A stretch of 61,952 bases of DNA, the filler included, from Hausera hauseri (lineage: Eukaryota): assembly GCA_046269625.1 (NCBI GenBank). It is 13 parts of 13 records of this genome, joined end to end, with 100 filler letters (N's around TTAATTAATTAA, not from the genome) between each part and the next. Parts side by side here need not be neighbours in the genome. Positions count along the whole stretch, not along the records: positions 8,540 to 12,482 come from JBJURY010868960.1; 12 more parts are not named here. One strand, written 5' to 3'. The notes beneath the pieces are model-generated. The model did not search any database. It saw nothing but the letters and a program-made list of their open reading frames with translations, and was not told the DNA's origin. This document shows, in pieces, positions 1 to 61,952 of the stretch. How positions within the stretch are numbered: position 1 is the stretch's first letter; the number at the start of each line of letters is the position of its first letter. A program made the translations under genes and the position numbers.

Positions 1-369
1 TAACATTTCCATTGTAGATAACTGAACAAATGTCAACGTGGGATCTATCGAAACTTTCAAGTTCGGTGCCAATGTGGATGCTGTTTGCCTGTGTAGATTT
101 TTTTATGCCGTTTTTGTCAATTCTCTCTTTATGTTTCTTGTTGTTATATTTGTTGTTGATCTTCTCGGTGATCAATATCATATGCTATTTGGGCCAATTT
201 GCTGGTGCCGAATTTACTGGTCCTTTATTTACAAAAATTAATTGTTGGAAAAAATGTTTGAATAGTCAATAAATACTTCTGACTTGAATTTTGAATTGTT
301 TTGTTAATTCGCCATTTTGGCTAAACCAGTTTATACAAATTTTGGAAGATACAAAACAAACTTTTTATT

Positions 370-1377
370 GTCATTTGTTCTGTAAATAAACCGGTTATCA
401 TTCGTGAAGGTGGAATGGATGCCCTGACCAATATTTTGTGTCATACAGTTCAGGAAGAGATTACTGTTCCGGAATATCCACAAAGTTCAAATGAAAAATC
501 CGATTTATCTTCACAATTCAGCCATCGACTTTTGCACAATTGTTTATGGACATTAAGAAAATTATCCGATGCGGCTATTCGGTTTAATTTCGACAAACTA
601 CTGAAAATTTTGATCGAAGTTTTATTAAATGCATCGAAATCGTTCCATAAACAAAATTATCACATCGATACCAATGCTGTTACATGTGCTGATGGAATTC
701 TTTCGAATCTGACTTGTAATAATCAGTATAACATAGATACTTTGTTTAAGTTAGGTGGAGTTGAAACAATCCTTAAAACAATTGAATGGAATCTAGCTTT
801 AATGAACTCGAATACAGCAAACGAAGTTTCAAATAATTATTATCCGGACGACATTCTGGAACCGTATATCTGTGTACTACGCCACATTTCCAGTCGACAC
901 GAAGAAGCCGAACCTGCCCAGGTGTCAATTATCCAAAAACAAAGACTGCCCATTTTGATCAGATTATTTGAAATGCACCTCGGACCGGATTTGTTCCTCA
1001 TGCAAACGCACCAGTCTGTATTGCCGACACTGTTCATGTCGTACTACAACATCAACTGGAGTTTGATCAAGGCAATGATCGGTCTCATTCGAAATTTAGC
1101 AATGTCACCGTGTAATTTTATAGCGATTCGCGACAAGGAATTTGTGTGGCCGATGATTGTACTGATTAACAGAGCACAAATTGAAATGCTGAACAAGGTT
1201 TACTTTTCCATAGAGTAGTAACGTTTGAATGTTATTGTTATTTATTCATCACAGAGCATGTGCATGCCTGTTGGATCACGTGACAAATTGCTGGAAGAAA
1301 TAATTGAAGTGACTTGCGGTGCTTTGCATATGTTGGCCAAGGATCCCGGTATCAGGAGTCAGATTTTATCAATAAAG
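370..1377 (+). CDS. CTNNB1: Beta-catenin/armadillo homolog, internal fragment (central arm repeats); exons about 370-1197 and 1255-1377
   Basis: Colinear matches to beta-catenin motifs: CSVNKPVIIREGGMDAL, RLLHNCLWTLRKLSDAA, VTCADGILSNLTCNN, EPYICVLRHISSRHEEAEPAQ, WSLIKAMIGLIRNLAM, LEEIIEVTCGALHMLAKD. The two ORFs are joined in phase by a GT..AG intron. 5' and 3' exons are not identified. Confidence 0.9.
1198..1254 (+). other. 57-bp phase-0 spliceosomal intron in the beta-catenin gene
   Basis: AAG|GTTTAC donor and CACAG| acceptor; removal joins MLNK to SMCMPVG in frame; next donor AAG|GTAAAT at 1378. Confidence 0.8.
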
Positions 1378-1434
1378 GTAAATATACTCATCAACATTTC
1401 GTGTATATGTTTTATATATATATATATATATATC

Positions 1435-1998
1435 CAGGCGCGTATTCAGGACGTTATCGCCGGAGGCAATAAGAGCGTGGCTCGAAGAGCCGATGGGGTG
1501 AGGTTCATTGGGAGGAGGTTGTAACCCTCTCCCCATTAGCTAGTAGACTGGGAGAATTTTGTAAGCTCCCCCCCCCATTGGGGTCCGAGCAAAGTCCCGG
1601 CGACCGAACGATTTCGCGCATTTTATGCCCCTCAAATGGCATCTGCTGGACCATAAAATATCTTATTGCGTAAACAGTATACCATATTAAAGAACAAAGG
1701 TAAAGAAGCTGCCTTTAGGAATTCAACATGTGCCTCTGTGTTCCGTTATGACAAAGCCAAAAACTTAGAAACTGACTACGTCACAAGAACATTGTGACAC
1801 GTGACACATCAGGTATGGGGGCCGGTGAAAAATTAAATACATCAATTCATTCGGTATTTGGGTAGGCAGATTGACTTGCATTACGCTGTATTGCGACTTT
1901 ATTCTATTACAGTACTTCTTAATTCTGTAATAAAATTTTTCCAGTTATTTTTTTCATCCCGGGCGTTCGCCCAACGCCCCATTGGTGGATCCACGCTT
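1435..1998. mobile_element. Non-autonomous DNA transposon (MITE-like) inserted next to a (TA)n tract in the beta-catenin intron
   Basis: Imperfect terminal inverted repeats CAGGCGCGTATTCA ... TGGATCCACGCTT, GC-rich core (GTAAGCTCCCCC..GGGGTCCG), TA-rich flanks, no coding capacity. Confidence 0.5.
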
Positions 1999-3164
1999 AT
2001 ATACACCCGTTGCAAATTAATAGCATACCTTGATGTTGGCATTGGCAATCTGAAAATAAATTTGAGTAAATAAATATTAGAGAAATAATATAAAAGCTAA
2101 ATAAATACGTTTCTATAAAAATTTCAACAAAAACCGAAAACACCTAACAAAAAATTTACAAATATTTGTGAAAAATCAAATTAATAACATACATATATTA
2201 TTTTCAAAAGATTTATTTTTAATAAAAACACTGGACTAATAAGTAGGTAGAAGTGTCCGCTCCATCCCATTTCCCAAAAAGTGCTCAGATAGACCTGCGA
2301 CATAGTTTTCCCCACCTATCTCGCAATTCTGAGCATTTTATGTTTTGTGGTCGGAACTCCCCCCAGGATTGAATGCACATGTAATGTGTCGCACATGTTA
2401 CCGACGGAAATCGGTAGAACTCAATGAGGCGAGAAAAGTTTTATAGCGCGGCGAGAGTCAAAAAGTTTACTGAAGGGCGCTAGAAGCAAAAGAAGCAAAA
2501 CAGGAAATTTTTATGAGAAACGAAACACGAGTTACGAATTGCGCAATGTTTGGTGCCAATGTCAAACCGATGTCGGGGAATCAAATGCGCACAAGTTAAA
2601 CGTTGTCTGACCATAGAAACATGGGGAAAATTCAGTGGGAAAATTTCATACAGAGAAAAATCCCACTTGGCAAGTCAACTGGTGCTGGAAATTGTTTGAG
2701 AGGATAGCCGAAAAGGAGGTGAGCATTTCATATTATAAGCGCCTCACGATCAGGCCATTGTAAGTTGGTGAAAAACGCGTTGGTTTGGTGGTGAAAATCA
2801 AAGTCGAAATCATCATCATCATCATCATCAAAATCACAAAATGCAAATCGTCGTAAAAATTTCGAAAGTCGAAAATTTTTTGTTGTCACACAAAATCTAC
2901 TTCATCATCATAATCATGAGCACAGGTACGACAAGTTGACACGTGCAATAGTGAGGCGCGATGTAAAAGAAGTGTGCGTTAGGCGAAATGTGAGCATCAG
3001 ACTAAAAATGTGCCTGCATGCATGCATACATGTTATGAAAATGAAATAATGACTTGTGACGTGTGTGTGTGTGTGTAGCAAAGGGACGTCGAAGTGATGG
3101 CAATAATAACAAATGTGTAAAAATTACTGTATTTCTCAAAATGAACACAAAGTATAATCAGTGT

Positions 3165-3443
3165 TCATCCAAGTATATGTAACGTTAGCCACAGTAAGCA
3201 ATAATGTCCGCACAATACGGTCAGTAGATGTTGATAATGAAATCGATTGTATTTAACACGATATGATAATGATGATTGTCGTTCAATTTGTAAAACTAAC
3301 GATGACGGGTAGTAAAATCCGAGTGGATCGAATACTCCGACGACGTTGGTCGGATGGTGGACGTACACAGCAATCCAGTGTTCGCCCAGCAACGATGAAG
3401 TGTGTGTATAGACAATAAAGCCGCCCCAAAATTTCGCACCCAA
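3165..3443 (-). pseudogene. Adenain-like cysteine protease (Polinton PRO)
   Basis: Catalytic motifs GEHWIAVY (His), FDPLG (Asp), Q..TVLCGHYC (Gln/Cys); N-terminus damaged. Confidence 0.85.
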
Positions 3444-3558
3444 GAGTAGTTTTCTGTTGTGATTGAGCTCGGTGGAGCTAAACGTGAATTAAGTATAATA
3501 GTAACAGTAGTAATAAATTACTTCATAATACGAAGAAGTGAGACACAGCGGATTTTAT

Positions 3559-3997
3559 TTATACAATGACGGTTCCGTTTTTCGTTATTTCATCATCGGC
3601 ATCAAATACACCGTAAATATACATCACGGTAGACTGCTCCAACGCTTTAGTAAAGTGAACCTCCAGTTTCCCTGTTGAGGTAGTTGAGTCTGCTCAACAC
3701 CATAATCCGGTGTCAGAACAAAAGTGAAGAATGGATAGGTGGCCTTGAACAGATCCATCCATATGCCATTGTTGATGTTTTTGTTCAGTAAACCCATGTT
3801 GCGCACAATAGATTGCATATATGTGCACACGTAATCATTAGACTAAAAGTCTTCTTTGTACGTCTCAAAGAAATCCGCATTCCGACCCAAACTGATGTAA
3901 TTCACATTGCTATGGGTAAGCGTTTCCGAATCGGTGGTATAACTGCCCGTTTGTTGAACAGTCGTTTGAAATGTAACGAGCACAAATTTCGGCAATC
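3559..3997 (-). pseudogene. Polinton major capsid protein, C-terminal part
   Basis: LPKFVLVTFQ..GSY.., NNGI..DLFKATYPFFTFVLTPD..QQGNWR, YIYGVFDADDEITKNGTVIV* follow the double-jelly-roll MCP C-terminal pattern; internal stop and frameshift; cut by spacer. Confidence 0.75.
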
Positions 3998-4097
3998 NNN
4001 NNNNNNNNNNNNNNNNNNNNNNNNNNNNNNNNNNNNNNNNNTTAATTAATTAANNNNNNNNNNNNNNNNNNNNNNNNNNNNNNNNNNNNNNNNNNNN
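3998..4097. other. Artificial contig spacer (44N-TTAATTAATTAA-44N), first of 12
   Basis: Same 100-bp six-frame-stop linker at 3998, 8440, 12483, 17131, 21554, 25922, 30457, 35142, 39424, 46606, 51184, 56678; separate 10-N gap at 13512-13521. Confidence 0.98.
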
Positions 4098-4659
4098 AAT
4101 ACTTTCTTTCTTGTTGTGTATTCTTTGTTTTTCTCTTTTCTTTTCTTCCGTTTTTTTCTCTTTCTCCTTTCTAAAAAAAAATCATAATGGTGTGGACAGG
4201 ATGGCTGTAAGGGGAGAAAGGGAGGCCATCAAAAAAAAAAAAAAAAGACATGAATGACATAGTTTGGCACTTGGACCCCGGCAAAGGATGTAAGTGCTGA
4301 TGCAGATGCAGTAATCTCAGATGAGCTGCTTAAGATGAGGGGTTGGACTTTTTCTTCCCCCAAAAAGGAGGCCGAGGCTGGGTTGAGGCCACATTAGACT
4401 GTAGGCAGGATGATGAGTAGCAATTGAGGGAGATTGCTTTGTAGACTGCAGGCCGGTAGCTAAAGCCAGCTGCTGAAGAATGAATGTGGGGTGGTAAATG
4501 ACGAACGGCTTGGGATGAATGTAGGTAGGCTGGTAAATGAAACCCAACTCCTGAATAATGTGTGAATGGGCACAAGTCCCCCCCCCCCAAGAAGAGGCCG
4601 AGATTTTAGGTAGAGGCTGCATTCCGAGTGAAGGACTGTGGTTAAGGGAGGAGGACTAA

Positions 4660-6330
4660 AAGAACTGCAGGCTGACAGATGAAGGCCAGCTGCTGTGAAT
4701 GTGAGTGAAAGATGGAAAATTAAGCTAGCTGTTGAGGATGCAAAGGAGAGTTGGTAGATGAAGGCTAACAACAGGGGGCGTTAGTGTGTGCTTGCAGGTG
4801 TAGGCTAGCTACAAAGGTGCTAGCATGAGCTGCAACACTAAAGTCAGCTATTGAGACCGTGACCATGAGCTGAAAATTTCAAACCAACTGCTAAGGATGA
4901 GCGTGTGCTAGTAGATAAAAGGTCAGCTACTAATAGCAACATGAGTGAACTGGAAAATTGAAGCCCGCTACTTGGTATGTGAGCATTGGCTAATAATGGT
5001 AACTGCTGAGTATGCATGTGAGAGCTGGTAGATGAAAGCCAGCTGCTGCAAACACAAGAGTGAGCTGATAAATTAAGTCAACTGCTGAGGATAAATGTGT
5101 GAGCAGAAATTAAAGCCAACTGGTGAGAATTTATGGATGAGCTGGTAAATTAAAGCCGACTGTTGAGGACGCAAAGCTAAGCTGATAGATGAAGGCCAGC
5201 TGCTGAAGACACAAATGTGAGCTAATATGTTAACACCAAAAGCAGAAAATGCATTGTTTAGTTAGTGAATGAAGCAGACTGCTGAGGATGTCTATGTGTG
5301 CTAAAAGATGAAGGCCAGCTGCTGAGGATGTGTATGTGTGTGCTGTAGAGGAAGGCCAGCTGCTGTGGATGATAATATGTGCTGGTAGTTGAAGGCCATC
5401 TGCTAAGAAGGTGAGTGTAGGCCGGTCGATTAAGGCCAGCTGCTGAGGATGTCTGTGTGTACACTGGTAGATGAAGGTCAGCTGCTGTGGATGATAGTGT
5501 GCACTGGTAGATGAAGACCAGCTGCTAAGGATGTCTGTGTGTGCTGGAAGATGAACCTCAGCTGCTAAGGATGTTGTGTGTGCTGGTAGATGAAGGCCAG
5601 CTGCTGAGGATGTCTGTGTGTGCTGGTACGTGAAGGCCAGCTGCTGATGATGTGAGTGTGAGCTGATAAATAAAAACCACCTACTGAAGAAATTGATGAG
5701 AGCTGATAAATGAAACCAGCTACCGAGGATGCAAATATGAGCTGATGAATTAAAACCATCTACAGAGGACTTGAATAAGAGCTGATAAATGAAACCAGCT
5801 ACCAAGGATGCAAATGTGAGCTGATAAGTGAAAACCAGCTACTTAGGACACAAATGTGAGCTGATATGTTAAAACCAGCTATCGAGGATGGAAATGCAAG
5901 CTGATAAGTTAAAACCAGCTACTGAGGATGCAAATGTGAGCTACTCAATGACACTAGTTACTGAGGATTTAACTGTGAGCTGATGAATAAAAAAATGCCT
6001 ACAGAGGACACGAATGAGAGGTGATAAATTAAACCAGCTATGGAGGATGCAAATGTGAGCTGATAAATTAAATCGAGCTACTGAGGATGCAAATGTGAGC
6101 TGATAAGTTACATCCAGCTACTGAGGATGCAAATGTGAGCTGATAAGTTAAAACCAGCTACCAAGGATGCAAATGTGACTTGATAAATTAAAGGCAAGTG
6201 TTGAATTGAAAGTGTGAGCAGGTATTTAAATGCCTGATACTGAGGGTCCCAACTTGAGCTGGGAAATAAGAGCCGACTGCTCCGAATGTATCTATGTGCT
6301 TGTGGATGAAGGCCAGCTGCTGAGAAAGAT
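4660..6330. repeat. 40-bp tandem minisatellite with two sub-types
   Basis: Units TGCTGGTAGATGAAGGCCAGCTGCTGAGGATGTCTGTGTG (about 5280-5650) and GCTGATAAGTTAAAACCAGCTACTGAGGATGCAAATGTGA (about 5660-6190), degenerate copies on both sides. Confidence 0.9.
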
Positions 6331-8329
6331 AGTTTGTGCTGGTTGATGAGTGTGAGGTGGTAGATAACAGGATAGCTGCTAAAAGGCATGAATAGCATGC
6401 TAGGGTTGGGAGAGGAAATGATAAAAGCTTGCCATGTATAAAGCAAGTGTGTAAGATCAGATTCCCAGTGTGGTAGAGAGCAGAAACAGGGACACTGGAG
6501 ACAATGAGATATTGCGCCTTCGGGAACGGCCCCCTCTGTTGATTTATGTAAGACTCTGCACAGAGAATGGCTTGACCAGCCGGACAAAGTCCGAACGAGC
6601 CAGCAGCCAGCTCGTGTGACAGGAGGCACACTTATACAGAACCAGGGAGAGTCACAGCCAATGAGAAACTGACAAATCTAATAATACGGAAATGAGGACA
6701 GCTGTCAGCGGCGGCTTCATAATCACAGTGTCTTATCATAGAGATACAGTAAAATGTCAAGGCAATGTGAACCCAGTAATTACTATCCATTACACCCAGA
6801 AAAAAAACAGAATTAGAAAATGATGAAACCAACCACCAACAGAGAGTTGCAATATATCCTCACCTAGGAGTTGAAAAACGATTGGCGACTAATATGGAAG
6901 AGAGACCCTGGTGAGTATGAGAAATAACTTAAGGTATAATTAGTTTAGGAGAAGACTGCGACAGTTTTACTGGTGAATTGTCTTGTGACTGAAGAATACG
7001 AGTGTTTTGAGAACGACTGCCTTTTTCATTCAACTGCTACAACCGGACTGAACAAAGCTGTAGACAGTTTATTACTCATGCTTGGTTAAATAAACGAATT
7101 TCAACAAACTATGGAGACATGAGGTAGCCTTATCAGCATCAATGAGTTTTGACGAGCCAGTTAATTAAAAATATGTTCAAATTCAATCATTCAAGTTTTT
7201 TCTAGTGACCCCTTTAAAATGCAAGCTGAGGTAAGATAATTCTAACTTTCTGTTCCAAAGTTTAATTATGATCTGAAAGGATTTTTTTTGCTTGTTAAAT
7301 CTAGTTTGATTACATCAACCTGTTAAAAGACTGTAGGTGGAAATTAGCATTCTTTGCTATAACCTGGCACACTTTGCAAAAAGTAAGCATGATATGAAAG
7401 GAGATCACCATTAGAATTATCAGTCATTTCTTGTGCTGACTGAAAGTTAAACTGGACATGAGGAATTTTTGGTGTGGTTTATATTATTGTTGGTCTTCTT
7501 GTTCTTTATCTTCTTGTTAATGTTGTCGCAGGTAAACAAGGGTTGTTTTTAAATATTCTGCATAAATCAAATTGGCATTTCAAAAATAAATCAAACAGAC
7601 TGGGATGAAAATAATTGTACCTGTCAAGCAAGGCATGAACTAAAGAGAAGCTTCCCTTAATTTCTACAATGTGGGAAAAAATGATATCTGGAATTCAAGT
7701 AGATGCTCCTTGGAAGCTTACCAACTACCTGAAGCCATTTGCAGAACAGTTATTCCCTGCATGTAACAACAAGACCTGTATTCCTCCCCACAGCTAAAAT
7801 ATAACGGTATCTATGACTAGTGTTACATATTGGTCTTGAGCTGTTATTTCTCTGTTCTACTAAAAGTTGTATGTGACACAATAAAAACTTCAAATTAGGG
7901 TTTACCAATTCACAATTTTTATTGTAAAACCCATGGAATTTGTGGACAAGGTGAAAGATGTCATAATGGAAAGCAATGAAACTATGGTTTCTTTTTTCCT
8001 GATGAGTTACAGTAATACAGGTAGAAAAAAAGTTAAATAATTTGGATGATTTTTCTTTGTTGAAATAAAGTTTTGTCTCTCCTCCAAGAATCTTCTTGAG
8101 TCCGAGGAGTTGCAGGTGAACTGAGCCTAACAAGCACTACCTCCACATGGTTGACAAAGAAAAACTGTTTGGTCACAAAAATGGCTTCCTTTACGCCTCT
8201 CTCCAGTAGCTGCAGGACCTGGAGACAGAATGGTCAAAAAATACAATTCTGATCCAAGATTTAACACAGATTAAAAGAAAAGTCTGCCTGGATTAACCTC
8301 TCTATGACAGACATGTCTCCCAATCATTT

Positions 8330-8439
8330 CTACTGTTTTACAGATGGAGCCTTTCTGAACGGTTCGGTAGGTGCAGAGGTTCTGATTTTGCGCAACTGAA
8401 GTGAGAGAGATCATAAATATCCACTAGGCTGTTTTGCAA
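8330..8439 (+). pseudogene. Possible RNase H start of a decayed non-LTR retrotransposon
   Basis: YCFTDGAFLNGSVGAEV resembles the YTDGS..G.VGAG RNase H start; upstream sequence too decayed to confirm RT. Confidence 0.35.
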
Positions 8440-8554
8440 NNNNNNNNNNNNNNNNNNNNNNNNNNNNNNNNNNNNNNNNNNNNTTAATTAATTAANNNNN
8501 NNNNNNNNNNNNNNNNNNNNNNNNNNNNNNNNNNNNNNNGTCACACCTCGCCAC

Positions 8555-9011
8555 GGAAGGGGGTGATGTTGTGCCTAGCAAGTGACATGCTACATTAATA
8601 TAGTTTTTATTTTGTTAATTACTGTTTTGCCGAGGAATGATGCACTCTAGTCGTTTTGCCTCGTCGTGCAGTGCTTCTCATCGGGATTACGACCATTCGA
8701 ATTTCTGGATCTCCGTTCGAGATAAAAATCCTGTGACAATACAACGACATGGAATGATCGAAATAAAGTTCAAAGACAGGCTAATCAAGACCTCAACCAA
8801 AGTGTTGCTCAGAGTTTCCTTTGCTGTTCTGCCAAGACAAAGATATTCATCAAATACCCAAAATTCCCTATTACTATATATGTATATACTGTATAATATT
8901 GCATTATTATAATGAACATTGTTAAGATGGATATTGATGACCAGTTTTTAGTTTTGAAATTTGAATAAATCAATTTTTCCTTATCACCAGACTTTTTCTT
9001 ATGAATCTACA
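8555..9011 (+). mobile_element. Polypurine tract plus 3' LTR (8567-9011) of the ordinary Gypsy family, inserted into ORF1 of another element
   Basis: GGAAGGGGGTGA then TGTTGTGCC...TCTACA with AATAAA near 8964. The start resembles the LTR at 27878 (GGGGGGTTGA-TGTTGTGCCC). No primer-binding site after 9011, and the downstream reading frame runs up to the LTR edge. Confidence 0.7.
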
Positions 9012-11237
9012 AAGTTATGTTGTGAAGAGAAACTAAATGAAGCTATAGACTTGGATTAGCCAGAAGAAGTGGCAAAAGAAACACTAATCCAGTGGAAACG
9101 CGAATTAGAACCCTGGACGAAAAATCAGACGAAAACTCCAGAGACGTGGGATAGAACTATCCAAAGCATTGAAACTAGAATCAATCAAGCTCAGTCGTTA
9201 TTAAATACATTAGAAACCAATCTGAAATTAAAAAGGGCAGTACGTAACTTAGAGCGTGTCATGGATGAAATTAGATTTATCGTAGTCAACCGACTGAAAA
9301 AGAAGCCGGTTAAAGAACGGACTTAGGTCGATCTAGGAATAATGGGCATAGATTCATTAGATATTCCGCCACTAATGGAAATGATAAAAATTGCCGCCAC
9401 TGCAACTAGACAGTATACAAGTTTGGACAACCGTCTTAAAATTGAGGCCGACAAGAGATCGCAAATATATGGATTGAGAAAGAGAATTATGCACCCAAAT
9501 AACGACGAAACACAGAAAATAATTTTGGCCTGTATCCTCGAATTCGAAGAGTATAAGGATTAAATCGATTACGTCCGTCGGACAATCGATTTTATTAAGG
9601 GTCCAGACGACGAGCTAGAAGATGCGCAGAGAATGATAGACAGGACAATAATGGCAAAACCCGAAAACGATAATCCATTAAAGGAATGGTCCGAAGTAAT
9701 AACAAGATTGAGTGAATTAGTGGCAAATCGAAAGAAAGAATTTCAGGAGAGCGAACCTTCCGTAAGGAAGCGATTAGAGGAAGACACCCGGAATCTAGAC
9801 ACTATGAAGGAAGAAATTGACATTCGAACTCAATTCGAGGCATTATGTCAATTGAACTTTATGGAAAAAAATCAAGAAATGATGATACTAGATAATATAT
9901 ATAAGGTGATCGAAGAAACAAATTTCATGCGAAAGCGGAATGCGACTTGCGATTTCTATCCGCGATTAAGAGACGTCCGCCTGAAGGGAATACGATGGTT
10001 GACAGCCAAATCTATCAAAGAAATCTCAATCCGAGATCTTAAAACCTTAGACTGTTGTCCCGAATACCGGTTAGTCGTGGAAGAGGCGGTTAAGTTCTTA
10101 CATCGTCCCCAAAAATGGAGAGATGGAACGGATCAGACTTCATACCGAACTAATTAAAATAAAGAACGACCGCCACCTTAATTTCGAAGAGATTAAATTT
10201 GTAAAAAAATATTAGATGCGATCGATTCAGATTCAAACAGTATTAACGAGATGTACGAATTACCGCTATTGATGACGGAAATGGCAGAAATTAGTGATGA
10301 AAAGTTAAGACAATTGTCGCAGCAGATACAGCAAGTCGAAGAAACTTGCATTAAGACGAAACAGAGAACGATGAGATTAGACAAAAAACAAATACGCTCT
10401 TACAGAAGCAGAAAAGGCTGATAAGTCAATTCGTGCAGATATGGCAGAAATGTAACGGCTGAACTAACAAACTATCAAGAAAAAGGGGTAATTTCACCCG
10501 AAGAATTATGTTCGATACTAACACTACTCCACCAAACATCCGCTAATGGGCGCTGTTTCCGAACAACGAAAATGGTCCAAATGCAACAGAAACTACAGGA
10601 ACTCAGAAAAACTATGTGGACCGCAAGTATGGACGGACCAACTAATACACCGTCGAAGGGTTATCAACCACCAGTCGATGAAAATGAACCAGATTGGGAG
10701 GCATATTTAGATGCAATGATCGCCGAGAATCCAAAAACTCCAATACGATTGGTTGAAATGGAGGTCTATTCTCCAGACCAAAGATTCAATATAGGAATGC
10801 TCCTGGATCCGGTATAAACCGAGAAAGATTTAATTCAATTAATTGAAGTGAACCTTACTGAAATTCAATTGAGATATCTAGTTCCTACCTTAACTAAGTT
10901 AGCTAGCGAAGGTACGATTTCTAGTACAGTAACTAAGCTTTTACTTAAGGAATATACTAAATTCTTAAAGGCAAAGGCAGAGGAAATGGTTCCAGTAAAA
11001 ATAGTATCCGACTGGATGAACGAGAAAGTACAAGAGTTCACTACTCGCACCCTTGTTAAGGATGTATTACTGTGGATAAAGGACAATGGATACGCCCATG
11101 AGTTGAGCTATAGACTTTATTTTAGAGGAAAGATACTAGACGAGTCAGAGTTATTGATAGAGGTTGGAATTATTCAAGGCGAAATAAACCGGTTAGTGGT
11201 ACCACCACTATCGATTAAACAAAAGAAGAGTCCATAA
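9012..11237 (+). pseudogene. ORF1 of the glycoprotein-bearing retroelement: helical/coiled-coil protein with C-terminal ubiquitin-like domain
   Basis: ORFs 9069, 9342, 9633, 10572 and 10848 are all in one frame, broken by stops (10160-10570 may also carry frameshifts). The C-terminal 72 aa (10986-11201) align with the ubiquitin pattern. Confidence 0.6.
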
Positions 11238-11239
11238 GG

Positions 11240-12482
11240 ATGGCTAAAGCCGAACAACAGGTAGGACGAATAATAAGAATCCGAGATGAAACAGTATATT
11301 TTGAGTACCTGCAGACAGATGAAGATAACAAACAATACGATAAAAACTTAGTACCCTTCAACGGCAGTGTACCTGCTGTAATAAAACAGAAGCGTCCAAT
11401 CGGTAGACCTCGGAGAATACGAGAGAAAATCGATTATAATGGAAATTTGATCACAGAGTTAAGGCAAATGTCCATACCGACCTTCAGTACGGACAATGAG
11501 GAACTGAACGAACTGATGAAAGATTTGATACAGATCGTAAACCACTCCGGCTTCGGTGGCGATATAACAGATGAGAAAGAGAAGACCATAGCGAACGCCG
11601 CAAAGGCTATGAAGGGCCTTCGGTGTAAATTATCCAGAAGTACCTTAAGCGATGAAATAATAATCGAGAAAATTATGGTAGAAAATACCATAGAAGAATT
11701 GAGAAAAGTGTTGCTATACCTGGCCGTTAAAACTAACCCAAATCGAGAAAATAAACTCAACAAGACCACTAGCTTAGCAAGAAGGGCCGCCAGGAAACTA
11801 CCTCAACAAGTGAACTGGTCTAAGTTATTCAAAAAAGAGGAAGAACATCAGAATAGATTCTTCTTCAATAACAATAAATTCGGAGATCTACATCAGAATG
11901 TAACCGGAAATCGCAGAGGAAATGAATCGAACTGGCTAATAAACTTTCTGACCATGATGATGTTTATAAGACAAATGGGCGCAGTTACATTATACGACTG
12001 TGACAAATTTAGATTGGGCCAAAAGTATTCGTTAATGGACTTGGATGTGTGAGAAAATGCGAGGCCCCACAGATTAGAAACAAAATAGAAAGGTTATGTA
12101 TTATATCAACAACGCGAATTACTTACCTTGTACAGAGTAGAATGTATGTTGCGGCGATCTTGCAGCATTTTCCATTGTGGACAGGTACATGGGCACTCGT
12201 CAATAATTAAGCCAACAACCCCACTAATTTCGATGAATTTGGAGAGACAACATTGTAAGCAAGATAGAAAAACGGGAAAAATAAAATTGGACGGTATGTA
12301 AATGGAAATGCAGCAATGAAAAATAATCAGAGTGTATAAAGTGGCAGCAGAAAGACTAGATATGCACACTGGACATTGTGGAATACGACACCAGAAAGGG
12401 ATTAAAATCAAACATCGTAGTAGTGGATTTTTACGAAACCGAAATGCGTATACAGAAAGCGATGTTTCATAGCGTTACTAAA
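11240..12482 (+). pseudogene. ORF2 N-terminus: basic AT-hook domain, internal signal peptide and start of a chuvirus-like glycoprotein
   Basis: KRPIGRPRR at 11390-11416; hydrophobic WLINFLTMMMFIRQMGA at 11933-11983; then VTLYDC..YSLMDLDV*EN..VLYQQ..VECMLRRSCSIFHCGQVHGHSSII..RQHCKQDRKTGKI..GHCG in the same frame past point stops. Confidence 0.75.
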
Positions 12483-12583
12483 NNNNNNNNNNNNNNNNNN
12501 NNNNNNNNNNNNNNNNNNNNNNNNNNTTAATTAATTAANNNNNNNNNNNNNNNNNNNNNNNNNNNNNNNNNNNNNNNNNNNNA

Positions 12584-12706
12584 TCAGTTGAGCACCAGCA
12601 ATATACTATGATCAGTACGAGAGTCGCTTTATCATGTAATAATGAAAAGCGTAATTTGGTGCGGCGAAATGCAAATTGAGCGTACGAACATTCGAGTTTG
12701 GAATAA
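12584..12706 (+). pseudogene. Polinton-type pPolB extreme C-terminus
   Basis: HQQYTMISTRVALSCNNEKR...AYEH resembles the H.IYT....KIALS..DDKR...AYGH tail. Confidence 0.6.
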
Positions 12707-13646
12707 AACACATAAATTCTGTGCTGACGATGCAGACAGATCAAAGTGACCCATTTACTCTGAAAATTTATTGTTATCTGTGTTTTGTAAATAATGTATA
12801 TTGTTTGTTATTTTTGCCTTTTGTTTTATTATCATTTAATTTATATATGTATATATTTAACTTAATGTGAAACAATATGAAAAACAAACTAAATATTTAT
12901 TAATCATTAGCTACAATCAAAAATAAAGTAAGTCGAATCAGCGTAAACTTTCCCAGCTTCCATATTGGTGATTTAACTCAGTGAAGTTTCTTGTATCAAT
13001 TCAACTTTAATGTTAGATAGTTTTTAGCTCCTTACGGTGTAAAAACTGCTGCTGTTGTTTCTCCACCATATGAATTAACAATTTTCGTCATATTCCTTTT
13101 AGAAAAATGGACGGTGTCTCGGATATCGTCAGTCAATACCAAACCATTGCCAACTTTTTTAATTGTGTCTTCCATTATATCTAAAAAACCGTCGCTGAAC
13201 TTCGTCACCAATAGATCATATTTCGACGGTATGATTTTGATCATTTGCGTCAATGGCAATTGAATTGTGTTGCGCAGATAATGTAAGTTATATCCATTAT
13301 ACAACCTGAAATTTCTGAGCTAATATGGGGAGTTCCTTGACTTACTCACAAAACTGCCACCTGAATTGTTTTCAGAATACATTTTTGTAGACAGAGACGG
13401 AATGAAATTAAAATTTACCTCTATATACATATATTTAACAAATTGTTTTGTTTATAATGTAAACATCAGAGAATTAAGTTCGAAACTGTCTTCATACTGG
13501 TTGCTGTTAGANNNNNNNNNNTGTCCGGAAATATAACTGTGTTAAATAAACAGTAATGTCAAGGAGTATTGCCGTTTGGTCGATTAAATGATCATTTAGT
13601 AATGTCATATACCTTTTTTAAACGAAAGAGAAAAAAACACAAATAT

Positions 13647-14121
13647 TTATTTCCATGAAACATAGCCTACACACAGCAGTAAACATTTTCTGTACGCACA
13701 ATGTGGTCCATATTCACCATACGGGCATAGAATATTGTCAGGTACCATCACCAATGTTGTTGAGTTGTTCGATGTTGAATATGTCGTCATTCACAAGTCG
13801 GGAAATTGTGAGTGCAGTTGCGTAAACTTGTGACCGTTGATTTGATTTTTAAAGTAAAACATTATACTTTGGATGCCTCGCATGATACGTGATACGCAAA
13901 AGTTTCAGTTGCTTTCATGCCAATTAAGTCTATGACTATATCCTATGAGAAATCCAGTGATCATTTACGCCTTTTCTGTTAAGTGTTTCCACATAACGTT
14001 TGGCTTACATACGTATACAAGTTGTTTAAAAATGTTACAAACGTCGAAAATACAATTCCTTTATCAGGTAACGAGCATTGTTGTTTTGGAAAGCTTCAAC
14101 AGATATAAAACCGGACGCCAT
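13647..14121 (-). pseudogene. Polinton-associated accessory gene remnant (possibly exonuclease-like)
   Basis: MASGFISVEAFQNNNARYLIKELYF...HRLNWHE...CPYGEYGPHCAYRKC; pattern recalled from small Maverick accessory ORFs; frameshifted. Confidence 0.4.
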
Positions 14122-15090
14122 TATTCATTTATTTACAAATTCATCTTTTGTTTATAACATAAAAACAACTAATTATTATTATCATAAAAATCATTAAACG
14201 TAAATGGTTTTATCCACATCACAAAAACAGTCTCTTCGCGTTCAATTCGTGTGTAATTGACATAAAAAAATCCTCACCTTTCCGATAACATTATACTGAA
14301 TTTCGCCTCTTTATATCGAAGAAATACTATTTGTGCGGTTCAGTAGCACTTTCATCCGTCAAAATAATATTTACATCGTCCATTATCATTATTCCTAAAC
14401 CAGTATTAAAATTACACGTATATTTTTACTCGTTAATTGGGTTTATGAAAGAGGAACAGTAAAACAACATTTAAAAAGTACTTTAGTTATACGCAAAATC
14501 GGGCTTCTCACACCGTCTTTTTTTCTGTATCCTTGCAATTCAATGTTCAGTCGACACTTTAAATCATCCTCAGGCATATTAAACATTTCTGGACCGATAA
14601 AATCAAACATATTAATTTTTACGGCTTGTAAAACGACAGATTGTTATTGTTGGGCCGTTTCCTTCAACTTTAAATCGACGCTTAATTGACTTAAAGCATA
14701 AGTGATTTTATCCTAATTTTGATGCGAAAGCTTTTTTACATGACATTTATACGTGGTTGCCTTCAACAACACGGGATCATTCAATGAAACCTGTACGGGC
14801 GTTTTCAAAAAATGCATTTCATACTGTAAAAAAAAGTCATTTAGGTAAAAATGTAGGTGTTTGACGAGCCACCGGCATTAATTTTCGTTTCCGTCTTCCA
14901 CTATTAAACTTTTTCACTTGCCGTTTTAATAACGGTTTTGCTGATTGCCGGACAGGTTCTGTTTTGGGTTCCAGAAGTACGACATTGTCTTTCTCGTCAC
15001 CAAACAACCACGAACAATTAGAACTTTCATAATTGTCATCACTAAAAAGTGTTGTTTCATCATCGTCTTCCATAGTAGAAATGTCTAAAC

Positions 15091-17130
15091 CAGTGGTTCC
15101 CAAACTTTTTAAAGTCACGACCCACTATTGATGACTCCAGCTTATGGCGACCCACATAACTTTACTGTGTAAAAATATTAATGAAGGAAATAAATTTATT
15201 TTAAGTTACATTTTTATTGGGGCCCATGATAAAGATGAGCCTGTTTCTTGCATTGTTTCATAATGGACTTGACATCAACTTCAATGTGCCATAATTTCAG
15301 ACGTAAAGAGTTTGAGAGTTGCAGTTTATTCCAAAATTTGCTTTTAATCGAAACCATTGATGAAAGTCGAACCTCACAGTTATAAGATGACGCGAAACGG
15401 ATAAGTACTTTTAATGCTTCGGTAGAAATGATTGGGTATTGGGTATTGTACCAATTATCTGGTGTTGAAATTCATTTCGAAGGATGAATTTTTTTATAAA
15501 TCAATAAGTTATTCGTCAGATATTGATATCCCAGTCATCGTAGCAGACTGGAAGGGGCTCACTATCCATCTTTTCTGCTACATAGTATTCATCTCTTCAT
15601 GAAAATATAATTTAAAACTTTCTTTTAGCTTATACAAGTGTTCAGATACCTCGATGATTATACCATCATCTACTTTTGCTTCAGTCTCTATTACAAACGT
15701 TTGTAATGTTTCAAAACAATGATAATTTCGGTTTTCAATACAATTTTTCCACAGAACAATTTTTTTCACAAAAGTTCGAATTTTTCCATGAACTGCGAAT
15801 ATGGTACCTTCTGTTCCTTGTAAGTACAAATTCAGATCGTTTAATCTTGAAAAATGTCTGCCAAATACGCGAGCCTCAGAGAAAATTCGTCGTCCCACAA
15901 GTATTTCTCAAAATTGTATTTACTTTTAGAAATATAGCAACTTCTTCGCGAAGTTCTGCCAGTCTCGTTAGCACTTTGCCTCTAGAGAACCATTGTATTT
16001 CAGTGTGCAGAAGAAGAGATTTATGATTGCTTCCCATCTCTTCGCACAAGTTCTGAAATAAGGGTGATTGCAAAGGCATTGACTTGATGAAGTTCACTAT
16101 TTTGACGGCAATCTTTAAAACATTTTTAAAATCATCAGATGTGTATTTTGATACTAAAGCTGCCTGAGAAGGTTGCAATGAATCCATGATGCGTTGAGAT
16201 TAAGTTCAAGTATTCTGGTCACCACACCACTGTTTCTACCACACACAGCCCGTGCGCCGTCCGTACATATTCCTATACATTTATGCCAATCAAGGCCTTT
16301 TTTTTCTGATGTAAGTATCAACAATATTAAAATTTTCATCGCTGGTGCTTTGACTGATTGGTTCACATAAGAACATATCTTCATGAGGTTCGGAGTTCCA
16401 TACATAACGTACAAAACAAGTAATTGGCACAGACCCTGTACGTCAGTAGATTTATCGAGTTGTAAAGAAAAAAAAAGGACTTTCAAAAACTCATTCAATA
16501 AGTCGACTTTCTACCCATTGAGACATTTCATCGATCCTACGCGTGTCTGTGTTATTAGATATAGAAATTGATTCAATTTATTGTCCACTCTTATTACCAA
16601 AGGAGACTTTAACGGCATTTTTTATAGCTGGAAGAATTAAAGTTTCACCTATTGTGTGTTTGGACGCATAATTTGCTTTTCAAGTTGTTCGTAAGAAATA
16701 ACGCATCGTGGTCTTGGATTTTCGTCATCTCCATTCCATGTAAACCCCATTTTAAGTACTGGTAATCATACCTTCTCAGTACTTTTCTTCGCTTTGTCTG
16801 ACTTCGTATTGATTCACTTGACTTCCTTTTGTTTCGATTCACTGGAGACTCATCTTCATCAATTTCAACTGACCTTTTAAACCATTTATCTATTATATGG
16901 AGTGAGTAAATACGAAAATAATCAGATTCAGAATTATAGACAATTTGTACTCACTGATCGATTTTATTGAATTAATTAAGATACAACGCTTCAGCTCACG
17001 AAAAGAAACGTCGATTCTATACAATCAAAGTGCTGCTGTTCAAACCGCTTATCGGTTCCAATCATTTCCAATCATGACATAGGACTTCCTCTTTTTACGA
17101 TTACGAATGAATAACCTGAGTGAATGATCA
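15091..17130 (-). mobile_element. hAT (Buster/Charlie, ZBED5-like) transposon with pseudogenised transposase (about 15225-16890)
   Basis: TIR CAGTGGTTCCCAAACT at 15091 preceded by 8-mer GTCTAAAC (nnnTAnnn target). Motifs RRYDYQYLKWG (BED start), FSLQLDKSTDV, ICTDGARA, WIHC, LLHTEIQWFSRGKVL, LNDLNLYLQG. Other end lost at spacer. Confidence 0.9.
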
Positions 17131-18118
17131 NNNNNNNNNNNNNNNNNNNNNNNNNNNNNNNNNNNNNNNNNNNNTTAATTAATTAANNNNNNNNNNNNNN
17201 NNNNNNNNNNNNNNNNNNNNNNNNNNNNNNCCAGCATACAGAGAACCAGGTCTCCTCACCTCCAGCCGCTAATGACATATTACCATTAAACCTAACAAGA
17301 TGCATTTGAAACGTCAGCAAAATCATTTATATTCATTATCTCCAGCAGGAATAGAGATGTAATGCACACGGTCGGGTTTTAATGGGAAGCAGGACATTTA
17401 CTGATTAATAGAGAGGGTGATGACCTTTTAGGAGGCTCATAATGACCGATAATGACTACCTAAAATAAAATTATAACCTGGATTTATTGAAATCAAAACC
17501 AACTGCACATAATGAACTTCTTCCTTTCAAGTGCAATCTCTTTGCTTACCACAGGGCCGTGCTGTAGCTCTATGCCAGTTCCCGCTGCCGCTTCCCAGAT
17601 CCCCACCTACTGCAGATTTATTCATTTACCCTCGAGTTGCCTTCAATATATTATTCATTTGCAGCTCCAAGGTCTCCTGAAATGAAAACAAGCTGGCATT
17701 GTTATGTTCTCTCTGCAGTTCCATTAAGCATAATGCAAAGGACCTGCTGGCTTTCACTGGCAGCAGACAGTCCAGCTCAACAGCCAGTTCGGATTCATAC
17801 CAAAGCTGTTTTCTGTGAGGTAAGTAAACAGGGAGGCTGAGGTACCCACAGTGTTTTTTATTTCAACATAATTTGTCACAAGATCGCGTGACAACAAAGG
17901 AAGTGTTCGATTACATACTCCACAGACTGGAGGTAGTGAATCACACACGGCGGGTATCAAGAGGTTTTAATAAATCGGTGTCTCTGTCCCATTAGAACGC
18001 ATTATCTCCCCACCTCACGTCCCGACGCAATTTTGTTTCTTCGAATATTTTGTTTATCAATTACTTTAAGTTTCGTTTGGAACTATCAATAAATTTTGGA
18101 CCGATTTATAAACAACTT

Positions 18119-19066
18119 TACCTTTGCCAGTTGAACACCTAACAAATATTAAAAATTTAATATTGCTAATAGGAAGCTGTATAAATGAATTTGCAGCAAC
18201 ATTCATATGAAATATAATAAAATAAATATTTGTTTACCTAAATTACAAAATTTTTAAAATGAGCGCGTGATTTTAATTCATTAATTTCAAAATATAATTT
18301 GTTTTCACATAAATTGCTACCAAAATGCCGAAAAATACTGTTTGATATACGAATGAGGGAACTAATAATGGGCAAAGTCAACCAAGGGAGAAGTTATCGT
18401 GATATTCTTAGTCAGCTTGATGTTTCTATCGCCTGTATATCAAAAATTGTGAAGCAGTTCAAGAATAACGGGGATTTGAAGAATAAATTTGGAAAGTGTG
18501 GGAGGAAGACAATTCTTTCCAAAAGGGCAGAACGAGCTTTGGTGGTGGAAGTAGGGAGAAATCCAACAGTAACAAGTGAATATTTAAAGATAATGTTACG
18601 CGATGAGCTTGGCATTCATATTACTAGTCAAAGTGCGCAATAATCTAATAAAATTAGGTTTTTGTAATTCACCCGTGGTTGAAAAGCCGCTTCTGACAGC
18701 ACGGCACAGAAAGCTGTGTCTAGCCTTTGATAAACGTTATGTTAATCACCCGCTAGAGTTCTGGAAACCGCAATATTTCGGATCGTTAGCTTTGTCCATG
18801 ACCTCCAGACTGAAAGAGTGTATTAAGGAACGTGGAAGCCAAACATTGTATTGACTAAGTACCTAAATTTATTGTGTATTTTAATGTCTTCAACTCGTTT
18901 TATATGGTTCGTGTGTTCTATGAAAATATACGTCATTTTTGTAATTTAGATAAACAAATATTTATTATATTTCATGAATGTTGCAGCAAATTTATAAAGC
19001 TTTCTATTTACAATTATATTAAATTTGTTTGAAATTTGTTAAGTGTTAACTACTTTTTGGGGTATA
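18119..19066 (+). mobile_element. Tc1-like transposon, internally deleted (DNA-binding domain kept, DDE domain missing)
   Basis: About 130-bp imperfect TIRs (18119-18250 vs 18935-19066); GRSYRDI..SIACISKIVKQFK..GRKTILS HTH; jumps from LEFWK straight to the C-terminal SMTSRLKECIKERGSQTLY. Confidence 0.85.
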
Positions 19067-19603
19067 GCACATAATGCTTTATATTATTTTATGTTTGAAA
19101 AGCAACGGAATTATGTGGACTAACAAGGAAACGAATTTTACTTTAAATCTTGTTTTTTGTAACGAACAATTAAAGGAACAAATTATAATGCTTATTAATA
19201 ATATGAAAAAAAAATTTGCCAAGGAGGCTAAAATAACCACATATAATTTATATTTCGTCAAAACTTAAAGGAAACGATATAAATTGAATTTTAAAAGAAT
19301 TCTTAAACGCAATGGGGGATACTTGAACAAGTGCGAAATGCTGTTACGTATAAAGGTTCCAAAATGCGTTATTTTGGATTTCTTGGCAATATTTTACATA
19401 TTAATTGGCATTATATTCTGCATATCTCTGACTACTTGTTAAAAAAGCCCAGCTTTACAGTAAAATTCGTTTAATTCTAAATATTTATTCGTAATTTATA
19501 ATTTTATTTTAAAATTCTGAAGGATAAATAGGTATATCAAAATATGTAAAAATTAAGCCAATTATAAAATTGTTATTTCAAGTATCATTTGACACAGATA
19601 AAC

Positions 19604-20870
19604 AGTAGGTAGATAGGGGCACATAAGCACAGACCCCCCCTGCAGAAAAAAAATTCATCTGGTTTGCGGATGAGTCATGGGGTAGAAAAACGGGGCACAC
19701 ACACGCTTAACAGGGCAGAGATAGGAGACAGTCACAAAGTGGATACACACAAGCAAGTGTACTGCATGCTTTTAGGTACGTTTAAAATTTGAATTTCGCC
19801 AAAAAAATTTTTTTGTTTTAATTTTGTTGGTAGGTTATAAATATAGGCTTTAAAATCAGATGAATGTGAAATGCCCGAGGCAATTGACTCAAAAACATTG
19901 TCCAGTTTCAAAATGCGAATTACCGCTGCTTCAGTATTGATACAGTTGAAAGAAGAAATTCACGGAGCATTGAATGAAGTGAAAAACTTGTTCATAACAA
20001 ATGACGATCTTCAGTATGTTGCACCAGAGATATTGTTGGAAGTGATATGAAACAGATTGGTTAATGTCAGTCCAATGATCCGTAAAATAATTAGAATGGT
20101 GGAAGAATTGCAAAGCAATCAGAATGAACTGAAGAATGTAATTAATGCCTTTACTAAATATGGTCAATGATTTTTTGTAATATAATAAATCTTGTATTCA
20201 GTAACTTGTTTTTTTATTGTTATAGAACACAAAACAAAATTTTTATTATAACAGTTTATTAATAAATACACTAAACATGTAAGTCTTTTACATTATCTTC
20301 GTTCCATCTCTTTCGCACCAACATTCATTAAGATATCATAAATAATCATACATCGAGTGAATAATTCAATATGATCTCGAACACTTGTTGGTAATTTGGC
20401 TTCAGGCATAATTCTTGATTTGTGAAATATACCACTTTCAATTGTATCAATTAATTGTTTAAGAATATTGGTAATATCGAAATCTTTTTCATAAGTGTCA
20501 ATTTCAGTAGCATAGGAATTAGACTTATATATCATTGCTAGGTGATTCACAATCACTCTTTTTTCTCATCTGAACTTTAATCATTTGTTTATTCACAATC
20601 CTATTAAAATAATTAAATAGAATATATTGAACGTGAAAAATATACGCTTATCAGAGGAGACTGACATTCTTCAATTACATCATCTGATTTATCCGCAACA
20701 GTTTTATCTATAATTTCATCATCAATTATTGTACCATCGTTTTGTTCATCTGGGTCGACAGTTACTACTTTACCATTGTCAACATCTAATCGAAGGCAGC
20801 ACGGTTTGTATTCCACAGTAAAAATGATTTTCCAACGGCTAAGTATAGTAATACTAAATTTCATCAACAT
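19604..20870. mobile_element. Probable Polinton-like left terminus followed by small intronless ORF remnants
   Basis: Starts AGTAGGTAGATAGGGGCAC..CCCCCCC, like the termini at 22547, 47120 and 50950; followed by short convergent ORFs with AATAAA signals. Confidence 0.45.
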
Positions 20871-21014
20871 GCTATATTCTTATTGGTTGAAAATAAATAT
20901 AAATAGAAGTGAGTTTTTATAAATGAAAGTTAGTAGGAGGAAAATGACGGTTCTTTCCCACCTACCCCCGGTGGCGGGGTAATCGATAAATCGATTTTGC
21001 GCATGTGCCGATAG

Positions 21015-21119
21015 ATAGTGCACATTGCATAATCGATCCATAAAGTGCCTAGCAACGGTGCCGCTAGGCACCGTTGCTAAGGGCACTTTTCACATATCGA
21101 TCGCTGCACAGTGCACTAT
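21015..21119. repeat. Nested imperfect palindrome/hairpin
   Basis: TAGCAACGGTGCC-GCTA-GGCACCGTTGCTA perfect 13-bp stem (21050-21079), extended by AAGTGCC/GGCACTT, ATCGAT/ATCGAT and ATAGTGCAC/GTGCACTAT. Confidence 0.85.
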
Positions 21120-21653
21120 TGATGGAATCGATCGGGACAAAGTGCTAATCGATAGAGCACGTCAAGATGCATCAAGTGGTGCACAGTGCAAGTGTGCAGC
21201 ACATGTACAAGTGTGCAAAAATCAATAATATTGGATTTTCGAGATTTTGAAAATCGATCTTTAGAGCTCAAGACCGGGTGCAATGGGTAGTGCACTTGAC
21301 GTTGTATGTGAATGTGCAGTTAGAATTTAAATCGATTTATTGGTTTTCGAATAATTCGCAAGTTGGACCGAAGGCACATAGGCGTTTCCGCTATAAATTT
21401 TAAATCAATTATATCAAAATGTCACATATACATATGTGTGCAGTAGGCGATGCACTTTCAACCAGTGTACAAATCAAGTGTTCATTGATTATTGATCTGT
21501 GTGCAGGAGCACTTTTTCATTTTACGCACTTTTGCAATTGTGCAGCGTAGAAANNNNNNNNNNNNNNNNNNNNNNNNNNNNNNNNNNNNNNNNNNNNTTA
21601 ATTAATTAANNNNNNNNNNNNNNNNNNNNNNNNNNNNNNNNNNNNNNNNNNNN

Positions 21654-21854
21654 CAAACCGACTTACAGTTTGACAGTTACCTGCAGGCGTATGAAACTGG
21701 TTGCGGCACTATGGTGGATCAGGAACGAATTGGTAGTAAAAACCACCAATTGATGACAATTCAGACAACAAAGAAAGCACTAGACCCGTTTGATGACAAA
21801 CGCTGCTGGATTGATAAAAATCACAGTGTTGCTTACGGGCATTATTGTATATAA
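21654..21854 (+). CDS. Polinton pPolB C-terminus (intact tail, cut by spacer)
   Basis: QFDSYLQAY...RIGSKNHQLMTIQTTKKALDPFDDKRCWIDKNHSVAYGHYCI* followed by AATAAA. Confidence 0.85.
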   Translation, partial: QTDLQFDSYLQAYETGCGTMVDQERIGSKNHQLMTIQTTKKALDPFDDKRCWIDKNHSVAYGHYCI

Positions 21855-22320
21855 TAAATATTTTCAGTCTTACTACTTGTTTTTTAAATAGGTTTCATTT
21901 ACACCGTTTTCATAACATAAAAAGGTTAAAAACATTTATTTACGAACAAAACGTGATAAAAATATTACAACTGCACCAGTAAGTATACTACATACAAGTA
22001 AAACATTTCTCTGTCTTCTTCTAAATTCCTCTTTAATCTCTGTCATCAGTATCGAACGAACAACAAGTTCGACATAATCTTTCTTTGATAAATAGTATTC
22101 ATTCTCCAGTTCATTAAGAAATTGAACACCATCTATTTTCCCACTGCATATTTCATCTGTCAATCGCTTAATTTCACTTTGTAAATCTATTTTCTAAACA
22201 TATAGATAATTTAGAACAGATTTAAAAACATATAGATAATTTAGAACAGATTTAAAAACATACCATTTGTCGTTTTATTTTAAAATGTTTTTTACACACC
22301 TTTATTTATACCCACTAGCC

Positions 22321-22547
22321 AAAAGGAGGTGGGAATAGTGAAACCCCGACTGAACCAAAATTAAAACAAAAATGACATGGCACCAATTGGTCAGTTTTCC
22401 TGCTCTCTGATTGGTCAATACGAAATTTTTTCCTCCTCTCTGATTGGTAAATCTCATTTATTCTTCCCCTTCCTGCTCTCTGATTGGTCAATCAGAGAAT
22501 TTTTCCTTCCGGGGGGGGTTGGTTCCATGCGCTCACTTCCATCTACT
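22321..22547. repeat. Polinton-like right terminal repeat ending ...CTACT
   Basis: GTGGGAATAGTGAAACC motif shared with 46928-46940, repeated CTCTCTGATTGGT (CCAAT) boxes, G-run, terminal CTACT (AGTAG on the minus strand), 700 bp after pPolB. Confidence 0.7.
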
Positions 22548-25500
22548 GATTGAATGTAAAAGGGTAGAGGTGTCAATTAGAGAAACGGAAGATTGTACCT
22601 CGGAATTGCCGGTGCTCTATAATATGGAACACCAATATGTCATGCCAGTTACCAGAATATTGTTAGAAGCCAAGACAAAACTTACTCAGTTAGATAATTG
22701 TACATTTAACATGTCGCCAATGTTCGAGTTAAATGATAAGTGGTTTAGAATGCCCAAAAGAGAAAAAGTATCAAAGCCGGAAACTTTAAGTTTGATCAGT
22801 CTACAAAGAAACCAAAAATTTGAACCACTCACTGGTATTTCACAAGGAGGAATTTACATTCAACAAAATCTGATGGATTATAGACGTATGTTGTTATTTT
22901 CTCAACAAAGGCAAAGGATAATAATGGAATTAACCAGAGGGGTGATGTGGGATGAAGAAGGTTCATCACATTGGGAAAATCTAATGGGAAAACATTACTT
23001 AAAAAAAGTTACCAGAAATGTGATGGAAAAGATGTAGGAAAATTTTTTGTATTTCGGTCAGGCAGCATCCGGATTTTTAGCAATATATTTTATTATTAGC
23101 GCTTTAAGAACAATATTTACTGCACTAGGAAGGGCCTGTGGTATTCATGCCGCAGGTGGTTGTTCCTGGAAAATACTTATAGCAGTAGTACCAAGAGTGG
23201 CCAGCTGTTTTTTAGCTAATCAGGATGCAAAATGGAAAAGAAGAATAACCAAGGAAAAGATTCAAGACGTCGAGAAGAACTCACCTTATAGCACCTTAAA
23301 TGGAAGAAACGACGATAATAATGATAATTTGGATACCAAGCCAACAAGTAATAGGTATATTACTAAGTTAAAGAGACTCTCACTAAAACCACCGAAACCG
23401 AAATATCAAAGGAAATTGATGACAAATCTACCATAATTAGATCCGACTAATGAATACCATAGAAAAAACTATCAGGAACCATCGGTGAGAAACCCATCAG
23501 CTCCACAATACGTGAAACATGGAGGAATGTACCCTACATACCAAGTCTTAAAAATAAAACAAAATTATGCTGAAGAACTTATATCATACAACCACGAACC
23601 CACGTGTAAAACTACTAATACGGAAAGCGAAGCTTGGTCTTATGTGAGACCAGAGATAGAGATAGAAGTAAATGAATGTCCATTAATTGCCTTAATGGAT
23701 ACCCGGTCTACAACCACAATTATGGGGAAGAATCAGTTACCCAAGGATTTAAGAAGTAAATTACGAAAACCCGGGGAAACATTAATTAATGCGGGAGCAT
23801 TTGGAATGGAGGAGGAAATAAAGATGGTCCTAGATGCGAAGATTAAAATTTGCGGTCAGATTATAAATCACACCATAAGAGTAGCTGAGAATCTAACCAA
23901 CGAAATACTAGTGGGATGCGATGTACTACATCAACTAGACGACGTATATATTGATGTTAAAACCGGTCAACTTAGAAGTTTTAATGAAAAACAATACCAG
24001 AAAGTAGTGTCATTAATCAAAGATATCACAATACTACCACGTTCGGAAGTAATAGTACCCGGTAAAATAGAAAGGAGACTACCAACAAGATCGGTTTATT
24101 TTGAACCATCTCCACATCTAATGGAGAAATATGATGTTTTAGTAGCACCACATGTAGATAAAATAAGAAACGGAAAAATCCACTTGAGAATCTGCAACAC
24201 GGGAACAAGGGAGAAACGGTTAAGAAAAAAAACCAGACTCGGATCGGTAACACCAATTGAAGAAATATCTAAGGAAGAGATTAAGTCGATTATCTCAGAT
24301 GTAGATAAGATCAAAAAGATAATGTCGAGGAAACTAAAGTTGGATACCAACGGAAATAAAGAAACAAAAACAAACACGATTAAATGGTAGGAGAAATTAC
24401 AAGATTCCACGGCACTGACAGAAGAGAAAAAAGAAATGTTGCTCCAACTATTACAAAATAACAGTGGTCGATTCGCCCAAAATAATTATGATCTAAGAAC
24501 GATGAACATTATTCAACACGTTATTAAACTAAAAGAGGGACAAGATAAGTGCATAAAAAACGGCCTTACAATCTGACATACGACAAAAAGGAAGATGCTC
24601 GGAAAATTATAAGGGAAATGAGAGAGAATAAGGTAATACGACCAAGTTGCTCGCCGTGGACTGCACCAGTAATAATGGTTAAGAAGAAAGACGGGGCCAT
24701 GAGATTCTGCATAGACTACCGAGCTCTAAATGAAATAACAGAGACAGACACGTATCCACTACCGAGAATTGATGAAATATTAGACAAATTGCACGGATCG
24801 ACAATATTCACGACTATCGACTTACAAAAGGGATATTGGCAGGTGGAGGTGAAGGAAGAAGATAAGCCCAAGACAGCTTTTTCGATAGGCGAAGGATTAT
24901 GGGAATTTAATAGAATGCCGTTCGGATTAAAAAATGGACCACCAACGTTTCAAAGAGGGACTGAATTACTACTGCTGGACGCACCACATGCCATGGTCTA
25001 TATAGATGACGTAATAATAGCCTCATCGGACTTTCAACAGCATTTGAAAGACCTACAAGACCTTTTTGATAGATGTGAAATAATGGGTCTAAAGATAAAC
25101 CCAAAGAAATGCTCATTCGCTCGAGCGGAAGTTGATTTCCTTGGACATCGAGTAGATAGACACGGCGTAAAACCACAAGATAAACTTTTAGGAAAGATAA
25201 AAGATTTTCCAAAACCAACTACAGTCAATGAATTACGCCGATTCTTAGGTCTGGCAAACTATTATCGAAGATTTATAAAAGATTTCAGTAAAATAGCGAA
25301 GCCACTATATGAGTTGTTACGTGAAGATTTAGAAAAAGTAGTATGGACAGGTGACTGCCAAAAAGCTTTTGAGGAACTAAAGGAAAGATTACTCAACGCT
25401 CCGATTTTGATTTATCCAGATATGACAAAACCATTCATACTTGCCACTGACGCAAGTGACTACGGAGTAGGAGCGGTCCTTTCACAAAAAGGTGAAGACG

Positions 25501-25921
25501 GGAAGGAACACCCGGTAGCCTACGCTTCCAGGAAGTTAAATAAACACCAAAAGAATTACGCAGTTATTGAGAAAGAATTACTGGCCGTCATATTCGCACT
25601 AGAAGTATTCTCACCATATATCAGTGAGAATAAACCTCTATTAGTATACACAGATCATCGACCTTTACAGTGGCTAAAGCAACATGAAAACCCAAATAGC
25701 CGATTATTACGATGGGCTCTCAAATTACAGCCCTATACGCTAAATTTCCAATACAAACCAGGAACGCGGAATGCAAATGCGGATTATTTATCAAGAATGT
25801 CAGAAGTACCAAAAACAAGAAGAGAAGTAATCGCCGCGGTATGGAGCATGGACGGATCCATAGAAAAGATAAAGCAAAATCAACAAGAAGATAATGAGAT
25901 AAGGGCTATTAGAAATTATAT
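22548..25921 (+). mobile_element. Ty3/Gypsy-type element with glycoprotein C-half fused in frame to protease, then RT and RNase H
   Basis: ORFs 22444, 23047 and 23485 share one frame, split only by point stops. Motifs: ECKRVEVSIRETEDCTSELPV..PVTRIL, GGIY, TM FGQAASGFLAIYFII; protease ALMDTRS..ILVGCD; one frameshift near 24545; RT SPWTAPV, FCIDYRALN, RMPFGLKNGP, YIDD; RNase H TDASDYGVGAVL, EKELLAV, TDHRPL, NADYLSR. Confidence 0.9.
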
Positions 25922-26573
25922 NNNNNNNNNNNNNNNNNNNNNNNNNNNNNNNNNNNNNNNNNNNNTTAATTAATTAANNNNNNNNNNNNNNNNNNNNNNN
26001 NNNNNNNNNNNNNNNNNNNNNTCTGTCTGAATGCATAAGCATACTGAGTTGTGCTCTCATCGTACTGTTGGTGCCTAATCTGCAGCTTGATTAATTGCTG
26101 ATGTGGAGACAATGAGGGTAAAATCGATCAATATCTGGTATATTCTTTTATTTTTAAAATTTCCAATGGATTGCGTAATTCGTGATAAATTTTCTATAAT
26201 TGGGGTAATTTGTACTATTTTCATTTTTGAAATAATTCCTTTCTCTTAAATTTAATTTTTAATATAATTTAACGATATTTACTCGATACATTACTTATAA
26301 TTCAGTACATATTCTTCAAAATTAAAATTTCATTAACAATTCTTTCAAATCTCTACACATACATTTTTCAAATTTCTTTGAACATAACATGACTTTCTTG
26401 TAATTTTATGCACATTTCTTTAGATTATGAATTAATTTTAAATTTCTGAATATTTATTATTCACGGAAAAATCCAATTTCGTGTACCTTTCAGTTTGTAA
26501 CGGGATTTAATTTTTAAATTACTAAATTCGTTAATTATTATTTAGCCGATAACAAAATTTTGTACTTGATACA

Positions 26574-26835
26574 TGCTGCTCCTTATTAACAGCATTTTGA
26601 GCACATCTCTTCACATTATTAATCAGCGTTAATATTACCAATCTAAGCAGGAAGTTACGCTTATGTAACTTTTCTTACGGTGAGTTCGTGTGGTGGTTCA
26701 GCTACCACAAGGGCTAGCTATACTCTAGCTACCTATACTCTATTTACACCATGTTAGTTCCGAATAAATCCATATTCATATATTGATATAAATATACACT
26801 TCAACAAAATCAAGTACATCTACATCTCAGCGGCA
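26574..26835 (+). mobile_element. Possible solo LTR
   Basis: TGCTGCT...AGCGGCA inverted ends, internal AATAAA near 26763, higher GC than flanks; no clean TSD. Confidence 0.3.
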
Positions 26836-27599
26836 CATTTAATTAATTATTATCACTAATTCGTCCTAACTAATTACCTTCACTATGATTTCAATGACAG
26901 AAAAGATAAATGTAGTTTTAGTGTTGTATTGAAGATATTGCATAATTCCATCACGATGAGATAATGACAATAATTACGATATATTCTAAAATAAAAACCA
27001 GTATCTTATTGTCAACTTTATTAATTCTTTTTTAAAAAAACTCTTAACATCAATACTTAATTAATTTATTTCATTATTTTCTTTACAGAGTAATAAAAGA
27101 AAAAAACTGCCAATATCGTATTTAAAATCATACACTTTCTCTTCATAAAACTAGTTATCTAAGAGGTTTTGCAAGTTGCAAATTCAAGCAGTATATTACC
27201 AACTGTCCATGATAGAGATGAGCAATATCAAATGTTTTATTCGGATGCGCAACGGTAGAGTATATCGTATACATTCTTGAAAGTCCTTTAACTGTACATT
27301 CTTGTTTAGTATTTCATCGTAAACAATTTTATTTCAATTTAATTGTTCTCGTCGCTAGGTTTGTTGTCATACATCAACGAAATGATAGGGCTTGTCGCTA
27401 TTGCTAATATCCATTACATTATTAAATGCGTGTCAGTTTGCATATTTTTCTGGTTCGAGAGTTTGTGCCAAATGATTCATTTCTTCAACGAATTTATCAT
27501 AAGCTGCATTCATGTGACAATTTAATGAAGCATTTTTTAAAGCCGTAGGTTTGATTTTATCGTTTAATGAGGGATCTGTGACGCTCGAAGACATTCAGT

Positions 27600-30456
27600 A
27601 TAGCTGATTTTTGTGGTGTTTTTAACAAGAAGTCCGAATTTGGCGAATGAAATCATTTGTCTCTGAAATCCATCAAATTTGAGTATTTTAATTCCGCTGA
27701 TGGTGCTTTCATCCAAAATGAAGTAGCATCGTAGAGACTGTTTCCAGGTACGCATAGCTATATTCCGGCATGACGGGATAAAACGACAAAGTATATCAAC
27801 TCGTCGGCAATTACAAAAACATAACAACAGATGAAAAAACGATAACAGTGTATTTACAGGTCCTTGTTGGGCACAACATCAACCCCCCCCCCGGGGCAAA
27901 GAAGAGACCAGAGGGAAAGAAAATAGGAAATGTGTTGAAACAGTGCAGGCTGTCTAGGAGGTTTTTGTGTGAATAAGACCCCTGCAGTGTTAATCTCCTT
28001 ACTGTAGGTACTACATGTGACGATTTGCGAATATTCAATGTCTTTGAATCTGGTTGCAGAGGAGATTTGAGCAAAACACTGTCAGATTTCGTCCTTGAAG
28101 GTGATGTATCGTTCAGAGACAAGAAAGGGGCTGGAGGAAAAAATGTAGGAGAAAAGGAAAGTGTGAAGGTTTCTAGAAGGGGAGTTTGGAGTAGGTTCTG
28201 GTAAAGGAGTAGTTGTAGAGGCCGGAATGCAAAGGGGTGAAGCAGGTGTAGGAACTGGAATGGGAAAAGCGGAGGAGTCAGAAAGGGAGTAGAAGATTCA
28301 ATTTGAGGGGTATCGTCTACGAAAAAAGCGGGCTTGACGTTGTTGATATGTACCGCTAGTCCTTTACCATCTTTAGAAATAATTGCATTGTGAGAGTGTA
28401 ATTGGACGAGTTTGTAAGGCCCCAAATACCGCACGGCGTTTGATTTTTTAACCAGACGAATTTTACCGCATACAAGTCTTCAGGTAAATATGTTTTGTCT
28501 TTGTAAAGTAACCTGCAGAACGAATCCTTACTGATTGCAACGAAGTGATTTTGCGCTGCCCGTATTGTTTCATCTGTAGGAGTGTCATCTAGGGCAGTAA
28601 GGTCGAATAATGACCGTACAGGAGCTCTGAATAAGGCTTCATAGGGTGACCATTTTGTAGATGTAGGCAAAGTGTTCCGCCAGCCAAACAGAACAAACGG
28701 AAAGTGATTCGTCGAACCAGTGTTGGTCTCTGCAAGGATTCTTAGTGACGTTTTCAATGTTCGGTGGAAACGTTCGAAAAGGTCATTCGATTGGAGGTGA
28801 TAAGGCCTAGTATGTATGTGCTGAATCCTCAATCGGTTAACAAGGAATTTCAGCGGGTTGGATTCAAACTGTGGACCCTGATCTGTGATGATGAAGCTAG
28901 GTGATCCAAACCTGCTAATCAATGTACGAATGAAAACGTTAGGTACGGTATCGGGATGATTTCTGGCCATCGCGAAGAACGGTCCATCATGGTGAAAATG
29001 AATTTATGACCGTTGTCCGGAGGAAGAGGGCCAACGATGTCAATATGCACGGATTCGAAACGCGATGTGCATGGAAAGTGGAATAGTGGTGGCTTTAAAT
29101 GATAGTTGTTTTGTATTTTTGGCAAGCTACACACTCCTTAACCCAGGTTTGCACATCGGAACGCATTGACGGCCAAACTACTTGTCGGTGGAGTAAACAA
29201 AAAGTAGCTTTAGCGCCAAGGAGGTGTAGCGAATGTATACTGTTAAACGCTTGCAGTTGTAAAGTTGGTGCGAGAATTATTACGGAATGACTTAGTTTGG
29301 AAGTGTCTAAAGCCAGACCGTCAACAATTGTACAAGACTTAAAAAATTAAGCATGTTCTGAGGTGGCTGGTTCTGTTGAAGTTGTACTTGAGTGAAGATT
29401 GGTGAAAAATTAATCGAACCAACCGTCCTAGATAAGAAATCGGCAATCAAATTATTAACCCCGTTAATATGTTTTATGTCAAAGGTAAATGTCGACAAAT
29501 ATGATATCTGTCGTTCTTGAGGTGAGTTTCATAGCCATGATGTTTAGCAAGGTCTTGTGATCGGTCTGTAAGTTAAAATGGCGAGCGACAATTATGTTGG
29601 AGAAATGCTTTAAAACGAGAACGATGGCCAATAATTCTCGATTGAACGTTGAGTACCTCGATTCAGGAGGTGTTAACTTGCGTGAAAAAAACTCCAAAGG
29701 CTGGTTCTTTCCCTTACAGATTTGATGAAGTACGGCGCCCATAGCGGTGGTGGAGGCGTCTGTAGTGAGGATGAGCTGTGCATCATGCTTGGAAAAAGTC
29801 ACTATCTCAACACTTTTTAAACCTTCCCTTACCTTTTCTAATTTGTTTACTAGTTCACGGGTCCATTGTATTGGGTGGTGTTTTTTCCACCACTGAGGTG
29901 AGCAAATGGTGCGGTAAGTTCACAGCAGTACGGCACATACTTGTGAACGAATGCAAAGTACCCAAAAAGCTCCTCATTTCTGTTGTTGTTCGAGGTAGTT
30001 GCACGTTTTTTAGCGCTTCAACTTGATTGGGCTGAAGCGAGTAGCCTTTGGAAGAAATAATGTGATCAAGGAAGTTTATACGCTTCTGGAAAAAGTGACA
30101 CTTGGCGAAATTAATCTGCGGGTTATGCTGGTGTAAATGTTGAAAGATTGATCTGAGGTGTTCTTCGTGTTGTTGGGTTGAAGAAGAAACGATTAATATG
30201 TCATCGATATAGGGAAAGGATAGCATCGATGTGGCGTTGAAAAGTCTGCGCAGCATTCCGTAGGCCAAAAGGCATGTACAGATATTCGTAAAGGCCAAAA
30301 GGAGTAGTGACGTTTGTTTTTTCGATATCCTCAGGTGACACAGGTATTTAGTGGTAGGCTTTGGATAAATCAATGGTAGAATAAATTGTAGTTGAATAGA
30401 GACGGTGTAAGATATCCTTAATGAGTGGCAGTAGGTATGCATCCATTATGGTCAAA
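27600..30456 (-). mobile_element. Decayed Ty3/Gypsy pol (RT-RNase H-integrase), PPT and 3' LTR start at 27878
   Basis: PYIDDILI, TTDASTTAMGAVL, RELLAI, VHIDIVGPLPP, ITDQGPQFES, ERFHRTLK; PPT G-run then TGTTGTGCCC; same family as 58150-61952. Left boundary approximate. Confidence 0.92.
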
Positions 30457-31396
30457 NNNNNNNNNNNNNNNNNNNNNNNNNNNNNNNNNNNNNNNNNNNN
30501 TTAATTAATTAANNNNNNNNNNNNNNNNNNNNNNNNNNNNNNNNNNNNNNNNNNNNGCAGCATCAACAACAACACTAACAGTTCAATTGTACCAGGTTGC
30601 AGTAAGTTGATTTCATTTTTACTTTTTGTCATTAATATATATTTAGAATGCAACAAGTGAGTCCACGTAAGACCCGTATTCCATCAGGCGGTCCAGACTG
30701 TACAACGGGTACAATATACACTTCCTGCGAACCCCCATTCTGGTGCAATTATCAACACCGATCAAAATGAAGCAGGTTAAATATGGCCTGTTGGCAAACA
30801 AAATCGGTTAAAGTGACTTGGATGCATTGGAGGAAACGATGAAGGAAGTCTACAATTATTTTATGTTGTCCAATGATATTCGGGACACATCCTCGCTTTT
30901 CCTTAAAGGCAACATGGCGAAATTGCGAGTGCAAGTGGAAAAACAGCAGTTCTGCCAACGAAAGGGATAAAAGGATACGTAACAATGAAGCTGAAAGGAT
31001 ATAAGAAACTGCGCGGTATTAAATCGCCAATGTGGAAGTTGGGGAAGTTTACACTAATGAATTGACTTGACATACTCTTTTTTAGTTTTTAGTGTTGTTA
31101 GTTTATGATTTATAATAAATTTATGAGTTTTTGGTGTTGTGTTTTAGATTAATAATGAAAAGTATTTGCGGTTTTGAGTAATATGAGATTTTTAATTTAT
31201 TTTCGATAAGCCAACTTAAGCTCCATTTCCTTGATATAAAGCAGAAGACAAAAACTAGTGTCCAAATACGTTATTGATCACATATACCAAAACATGTACA
31301 GCAGATGAATGTAAAATAAAGATCATAAATGTCAATCATCTAGCTGGACTGAATTGCACGTTTCCACTGAACTGTTTATGAACACTATACGTGTGT

Positions 31397-34300
31397 TATC
31401 TCAAATGCAAATGTCCGTATGCCCAATGGATATTTCGCCCTGCCCAATTGATCGGATGATCGTTTGAGACACAACAGCCACTGCTTGTCCTCCTTTTTCT
31501 TCAAAGACACGGTTATAATCACCGTGGTTTATTTCTGTCTGGGCCAAACTAACTTCTTTGGCGCGCATTTTTGGTCCACCGTCAGTTAAGAGGCTATAAC
31601 ATTTTGGCCGTAGAAATATCCATTCCCTATACTGAACACGACGTTCGATTTCATCCTTGAAGCGGCCGATTTTATTTGTAATGGCGTTGCTGTACAGTGG
31701 ATGATCCGGTGGGTAGTTAAACATGTCCAGTAATCCATCTGACTGCATTTGCTGCAGTAGCTGTTTGCTATTGACGTTTTTCAGCTGCAGAAAAAAACTA
31801 CCTGTGTCACCGGCAATTATATCAATATTGCAGCCGTCAAACATTTGCTCATAAAGTGCCAAGTCACAATACTGCAGTTCATATATACGCAACTTGCTGA
31901 GGTCCAATACCACTTGTACGATGTAACTAGGCCAGTTCAGAACGACTTCTTCTCTGTTTAACAGCACCGCAACCAATCCATCGGCAATATGGATTGACCG
32001 CCGAAACTGCGCCCTTCTGGTATATGTAACCAGCCCGCTTTTCTGAGTTGCATAGGCGCACATTAAGCTGCTTTTTCAGATTCTCCACTGTTTTTCCGTA
32101 GAGGGAATTGTTTTCAACTTGCAGTCCTTTTCGAACTTTGTACAAGCTGCGGCTCGTTTCTCCGAATTTCCATCTATGTATGCCTTGAATATGGGAGCCT
32201 GAGTAAATCGGATTGCACGATGCAGCTGTGTGACACGTACACAAAGCTTCATGTAGAACTGTAGAATACGCCAATGGGCCACGTAATTCAGCTTCGGTTC
32301 ATGCGTCATGAGCAGTTTCTTCACTTTTCAGCCTGGCGGACATTGGTTAAATGATGCGACCGGTAAATCGTCCAAAACGTCATACAGCTTATCTGGTATC
32401 TCGGGATCAACCTCCATCAGGTATCCGACTGAGCCTGCTATGTTTGCTCGTGGTAGGTTGACCATTATATAGTCCAGATCTTGTCTGTCGACTACCCATT
32501 CAAATAAACCGTACGGCAAGTGTTACGAAAGCGCCCAGCCGTACAGGTAATTAATATCACTATTCAGCAGTGATGTGATATCGGTAGCATTGACCTGATG
32601 CTTGTTGACAAATGCCATTCCGCTACGAATACCAACATCAAACATTCGATACATTTCCGGATCTTGCAGCAGTTTAATGTCTCGATCCAGTGACATTAGA
32701 GCTGACACCCAACTAATTCCCTGTATGGAATAAAAGTTGAACAGCTCCAACCTATCTTCCGCCAGCGCTTTGGTCCCAAATGCTTAGAACACATCGGCTA
32801 ATAAGTACACGTCTAGTTTAAGATACTGGAGCATGTAATCAAACATGTTTCTACAGCCCAGTTCTGTCCAAGTTTCTTGTGCTCTCCGATATTCAACTGC
32901 GATACCTGTCCATCGCGGCGGTAATTCCTCTTCTGTCCGGAGTCGCTCATATGATGTTGCAAAGTCATATTGATATATGCCTCTGCTGCGTGCAATATTT
33001 GCAGGGAACTGCGTCAGTGCTATCAACACATCTGGCAAGGTATGTACCAGCTTTGCCAATGATTCATTGAGAAATTGCAATGAATCAAGGAAGCGCACCT
33101 GGAATCGGTTTACTCGTGCCGACAGCCATAGGTATTTCTCCATTGTCGTTGGGGTTATGTACATCATCCGGTGCGGAAAGCCGTTAATGGCCCATTTGCG
33201 AATATGGTGACAGTCATAACATCGGAAATTATGAAAGATCACAGGCAGGAATGGTCGCACTCACCTTGCTAAATTGCATGAATTGCATGCTGCTTCCAAG
33301 TATTGACCAGTGAAATGGTCGTCATCCGGTACGAGCCGTTCCTCAGCATTAAACGGTATTGTTTTGTGGCACAGGTAGAATTCATCGGTGACACCGAAAA
33401 GCAACGGTTGATATTCGTCTGCCCAAATCAATGGCTTATTGCAATTGCTGCGATACTATGGCGCGATATCCGTTTCCACTATGGTTTCCAACTGCTGCAA
33501 GAAATCACGTACACAGTGCCAGTTAAGAAGACTGCTCGGCAAAGTCGGTAGATTGAAATCCTGAATCTCACTTGGTTTCTCGTCGCACATAATTAAAATT
33601 GAAGTCTAAAGAGTTTTTAAAAAAAGTATTTATTTTTATCCAATATTTAAACAAATTAAAAATAAATAATGGTTTTGCTTATTTATTTTTGCTGCTCTAT
33701 TACTGTTCCAACCATGGGAAACGTAATAATGCGGTTGTCTTGCGGCTTTTATTTGGTACTGGCAACATACCGATGGTAATTGGACCGTGCTTTTGATCGT
33801 ATACATTGTGCCGCGGTAGAATTGCTTCGACATGGGCATACCACATATACCGTACTGTCCGCTTTAGACAAATCACTGAATCTGAGCTCCTTTTTGACGG
33901 GCGTGACGTACATTGTTGTCCCTGATGCGTTTTGCCTAGATAGCGTGACATGTTTGGCTCACGTTGTTTCCGATCTGAATCCATGCAAACATACAGGACA
34001 CCATTTGCATCGTATTTGCTTTTTGATGAACTAATCATGCTCCATGTTCAATAGTCTATCCAGATTTGTCATTGATACGTAATGAAAATTTTCGGCCTGC
34101 TTCAACAGCAACAAATTTATCGAGCGTCCATTCGGGTTCCGACTGCGATAAATTATGTCCACATTGGGGTTGTTATAAATTTTTTCGTCTTCCGATACTT
34201 CAACCATTGTGTTGTACCGGAAAACTTTGATTGATAGCGTCGTATTACACCGTTCAAAAGCCGGAATGGTTTTCAGTTTCAACGGCATCAAGCATTCATC

Positions 34301-35141
34301 AAATTGCAATTCGGAATAATACTGCCGATACTGATTTGTACGATTTGCTTGATATCTGTTCACATCGCTGTACTTCAATACAGCCAGAATTCTGTACAGA
34401 AAACTGTATTCGTCGTCATTATTTTGTACATTCACTACCGCCAAAGACTGCTTTAGAGATGCAGGTGTCGGTATGAATGATCGACCAGACAACGACACCA
34501 CGTCACTCGACTTTGTTATAATAAAGCCGAGTGTGACAATTCGTATAACTCCCCATCCACTACCTTTTCGGTATAGTTGGCGATTTTCTCATCCACCTTT
34601 TCGCCTACATCGGCAATAAAATCTTTGGAATACGGTCCGGCTCGATGTGACCGATACCGTTGTTTCCAATCACCGTCAAAGTTTTCAAATTCTGCAAATG
34701 CATAATATTACACTTTGTAGTTGATGAGTTTGAATTTCTCCACCTCTAATTCCAACCGGCTGCGCACACTAGACGGAACATGCTTCAGCTATAGTGTTGT
34801 TGTCCCCGCATGTTTACTTTCACGTCGTACTTGTTTACATCGTACTTGAGAGTAATGGAAGGTTTCTGCTCTTGCATCTGCTCCTCCTGCTGCTGCGGCT
34901 CGGTACCGTTTCAGATTATGTCGTGAAGACTTGTTGAGGCCTGACGTTTCCTACTTGTTGAGGGGATACTGATTTTTCCTGTCGTCATCACTATTTCTTT
35001 TTTAGACCCCTGAAACTTGTTCAAGTGGTCCTTGTGCTAGTTATAAAATTGTTTCTAGTTGATTTCGTCAACTATAGAACAACTGGGACAAACGTAGGCC
35101 CGTTTACCGTGCACCGTTATTGCGCCATAGTACTGCTCTAT
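31397..35141 (-). pseudogene. Polinton protein-primed DNA polymerase B with endonuclease VII-like insert, multiply frameshifted
   Basis: SFIPTP..VVNVQNNDD, DHFTGQYLEAACNSCN, PVIFHNFRCYDCH, FLDSLQFL..SLAKLV, YLKLDVYLLADVF, DINYLYGWALS..PYG, NNSLYGKTVEN, GDTGSFF, IGRFKDE, LRPKCYS, AYGH tail. Confidence 0.92.
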
Positions 35142-38100
35142 NNNNNNNNNNNNNNNNNNNNNNNNNNNNNNNNNNNNNNNNNNNNTTAATTAATTAANNN
35201 NNNNNNNNNNNNNNNNNNNNNNNNNNNNNNNNNNNNNNNNNTTGAAAGAATGGCTCGGAAGTAGGTCAACAGCAGAGATGATTGGAGACACCAGGAATCG
35301 CGAGAGGTGGAGATCCATAACAGCCTGTGCTTCGCAGCACGGCACCTGATAATGATGATGTGTATGTTGGAAAGATATATTCATATACATATGTTTTTAG
35401 TTTGGTTTTATTATATAAAATGGTTATCATACCAGCTGAATTTTGGGGGCCGGGGGCGGTAGTGGGAGAGGGATGAAGTTTGCTCCATCGAGCCGTTTTG
35501 TATCTGTCTCTCAAAGGTGACATTAATGACAGAGTTCGAACTTTCACTCTCTTCTCTATTCTTTAAACCGGATGTTCATAGAATCAATAAAGGAGTAAAA
35601 ATGCCAACCAAAGGTTGAGAGTAGGTGAGATCAAACACCTACAGACCGGACGTTCTGTTGAAGCCTTTCTCGGTATGAATGTCTTCTGGGAATTATAAAC
35701 TGTTTGTAATAATTGAAAACTAAAAGCCCAAACTGTCAGGGGAAATTAACCTGTATTGTATTTGCGTGTGTATTTACCGAACCGGCTGGTATCACGAAGT
35801 TCGTGAAGAAAATTTAATGCAGAGGTCACCGGCCCATGTCAAGGCCGCATCTAAGGGCAATCGTGGGGAAACCCGTCAGTAAACGGGAGGAGTCTGGGTA
35901 TAGTCCTCAAGTAAGTGATGGATCATGCAGTGCCGCATGGAGGACATCTGTCCAGTTCCTAAATATTGCTAATGTCAGCTACCCTTCTCCACAGTTCTTA
36001 AAATTAGGACAGTCCTTGTCACCGTAAAAGCTAGTCGCTCAGTTATGTGAAAATTAAACAAGAAAAGCGAAGATTGGAGAATGAAATATATAGAATGATA
36101 ATTATTATTTGACTGTAATCAGTTATCAGACACATACGTTTTGTAGAGTGTTACAACCGCACATTTTGTCAAGTGTTACAACCAGATATTTTGTAGAGTG
36201 TTATAAAAATAGGAAGAGTTGATTACAGAAAAAAAAAAAAGTTTGACACTTTTATGGAAATACAAAAACTTTAAGAATGTTCGATTACTCTTATAATTTC
36301 AATAAGTACGTACCGCATAAAATCTCATTCGATAAGAAACAACAAACCTGAATCGTTCCGACTGAACTGTTCGATCTTCCGTAAATAATGGAAATTCTTA
36401 TTGTCAATTTTTTTAAACAGTTAATAATCATTATTCATAATGTCACGTGCCTGACCAACGTGATGAGGAAAGTTTACGAACTTTGAAAGGTTGAATACAG
36501 GGAAGTAAATATAACGTGTCTTTCGTCTCCCCATCTATTTAAACCCGGTCACGATGGCTATTGCTTTGTTCAAAAAATTGTTTCCTTAATGAGCAGCATA
36601 AAACATTAAAATCTTTCTTCCCTGTAATTGTGTTTGGGTGTAACGTTCACTATGACTAATCGTACTTGTTTATTCATGTATTAAGATACAATTAGGATGT
36701 AATAACAGACAAAGCACTACATTTTTCATTGCTATCCTATAGTAGCAATACGATAACTATATTTTTAACTATCACAGAAGTGCTCTAACCGAGTGATAAG
36801 AGTGTTTTTCAACTTTCATAAAAGAGGTACATTGAAAGAGGGATAATTATTTTGTAATTAATATGTCCACGTAGAGGGAGGTAACCGTATTTTCACGACT
36901 GAAAAATGTCTATTGACAGGGACATAACTGCATACTTTCCAAGGAAAAAATAAAGTGCACTATCACGGGGATAATATATCTTTAATTATTTAAACAACAG
37001 TAATTAAAAAAAAAATTACCAAATGTTAACACTCACAAACCAACACTTACAAAATGTGAGTTGCGACCTGGATTATCATTGCTGCACGTCAGACAGGTCC
37101 AAGGTTGCTCCCATCTCAATTCGGTTATCTCCCCCAGCGGGGAATATGCTGTTTATTAATGCTGCTTCGAGACCAGAATACGCTGATGAAATCAACCGGA
37201 AGAAAGATTTTGACTATTAAAAACATAAGGACGACACCTCTTTGTGCTCACCACATTCCCCAACAGTGTACCGTTGGTCGATGGATATTGTGGAGGATAA
37301 ATCTGTATTCACTTACAGGCTTTTAGAGGTCAATGAGTGACAATTTTTATTTTGAGCATGTGAGTGAAACAACCATACGACTGTAGAAAAGTCACTGTGA
37401 TATTACACAATAAGCAAGCTGCCTCGTGTAAATAATGCATGATGGACTAGAACTACAAGAAAATGATTACCCATAAACGAGATCACGGACTTGTTTTATG
37501 GTCGCACCCGCTCACTCGTCTTCGCCAAAAACAAATGATTCACAATTGAACTTGTGCAACGTTCCACAAAATCTTCTCTTTATTGCCGAAAATCTAAGCT
37601 ACTTTTAAGGGACGTCGAGTTCTACTGCCGGTGACTTTACATAGCCCGAGCTGATGACCCAGAGTCAGCCAAATATCTTAATACGTCCTGATCATGAATC
37701 CTGGGCGAAGGAAGAGAAATGGTATCGGTCAGATTATCGAGATGCCCCCCTCCCCCAATAGAAGACTTCTACGAGAACGAGTATTGCACTGTCTCCCGGG
37801 GCAGTAGGGGATACCATGTACACCATCCAACAATCTTTCTGACGGCTAAAACAGTCGTTTTGTTGGTAGTTTAGAAGAGTACACCACTCAGTGAGGTGAA
37901 GCTAAACAACCACAACAATTACTGACTATTTCTCGTCATGCAAGACGGTTTCACGGAAATAACATTTTAGATCCGCTATTTTGAGGATGACAATCAAAAG
38001 TGCTTGATATTTCAGGATTTTGTTATATCGCAGTTGTCAACACTGTATAAAAATATTTTTTGTCATGGCCTTTAAATATGGGAACATGTGAATCACAGAT

Positions 38101-39249
38101 GGTTACTACTATTAAATGGGACGGGAACTGAGACTGGGTGGATATGATTGTGTGGTGATAAAAGTAATGTTGGATAATTAACTACAAGGATATTATTTAA
38201 AGCAGTAACGCTAGACAAAAAACTATTTACTATATTTATCACGCGGTGTGCTCAAAATCCCCACACCTCCTTCTATTGCTCTGAGCGGAGATAGTGTTAT
38301 GATGGATTGATTAAACTCAGGACAAATACGCCGAACAAGACCTTCCAGTATCTATACAAGATGCTTTCTGAAATCAAAAACACCTATGGCTGCCATTTTG
38401 ATAAACGATTTATTTTCCCTTGGTGATGGATCCATAATGCATACACTACACTACAACCAATATTCAGCTTAGAGACAAACAGTGCGTAGTAATTCTCGCA
38501 TTTATGAAACGTATTTTACTGAGCTCCTGGGTTTATTATACCTTTCTCACAGTCCTGTTAATCAATCATATTGTGCCGTCTGAAAGAAATCTGAAAGATT
38601 ACAGTCTCAACAGAATAAGAAAGTGGATTAAAAGGACTAAACACAAAGAACAACATAAATTGCGGTTTGGTTTTGTGACAATCAGTTGTTTAACGCAGAA
38701 ATACGGACAAAACATTCGTATTACATTCACTAAAATCTCAAAGTGCATTGTTACAAACATCAGGGGAGGCAGAGGTTCCGTGTGGGCGATGACCCATAAC
38801 CGGCCCTGATACACAGTGCCTATTACGAAGCATAGTCAGCCATTCCCTCTTTTTTCGTCCAAGTCGTGTCTCAGGGCAAGGGTAGGGAGAGACCTGTCGC
38901 CTATGGGGCGGAGACTCGGGATAGTCCCCAGTTAAGTAGTTGATCATTGTGATTGTATACTATGCAAGTGAAATTCAAGACAAATAAATTAACCAGCCGA
39001 GAACTCAAGGGCAAGTAACCGGAAAAAGCCGGAAGACACAGTTAGTCATAGAGGACAGAAGCAGTTGGGCAAGCTCTGTCGCTTCAAGTTTGAAATCCTG
39101 CGACATCCAAACTTGTGATGAGATAATTCAAGTTACAGCTCGAACTTACATTTGTTGTGATATTTCGCTTATTCATCAGAAGAATGATTCCGTCAAGTGG
39201 TGACACGGTGAAGATAAGGTTTCGCTATTTTGCAGACTCTAGAAGAATC

Positions 39250-39423
39250 TCGTTCTCCATATATAGTGAAATGATAATAAGAGCTATAGAAGACGAACCA
39301 GGAATATTAGTAGGAGGACACAATATAAATAACCTAAGATATGCCAATGACACTGTACTGATTGCTACAAGTGAAAAAGATCTGCAAACGCTTGTCGACA
39401 AAGTAGTAGAAGAGAGTGACAGC
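39250..39423 (+). pseudogene. RTE-clade non-LTR reverse transcriptase fragment
   Basis: FSIYSEMIIR..GILVGGHNINNLRYANDTVLIATSEKDLQTLVDKV (YADD decayed to YAND). Confidence 0.85.
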
Positions 39424-40683
39424 NNNNNNNNNNNNNNNNNNNNNNNNNNNNNNNNNNNNNNNNNNNNTTAATTAATTAANNNNNNNNNNNNNNNNNNNNN
39501 NNNNNNNNNNNNNNNNNNNNNNNATTATCACATTTTATAAGTTTACGGTTTTCTATGACCGTAAGAAAAGATGGCCCAATTTTTGAATTAAATTAATCTT
39601 ATTTCTAAATTGATTACTTAACAATCTATAGAATGATAATGAAGAATTAAAAATAAGAAAAATATAATTAATCGAGAAAAACAATATTTTAAAATAGAAA
39701 TCAAAATTAGAAATTATAACTTATACACAATGTAAAAGAAAAGCTTACAATTGTCATAAGCAACGCAAGACATCGTATCACGAGAAAAATCGTCCCAGTT
39801 CAGAGAAAAATTATCAGTCTTGTTCAAAAATCATTCAAAACACTGATTAATACAATAGCTTATATGCTACATTTTGTGTGCTGATTATTGATAAAAATTT
39901 CCAATCGATTATGAATAAATATAATTTAATCATACATAATAAATAAAATCAAATGGGTGCACAAACCATAACAAGAGATTTAAAATCGCATACATATACA
40001 AGCATTAAAGAAAAATTTAATGTAGTTTCCATAAATCAGTTCCTAATTTCAGATAAATTAGTCAGGATACAATATGAAATAAAATGAATTGAAATGTGAA
40101 ATAAAATGAACTGAAATGTAATATTCGGTAAAACTGAATCAACACATAATCTTCAATTGTCAACACATAACTGCAACAATCACTAGTAGAAATAATAAAT
40201 TTTGGATACTGCCATTGGAAAATCACGTCCGGGTTTTTCATAACAAAATGGTCAATGAAAAAGCTTTTCGTCAGAAAAAAAGCAAAAGAAATCCAATTTG
40301 AGCTGTTAACTGTAACAGCATTTCGCACATGTTCAAGTCTCCTGGGCTATAAAATATTCGTTGCTCTTCTCGATTTATTGAAAATAAAAATTTATACATG
40401 TGTATAATTAAACGAATATATCTTCGATTGACACAACTTTCAGAAAACATTAAAATAACATTAGCTCAAAAAAAGAAGCGAAGAGTTTGTCAAAGTTCCA
40501 AATACCTAAACGTAGTTTGGGAAGACGAGTGCCGCAAAATTTGCTTTATTTTGGATTCGTTGGCGAACAAATTTTTCATATTATTAATCATCATTATATT
40601 TTGTACGTCTCCCTGCCTATTTGTCATAAAAACGCGGTATATTATAGACTTCAAAATTCAGAAAAAAAAACTTCTAAACATAT

Positions 40684-43600
40684 CTATTCACTCTGAAAAG
40701 AAGCAACATCTAGGAAAATAGGAATTTCCTGATCCAAACTCATATAGCAATCACTCATAAAATACAGTCGGTAAATGTATCGTCCTGATTTTTCCGGAGC
40801 AAAAAATGACAGCGTCACTTTGGTTCGTTCCTGACGAATCATCGGAACACGCTTAAGAGCGATTACTTCCTGATTTTCCGGATAGCCAAGAATTAGAATA
40901 TAGCCTTCGTCTTTCGATTTTGGGAATTTTGGAGAAAATGCCTTCGGTATGGATCCGTTCGAAATTCCAATAACTTTCGGAAAATTCAACTGATGCAATT
41001 GGATCTGGAGAGAGTATTCCTTGTCAGCAACTAGCGGAATCCAGATTTTCTGACCATTGTGACTGGCTATTCGACTGGCACTTGCCCACGACGAGATGTG
41101 ATTGTCTTTGACGGTGGGGATAATGGCATTGCAAACAAAAACGTCTTCTCCTGCATAGTCATCTTCCTCGTTATCCACATCGGTTGATTTTGTAGCATTG
41201 TTAATGACCTTATTTGGAATCTGAACGTCATCACTACGTCCGTTCGTCATTGTCCCTTTCACTTTCATCGTCACATCCATTATTGGGTAAGCTTGTAGAA
41301 CTTCGTACACTTTGTCAACCTCTTGTTTGTCAAAACCGTGAGACAACATTTCTTTCAGAACGCCGTATTTATTATTCACGATATTCATCATTTCCGGCAG
41401 CGATGATATAGGCCGCCCGTTTCTGTCCTTCAAATATCGGATATGGTGGTCCTCAATGCCGGGTAACTGGCGCAACGGGTGATCAGTAATCCAAAGTCCC
41501 TGGACTATCATCTGGATCATCTGGATTAGACGCAGACAGACGGCAAGCCATCCTTCACTGCCAGCTGCATCAATCATAGCCTGAACAATTCTTATTGCTT
41601 GATCCAATACCAATTTCGTGTCTACATAGTAATCCACGATGGGCAATTCCGCCCGACAGAAATGAGCCTGCAGCAAAATGTTGGCCTTCGTATTGGGACT
41701 ATCCATTGTGTTAGGATTCACTTTAATTGGAACTCGTTTGGCAAGTTCAGCATTGAGTTGGTCTTCATTGTGTCGAACTGGGAGTTCTGCAAACTCGTCA
41801 GTTGATGACAAAATGTCCAGTAACTCTTCTAAAGAACTTGTTTTCCGCATTTTTTCATGGAACAACCGGACAGTGACGTGTTTTAGATAATAGTATGATG
41901 CAATTCGGCCCATTATACCAGGTTCGAGGGTCGTATTATCGGTTGGATTTATTTCAACACAATGACTTTGTTCGAGTTCTGATACGACAGATTCAACCAA
42001 TTGCGACAAAAACTTGTTTATATCTGAATGATCGACCGACTCTAATCCATAGTAATTAGGATTCATCAGCAATCGACGGAAGAAAAATGTAAATGTTAAA
42101 TAGTTCATTGCCAACTGTTTGCTGGTAACAGAACCCGAAACAATTTCAGCATTCAAATGATCTGGTAACACTTTCAACAGACTACTCTCGACCGGGAACG
42201 GGTCATACAGAAATTTCTTATAGAAGTCCTTCTTGGTGTCTTGAACCATGATTATGGCTTTACCATCGTTGTCAAACTGAGGCCGACCGGCCCGGCCCAT
42301 CATTTGCAACACGTCCGTTATCGGATAATCTACATACCGTTTCGTTCGTCCATCGAAATACTCCGTGCCTTTCACAATAACCATATGAGCTGGAAAATTA
42401 ACACCCCATGCTAACGTAGATGTTGCAATGAGTATTTGAATCTTCTGATGGAGAAACAAATATTCAACGAGTTTCCTGTCGCTCTCGTGCAAACCGGCAT
42501 GATGTAGACCGATTCCGTATGCAACTGTAAGTTTCAAGTTTTGATCGTGAATTTTTTCAATGATCAATTGAACTTCGTCGTCATTCAGACTTCGCCACTG
42601 ATAACAGTCATCAGATCCGGCAAGAAACGAAATCAGATCCAATGCAGTTAACCGAGTTTGTCGACGACTACTCACGAAAACCAGAACCGGTTTGGTTTTC
42701 GAATGAATTTCAATACATTGAAAAATTGGTTTATTCATTGTGGCCATTCGTGGGCAATAATGTCGACCAGGAAATCCCTGAATGTGAACTTGTAATGGAA
42801 CCGGTCGAACAGACGGTCTGAAATTGTAAAACCCATTGGACGATGGATCGATATGTAACCAATTAGCAAGATCTCGCGCATTGGCCAATGCAGTGGACAA
42901 ACCAACGATTCTGACTTTACAATTCGTGTACGATGAAATGAAATTATTCCTCGATACTATTACTTCAAGCACTGGACCTCTGTCTTCTCCCAGTAAATGG
43001 ATTTCGTCGATAACAATCAACGAAACATCTTGAACGAATTTCCTTTCTGTCCAACTTCGACTGACACCGTCCCATTTTTCCGGAGTCGTTATTATCACAT
43101 CCGACGACGCAACGGCTTTCATATCCGGTGCAATATCACCGGTCAGTTCGACTACTTTTTTATGTAATTTCTCTTCGAATTTCACTTTCCATTCATTGAA
43201 TCGTTCACGAACGAGTGCTTTCAACGGTGCAATATAAACACACTTTTTATTCGGTTGCATTCGAAACACTCGCAGAATTGCCAATTCAGCAGCAACGGTC
43301 TTACCAGATCCGGTTGGAGCACCTAATAGGACATTCGTATCGGAATGGTAAACAGCATGAAATATTTGCGTTTGGATGGGATTGAAATGAGAAAATGAAT
43401 AAATTGTTTGAAACTGCTTGTTTTTTAATGCAGTAATTGGTAACGGTCGTAAATCAAGCAGATTAGTTTCCGGCGGATAGACATCAGGTAAAATGAGATT
43501 CTTGAACGAAATCGGCAAACTAGTTGAAGATCCGATCCATGTATCACTGACAATTTGTAAAACATAAAACGGCGGTACTGGCTTGAATATTGGAATGGCA

Positions 43601-45984
43601 AACACTACTTCAACGGTTTCGTGATTATTAACTTGCTTTTTAGAAATGCTCAATAATTCCGAATAATGAATAACATCCGAATCTGGATCTTCAATCCATA
43701 ACCAAAAGTTTACTGACTGTGTACCATGATACCGGTCAAGCCATTTGAATTTCGGTGTAATTTTTGCATGTAGCCGCAATATTGTTCCGGTAATCGGCTG
43801 TACGTCCACATCAGCATCAACTAATGGAATGTTATTTACTAATTCTTTAACTTCTCGAGAAGTTTGACCGAATCCAATGATATCGTGAAGTTCTTTAACC
43901 GATAAATTTCGAATCGTATCTATCGATAAATTCTTCCCTTCTATCCTGTCCAATACAGCAATTGGTAATACGTTTGCAAATTGCCGTAACGGTGTATTGT
44001 ATTCCCAGAGTTGATGTTCGATCGACTTACAAATGCCAAGCATTTGATTAGCCATTAATGCCCATCCACTTCTCAAAGCCCTCTCAAACAAATATCGGGA
44101 AATTCTACCGATGCTCTGATTAACAAAATTAAGATCAGATACCAAACTAAAGGACTTAGGAAAAACTCTACTGATGTAACTTTGAATTAGAATGTTGACT
44201 TTCCCGCACAGGTCCGACGTATCTTCATGAACCAATTTTACTTGGCAACACGTTTCTGCTAACATGTCCAATTCATCCAATTCTTCATTTCGAACTTTCA
44301 TCTGAGAAAATTCACTGGAAGTTGCTAGTAAATGGAATGTTTTTTCCCGAGAAATAGTACTGACAAATTCATCCATAATCCGACTTGCAGTTTCGAATTT
44401 TATGTAATAATGACTTGTCAGTCGACCGGCATCGGTTGACGTCATATACCCGTTTTGTTCGTTGAATCGAATAAGTCTAGCCTTATCAAGTTGACGTGCC
44501 GATTCCCGAATAAGATTTTCTCGAAATTCATACAGCGAACAATCGTTACGTAATTCGGCCCAAGTAGCACCGTAAACGAGAGGATTTTTAATCATTCTTA
44601 CATATAAATATGTGTACTGGATCCAACGAATAGCCTCTTGCATATTGGTCACCGTTCCCAATGCAATTTCCGCATTCAAACAGTCATTCAATGATTTCAT
44701 TAGATTACTCTCAATCGGATATTGGCTCATCAACAACGACTGGTATTGGGCCAATTTGTCGATTTTACAAATGATAATTCCGTGACCAACTTTGTCGAAC
44801 TGCGGTCGACCGGCACGACCGAAAATCTGCAGAACATCCAGAATACCGAGATCGACAAATGACGACCTTTCCGCGTCGTAAATTTGAGTGCCTTTAATAA
44901 TGACAGCATGTGCCGGTAAATTAACACCCCAAGCCAAAGTGGCAGTGCAGCACAGAACACGAATGTTTCCCTTTAGAAATTGATCTTCAACGAACGACCG
45001 ATCTGGTCGCAACATACCGGCATGGTGACAAGCAAAACCGTCTTTAAACAAATCCCGTAAACTCTGATCTCGTGATTTGTCAACACGTTTCAAAGCAATG
45101 TTAAAATCATTATTGAGTAGTTGGTTGTGCACCACGGATATTCTACCTTGTTCCTTCATGGAATTGCAGAGAAACCGAGCAGTTCGCTGGGTGTCTGTAC
45201 GTGCATGCACGAAAACCATAACTTGCTCGCCCAATTCAAGGAAATGCAGGACTTCTCTTAGACACTCTTCGTTCAGACGTTCTTCGGGGGTTTTGATTTG
45301 ATGGGGTTTGACACCGATCAGAGTTTGATTGAGTGGAACCGGTCGAAATCGGGAATCGAAATAAAACAATCCTTTGAATGGATTGACACCGAGAAACTGA
45401 GCAACATCCAAATAGTTTGGTAGAGTTGCCGATAAACCGACAATTCGAATGACTTTCTGATGGGCCTCGACCTGTCGTAATGTGCGTGCAACGATCGACT
45501 CGATCACCGACCCTCGATCTTCGTGCAGTAGATGGACCTCGTCGATAATGAGCAATTTCACCAGCTGGACAAGTCCAGTGTCACCGGTGCTTTTGCGGGT
45601 GATAACGTCGTACTTTTCCGGTGTCGTGACGATAATCTGCGTACTGGTGATCTCCTGTTTGGACAGCTGCATATCGCCCGTGCATTCGCGAACTGAAATA
45701 CCCAACTTCTTCAGTCGAACACCGAATGTCCGTGTCATTTCTGCGGCCAATGCTTTCATCGGAGCAACGTAAATGATTTTGAATTCGTTCAATTTGATTT
45801 TCCCACCCGGCCCTATGTTCTGTTTGATCTGATGCAAAATGGTCAGCATTGCAATATTGGTTTTTCCGGCACCAGTCGGTGCACAGACGAGCATGTTTTC
45901 GTTCGTACCGTATGCCGTTTCAAACACGACCGACTGAATCAGATTCAATTGTTTCATTCCTTCGAATCCCACTTGGCCAGTCAT
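40684..45984 (-). CDS. ASCC3: Activating signal cointegrator 1 complex subunit 3 (dual Ski2-like helicase plus Sec63 cassettes); N-terminus continues upstream through frameshifts
   Basis: Two cassettes (APTGAGKT..DEVH; APTGSGKT..DEIH) and ASCC3-type signatures AYGTNENMLVCAP, PGRHYCPRMATMNKP, YRLYFMSDCYMSLDQ; 1766 codons uninterrupted. Confidence 0.95.
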   Translation of the reverse strand: MTGQVGFEGMKQLNLIQSVVFETAYGTNENMLVCAPTGAGKTNIAMLTILHQIKQNIGPGGKIKLNEFKIIYVAPMKALAAEMTRTFGVRLKKLGISVRECTGDMQLSKQEITSTQIIVTTPEKYDVITRKSTGDTGLVQLVKLLIIDEVHLLHEDRGSVIESIVARTLRQVEAHQKVIRIVGLSATLPNYLDVAQFLGVNPFKGLFYFDSRFRPVPLNQTLIGVKPHQIKTPEERLNEECLREVLHFLELGEQVMVFVHARTDTQRTARFLCNSMKEQGRISVVHNQLLNNDFNIALKRVDKSRDQSLRDLFKDGFACHHAGMLRPDRSFVEDQFLKGNIRVLCCTATLAWGVNLPAHAVIIKGTQIYDAERSSFVDLGILDVLQIFGRAGRPQFDKVGHGIIICKIDKLAQYQSLLMSQYPIESNLMKSLNDCLNAEIALGTVTNMQEAIRWIQYTYLYVRMIKNPLVYGATWAELRNDCSLYEFRENLIRESARQLDKARLIRFNEQNGYMTSTDAGRLTSHYYIKFETASRIMDEFVSTISREKTFHLLATSSEFSQMKVRNEELDELDMLAETCCQVKLVHEDTSDLCGKVNILIQSYISRVFPKSFSLVSDLNFVNQSIGRISRYLFERALRSGWALMANQMLGICKSIEHQLWEYNTPLRQFANVLPIAVLDRIEGKNLSIDTIRNLSVKELHDIIGFGQTSREVKELVNNIPLVDADVDVQPITGTILRLHAKITPKFKWLDRYHGTQSVNFWLWIEDPDSDVIHYSELLSISKKQVNNHETVEVVFAIPIFKPVPPFYVLQIVSDTWIGSSTSLPISFKNLILPDVYPPETNLLDLRPLPITALKNKQFQTIYSFSHFNPIQTQIFHAVYHSDTNVLLGAPTGSGKTVAAELAILRVFRMQPNKKCVYIAPLKALVRERFNEWKVKFEEKLHKKVVELTGDIAPDMKAVASSDVIITTPEKWDGVSRSWTERKFVQDVSLIVIDEIHLLGEDRGPVLEVIVSRNNFISSYTNCKVRIVGLSTALANARDLANWLHIDPSSNGFYNFRPSVRPVPLQVHIQGFPGRHYCPRMATMNKPIFQCIEIHSKTKPVLVFVSSRRQTRLTALDLISFLAGSDDCYQWRSLNDDEVQLIIEKIHDQNLKLTVAYGIGLHHAGLHESDRKLVEYLFLHQKIQILIATSTLAWGVNFPAHMVIVKGTEYFDGRTKRYVDYPITDVLQMMGRAGRPQFDNDGKAIIMVQDTKKDFYKKFLYDPFPVESSLLKVLPDHLNAEIVSGSVTSKQLAMNYLTFTFFFRRLLMNPNYYGLESVDHSDINKFLSQLVESVVSELEQSHCVEINPTDNTTLEPGIMGRIASYYYLKHVTVRLFHEKMRKTSSLEELLDILSSTDEFAELPVRHNEDQLNAELAKRVPIKVNPNTMDSPNTKANILLQAHFCRAELPIVDYYVDTKLVLDQAIRIVQAMIDAAGSEGWLAVCLRLIQMIQMIVQGLWITDHPLRQLPGIEDHHIRYLKDRNGRPISSLPEMMNIVNNKYGVLKEMLSHGFDKQEVDKVYEVLQAYPIMDVTMKVKGTMTNGRSDDVQIPNKVINNATKSTDVDNEEDDYAGEDVFVCNAIIPTVKDNHISSWASASRIASHNGQKIWIPLVADKEYSLQIQLHQLNFPKVIGISNGSIPKAFSPKFPKSKDEGYILILGYPENQEVIALKRVPMIRQERTKVTLSFFAPEKSGRYIYRLYFMSDCYMSLDQEIPIFLDVASFQSE

Positions 45985-46914
45985 GGAAAAACAAGATTTC
46001 TATTCGATTGACGGGAATCTGATCCCGTCTTTCTCGTGCCGGGATTTTCCGTTTCTCATCATATCGACAATATTCCGATTTACAATTTCCGACGGTGATT
46101 CTCGTTCGGTTGACATTAATATTTTTAGCCTTGACAATTTGCATTGGCAATTGAACCATACATAACGTTCCTGGAATCCATGACCAGAATGTCTGTATTT
46201 TTATTAGCTCTTATTGGTTCCGGTAAACGGATTATTCCGTGTTTAATTCCATCAATATTACAGATTTTACCGCATACAATATTATGGTCCGCAACCATAT
46301 CTAATAAGTCAATCAAATTCTTCGAATTCAATTTCAGGAACATAAACTTTGGTATAGTATGTTGGAGCTAAATTTAAACAATAGGTGTTTTGACTTCGGT
46401 CATCAATCTGAACTAAGCTTTTAAACGTTTCATAGTTTGTTGCGGATGTGACATTAAATAAGAAATAATTTGAACACAATTGGATCGAATAAGTTCTTCA
46501 ACGGAGTCATAACCCAACTGATAAATTGGAATTTGGCTGCCAGTCATCATTTCATAGTCACCATTCAGTCGACTAAGTGTTACACCATCTTTGTTTGATC
46601 CGACCNNNNNNNNNNNNNNNNNNNNNNNNNNNNNNNNNNNNNNNNNNNNTTAATTAATTAANNNNNNNNNNNNNNNNNNNNNNNNNNNNNNNNNNNNNNN
46701 NNNNNGCGACACTGGATAACAAAGAACAAAAGTGTCGCCTATGGACATTATTGTACAAATGTGTAAATATTAGATTGTACATATTATATTAATAAATATT
46801 TTGTGCAGAATTCTTTGTCTTCTGTTTTGTCTTAATGTAAATTATTTTGTTGTTTCATTTCATTAAGTGACAATGGTATTAAGTGACAGTGGTATTAAGT
46901 TTGTAAAATTTAAA

Positions 46915-47120
46915 CAAAAGTGGGGTGGGAATAGTGAAACCACGACCAAACCAATCAATATTGGGGGTGGGAATAGCGAAACCACGATCAAACCAATCAA
47001 TATATTGAATTTCAAAATCAATATATTGATTTTCAAAATTCCCCATATAAAATTCCCATACAATATTGATTATCGATTCTGGGGGGGGGGGGTGGGGTGG
47101 TGTGCTCCTTTCCACCTACT
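46915..47120. repeat. Polinton-like TIR (right end, ...CTACT)
   Basis: Near-exact reverse complement of 50950-51183; internal repeats GGGGTGGGAATAGTGAAACCACGA..AAACCAATCAATAT. Confidence 0.8.
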
Positions 47121-50100
47121 CGGGTCCCAGCATTTGCCCCCTCCTTGGGGTAATCCGTCTTACCAATTCGTCCTCTAGAGCTTCTGACCATTTCAATTCA
47201 TTTTCTGTTTGACATAACTTATGCACTGGCCTTTCATATGTTTCCCCGTTCAATCTTATTTCTACCACCCTTATGAATTGTCTATCCCAGGGAAAGCCTT
47301 TGTTATTTCTGCAACTAGCCAGTGTTTTAACTTTTCATTCTTCTCCAATAACCACACTTTGTCTCCGATCTTCAGGTCTATTTTTTCTCCTTTTATCCTC
47401 ATAATTTCGCCATTTGGATAGAAGTTCATTTCTCTATCGATCGCAATATTCATTGACTAACTTCTGTATGTATCTCCACCTATCTGCCAAGCTGCTACTC
47501 GCTGTTCCGGTTATCTCCGAAGAGATTTCACCGTTGTGTCTGGCTATTATAAAGTGGTTCGGAGATAGGATGACATCATTTTTACTATCATCGACGACTC
47601 TCATTAGCGGCCGGATATTCATAATGCCTTCAATCTCTATTAATAATGTTTCTAATTCTTCATCTGTCAATGAATTTTCCGAAAGCAATTTGCTCAACGA
47701 ACTTTTTACAGAATTGACCATTACTTCATAGACTCCTCCGAAGTGAGGTTCTGCAGGGGGATTAAACATACACCTTATTTCTGTGTCTTTGAGCTCTCTC
47801 CTGAGACTACATGTGTCGATTTATAACTCGCACTCTACTCTATTTACTCCAATAAATGTCTCCCCGTTATCGGAGACTATCAACGAAGGCCTTCCTCTCC
47901 GACTTATAAAACGTTTGAGTGCTTTTAAAAGGAATTGGTGTCCAATCCTGCCAACATTTCGATATGTACTCCACGACAAAGTAAACATGCGATTAGACAA
48001 ATGTATTTTTCGTGTCTTCACTGGTCCGGCGAAATCAATTCCAACTTTGTCGAAGGCTTTAAGCGTCAATTGTGTTCTGAATGCCGGTAATGGTGCCCCT
48101 ATCGTTCTTATTCCGTTCGCATTTGACCTCCTTCAGGTCATACAATAATTTTAAAAAGCCTTGGCTAGTTTCTTCATCCTGGAGAACCAATGCTTACTAC
48201 TTAACTCAGCGACGTGTCGTAAATTTAAATGAGTGTCCGCAATGATCAATGTTGTTACAATGCTCTTTGAAGATAGTATTATAGGATATTTTCGCTCCCA
48301 ATTCAACCAAGAGGTTGCCATCAAGCGACTACACGATCTCAATACCCCTTCGTCATCTAAAACGGGATTAGACTTTGCGATAGCACTCCTAACACTAATA
48401 TCCTTCTTGGATCGTAATTTTCTCATTTCTCTATAAAATTCCTTTTCTTGGTACTCCTTTATTATTTCCAATTTTGCCTTCCTTCTTAGTTCTACCTCGC
48501 TTAGATTATTATTTTCTTTTTTCTGTGAAATTTCCTCAATCTTTTGCCTAACTACTCCTTCTCAACGGGATTCTACATCTTGTTCGGTGTTATCCAGATT
48601 ATCCTCTCTTCCATATTCTCCTTCCATTGCATTATTTCTCAAGGACATTAATGTAAAGGCGTCTTTTCTCCTTTCCTCATCCTTCGGCCTCGTTAGTTCT
48701 CTTGGTTGAAATGGTCATTGGTCTTCTGTCTTTCTGAGGAACTTCGGACCATTACACTATTCTATTTTGTCTCGTAGCTCATCAATACCCAATCTTCTAG
48801 GCAGGTAGTTCGCTGAGTTGTTTTCTGATTTCACATAATTCCATTGTCTCCTGGTCGTTTCTTTTTGGATTAATCCCATTCTGTTGGCAACGAATATCGT
48901 GTAGTATTTACTGCAACCTTTTATCCAATACAGTACGTTCATGCTATCCGTCCAGTACTATATATCCTCTTTCTTGCACGGAGTCCTTCCAATCTTTCCC
49001 CCCAGCTTGACTCCTATGCAAGCTGCCATTAATTCCAATCTTGGTATGGCGACAGACTCTACCGGTGTCACTTTACCTTTTGACCATATAATTACTACTT
49101 TAATTTCTCCTTCCACTATAGATCTCAAATACGCGACAGCCACCTACCCCCATCTAGAGGCATCGCAGAATATGTGCACCTTACTATCGTCGTCCTGCTG
49201 GAAATGCAAATATCTTGGTACCTTTATTGTGCTCAAGTTCTCCATTCCTTTTACACATATTCTCATTTTCTCGCTCAATTCCTTGGGGATCTTTTCGGCC
49301 AAATCTACATTCATCATCCATAGTTGCTGCAAGAATATTTTACCTAACAATGTGTAGCAACTGATGAAACCTAGCGGGTCGAAAAATTTTGCTAATGCGC
49401 TTAATAATGTTCTTTTTGTTATTTCCGTCTCTTGTTTGTAGCGGTCCTCAAACTCAAATTTATCATTTTCAATCTTCCACATTATCCCCAATGTCCTGGT
49501 AACCACGTCCGTTTTTTCCATAATGCTAAATTCCTTTGCTCTACTAGTGGCAGGCATTATAATCATCAGTTCATTTGAATTAGACGCCCACTTGTGTGAT
49601 TCCATCCCGGCCTTTTTCCAAATCGCGTTCAGCTCATTATATAACAAAACAGCTTCCTTTTCAGTGTCTACGGAATCGATGCAGTCGTCCATGTACGTAG
49701 AATACTCTATCGTCTCTACGGCTCTAGGGAATCTATCTCTAAATTTTTCGGAATTATGCCTCGAGATCAGTTGTGCCAGAAACGGGGAGGTATTCAGCCC
49801 AAATACCAACCGATTGAACTCATAGGTTTTGCGTTTCCCACCTTCATACCACAGAAACCTCCGATATTTTTTATCCTCTTGTTTCCTTTTAATCTGCAGG
49901 AACATTTCTTGTATATCACATACTACCATCCATGGTCGTTTCCTCATCTTTATTATAATATCTACGATATCTAGTTGTAGTTTTGGACCAGGGTCCAGAA
50001 AATCGTTTAAACACTTTCCTCGATATCTCGCAGCAGCATCGAGAACTATCCGGCATTTTGTAGTCTTCCTGTCGGTTTTCGTAACCGTAAAATGTGGTAA

Positions 50101-50949
50101 CAACCAAGCTGTCTCTTGCTCCTCTCGCTCCTCCACCATTCGTATATACCTTTCATCTGTTTGCGATTAGATTACCTTTTCATAGGCTAAGTTTTTCTTC
50201 TCGTCTTTATCTAACTTGTTCTTTATAATTTCTAGCCACCTTTTTGCCATCCATTCATTGCCTTCCATTCCAGGTAACCAACGTCATATAACTTATCAAA
50301 GTTTTTCAAAGGATCCTTTACTTTAGAATAAAATAATTTCCAAATTAATAGTTCTTTTGAGATCAGAGCAAACTCCATCATTACCAACTTTGGGAGTTTG
50401 ATTTCAGTATGATGCTTCATCAGTTTCTTTATAATTTCACTAGATTTTTCTCTTTTGAAATGATATTTACAGACGCAGGCAATTATCAACTTTTCACAGC
50501 TCTGAATATACTGATCTGTCATCTCCTCTTAAGTATTATCCAAATTAATGAATTTCAAATTTCAAATTTTTTTGAATTTATCAATTTTTAATTTTTTTTT
50601 CAATTTGTAGTATATTTTCATCAACCATCTCCGCCTTTGTACATTTTCAGTATAGGCACGCCATATATAACCGCCCACAAAGCTCCTCTTCTCTCTGCCT
50701 CTACGGGTGTCCACGGGTTTGAGTCACGATCAAAATTTTCTAATCAAGCATACCTCTTTTCCCAATGTATCTCATTCACACACACAAACTTTAGAACAAT
50801 AAACAAATTTTTTATGTACAATATATATAATACTAAATATACTTGCTTCCAATCCTATACACACATTCTATGTACACACATACCCCTCATTGTCCTAATC
50901 TCGATTTCTGATCGAACCGTTGCAGGATTCCCCAACTAACAATCGGGTC
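47121..50949 (-). mobile_element. Decayed BEL/Pao LTR retrotransposon (RT-RNase H-integrase) with split LTR pieces
   Basis: CRIVLDAA..CLNDFLDPGP, YEFNRLVFG, YMDD, HIFCDAS, IPRLELMAA, GIDFAGP, SDNGETF, PHFGGVYE, KIGDKVWL. PPT AAGGAGGGGG then TGCTGGGACCCG at 47132-47121; LTR remainder about 50606-50949; gag and protease absent. Confidence 0.9.
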
Positions 50950-51183
50950 AGTAGGGGGAAAGGAGCACACCACCCCCCCGCCAGGATCGATAATCAATAT
51001 TGTATGGGAATTTTATATGGGGAATTTTGAAAATAAATATATTGATTTTGAAATTCAATATATTGATTGGTTTGATCGTGGTTTCACTATTCCCACCCCC
51101 GAAAAAATATTGATTGGTTTGATCGTGGTTTCACTATTCCCACCCCCGAAAAAATATTGATTGGTTTGATCGTGGTTTCACTA
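50950..51183. repeat. Polinton-like TIR (left end, AGTAG...)
   Basis: AGTAGGGGGAAAGGAGCACACCACCCC...; preceded by CGGGTC, the same 6-mer that follows the right TIR at 47121. Confidence 0.8.
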
Positions 51184-51896
51184 NNNNNNNNNNNNNNNNN
51201 NNNNNNNNNNNNNNNNNNNNNNNNNNNTTAATTAATTAANNNNNNNNNNNNNNNNNNNNNNNNNNNNNNNNNNNNNNNNNNNNAAATCAAAAAACATACC
51301 AAATAGTAGTAACAAAATCAAATATATCAAAAACAAAATCTCAAATAACAATTTAAATTTACAAACAATAATAAAATCTCGAACAAAAGTTCCTAAAAAT
51401 ATAAAATCACATTTGGTCAAAATAAAATATTTCAAAAAACAAAATTCGAAAATAAAATCACGGATTCACCAAACATAAACATTTTTTTCTCAAATTCCTA
51501 CACAAAACAACATCACAAATTCAATCGAAATAAATTGAAATAAAATAATAAAATCAAAACTCCTGGAATCATAAAATAAATCAGGATTACAAGTGCTGAA
51601 GTGACCAGCATTTATAATAATAAAAAATTAACAATCAAGATCTGTGGATATAATCCGTTTGTTTAAATCCACAGTTTAAAGATTGTACAGTATATTTTGA
51701 AAAAGAAAATCAAATCGACGAAGAATCCAAAGGAGAAAAATATTTTGGCAATCGGAATAGTAAATCAATACGCGAAAGAAGTGAATCGGTTAATAATATT
51801 TACAACTCAGAATTAGATGACAGTTCCAAAAATCGAAGTCGTCGAATAGCTCGGCTTCATGATTTTTCACGAACAGTTGAGCCGAATCTAAGTTTA

Positions 51897-54800
51897 TTGA
51901 CTAGTGATCAAACGAAAAGAAATGAGGTGAAACGTAGGGAATCTGTTGGAAAAGAAACTGAAATTGAACGAGGATATTCCCGTGATTCGCAGGATAAATC
52001 AAGTATTAAACGACGGAGTATAAAAATTAGCCGGAAGACAACAGCAACGGAAAGTGATGTTGAGGAAATACAGTACGATATAGAACGGTTAAATTCGGCA
52101 GAAAGAAATTTGAACGAGAGTGAAGTAGCAAAGAAAAGTAAATCATCTCGAAAAGCATCAAAATCGTCACTCCAAGACATTGACATCAACTCGATTGGTG
52201 ATAATTCTGTAGATATGTTAGGGATATTTAATTGTAATATGGAAGATAACGTAGAGACTGAAAATTTAGTGGAATCACCAAAAACAATAGATAGAACAAA
52301 TATCGATTCTCGACGAATTCGAACATCCACAGTTGTCGAAAGCAAAGCAGACAACACAACAGATGACATCGGTATGTCACAATCAAGTCAAAGATCCTTA
52401 GAACAAAGTAATGCCGAAGAAATGAAATCAACTAAAAGACTCCATGGTACGTCGATAAGATCCTCGTTGAATAATTTTGGAAGAAAATCAAGTGTATCAC
52501 AGAGACAAAGAAATTCCATATGTACCAGTGATTTTATTGATCATATTGAAGAAACATCAGATTTATTTAATAGTGGCATAGAAGAATCCGAAACCGATAA
52601 ACCATACGAAGAAGATATTCGAAAAACAATATATTCAACATCTGAGAAACGAAGTAGAACGTCATCACATTCGAAAGTAAGTGGAAAATCAGAAGCTTCT
52701 GCAGGTGATTCCGACAAAAGTGAAGATGATAATAACAAATTAATGCCCGATGAAAATTCATCGAATGAAATAGAAGTTGAAAATAAGAGAACGTCCAGTC
52801 GCAAGAGCCAACGAATATCAGGTAGATCAGTAGTGAAAAGTCTTGGAAGGATGTCAAATATTTCTCAACGAAATCGTAATTCAGTGCGCTCTAATAAACA
52901 TCTTGAAATACCTGAAGCGGATGTTGAACTGAGCATGTCCCTAAGATTATCATCTAATACTGTTGACAGAAAATCAATGAGTACCATTGATTTTTGTAAT
53001 AATGCATTTGAAAAAGAGCGTGAAACTGAAGACATTTATATATCAGCAGCTTCGACACCGGATAAGCGACGCAGAACGTCGTCATATACACGACAAATTC
53101 GGAAATCTAATATTTCCGAGATTGATGCAAAAAAAGCTGAAGACTATTTTAACGGATCCGGTCGTATGAGTCAGCGAACATCAGCTGGATTGGTCATGAA
53201 TGTTGCTGGAAGGAAATCGAGCATCTATCAACGAAATCGTAATTCAGCATATGTGAGTGATATTCAAGAAAACTTTGACGATTTTGTGAATAGCGACATT
53301 AGTTGTAATGACGATTACGAATCACAAAAGGGAAGTACATTAAAATCACCACAAAGAAAATCGAGCAGAATGTCAGTTTATTCGAATCACAAGGAAAATG
53401 ATGGAGATAAAAAAGAAAATGTTTCTCTTCGGTCAAGAACAAAATCAAATTCTTTTGACGAAAATGAAATCGAACCAAACCGAAAGTCTTATCGAAGATC
53501 GTATAGTGTTCCAATAAGATCATCGATCAATGTTAACCGCAAATCACATAGAGCGAAAACAGGAAATAATCTTAATCGTTCGATTCCTGGAAGAAAATCT
53601 TCAATTGATAAGGAATTGGAAAACATGAATAATTCACCATTGGAAATTATTGGAAGATCGGAGAGTTATGAGGAAGACATATCGGCGCTGAATAATGAAA
53701 TTGATGATAAACACGAATCGCTTGAATTGGAACCAGAAGATTTCAACAAATCTTTATACCCTAGACTATCTGGAAAGATTTCTATCGGTCGAACTGTGTC
53801 AAGTTTAGGAGGAAAATCATCAAAACCAGACGGTGAAATGTCGAATAGAAAGTCCGATTATGTCCAGAGAACAAGAATGTCGATTTTAAATCTCGACAAG
53901 AAGTCCGATTTAGATGGATCTTTAAGCGATAAGACATTTTTCTCTAGAAAAGCAAGACTGTCGACAGACCGGAAATCGATTACAAGAAAAAGAATATCCA
54001 AAGATTTGGAAAATTATTCCGTTCTTCCTCAATTATCGAAGAATACATATGTTGAAGATGAATATTCACAATTAATTCTTCGAAATAGGAACAGTTTGTT
54101 GTCCAATGAAAACAAACGTTTTAGTATCAGAAAACGAAAAACTGATACTGGCAAGTATTTGTTGGAAAAACGTTCTAGATTAGATCGAAGCGAGATTGTA
54201 GATTGTGATTTAGACAGAAGTGAAAGTGAAACAAATGAATTGAATGGTTTGAATACGTCAAATAAAGACGTCAGAAATAAGATGGCAGTTGAACTCAAAG
54301 AAATTGTTGAAGACAAACAAATAGACGGTGATGATATAAATGTTGACAGCAGTCCCAAAGTTCAAATATCAAAAGATAATGATTATGACGAATTTCCTAG
54401 AAGAGGAGGAAGAAAAAGACCAATTGGAAATGTATCAAAGAATACTGAAATTATTCCTAGCACTGATAAGGAACACATATCGACTGACATTAACGAATTC
54501 GATGTGAAAATTAATGTTGGAAAGAGAGGACGCACAGTAGGAAAACAGAAAAATGTTAAAAAGCATGAAGACACCAATCCAAAGAAAACGAATCAAGAAA
54601 TTGCAAAAAGTAAAACTGATACAGCAGAAATTGTGCTTACAAGAACGTTGAGAGGTAGGAAAAATGTCGACGAACATCAAAAATTCAAAGCTTCCAAAGA
54701 TGTTGATGAAAGAGAAATTGTATACACCAGAACACGACGTGCTAATAAAATTGATAATGTAAAGGATACTGCTAGTCAGACATCAGAAATTGTGGATGAT

Positions 54801-56246
54801 CTTTATGTTGAAGTAAGGTCCGTAAATTTATTGTCAAAAGGAGGCCGACGAAATGCAGAACCGAATGTCGATGCATTTTCATTCAAAGATATTGAGGAAG
54901 AAATTGATATAAAAACAAGCAAAAGGACCAGAGGAAAGAAAAATCAAAGTCAAATAACAGATGTTGTAGCAGATGAAAATGAATCGGAAGTTGTGAGATC
55001 TCGACCAAAACGGGGACGAGCAAATAAAGATGTTAATCCCTTGAATACTGAAAATCAGATTTCTGAAGAGTTAGAAAAACATGATGAATCAGAAGCCGTT
55101 AGCTCACGATCCAAACGAGGAAGAGCACAGAAAGATGCTAATCTCTTGAATACTGAAAATCAGATTTCTGAAGAGTTAGAAAAACATGATGAATCAGAAG
55201 CCGTTAGTTCACGATCCAAACGAGGAAGAGCAAAGAAAAATGTTAATCCCTTGAATACTGAAAATCAGATTTCTGAAGAGTTAGAAAAGCCTGATGAATC
55301 AGAAGCCGTTAGTTCACGATCCAAACGGGAACGAGCAAAGAAAGATACTAATTTAAATACCGAAGCTTCGGCAAATCAAAATGAATTAGAATCACGGCCT
55401 AAACGGGGGCAAAATCGGAAGGAAGTTTTAATCACAAATACCGAAAGCCTAGGAGAAAAGAATGAAATAGAAATTGTAAATTCACGACCAAAGCGAGGGC
55501 GAGAAAAGAGAGCTTTAGATATTGGAGAACATAATGTAGAAGTTTTAGACGAACAAATTGAAACCGAATCTGTGGTGTCACTGCCAAAACGAGGACAAGG
55601 AAAGAACAAGAATATTCGAGGTGGAAAAAATAAGGGTGTGAAAAATGAAGAAAATGAACCGTTGAACTCCGTGGAAACTAAGAGTGCCGTGAAGAAAACA
55701 GGGAAAAATAAAACTGAAGAAATCGACACATTAAATCAAGAACAAAAAGTTGATGATGTTCCAAAAACAAGACAGGGTAAGAGAAAACTTAATTCGTCAT
55801 CAACTGAAGTACCAGTCACAAAACGAGCATTACGAAACAAAGTCGTTGATCCAAGTGAAGAAACCGTAAATTCGAACGAAAACAATGAAGTTGCGACTGC
55901 AGGTAAATTATCAGTCAATTCCGAAGAAACGAGAACGAGGGGTGGTAGACGGAAGGTTCTTGCTGAGAATGAGAATGTGATCAACACCAATGTAACAGAA
56001 AGAAGTCAACGAAAACAAGCGTCTAATGATTCTGGAAATGACAACAAAAATCAGATCGAATCAAATAATCAAGTAGAGGAAAAAGTTACACGAAACAAAA
56101 GAAAACTCGATGTTAATCAGCAAACGTCTTCGACAATTGTTGAACTTGTTGAAGTACCCAGTAAAAGAAACAGAACCAAAACACAGGATAAGCTAGAAGC
56201 TTGTGTCGTTAGAAATCTGCGCAGTCGTAAAAATAACGCAAATTAA
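51897..56246 (+). CDS. Large intrinsically disordered S/R/K/E/N-rich, probably nuclear protein; likely a giant terminal exon
   Basis: 1449-codon open frame (open from about 51654 with no early ATG; candidate AG acceptors at 51674 and 51690), many RKSS and SRPKRGR motifs, AATAAA near 56330. Confidence 0.75.
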   Translation: MTSDQTKRNEVKRRESVGKETEIERGYSRDSQDKSSIKRRSIKISRKTTATESDVEEIQYDIERLNSAERNLNESEVAKKSKSSRKASKSSLQDIDINSIGDNSVDMLGIFNCNMEDNVETENLVESPKTIDRTNIDSRRIRTSTVVESKADNTTDDIGMSQSSQRSLEQSNAEEMKSTKRLHGTSIRSSLNNFGRKSSVSQRQRNSICTSDFIDHIEETSDLFNSGIEESETDKPYEEDIRKTIYSTSEKRSRTSSHSKVSGKSEASAGDSDKSEDDNNKLMPDENSSNEIEVENKRTSSRKSQRISGRSVVKSLGRMSNISQRNRNSVRSNKHLEIPEADVELSMSLRLSSNTVDRKSMSTIDFCNNAFEKERETEDIYISAASTPDKRRRTSSYTRQIRKSNISEIDAKKAEDYFNGSGRMSQRTSAGLVMNVAGRKSSIYQRNRNSAYVSDIQENFDDFVNSDISCNDDYESQKGSTLKSPQRKSSRMSVYSNHKENDGDKKENVSLRSRTKSNSFDENEIEPNRKSYRRSYSVPIRSSINVNRKSHRAKTGNNLNRSIPGRKSSIDKELENMNNSPLEIIGRSESYEEDISALNNEIDDKHESLELEPEDFNKSLYPRLSGKISIGRTVSSLGGKSSKPDGEMSNRKSDYVQRTRMSILNLDKKSDLDGSLSDKTFFSRKARLSTDRKSITRKRISKDLENYSVLPQLSKNTYVEDEYSQLILRNRNSLLSNENKRFSIRKRKTDTGKYLLEKRSRLDRSEIVDCDLDRSESETNELNGLNTSNKDVRNKMAVELKEIVEDKQIDGDDINVDSSPKVQISKDNDYDEFPRRGGRKRPIGNVSKNTEIIPSTDKEHISTDINEFDVKINVGKRGRTVGKQKNVKKHEDTNPKKTNQEIAKSKTDTAEIVLTRTLRGRKNVDEHQKFKASKDVDEREIVYTRTRRANKIDNVKDTASQTSEIVDDLYVEVRSVNLLSKGGRRNAEPNVDAFSFKDIEEEIDIKTSKRTRGKKNQSQITDVVADENESEVVRSRPKRGRANKDVNPLNTENQISEELEKHDESEAVSSRSKRGRAQKDANLLNTENQISEELEKHDESEAVSSRSKRGRAKKNVNPLNTENQISEELEKPDESEAVSSRSKRERAKKDTNLNTEASANQNELESRPKRGQNRKEVLITNTESLGEKNEIEIVNSRPKRGREKRALDIGEHNVEVLDEQIETESVVSLPKRGQGKNKNIRGGKNKGVKNEENEPLNSVETKSAVKKTGKNKTEEIDTLNQEQKVDDVPKTRQGKRKLNSSSTEVPVTKRALRNKVVDPSEETVNSNENNEVATAGKLSVNSEETRTRGGRRKVLAENENVINTNVTERSQRKQASNDSGNDNKNQIESNNQVEEKVTRNKRKLDVNQQTSSTIVELVEVPSKRNRTKTQDKLEACVVRNLRSRKNNAN
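55041..55355 (+). repeat. Three near-identical 105-bp (35-aa) coding repeats
   Basis: LNTENQISEELEKHDESEAVSSRSKRGRA.K..N. starting at 55041, 55146 and 55251. Confidence 0.95.
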
Positions 56247-56777
56247 CTTGTAATATATTCTTATACGTAAGAAATTTATTTATCAGTGATGTGTTCTATT
56301 GATTTTAATTGTTATAAATTTGTTGTTCTAATAAATATTTAACAATTTGTTTGTTTTGGTTTTTGTAACCGTTCGTTGTTTTTCGTTTGGAATATTGGTC
56401 TTGTTTACCTTTTTAATGTTAACTGAAAATGTTGCAAATTACATTTAATTAAAATTTACTTCGATCCATGTGTTCGAAGTGGAGAGGCATTGCAGAAAAA
56501 CGTTTAAAACTGAGTTTTGTATTTTTGAATCTAACAAGGAAAATAATTTTATTGCAAAAATCAAATTTTGAATAATTCAAATATTTAAATTGTTTATGAT
56601 AGTATGTATACCAGTGGGTCTTAAAGTATGGTCCGCGGTTATCATATTTCAGCAAAGTGATGTTTAACCTTACACCTNNNNNNNNNNNNNNNNNNNNNNN
56701 NNNNNNNNNNNNNNNNNNNNNTTAATTAATTAANNNNNNNNNNNNNNNNNNNNNNNNNNNNNNNNNNNNNNNNNNNN

Positions 56778-57702
56778 ATGATGAACACAGCTCTGAAACA
56801 GCTAGACTGATACTTCTGCTCCATAATTCAGATTTATGTAAACAATTTATCAGGTTGATACGTAATGTCTTCTCCGATGAAAATGAAACTGAAAATGAGG
56901 AGTCTTCTTTGGACAAAATTCAGTTGGATTCAAACGATGGAACTTTGGACAAACTCATTTTTCAAATTAAAAAGACACTTGGATGCAGTGACATTGAAAT
57001 AATTCATTATTGAAGTGTTAAGGATATTCGATTCGATTCTGCAATGCTTCCAATTGGTTCCTATGCTAGTTGCGCTGTATTTTCATCGGCAGTCATAATT
57101 ACCAATTGTAATATTGTATTTATCAGACACAATATCGTTGTGACAAATGGCGGACACAATTTGTTTAATCGGATCGTCAGCAAATCCGACTGCAATTTCC
57201 CATCGGCGGACATCATGCTCACACGAATGAAATTTGTCAACTGAGCTGTGTGCAGCATGTTTCCGCCATCTTCCTCGCTCCAATTGTTTCCTTCATCACA
57301 AATAGGCTTTCCTTGCGGACTGTATGAGTCAAATTCCTACAGCCAGAACGTTGCTGGTGATTCCGTTACATCACTACAAAACGAAACCGGTGGATTTATC
57401 GATTACCAATTGCTAATGGCCTGCGGAAATCCCAGCAAAAGCCGATTTATTTTGGAAGAAAATCTGTGAAATTCATCAACAGCAATATCCAATTCGTCAG
57501 CAGCCGGCGGACCAAACATATCGTCAAAAACGAACGACGATAATTCCGTCGTTAATTCATATTTACCAACGGCCAGTTGTCTCCAAAGGCCGTATCGGGA
57601 TTTTATTTCTATTTCCATGGACTTTGGCGGCGGGTCAATGGAGGCTATGCCTATCAGCATCAACCAAAATGCGGCATATTTAATAAACAACAGCAACGAC
57701 AC
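56778..57702 (-). pseudogene. Decayed ORF with hydrophobic leader, product unknown (secreted or envelope-like?)
   Basis: ORFs 57403-57702, 57061-57258 and 56722-56916 are in one frame separated by point stops; leader LLLFIKYAAFWLMLIGIASI; scattered Cys/Trp. Confidence 0.35.
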
Positions 57703-58149
57703 GACGTATAACAGTCTTTTTCGACTAGGACAATATCCGCGAAATCTTAACTAAAATATTCTAAAAGAATTTCAAAGAATTATTTCGGGCTCCGTTCCAG
57801 ACGGAATACCAAGCTCCATTTATCGATCAGATTCTTTAAAAGAAATAGCACTCCTCTTGGTTTTTAATGATCATGTAGAGATACCACACAACCCATCTTG
57901 CTGTTCATCCGCATCAGTTTTCGTCCAGCATTTCTTCTAATAACAAATTAATACATATCTCACATATGACACAATGTATCGATACAACACAATATTATGA
58001 CCTAACTCATAAAACCACCGCCTTCAATGACTTTTATTTCACACACAACGGATTCATTTTAACGGACCTTCCAAACATTATGTCCTCACAATACTACCTC
58101 TGTATTCAATTCCACCTTTGAATCCGCGGCGGTATAATTTCTTCACCAA

Positions 58150-61100
58150 CCAGTGACATCACAGATAAGGTGACTACAAAATCCAAATCTACTGTCTACT
58201 ATCCAAAATCAAACCATCTAACTCCTCCAACCGATACTAGCTTTTTTATAAAACCCCTACAATTACACCCTCACATTGCTCTGAATACTTTACAGACAAT
58301 GGAAATTCTATTAAGACTTGGCTCCATTTCCATCAACTTTGGCTACAATCCAGCGGCATTACCAATTCGTTAACCAAAGCCCACATTCTACTTTACCTTA
58401 TACCAAAATCCATTAATACCTCAATCCACACATTACTGGGCATCTTCCAAAATCCTGACCCTTATACGCAATTGTTCAGTGTTGTATTAAAGCTAACAGA
58501 ACCATTAATTAACTCGATAATACAACGATTCTTTAATGAAAACGCAATGGGGACACAAAAACTTAGTGATTTCTTGCGCACCTCGTTGGCTCACTTACGT
58601 ACACTGAGTGTCACCAAGAAACACAATCCGGATCTACTCCGCAGATATTTTCTTAATGCCTTACCCATTCAGATTAGGGCTTTACTTACCGTTGTCGAGG
58701 ATTTTACAGCTTTAGATAAACTAGCTGAATTGGCCGATGAAGCAGGCGAAGTTTTACAAATAGAATTACAACCGATCATATCAGCCAAAATCACGACCGA
58801 TGACAGTCAGCGACATACATCTATTGAACACCAATTAAACCAGTTACGCGACGAAAATTCAGCACTACAACATACAGTTAGTAACATCAATGATAAGCTG
58901 AATGTCCTTTCCTCACATTGGTGGAATGCTTCCTCCCCTCATCGAACACGTTTTGTTTCAAGAAATTGAACACCGTCAACAACGCTGTCATTTATATGTT
59001 ATTATCATAACAAATTTAATAACAAAGCAAATAAATGCTCTTTAGGCTGTAGATTTTATTCCTCGTATTTACACTCGGATAACATTGTTTGCATCTATCG
59101 TGCAAAATTTGGATTTAATGTTCGAAATTGTATTTCAGGCTGTAACTATAAAACTAACAATAACTACACCACCTCTAATAGTAACCGCCCTAACTCACCA
59201 ATACAAAAAACTGATTTCGGCGCCAGTATTTGCGGCCGATCTGGCAAAGGCAACTTACCTAATTCCTTTTGTCGACACACTTCTTTTGCAGTTTTTACAC
59301 TAAAAGCTGCTATATCAACTTCTAACATTCAATCCATAGACTTTCTCATCGATACCGGTGCAGCGATATCATTACTACAACTTTCTTTTACGGTTCAGCA
59401 TTCTACACTTAAGGCAAATCCGTTATACACAGCCTCCGGTCAACCCCTTCATATTGCCGGAACTTGCAAATTATCTTTCACTATCACAAAATTTTTCTCA
59501 CCATTTTATTGGACGTTTACAGTCGCTAATGTCCAGGCCGCAATACTTGGCTCCGATTTCCTGTCACACTATAACTTGCTAGTCGATTGTAACCAACGAT
59601 GCCTGAAATCAAATACACCCGAATACTAAAGTGCAGTAATAGACAGCATTTCTACGACTGCACAACCAACAGTAAGTAGACATTCAATCTTAAAACAGTC
59701 AACACAACATCCTAATTCTCTTAACTATCACGTTTTACCTCGTAAGCTGTCTAAGGGCAATGTCGATAGTCAGTCACGGCTCAATGTCGTCACTCACGAT
59801 CTTGTGTCTTCAGTAAAATTACTATACAATAACACTTACTCAAACAAGGTCTCAGACACGACCATTCTGCACCAAACTCCACTTGTTTCGCCACCAGCAA
59901 TCAACCAACATTCACCAAATGCTGCTAGCAACATTGGTTTATCGTCACTTCCAATATTCTAGCAACTACCCGTAAGTTTACAACAATTTATCAATACTTT
60001 TTGTCCTCGTATATTTCAGAAAGATCGGAATTTCACCAAAAGGTCCGTCTATTGTCACCGAGTCGCAGGCAGGCAGTAGAGGCAGAATTTTTTGAACTCG
60101 AACAATCAGGTATTGTCCGTAGATCTAAATAATCTTGGTCTTCGCCTATCCACGTTATCCAAAATAAGATGGATCCTTCAGACCATGCGGCAATTACTAC
60201 AAGCTTAATACTTTAATAATAATGGATGCATATGCACTACCATTAATCAAAGACATATTACATCGGCTTAATTCTACTACAGTTTATTTAACAATTAATT
60301 TGGCCAAAGCATACCATCAAATTTTTGTCGCACCGGAAGACATCGAGAAAACTGCAGTTACTACACCTTTAGGTCTTTATGAGTACTTGTACATGGCTTT
60401 CGGTCTCTGGAATGCTTCGCAGACTTTTCAGCGATACGTTGACTCAATCCTTTCAGACTTCCTTTTTGCGCACCCATATATTGACGATGTCTTGGCTGCT
60501 TATTCTTATGTTAAACAAAACGAGGAACACTCACAATCTATCTTCCAACTACTTAATCAGTTCAATCTACAGATCAATTTTTAAAAGTGTACTTTCTTCC
60601 AAAAACGGGTTAATTTTCTTGGACATATTATCTCCTCAAGCGGCCATTCACCTCAGCCTGATCGAATTGAGACTCTTACAAACGTCCAACTACCTAAGAC
60701 AACAACAGAAATGCGCAGTTTTCTTGGTACCTTGCATTTGGTCCACAAATATATCCCATAGTGTTCAGAACTCACGGCAATTTTTGAACACTTAAGCGAA
60801 GTAAAAAAACACCAGAAAATCATAAAGACGCCACAACTGGTTAATAAGTTTGATAAGCTACGCGAAGGACTAAAGACTGTTGAAATACTAATATTTCTTA
60901 AGCCTGACGCTGAGCTAATTTTGACCACAGATGCATCAAACATTGCAGTAGGTGGGGTACTTCACCATTGTATACAGGAGAAAATCAGCCCCTAGAATTT
61001 TTTTCCCGAAAATTAACGTCACCTAAATCTAGATATTCAACTTTCGATCGAGAACTGCTGGCAATAGATTTTGCTTTAAAACATTTTTCTCACTTACAGC

Positions 61101-61952
61101 TCGTCATTTTGTTATACAGACTGATCGAAAACCGTTGATTAATATAATGGCAATAAAACATCCTTTAGCTCGGCAAGAACGACAAATTTCATATTTATCC
61201 AAGTTTAACTTCGACATTAAACACATCAACGGTGTTGACAATCTAGTTGCCAATTTTCTATCTAGATCAGTTGGTTAAATCAATTTTTTGTTAAATTTTA
61301 CTCAGACAAAACTTCAAGAAAATCAATTATCCCAAGACATTCTCAGGTCGTTTAAGTCTCACCACATCGATGACGGCGTTGCCTTAGATACTTCCAAACC
61401 AGGACAATTTAAAATATTTCTTGCCCCTTCTTTACGGAAAAAAACATTCGATAGTGTACATTAATTATATCATCCTGGTGCCAAGGCAACTTTTCGCTTA
61501 CTTCAACGTCAAGTAATTTGGCCGTCAGTGCGCTACCATGTGCAAGCATGGGTTAAAGAGTGCGTGGCTTGTCAGAAATATAAAACTATAAAACATTTAA
61601 AACCATCATTATACCACTTCCCTGCACATCGCGTTTTGAAACAGTACATATTGATATCGTTGGTCTTCTTTCAATAGACAACGGACACCAATTTATTTTG
61701 ACCATGAGGAATCCTTCCTCGCGATGGCCAGAAGCCATCCAACTGCGGAGCATAAATACTGACAATAGCCAATACTTTCATCCATACGTGGATTAGTAGG
61801 TTCGGGTCTCCTCGTTATATCATCTCAGACCAAGGTCCTCAATTTGAATCAAATCTGTTCAAATCCCTAGTCAATCGATTGGGAATTAGTCACATTCATA
61901 CAACGCCTTACCATCCCCAGTCGAATGGCCTTCTCAAACGTTTCCACCGAAC
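58150..61952 (+). mobile_element. Decayed Ty3/Gypsy element: gag-protease-RT-RNase H-integrase
   Basis: Gag ..MGTQKLSDFLR..FLNALP..LDKLAELAD, knuckle CYYHNKF..KANKCSLGC, protease FLIDTGAA, RT KTAVTTPLGLYEY..PYIDD, RNase H TTDASNIAVG, integrase HIDIVG, SDQGPQFES; many frameshifts; runs off window. Confidence 0.93.

Follow-up and report, generated by a model that had tools for sequence, protein, structure and literature searches.

The stretch of DNA analysed here (the window; 61,952 nucleotides from Hausera hauseri, assembly GCA_046269625.1) consists of 13 separate contigs joined by identical linkers of the form N44-TTAATTAATTAA-N44. Since the contigs are merely joined in this way, features flanking a linker are not genomic neighbours. 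One contig (JBJURY010868960.1) carries a 72-codon segment that resembles ubiquitin. The order seen there is a helical region, the ubiquitin-like segment, a frame of 277 codons and the start of an envelope (Env) glycoprotein, within which the contig ends (Table 1). We found no capsid or CCHC motif on this contig by Pfam and motif scan, and no Pol, Bcl-2, MATH, BIR or ankyrin match; the element is present only in part.

Table 1. Features of the contig with the ubiquitin-like segment, and the Env-Pol remnant of a second contig (positions count along the window).
Feature	Position	Strand	Basis or remark
Contig carrying the ubiquitin-like segment	8540-12482		1 of 13 contigs in the window; 3.9 kb
Long broken frame with the ubiquitin-like domain at its end	9015-11237	+	9 internal stops; helical/coiled-coil-like by eye
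Helical stretch homologous to the unnamed protein fragment P0003	10269-10703	+	27% identity over 155 columns
Likely ubiquitin-like domain, type II, no Gly-Gly	10986-11201	+	translation, Pfam, profile scan, ESM Atlas
Overlap of the two frames (19 bases); frame change in this copy	11219-11237	+	
Stop-free 277-codon frame, in frame into the envelope	11219-12052	+	ATG at 11240
Basic motif around Gly-Arg-Pro, taken to be AT-hook-like	11390-11416	+	pattern match only
Most hydrophobic stretch of the 277-codon frame; likely internal Env signal sequence	11933-11992	+	start of the PF24664 match
gB/chuvirus-type fusion glycoprotein, N-terminal part, stop-broken	11936-12292	+	PF24664 positions 5-123
Env C-terminal half, then protease, RT and RNase H, on another contig (21654-25921)	22444-25921	+	

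The stop-free frame around the segment spans 10818-11237; past the segment it continues for 11 codons, and its stop occupies 11235-11237. Downstream, the envelope continues in the same frame as the 277-codon frame. With stops read as X, its match to PF24664 has an E value of 3.8e-6 and 25.6 bits against a cut-off of 27. The intervening region (11219-12049) has no match in Pfam, the PDB or the ESM Atlas. Its basic motif, for which we adopt the label AT-hook-like, lies about 60 codons downstream of the segment; the region 11219-11420(+), made up of a short beta-rich stretch and then this motif, looks Tudor/SH3-like by eye and has no Pfam match. Programmed -1 frameshifting was considered and rejected, since 11150-11240 lacks a slippery heptamer of the form X XXY YYZ. 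By eye, the flanking helices had suggested a Bcl-2 or a death-fold (CARD-like) reading; neither found Pfam support, and both were dropped. A HMMER search of 1.84 billion representatives returned P0003, a fragment of 150 residues, as its sole match, and this match does not reach the domain itself. No relative spanning the domain was found in word-indexed protein searches, metagenome contigs, viral contigs or exact look-ups.

On a second contig, the broken element at 22444-25921(+) shows an Env match (PF24664, E 3e-31) that immediately precedes the protease, RT and RNase H, in Env-before-Pol order. Without an overlap between them, the Env pieces of the two contigs cannot be assigned to one element, and because the protease and RT at 23437-25921 lie on another contig, they are not readable as the Pol of the segment's element. 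Another Ty3/gypsy family is represented by two decayed copies, at 27814-30445(-) and 58241-61952(+), with 69% likeness over 1.7 kb. Within 46922-51146 there is a broken BEL/Pao frame with RT and peptidase A17 (49147-50166), flanked by 204-base inverted repeats that are 91% alike (46922-47120 and 50950-51146). A Tc1/mariner-type helix-turn-helix fragment was found at 18263-18643(+), and at 31404-34588(-) pieces of a broken DNA polymerase B of the protein-primed type, in which 32787-33260 matches PF03175 (E 1.6e-6); they are probably left over from a Polinton-like element. The window further holds an uninterrupted double helicase of 1771 codons with Sec63 domains, presumably ASCC3/Brr2-like and intronless over 5.3 kb (40687-45999, minus strand), and, at 325-1218 (plus strand), a beta-catenin-like frame of the armadillo type (E 3e-31), which is diverged and has an insertion when compared with solved structures. 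This frame marks the host as an animal; the type of element would suggest a flatworm, but as no more than a guess. A frame of 1530 codons at 51654-56246(+) is of low complexity, rich in Ser, Arg, Lys and Glu, without a Pfam match, and contains tandem repeats of about 105 bases and many RPKRG-like motifs. At 4670-6350, tandem repeats form a degenerate array whose periods are about 40, 80 and 160 bases.

The initial annotation had read the 72 codons as a ubiquitin-like segment, and our translation agrees with it exactly. In a search of 24,736 Pfam families, a check that it had suggested for the ubiquitin clan, UBX (PF00789; E 0.031, score 14.9 against a cut-off of 21) and ubiquitin (PF00240; E 0.059, 13.6 against 25.4) were the only matches, both of them below cut-off. 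The best pairwise alignment between segment and ubiquitin extends over 56 residues without a gap. In a gapless register, in which ubiquitin position n corresponds to segment residue n+1, there are 10-16 identities over 71 positions (median 13), and 14 of the 17 positions that we take to form the ubiquitin core are hydrophobic. A gapless ubiquitin profile ranked the segment first among the 117,162 56-mers in six frames of the whole window (31.5, against 17.3 for the runner-up). As a control, an HMM was built from 99 distinct ubiquitin units out of 121 viral loci; the segment scored 6.5 bits, a value that 5 of 5000 shuffles reached, but only -0.3 bits when scored inside the full six-frame translation. 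The probability given by hhalign was 5.4%, with 4 of 300 shuffles equally high. Because the segment was chosen by eye, these shuffle p-values flatter it. In the ESM Atlas, every named match listed was a ubiquitin/SUMO cluster with a score below 0.9; ubiquitin/Rad60-SLD clusters made up 5 of the 7 rows listed (0.87-0.89), which we grade as a lead only. A phmmer search of the PDB gave no ubiquitin match; it returned TPR-repeat proteins (E 0.001), which were rejected because each score adds up five stretches, worth 2-5 bits, within designed repeats. At the level of sequence, the segment thus appears to resemble ubiquitin weakly, beyond chance yet under curated thresholds.

Gly-Gly is absent, since the residues corresponding to ubiquitin positions 75-76 are Ser-Ile; the view that the domain is integral and non-conjugatable is supported as likely. 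The equivalents of ubiquitin Leu8, Ile44 and His68 are Asp, Tyr and Arg. A beta-grasp, which the initial annotation had proposed to look for with AlphaFold, did not appear: AlphaFold2, run on the single sequence without an alignment, gave two models of low confidence (mean pLDDT 57.1 and 57.9) that disagree with each other, neither of them a beta-grasp. Foldseek, applied to the first of these low-confidence models, found nothing at E<=0.001, an uninformative outcome. We nevertheless consider it very probable that the segment folds as a beta-grasp.

Two public runs, X1 and X2, contain this stretch. None of the runs listed as containing it is an RNA run, from which nothing follows about expression. 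When contigs are aligned at 80% likeness, the stretch is matched by 4584 from X1 and 324 from X2, most of them less than 95% alike. At sites inside the segment, 31-38 X1 contigs carry the listed differences. The segment has thus been kept in many copies (at least 38 X1 contigs cover it), a point that the initial annotation had thought worth checking. Single X1 contigs, one each, skip or diverge over 10955-11297, 10983-11053 and 11173-11322. Run X2 bears a different organism label and may hold the same animal at a low level; for this reason it was not counted as cross-species conservation. Among 25 differences in three stop-free frames (from 40 listed of 908), 19 are non-synonymous, as expected under neutral decay of this copy. 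Summed depth is 662-1214 over the domain and up to 32,660 in other bins, and such depth cannot rank the parts. What the contig carries is one decayed member of a repeat family. Given its stops and the change of frame, no full protein is made from it, and it is unlikely that this copy itself does anything.

Both ends of the frame vary among the copies. The first ATG of the segment differs in 141.5 of 325.3 X1 depth units and in 11.5 of 11.5 in X2, and for the ATG at 11240 the corresponding figures are 1187 of 1226 (97%) and 33.5 of 33.5. Near the end of the domain, copy lengths vary in 7 X1 contigs and 1 X2 contig; since the length difference accounts for 206.8 of 1044.2 units of X1 depth (about 20%), a single frame through this region is only inferred. 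As the two ATGs are not common to all copies, lengths vary at the end and a slippery heptamer is lacking, the start and end seen here are probably features of this broken copy. Hence, the domain probably lies inside a longer Gag-Env-Pol polyprotein. The earlier placement at the C-terminus of ORF1 is not supported: the frame end seen here is not common to all copies, and no capsid or CCHC motif was seen on the contig.

We are inclined to read the segment as a ubiquitin-like domain, internal and non-conjugatable, within the broken copy of a repeated retroelement that carries an envelope and is apparently of the Gag-Env-Pol (Burro-like errantivirus) kind, and we think this reading somewhat better than an even bet. 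In working copies, the frames described above would form one polyprotein. The ubiquitin-like domain would then face the cytosol, before the signal sequence of Env, and could be freed together with its neighbours by the protease of the element and by signal peptidase. It might act not as a conjugated tag but as a decoy or docking site for proteins of the host ubiquitin system, for example ligases, deubiquitinases, p97 or proteasome factors. Taken alone, this mechanism is put forward tentatively, with chances that we place slightly short of even. The domain would thereby be part of the host-modulating cargo that such elements have between Gag and Env, where it would shield the polyprotein or weaken control by the host.

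A ubiquitin-shaped domain could also have a structural role only, as a stable spacer, an assembly adaptor that binds proteins or the RNA complex of the element itself, or a presenter of a protease site. Such a role would fit the loss of the receptor patch (positions 8, 44 and 68) while the core is kept, as well as the basic motif some 60 codons downstream, and coronavirus nsp3 Ubl1 is an integral ubiquitin-like domain in a viral polyprotein. It sits less well with Burro, a published giant retroelement, because the neighbouring cargo there is ubiquitin- and apoptosis-related and points to host partners (PMC6431247). We regard an exclusively structural role as unlikely. The initial annotation had instead suggested a built-in substitute for a late domain, which would bring in ESCRT for the budding of enveloped particles. 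ESCRT receptors usually bind the Leu8/Ile44/His68 surface of ubiquitin; the patch is not kept in the segment, which makes this role unlikely, and the domain probably has no free C-terminus. In favour of a late domain, the element carries an envelope, and the two frames scanned contain no PSAP/PTAP or PPxY motif and one YPxL-like match, an absence that says little about late domains because Gag is off the contig. There is also a precedent in that ubiquitin fused to EIAV Gag substitutes for a late domain (PMC8402826). Altogether, we give the ESCRT proposal a small chance.

It could further be argued that the likeness is due to chance and that the segment has another fold in a fast-evolving polyprotein. 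The sub-threshold Pfam scores, the hhalign probability, the PDB search without ubiquitin, the models without a beta-grasp and the choice of the segment by eye all point this way. Against this stand two Pfam matches that both belong to beta-grasp families, the 56-residue gapless alignment, the first rank in the window and language-model neighbours that are ubiquitin-like clusters. The position of the segment also agrees with that of the published Burro domain (PMC6431247). Chance likeness is, in our judgement, improbable. An equally long shot is that the element represents an unsampled lineage in which a Ubl/AT-hook/Env arrangement replaces Ubl/BCL-2/Env, and whose ubiquitin mimic would recruit host membrane-scission or ubiquitin machinery for the release of particles between cells.

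With the layout already published and the copy dead, the finding adds one divergent family. Our literature search, with subscription papers and bioRxiv supplements outside it, found no published test of the function of a retroelement ubiquitin-like domain. A binding partner of the domain would reveal how enveloped retroelements of invertebrates deal with the ubiquitin system of the host, and a domain of about 70 residues is easily expressed.

Compared with the integral type II ubiquitin-like domains of PF00240 and PF00789, the segment is the same in length, in its gapless core pattern and in the lack of Gly-Gly; it differs in scoring under both cut-offs, in its altered receptor patch and in being borne by a retroelement. 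The initial annotation had held that ubiquitin-like domains are no standard part of Ty3/gypsy ORF1. That such a domain would be without precedent is not supported, given the planarian giant Ty3/gypsy element Burro/GYPSM1. Its ORF1 contains Gag, CCHC knuckles and Smc-like, MATH, BIR and ankyrin motifs, and a Ubi2/SUMO-like domain (PF11976) lies between MATH and BCL-2, followed in frame by Env, protease and RT (PMC6431247). In that report, it is proposed that Burro meddles with apoptosis and ubiquitination (Arkhipova and Yushenova, 2019; PMC6431247). Expression of BURRO1 and its control by piRNAs have been shown (PMC8532177).

Burro/GYPSM1 (PMC6431247) differs in several respects from what is seen here. 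The contig studied here has no PF11976, BCL-2, MATH, BIR or ankyrin match, and the spacer between its ubiquitin-like domain and Env matches no family and carries the AT-hook-like motif. PF11976, the motif of the Burro domain, is not matched by the segment; Rad60-SLD clusters are among its listed ESM Atlas neighbours. Burro/GYPSM1 is one giant Gag-Env-Pol frame of more than 25 kb, whereas our contig measures 3.9 kb and is likened to it by layout, not by sequence.

A second comparison is with the GAG-ENV-POL elements with a gB-type Env that are reported from Platyhelminthes, Nematoda and Bryozoa (PMC13524379). Neither the text nor the 7 supplements of that paper contain the word ubiquitin. The element described here shares the gB/chuvirus-type Env with these HSV/gB-type errantiviruses, and by eye the start of its Env resembles the Env rows of the planarian Smed_errantivirus_1-6 (PMC13524379). 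In gB-type errantiviruses, Env precedes Pol; on our contig, the order relative to Gag and Pol lies outside the view.

The element would work like a Burro-type element, as a putative rather than an established member. In Burro, the ubiquitin-like domain follows an Smc-like stretch, and the frame upstream of our segment looks helical and coiled-coil-like by eye; decayed Burro-type fragments of Dugesia japonica have stops and frameshifts, like the stop-broken and frame-shifted copy analysed here (PMC6431247). Both elements appear to have a domain like ubiquitin or SUMO in the region upstream of a fusion glycoprotein that is in frame.

Follow-up and report, generated by a model that had tools for sequence, protein, structure and literature searches.

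A decayed class III fusion-glycoprotein reading frame in Hausera hauseri, probably from the middle of a Burro-like Ty3/gypsy retrotransposon

Burro and GYPSM1 are giant Ty3/gypsy elements of 25-30 kb, whose planarian chain is given, in the section of a review that deals with them, as Gag, AIR1, Smc, MATH, BIR, ankyrin, Ubi/SUMO-like, BCL2, Env, protease (PR), dUTPase-like and reverse transcriptase (RT) domains (Arkhipova and Yushenova 2019, PMC6431247). The same section relates the Burro Env to the fusion proteins of mononegaviruses and reports decayed copies in a planarian. Errantiviruses of GAG-ENV-POL order with an HSV/gB-type ENV have been described from Platyhelminthes, Bryozoa and Nematoda (Chary and Hayashi, eLife 2026, PMC13524379), and nine rows of supplement 1 of that paper are flatworm elements; its main text has no mention of ubiquitin, Bcl, dUTPase or Burro. 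A chuvirus glycoprotein is also carried by Anakin, a group of BEL/Pao elements (Dezordi et al. 2020, PMC7642597). Troyka (PMC12440569), which according to the accessible part of its description is without an Env, was dropped as a comparison.

The locus reported here, from Hausera hauseri, is a decayed, multi-copy fragment that very probably comes from the central part of an LTR retrotransposon, a Ty3/gypsy element of the Burro-like GAG-ENV-POL type, the intact form of which would encode one long polyprotein. It lies in a window of 61,952 nucleotides (the whole stretch of DNA that was analysed), in which 13 contigs are joined by N spacers; all positions count along this window, and the features of the two Env-bearing contigs are on the plus strand. 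The Env reading frame takes up the final 1.2 kb of a contig of 3.9 kb (8540-12482). An earlier note on this DNA had taken that part for the opening of a polyprotein laid out like the structural region of flaviviruses; the fragment is likely to come from the middle of an already described flatworm-type element rather than to begin a new virus-like polyprotein.

Reading through the stops of 11240-12481, with X for each, recovers in one frame, at the positions reported, all of the motifs that the earlier note had listed: KRPIGRPRR (11390-11416), the signal-peptide-like segment WLINFLTMMMFIRQMGA (11933-11983), VTLYDC at the start of the ectodomain (11984-12001) and YSLMDLDV (12026-12049), followed by LYQQ, ECMLRR..FHCG..GHSS and HCKQDRKTG. 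The part from 11984 to 12482 corresponds to the first quarter, counted from the N terminus, of a class III fusion ectodomain of the chuvirus/gB type, interrupted by four stops and one frame change. Residues 234-359 match Pfam family PF24664 (Monjiviricetes fusion) with E 4.3e-5, a score under Pfam's 27-bit cut-off because the Env piece is short and covers profile positions 6-132 of 653. A phmmer search against 1.84 billion representatives returned 21 homologues (best E 6.5e-14), every one of which matches the signal and the Env start only (query 214-382). With a profile made from 16 relatives the Env frame scores 110 bits. A word-index protein search with the Env frame among longer proteins gave no match, related loci were not found in metagenome and viral contigs, and no RNA data set is among the listed carriers of the sequence. 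In an Env tree of 21 rows, from which one short row was excluded, the window copy is unplaced and sits on a long branch.

The fold was modelled on the top relative, P0003 (15-row alignment), and not on the broken window copy. The Env part of this model has a pLDDT of 85-95 across most of residues 840-1020, and Foldseek matched it to HSV gB (E 5e-7), baculovirus GP64 (2e-6) and Thogoto GP in the PDB and, in a set of viral models, to the glycoproteins of chu-like viruses (E 3e-23); VIA-align superposed it on gB with Z 8.8 and an rmsd of 5.1 over 214 aligned residues. Judged by the predicted fold of P0003 rather than of the window copy, the Env family is a chuvirus/gB-type class III fusion protein. 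The chuvirus-type (herpes gB-like, class III) glycoprotein proposed in the earlier note is thus borne out by PF24664, by the 21 homologues, by the 110-bit profile and by the modelled relative, and for that relative similarity to viral fusion proteins was found in both HSV gB and the chu-like glycoproteins.

The Env copy itself is dead and truncated, because four stops (12050, 12086, 12299 and 12317) interrupt its frame, because the homology shifts to another frame near 12380 and stays there to position 12482, and because the contig ends inside Env. The stop at 12050 sits in a conserved column of the alignment. The present copy makes no such polyprotein.

Hydropathy and alignment with relatives support an internal signal-like segment before the ectodomain, as the earlier note had supposed. 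Within the first 252 aa, WLINFLTMMMFI is the most hydrophobic 12-mer (1.9), and all 20 relatives with sequence at this place have a hydrophobic segment there (1.8-3.6). The predicted cut falls after ...MGA, and in a count by eye, 20 of 21 rows carry a small residue (A, G, S or T) at the fourth position ahead of YDC, which fits a signal-peptidase site.

The approximately 230 aa before the signal had been called basic and helical. Helices are indeed predicted, in a poor model, and the basic character is only moderate, with 41 K+R against 32 D+E, a pI of 9.6 and patches at residues 46-66 and 126-215. A single-sequence AlphaFold model of 11240-11986 (mean pLDDT 39) has three beta-strands at 11267-11356, predicted with low confidence (pLDDT about 46-51), and then eight helices, which form an all-helical domain of approximately 160 aa at 11420-11902, again with low confidence. 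Foldseek gave no match at E 0.001 to this model, which is too poor for the result to be informative. No homologue of residues 1-230 was detectable in sequence searches: a word-index search with the first 249 aa of the Env frame gave no match. PDB sequence searches at this locus gave chance-level or repeat-driven matches only. ESM Atlas assignments to unnamed or EcoEI_R_C clusters (0.86-0.91, with low recognition) were set aside, and a chromodomain-like reading of residues 6-40, made by eye, was dropped as Pfam gave no such match.

The slot of the all-helical domain is Bcl-2-like in relatives, where P0003, P0007 and P0022 have a W-x4-GGW motif and P0005 matches Pfam Bcl-2 with E 0.00096. Against the window copy, a four-sequence Bcl-2 profile scored at the level of shuffled sequences (357 of 1000), and the hhalign score for Bcl-2 was beaten by 11 of 100 shuffles. 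Global alignment of the C-terminal half reached z 2.1 (67 of 2000 shuffles), which is suggestive in pairwise terms only, and in a sliding alignment the best of 416 windows falls at the expected place. That the helical domain of the window copy is a diverged occupant of the Bcl-2-like slot has roughly even odds.

KRPIGRPRR was correctly recognized as AT-hook-like, and the pattern recurs in four relatives. It is present in five of 13 pre-Env regions (window copy, P0003, P0004, P0006 and P0012) with a shuffle rate of <=0.02 for each, and we therefore take it for a family trait. From these patterns, the recurrence of an AT-hook-like motif before Env in relatives appears to be a small addition to a known group of elements. 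The motif, a difference between the window copy and Burro as described, has no mention in the accessible text of the Burro review (PMC6431247), and a literature search found no mention of an AT-hook in such an Env context; Grohme et al. 2018 or its supplements may list the motif.

Directly upstream of the Env frame, in another phase, a coding frame of approximately 750 codons with nine stops was found. Its first part (8958-10817, approximately 620 codons) is decayed, helical and charged; Pfam gave no match to it better than E 0.008 and it has no CCHC knuckle. A word-index search among longer proteins with the upstream frame gave no match, and no homologue of its first 600 codons was detectable. 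By its position, 8958-10817 would correspond to the Smc-like region of Burro. The last part (10818-11198) is homologous to a module, a helical bundle with a ubiquitin-like domain, that precedes Env in relatives. A profile of this module, built without the window from segments of P0003, P0006, P0011 and P0022 picked by eye, was run against the whole 744 residues of the frame and matched the last 130 codons with 23.4 bits (E 2.3e-9; reached in none of 1000 shuffles, the best of which scored 8.0). When the upstream frame was aligned pairwise, without bias, with single relatives, no alignment was significant. In those four relatives, and also in P0017, the module and Env share one chain. The spacing from module to Env, approximately 265 codons here, is 94-343 in five relatives.

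The label 'ubiquitin-like' rests on inspection by eye, a UBX match with E 0.1 and the annotation of Burro; a beta-grasp or ubiquitin fold is absent from the corresponding part of the P0003 model, a part of low confidence. The conserved bundle and ubiquitin-like module spans residues 378-535 of P0003, 396-560 of P0006, 152-305 of P0011 and 955-1115 of P0022, besides 10818-11198 of the window. In P0003 the bundle looks like widespread five-helix bundles such as those of the IBD type, with a Z of 7.3-7.7 that is not distinctive. A wide structural search with the 1130-aa P0003 model returned gB and common helical bundles and no Bcl-2, ubiquitin or capsid chain, the parts concerned being of low confidence and hardly put to the test.

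The two frames meet at a break (11199-11242) that contains the ATG at 11240. The upstream frame ends in a stop at 11235-11237, two bases before this ATG, and the Env frame is open from 11219. In run X1 the ATG differs in 28 sister contigs, which make up 1187 of 1226 depth units. Length differences near 11199-11242 occur in seven contigs of X1 and one of X2, those at the frame junction in only about one fifth of the X1 depth, and no listed sister piece has an open frame across the interval. Sister contigs also differ in length near 10130-10210, where the window copy changes frame, and 11151-11260 contains no slippery heptamer. As the ATG is not common to most sisters and the module belongs to the Env chain of relatives, the polyprotein is unlikely to open at 11240, and the earlier note's opening there gives way to a chain that would continue upstream.

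A natural division of the chain in this family would offer another account of the junction, one ORF holding the helical region and the ubiquitin-like module and a second starting just before the AT-hook and running through Env-Pol. The database entries of P0004, P0005, P0007, P0012 and P0013 begin 145-165 residues before YDC, two of these five with an AT-hook-like motif near the start, and domains are said in the review section on Burro to shift between polyprotein and accessory ORFs (PMC6431247); the closeness of stop and ATG in the window points the same way. However, such database starts are the output of gene callers and may follow breaks, the ATG is missing from most of the sister depth, the sister contigs vary in length near the junction, and module and Env form a single chain in P0003, P0006, P0011, P0017 and P0022. 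We consider a natural division unlikely and a single chain, broken here by decay, the better reading.

In flavivirus and alphavirus structural polyproteins a cytosolic part is followed by an internal signal and a lumenal glycoprotein, the fusogen being of class II. On this pattern, the earlier note let a basic, nucleic-acid-binding protein, here read as a capsid or nucleoprotein, open the chain, a model to which the AT-hook-like motif, the pI of 9.6, the helical N-terminal part, the internal signal and the absence of a Gag capsid elsewhere in the contig all lend something. The inferred topology is what survives of the likeness. The fusogen is of class III, retroelement enzymes come after Env, the start is not conserved, and the pre-signal part is matched in relatives by a Bcl-2-like domain, their capsid being that of an ordinary Gag far upstream. 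The model is highly improbable, and its capsid or nucleoprotein is unsupported; the layout is likely that of a Ty3/gypsy Gag-accessory-Env-Pol middle, which has already been published. It is harder still to credit an endogenised glycoprotein gene of a chuvirus or other negative-strand virus, or a BEL/Pao capture of the Anakin type, unrelated to a gypsy Pol. The best structural matches of a relative's Env are chu-like virus glycoproteins, and the contig 8540-12482 is without Pol. Against this, the long matches that pass Env all enter retropepsin or a gypsy-type RT, with Peptidase_A17 in none, and the upstream module is common to those retroelements. Anakin has the same type of glycoprotein inside an LTR retrotransposon (PMC7642597, as far as its accessible text describes it); the difference from it in the Pol behind Env is judged from relatives and not from a Pol of this contig. 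The Pol of the relatives and the common module largely refute an endogenised viral gene or a BEL/Pao capture, which we hold to be exceedingly improbable.

The relatives argue for the Ty3/gypsy reading through their domain order. Twelve of the 21, the longest ones or those with long N-terminal parts, were scanned with Pfam: seven run from Env into retropepsin, and three of these (P0004, P0011 and P0015) include RT, RNase H and integrase as well; the other five stop within Env or shortly after it. RT stands before Env in none of the 12. A CCHC knuckle lies far upstream of Env in P0003 and P0006 (Pfam), and P0003 and P0009 have capsid-like starts by eye. By predicted domain content, these relatives are Gag...Env-PR-RT-RH-IN Ty3/gypsy polyproteins. 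In several relatives (P0004, P0006, P0007 and P0012) more than one retropepsin-like domain follows Env, and an extra hydrophobic, membrane-protein-like extension comes after the integrase of P0004, P0011 and P0015.

A separate contig of the window (21654-25921) contains at 22550-25921 the C-terminal half of an Env of the same type with its membrane segment, continuous in frame with a retropepsin and followed by RT and RNase H. The Pfam matches are to PF24664 (profile positions 380-629, E 1.2e-45), RVP (E 1e-4), RVT_1 and RT_RNaseH; approximately 130 aa between PR and RT have no Pfam match at E 0.01, and the RT-RNase H part is 47-55% identical to those of P0004, P0011 and P0015. Going by these domains, the contig represents the same kind of element, an assignment of kind and not of copy or family: each of the two contigs covers a different part of Env, and a search for direct sequence similarity between them found none. 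Its Env is cut at about 22550; the sequence upstream of this point resembles the terminal repeats found at 46922-47003 and at 51057-51150 and includes the apparent end of a DNA-polymerase gene; another element has probably been joined there.

Sister copies are abundant. Aligned to the contig 8540-12482, 4584 contigs of run X1 and 324 of run X2 cover 30 of 30 and 29 of 30 bins, respectively; they are mostly less than 95% alike, and in X1 the differences are dominated by transitions. The run with most sister contigs may be the window's own sample. The element is a multi-copy dispersed repeat. Membership of the GAG-ENV-POL group is supported by Env, signal, module and copy number.

At the 5' end of the contig, a purine-rich run followed by TGT (8553-8575) resembles, by eye, a polypurine tract and the start of an LTR; a non-coding stretch of approximately 400 bases follows, with AATAAA at positions 8762 and 8964. 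No capsid or CCHC motif was found in the six frames of the contig by a two-sequence profile (control 15 bits) and a motif scan, and no Gag, Pol, paired LTR or recognised primer-binding site was found in it. Because no Gag appears in 750 codons that begin about 400 bases after the LTR-like start, one could suppose that this start, at 8568, is the element's own and that the locus belongs to an abundant, enveloped Ty3/gypsy lineage lacking a Gag capsid, in which the chain starts with the helical protein and the AT-hook-bearing, Bcl-2-derived domain, once signal peptidase has separated it from Env, serves as a nucleic-acid-binding matrix or capsid. We think this very unlikely: the missing Gag is explained more simply by a 5'-truncated copy. 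The LTR-like start may belong to an LTR that is shared, or that is foreign and happens to lie just ahead of the coding region.

Set beside Burro, by published description and not by Burro sequence, the locus would have the same order, in one frame, of helical region, putative ubiquitin-like domain, Bcl-2-like slot and Env, and its stops and frame changes are those of decayed copies; the contig 21654-25921 likewise follows Burro in the order Env, PR, putative extra domain and RT. Unlike Burro, the 744 upstream codons of this incomplete element have no Pfam match to MATH, BIR, ankyrin or AIR1, the contig 8540-12482 has no Gag, and the Bcl-2 signature of the window copy is degraded or absent. With the gB-type errantiviruses, in the accessible part of their description, the locus has in common a gB-type Env that would stand ahead of Pol, between a signal segment and a membrane segment, and the pattern Y..YQ...EC...CG..HS of the Smed elements matches the window copy by eye; that list is one of intact elements, whereas the window copy is dead and partial (PMC13524379).

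For an intact copy we infer, from sequence at every step, the following course. Gag and an accessory block, made up of the helical region, the bundle and ubiquitin-like domain, the AT-hook-like motif and the helical Bcl-2-like domain, would be translated in the cytosol. Next, the signal inside the chain would thread the ectodomain into the ER, with signal peptidase cutting after it, and the membrane anchor of Env would stop the transfer, leaving protease, RT and integrase back in the cytosol, where they would be released by the element's own protease. The part before the signal would be a host-modulating accessory protein and not a capsid, its AT-hook-like motif possibly serving nucleic-acid binding or nuclear targeting and its Bcl-2-like domain the control of cell death.

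An Env inside a Gag-Pol chain would need both ER threading and cleavage by the host, and the group that has this arrangement carries cell-death and ubiquitin cargo. No experimental test of such threading or cleavage was found in the accessible literature on these elements, for which intact relatives are better suited than the window copy. The latter adds one decayed, divergent family to the published group, together with two small annotations, namely an AT-hook-like motif that recurs ahead of the signal, and the conserved bundle and ubiquitin-like module common to distant members.

The rest of the window holds further genes and relics. On the minus strand, 40684-45999 is an uninterrupted ORF of 1771 codons with two helicase and Sec63 cassettes, intronless over 5.3 kb, which we take to be ASCC3-like, and an armadillo-repeat ORF (weak Pfam match; catenin-like by eye) lies at 325-1218. 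Decayed DNA polymerase B sequences of the protein-primed type (PF03175) at 30557-35141 and 12583-17130 are mutually similar and presumably Polinton-like. A low-complexity basic ORF of 1530 codons with 105-nt repeats and no Pfam match occupies 51654-56246. A BEL/Pao relic with Peptidase_A17 and RT lies between inverted repeats of 42-47-nt units (46706-51183), and two related, decayed gypsy relics (26022-30456 and 56778-61952) are 69% alike over 1.7 kb. A 40-nt tandem array runs from 4670 to 6350, and a Tc1-like helix-turn-helix fragment is present at 18263-18643.

Follow-up and report, generated by a model that had tools for sequence, protein, structure and literature searches.

The window, i.e., the whole stretch of DNA that was analysed (61,952 nucleotides, made up of 13 short contigs with N-padded linkers between them), very probably holds a decayed, Burro-like, envelope-carrying Ty3/Gypsy LTR retroelement, whose host is likely a flatworm related to triclads; intact relatives of the element encode a gB-type glycoprotein (G), one or more proteases, a reverse transcriptase (RT), an RNase H (RH) and an integrase (IN) as a single polyprotein, which is predicted to hold the enzymes to G by its cytosolic tail until they are cleaved from it. 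The initial annotation of this DNA had put forward the fusion of Env upstream of Pol as a candidate new architecture. The fusion is real and the architecture is not new, since the layout had already been described in planarian Burro elements (in the portions of PMC6431247 drawn on here) and in GAG-ENV-POL errantiviruses (likewise in portions of PMC13524379), and membership of a known clade was one of the outcomes that the annotation itself had named as refuting its proposal; the copy itself is a new, divergent and dead Burro-like GAG-ENV-POL member. That the copy is dead is evident from its three stops and single frame change, from the degenerate motif of its protease and from the Polinton-like insertion that cuts into G.

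The element lies on the contig at 21654–25921, with its coding features on the plus strand. Six-frame translation, together with a read-through in which stops were rendered as X, placed everything from the C-terminal half of G to the pre-RT region in a single frame (22555–24570), broken by stops at 23035 (TAG), 23434 (TAA) and 24388 (TAG), the same three point stops that had been reported in one frame at the outset, and they fell at the same positions in the translation and the read-through. A second frame is open from 24549 to the end of the contig at 25921 and contains the YIDD motif of RT at 24999–25010. The frameshift that had been proposed near 24545 as leading into RT was confirmed by tblastn of intact relatives against the window, which located the frame change between 24531 and 24558, and in which the blocks of similarity (G, protease or PR, spacer, and RT-RH) were colinear.

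The C-terminal half of G (22548–23295), which carries the 23035 stop, is of the gB type (chuvirus/Monjiviricetes-like), in that it matched the Monjiviricetes fusion glycoprotein family of Pfam (PF24664) at profile positions 383–629 of 653 with an E value of 3e-44, and it was 28–39% identical to the G of intact relatives by tblastn. The idea that G is a class III fusogen was supported by a structural model of one relative, P0007 (mean pLDDT 82), for which Foldseek returned a match to herpesvirus gB with an E value of 2e-14 and TM-scores of about 0.3–0.4, and gB made up 33 of the 37 weak PDB profile matches of G. Judged by the modelled fold of that relative, G is a class III fusogen. A membrane anchor is predicted by Kyte-Doolittle hydropathy at 23071–23127 (mean 1.83), the sole 19-residue segment of at least 1.6 in the 672-residue read-through; some 30 residues further on lies a second hydrophobic stretch, conserved but weaker. 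On that stretch the P0007 model is uninformative, because the modelled sequence runs out in a frameshifted tail.

Position 22548 is a junction, not the start of G, and the 5' part of G is missing there. The adjoining high-copy repeat end (21654–22547, to which no strand is assigned) terminates in CTACT at 22547, and its terminal motif recurs at the repeat ends at 47120 and, reversed, at 50950. The repeat contains a peptide resembling the C-terminus of polB (21654–21850) and short internal repeats (22397–22507), and its summed depth in sequencing run X1 was far above that of the retroelement. We read the sequence left of 22548 as a Polinton-like insertion cutting G, the label Polinton/Maverick being a presumptive one based on terminal and polB motifs.

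Beyond G, an unconserved linker (23296–23646) with the 23434 stop leads to a retropepsin-type aspartic protease at about 23647–23940, which matched RVP (PF00077) at 25.1 bits against a cut-off of 20.7, and a profile of the family's protease at 43.7 bits; its catalytic motif is degenerate (DTRS at 23698–23709). The beta-rich spacer that had been noticed between PR and RT is indeed present (23980–24270), and appears dUTPase-like, since a five-sequence profile, in which the window was aligned with four related loci, had dUTPases as nine of its ten PDB matches, albeit weak ones (E 0.3–1.9). After the pre-RT region (24271–24570), which contains the 24388 stop and the frame change, come RT and RH (24549–25921), in an open frame on a contig that stops short of the integrase. 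The window Pol matched RVT_1 (E 2e-34) and RT_RNaseH (E 6e-41) in Pfam, and its RT-RH was 54–57% identical to that of the family. The assignment to Ty3/Gypsy agrees with the closest PDB match of RT-RH, which was Ty3 Gag-Pol (E 3e-92), with a caulimovirus-type protein second (4e-62); the order PR-RT-RH in the window, with IN after RH in five relatives, is also the Ty3/Gypsy order. No LTR-sized repeat turned up in the pieces of the window, whose contigs here are 4 kb, nor at the 3' side of two related loci, L003 and L005.

A second contig (8540–12482) holds, by tblastn, the N-terminal part of the same kind of G at 11894–12373, which matched PF24664 positions 6–132 at 22 bits, short of the 27 bits required; the window lacks the roughly 250 profile positions that separate this part from the C-terminal half. 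The G N-part is in a plus-strand region (11219–12482) recognized by tblastn and profiles that contains six stops, an AT-hook-like motif (about 11390–11419) and a signal-like stretch (about 11936–11992). Further upstream, also on the plus strand, a helical and ubiquitin-like (Ubl) module at 10827–11195 scored 18.6 bits against a profile of four relatives, a score reached by none of 500 shuffles; its label was given by eye and from the parts of PMC6431247 available. A separate ORF1 bearing Ubl had been proposed, and was set aside because relatives carry the Ubl module (P0004, P0005, P0015, P0155 and L005) and CCHC knuckles in the ORF of G, and for that same reason decay is the likely cause of the frame change near 11230. 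The proposal that enzymes are packaged through Env rather than Gag-Pol also failed as a description of the gene layout, given the CCHC knuckles in the ORF of G in P0004, P0005, P0011 and P0013. In the window, 5' contig included, profile searches found neither Gag nor CCHC; a BCL2-like module was not found in the window either (242 and 87 of 500 shuffles scored as high), and the region 9000–10800 received no identity from profile searches. The two read-throughs of the 5' contig contain 20 stops. Diverged copies were abundant in run X1, with 13914 contigs for the 3' half and 4584 for the 5' half, each in 30 of 30 bins, and the 5' contig was multi-copy in run X4 as well. None of the short sequencing-run contigs spans the whole stretch or joins the two halves, and the two contigs belong to one family of element but may stem from separate copies.

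That Env and Pol are truly fused, as was first inferred from the broken copy, was established by its intact relatives. A HMMER search with the X read-through against 1.84 billion protein representatives, for which 150 matches were listed, had long polyproteins as its top matches. G is followed by PR, RT, RH and IN in a single ORF in P0003 (2855 aa), P0004 (2627 aa), P0152 (4844 aa) and P0155 (3003 aa), and the same order, G-PR-RT-RH-IN, is found in L005, a metagenome contig with an ORF of at least 3426 aa and a DEDD exonuclease ORF after it; in P0012 a single ORF runs from G to RNase H. Thus, six relatives have an open frame from G to RT and five from G to integrase, and by Pfam the relatives encode one or more protease domains after G. 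Among the 150 matches listed, G was present in 143 and was followed in the same ORF by a protease-like domain in 12, ten of which rank in the top 13, and RT or RNase H followed G in four, including P0060, which was set aside because it consists of an insect-type G with nothing but a fragment of RNase H attached. In all ten of the top-13 matches with more than 100 residues after G, the frame stays open into a protease-like domain. Matches ranked below 15 are mostly stand-alone G, with a median of 43 residues after it. CCHC knuckles were seen upstream of G and in its frame in four of the ten relatives scanned, and P0004, alone among the relatives, has an ORF that spans from CCHC knuckle to integrase; Retrotrans_gag in P0011 was below the cut-off. 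A weak BCL2-like match (PF00452) in P0007 and ankyrins in P0152, L003 and L004 make these modules look variable, being present in some relatives only.

Other searches were less productive. Only one of the 90 loci fetched holds G (L005); L002–L004 begin at or just before the protease and therefore have no bearing on the fusion. None of the 151 candidates from a word-seeded search proved to be a long protein with the G half, a blank that reflects a limit of sensitivity, since the full HMMER search succeeded. IMG/VR had no match for the G half (the G alignment recovered 0 of 600 stretches) and one distant RT locus, and the nine Gypsy RT loci in GTDB (36–46% identical) have no G.

Given such relatives, it is very improbable that the window copy belonged to the same family and expressed Pol by programmed readthrough of the 23434 stop, or by a programmed frame change near 24545, which would have yielded more Env than Pol. 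Retroelements commonly use readthrough and frameshifting, and the TAA at 23434, between the G tail and the protease, is a sensible site for a regulated stop; it lies in a linker that cannot be aligned, so homology cannot mark it as decay, and in its RT clade the window branches off as the most divergent member. Against this, the ten top-ranked relatives with sequence after G are without exception open into the protease domain and six are open to RT, and the copy has other, plainly random breaks, e.g., the 23035 stop within conserved G and the many stops in the 5' contig read-throughs.

The RT phylogeny that the initial annotation had suggested as a check placed the window RT in a 12-row clade with the G-Pol relatives (SH-aLRT 98). 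In this RT-RH tree (90 rows, 9 short loci dropped, built by a quick method with a midpoint root from unnamed records), the 11 family rows group together with the window as their sister, which makes it the outermost branch of the clade, with a long end branch (0.69). By eye, the G sequences of the relatives share the motifs YQES/TD, EC..CG..S, TP..L and TNY.G with the six Schmidtea errantivirus Env rows of supplement 2 in the available portions of PMC13524379, and these motifs were not seen in the bryozoan and nematode Env rows examined by eye from the same source.

The host was approached through a beta-catenin-1 fragment in the window (325–1215), which had 13 matches, 11 of them triclad beta-catenin-1 and two from spiders. 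The fragment is 64–70% identical to the 11 triclad orthologues versus 44% to the spider's, and its identity to dugesiids is 67–70%, compared with 89–96% among dugesiids of four genera; in a tree it is on a long branch whose placement among triclads is unsettled. The element's host is therefore likely a triclad-related flatworm outside the sampled dugesiid genera, assuming that the beta-catenin contig and the element share a genome. The window also encodes ASCC3 (40687–45999), whose best named matches are 52% identical, with no flatworm among the 120 matches listed, and whose Atlas matches were Sec63-domain clusters only; it was of no help in placing the host.

Membership of Burro is judged here from domain order, short motifs compared by eye and host. 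It is very improbable that the element arose independently of Burro, by a separate capture event that placed a chuvirus-like G ahead of pol and arrived at this order by convergence, as in the GAG-ENV-POL elements of nematodes and bryozoans. GAG-ENV-POL elements are not monophyletic (according to the available parts of PMC13524379), the RT tree is without a named Burro sequence, and the window yielded no BCL2, ankyrin or BIR domain, all of which would be compatible with a separate origin. The clade, however, has Ubl, BCL2-like, ankyrin and dUTPase-like modules in the order of Burro, its Env motifs fit the Schmidtea rows and not the nematode or bryozoan rows examined, and the host is triclad-like. 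A chance junction, i.e., a stand-alone chuvirus glycoprotein fossil that happens to be in frame with an unrelated Gypsy pol, or an assembly chimera, has a precedent of sorts in P0060 and would suit a short, repeat-rich contig whose full stretch is covered by no sequencing-run contig, but it is hardly credible, being refuted by the intact single-ORF relatives, with the same proteins as colinear top matches for both G and Pol, RT and G indicating the same clade, and diverged copies in run X1 that fill 30 of 30 bins from G through the linker and PR to RT.

How might a Burro-like polyprotein be made and matured? In the scheme we favor, a single ribosome would make Gag and the accessory modules (Ubl, and a BCL2-like module in some) in the cytosol, after which an internal signal sequence would send the ectodomain of G into the ER lumen. 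Host signal peptidase would cut the Gag part from G, and Gag would remain membrane-bound via the remnant of the signal. The G anchor would stop transfer, allowing PR-RT-RH-IN to fold in the cytosol while still attached to G; Gag, Env and Pol, made in a 1:1:1 ratio, would go into budding particles, whereupon the protease would release RT and IN. Extra ectodomain modules have signal and anchor in pairs, which would leave the downstream enzymes cytosolic. That Pol is tethered via the tail of Env after signal-peptidase cleavage is a prediction, and a fair inference from the layout.

Plain hydropathy is compatible with a cytosolic Pol. Clean signal/anchor pairs were seen in P0003, P0004 and P0155, one for G and a second after the integrase; L005 has a further, noisy pair between its proteases, and the pairs of P0152 are incomplete at the threshold. 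The second hydrophobic stretch after the anchor passes the threshold in P0011 (1.71), and a membrane crossing by such a stretch would put Pol on the lumenal side. We found no literature on this Env-Pol membrane topology, which may nonetheless be treated in Grohme 2018, Sacco 2022 or Lee 2026, or in the supplements to them. We also put forward, tentatively and as a possibility that we hold to be somewhat doubtful, a broader view in which the Burro-like clade would be a polyprotein in the style of flaviviruses and alphaviruses, with alternating internal signals and stop-transfers, signal peptidase cleavage and up to several tandem protease-like domains, in which Pol would be packaged as the tail of a class III fusogen and not via Gag, and a second ectodomain module would lie behind the integrase; the window copy, as the deepest branch and from a non-dugesiid flatworm, would then place the origin of the design before the planarian families in which it was described.

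As the discovery of an architecture the window has little weight, because an in-frame env between gag and pol had already been reported in 2019. What is gained is a dead but high-copy and divergent member from a flatworm lineage that no named sequence matches, together with six natural single-ORF relatives. With these relatives a neglected matter can be put to the test, namely by what route the enzymes reach the particles when an LTR element has its Env placed between Gag and Pol. Should Pol prove to be packaged through the Env tail, it would be a second solution to retroelement assembly beside the Gag-Pol fusion, and would explain why extra membrane modules come with paired signals and anchors.

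Among known systems, the element NERV of nematodes reportedly has a continuous gag-env-pro-pol ORF. Like the window, NERV has a metavirus pol with a captured RNA-virus glycoprotein upstream (Sacco et al. 2022, J Gen Virol, pmid 35550022, as cited in PMC13524379); it differs in its nematode hosts versus the triclad-like beta-catenin of the window, and the nematode Env rows examined by eye are without the motifs of the window's relatives. Anakin, a BEL/Pao element of mosquitoes (PMC7642597, in part), is also an LTR element with a captured chuvirus-type glycoprotein, whereas the window RT-RH is Ty3-type and not BEL/Pao, and no match to Peptidase_A17, a sign of BEL/Pao, was found in the window with Pfam. 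Canonical insect errantiviruses share the Ty3/Gypsy Pol but have env 3' of pol as a separate ORF, in contrast to the window, where G is 5' of PR in the same frame; in insect-type matches G was alone, or followed integrase or DUF5641 (P0083, P0145). Two other candidates were rejected: Troyka, which is without env in the consulted portion of PMC12440569, and the bdelloid LTR elements, which have a DEDD ORF and dUTPase in common with the family but have env as ORF3 (in the portion of PMC5408684 consulted).

Closer in kind are the Ty3/gypsy elements of the GAG-ENV-POL order with a gB-type, chuvirus-like Env, which Chary and Hayashi reported in eLife from nematodes, bryozoans and flatworms, and of which Smed_errantivirus_1-6 resemble the window in having a Ty3/Gypsy Pol with such an Env upstream of pol (portions of PMC13524379). 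Those portions give ORF order, leave fusion unstated, and do not contain the terms "fused", "polyprotein", "in-frame" or "Burro".

The closest likeness is to Burro/GYPSM1, the giant Gypsy-like LTR retrotransposons of planarians (Jurka 2007; Grohme 2018, both via PMC6431247), whose internal region is up to 25 kb, the window's relatives having ORFs of 2627–4844 aa. The window differs in that its copy is broken and partial, with no Gag, BCL2, MATH, BIR or LTR seen in it, and the portions of PMC6431247 available describe Burro without reference to its topology in the membrane, to repeats of the protease-like domain or to additional modules made of signal plus anchor. The same portions, which include the 2019 report of an env in frame between gag and pol, describe a single polyprotein in which Env stands in frame after Gag and before PR, an Env with matches to mononegavirus fusion proteins (PF24664 in the case of window G), a Ubl module upstream of Env (by family-profile match at 10827–11195, on the other contig, in the window) and a dUTPase-like domain between PR and RT (by weak matches of the spacer in the window). 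Some of the window's relatives have BCL2-like or ankyrin modules, as Burro is described there to have, and the relatives reach 4844 aa versus 4873 aa for Burro1. The hosts, too, are flatworms, with decayed fragments of Burro reported in Dugesia japonica (in those portions of PMC6431247), and Lee et al. 2026 are cited, in the available part of a Hydra paper (PMC13465017), for Burro1 in Dugesiidae and Geoplanidae.

Some relatives of the window's Burro-like element carry more than one protease-like domain: in P0005, P0008, P0152 and L005 (the first three protein matches, the last a metagenome contig), a single polyprotein holds three to several of them, with D[TS]G-type motifs. In P0005 there are four behind the glycoprotein G, and among these relatives some lie downstream of integrase, the only constant one being that which precedes a dUTPase-like domain. 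Behind integrase, a second predicted type-I membrane module terminates the polyproteins of the intact relatives P0003, P0004, P0152, P0155 and L005:2-10279, its predicted parts being, in order, a signal, a beta-rich ectodomain and an anchor; in L005 a further copy sits between the proteases. A Pfam search with this second module returned no match, and it is a candidate attachment or decoy protein.

Upstream of the ubiquitin-like module in the window lies a helical, multi-copy coding region (9000-10800, plus strand), for which neither Pfam nor the Burro-like relatives gave a match, and no test run supported its identity as Gag.

The window contains other mobile elements and long reading frames. 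A BEL/Pao fragment (49147-50166, minus strand; Pfam Peptidase_A17 and RT) is flanked by two copies of the end of a Polinton-like repeat, which face one another and are 91% identical (46922-47120 versus 50950-51146, both within 46706-51183), and decayed pieces of a Polinton/adintovirus-like DNA polymerase B lie at 31401-34588 (minus strand; PHROG 1907, E 2e-5). Another Gypsy family, its RT about 35% identical to that of the Burro-like family, has two copies (28759-30449, minus strand; 60219-61952, plus strand) with 69% DNA identity. An ASCC3 helicase gene keeps an uninterrupted frame of 1771 codons (40687-45999, minus strand), and its identity to named proteins does not exceed 52%; a low-complexity, basic ORF of 1530 codons with internal repeats (51654-56243, plus strand) had no match in Pfam.

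Bacterial MAGs include eukaryotic retroelement contigs (P0004, HBK71150.1; P0032, MGL4337185.1; loci L082-L090), which are contamination. Several sequencing runs with different labels (X2-X4) contain contigs of low depth that match stretches of the window exactly or almost exactly, as if host DNA had been carried along in other organisms' samples.

Behind pol, the fetched loci L003 (7268-10371), L004 (6861-9920) and L005 (10617-12104) each have an accessory ORF for a DEDD-type exonuclease domain (PF00929), preceded by short tandem repeats. Such a domain, common to L003-L005, is likewise found in an accessory ORF of the bdelloid elements Juno and Vesta (PMC5408684).
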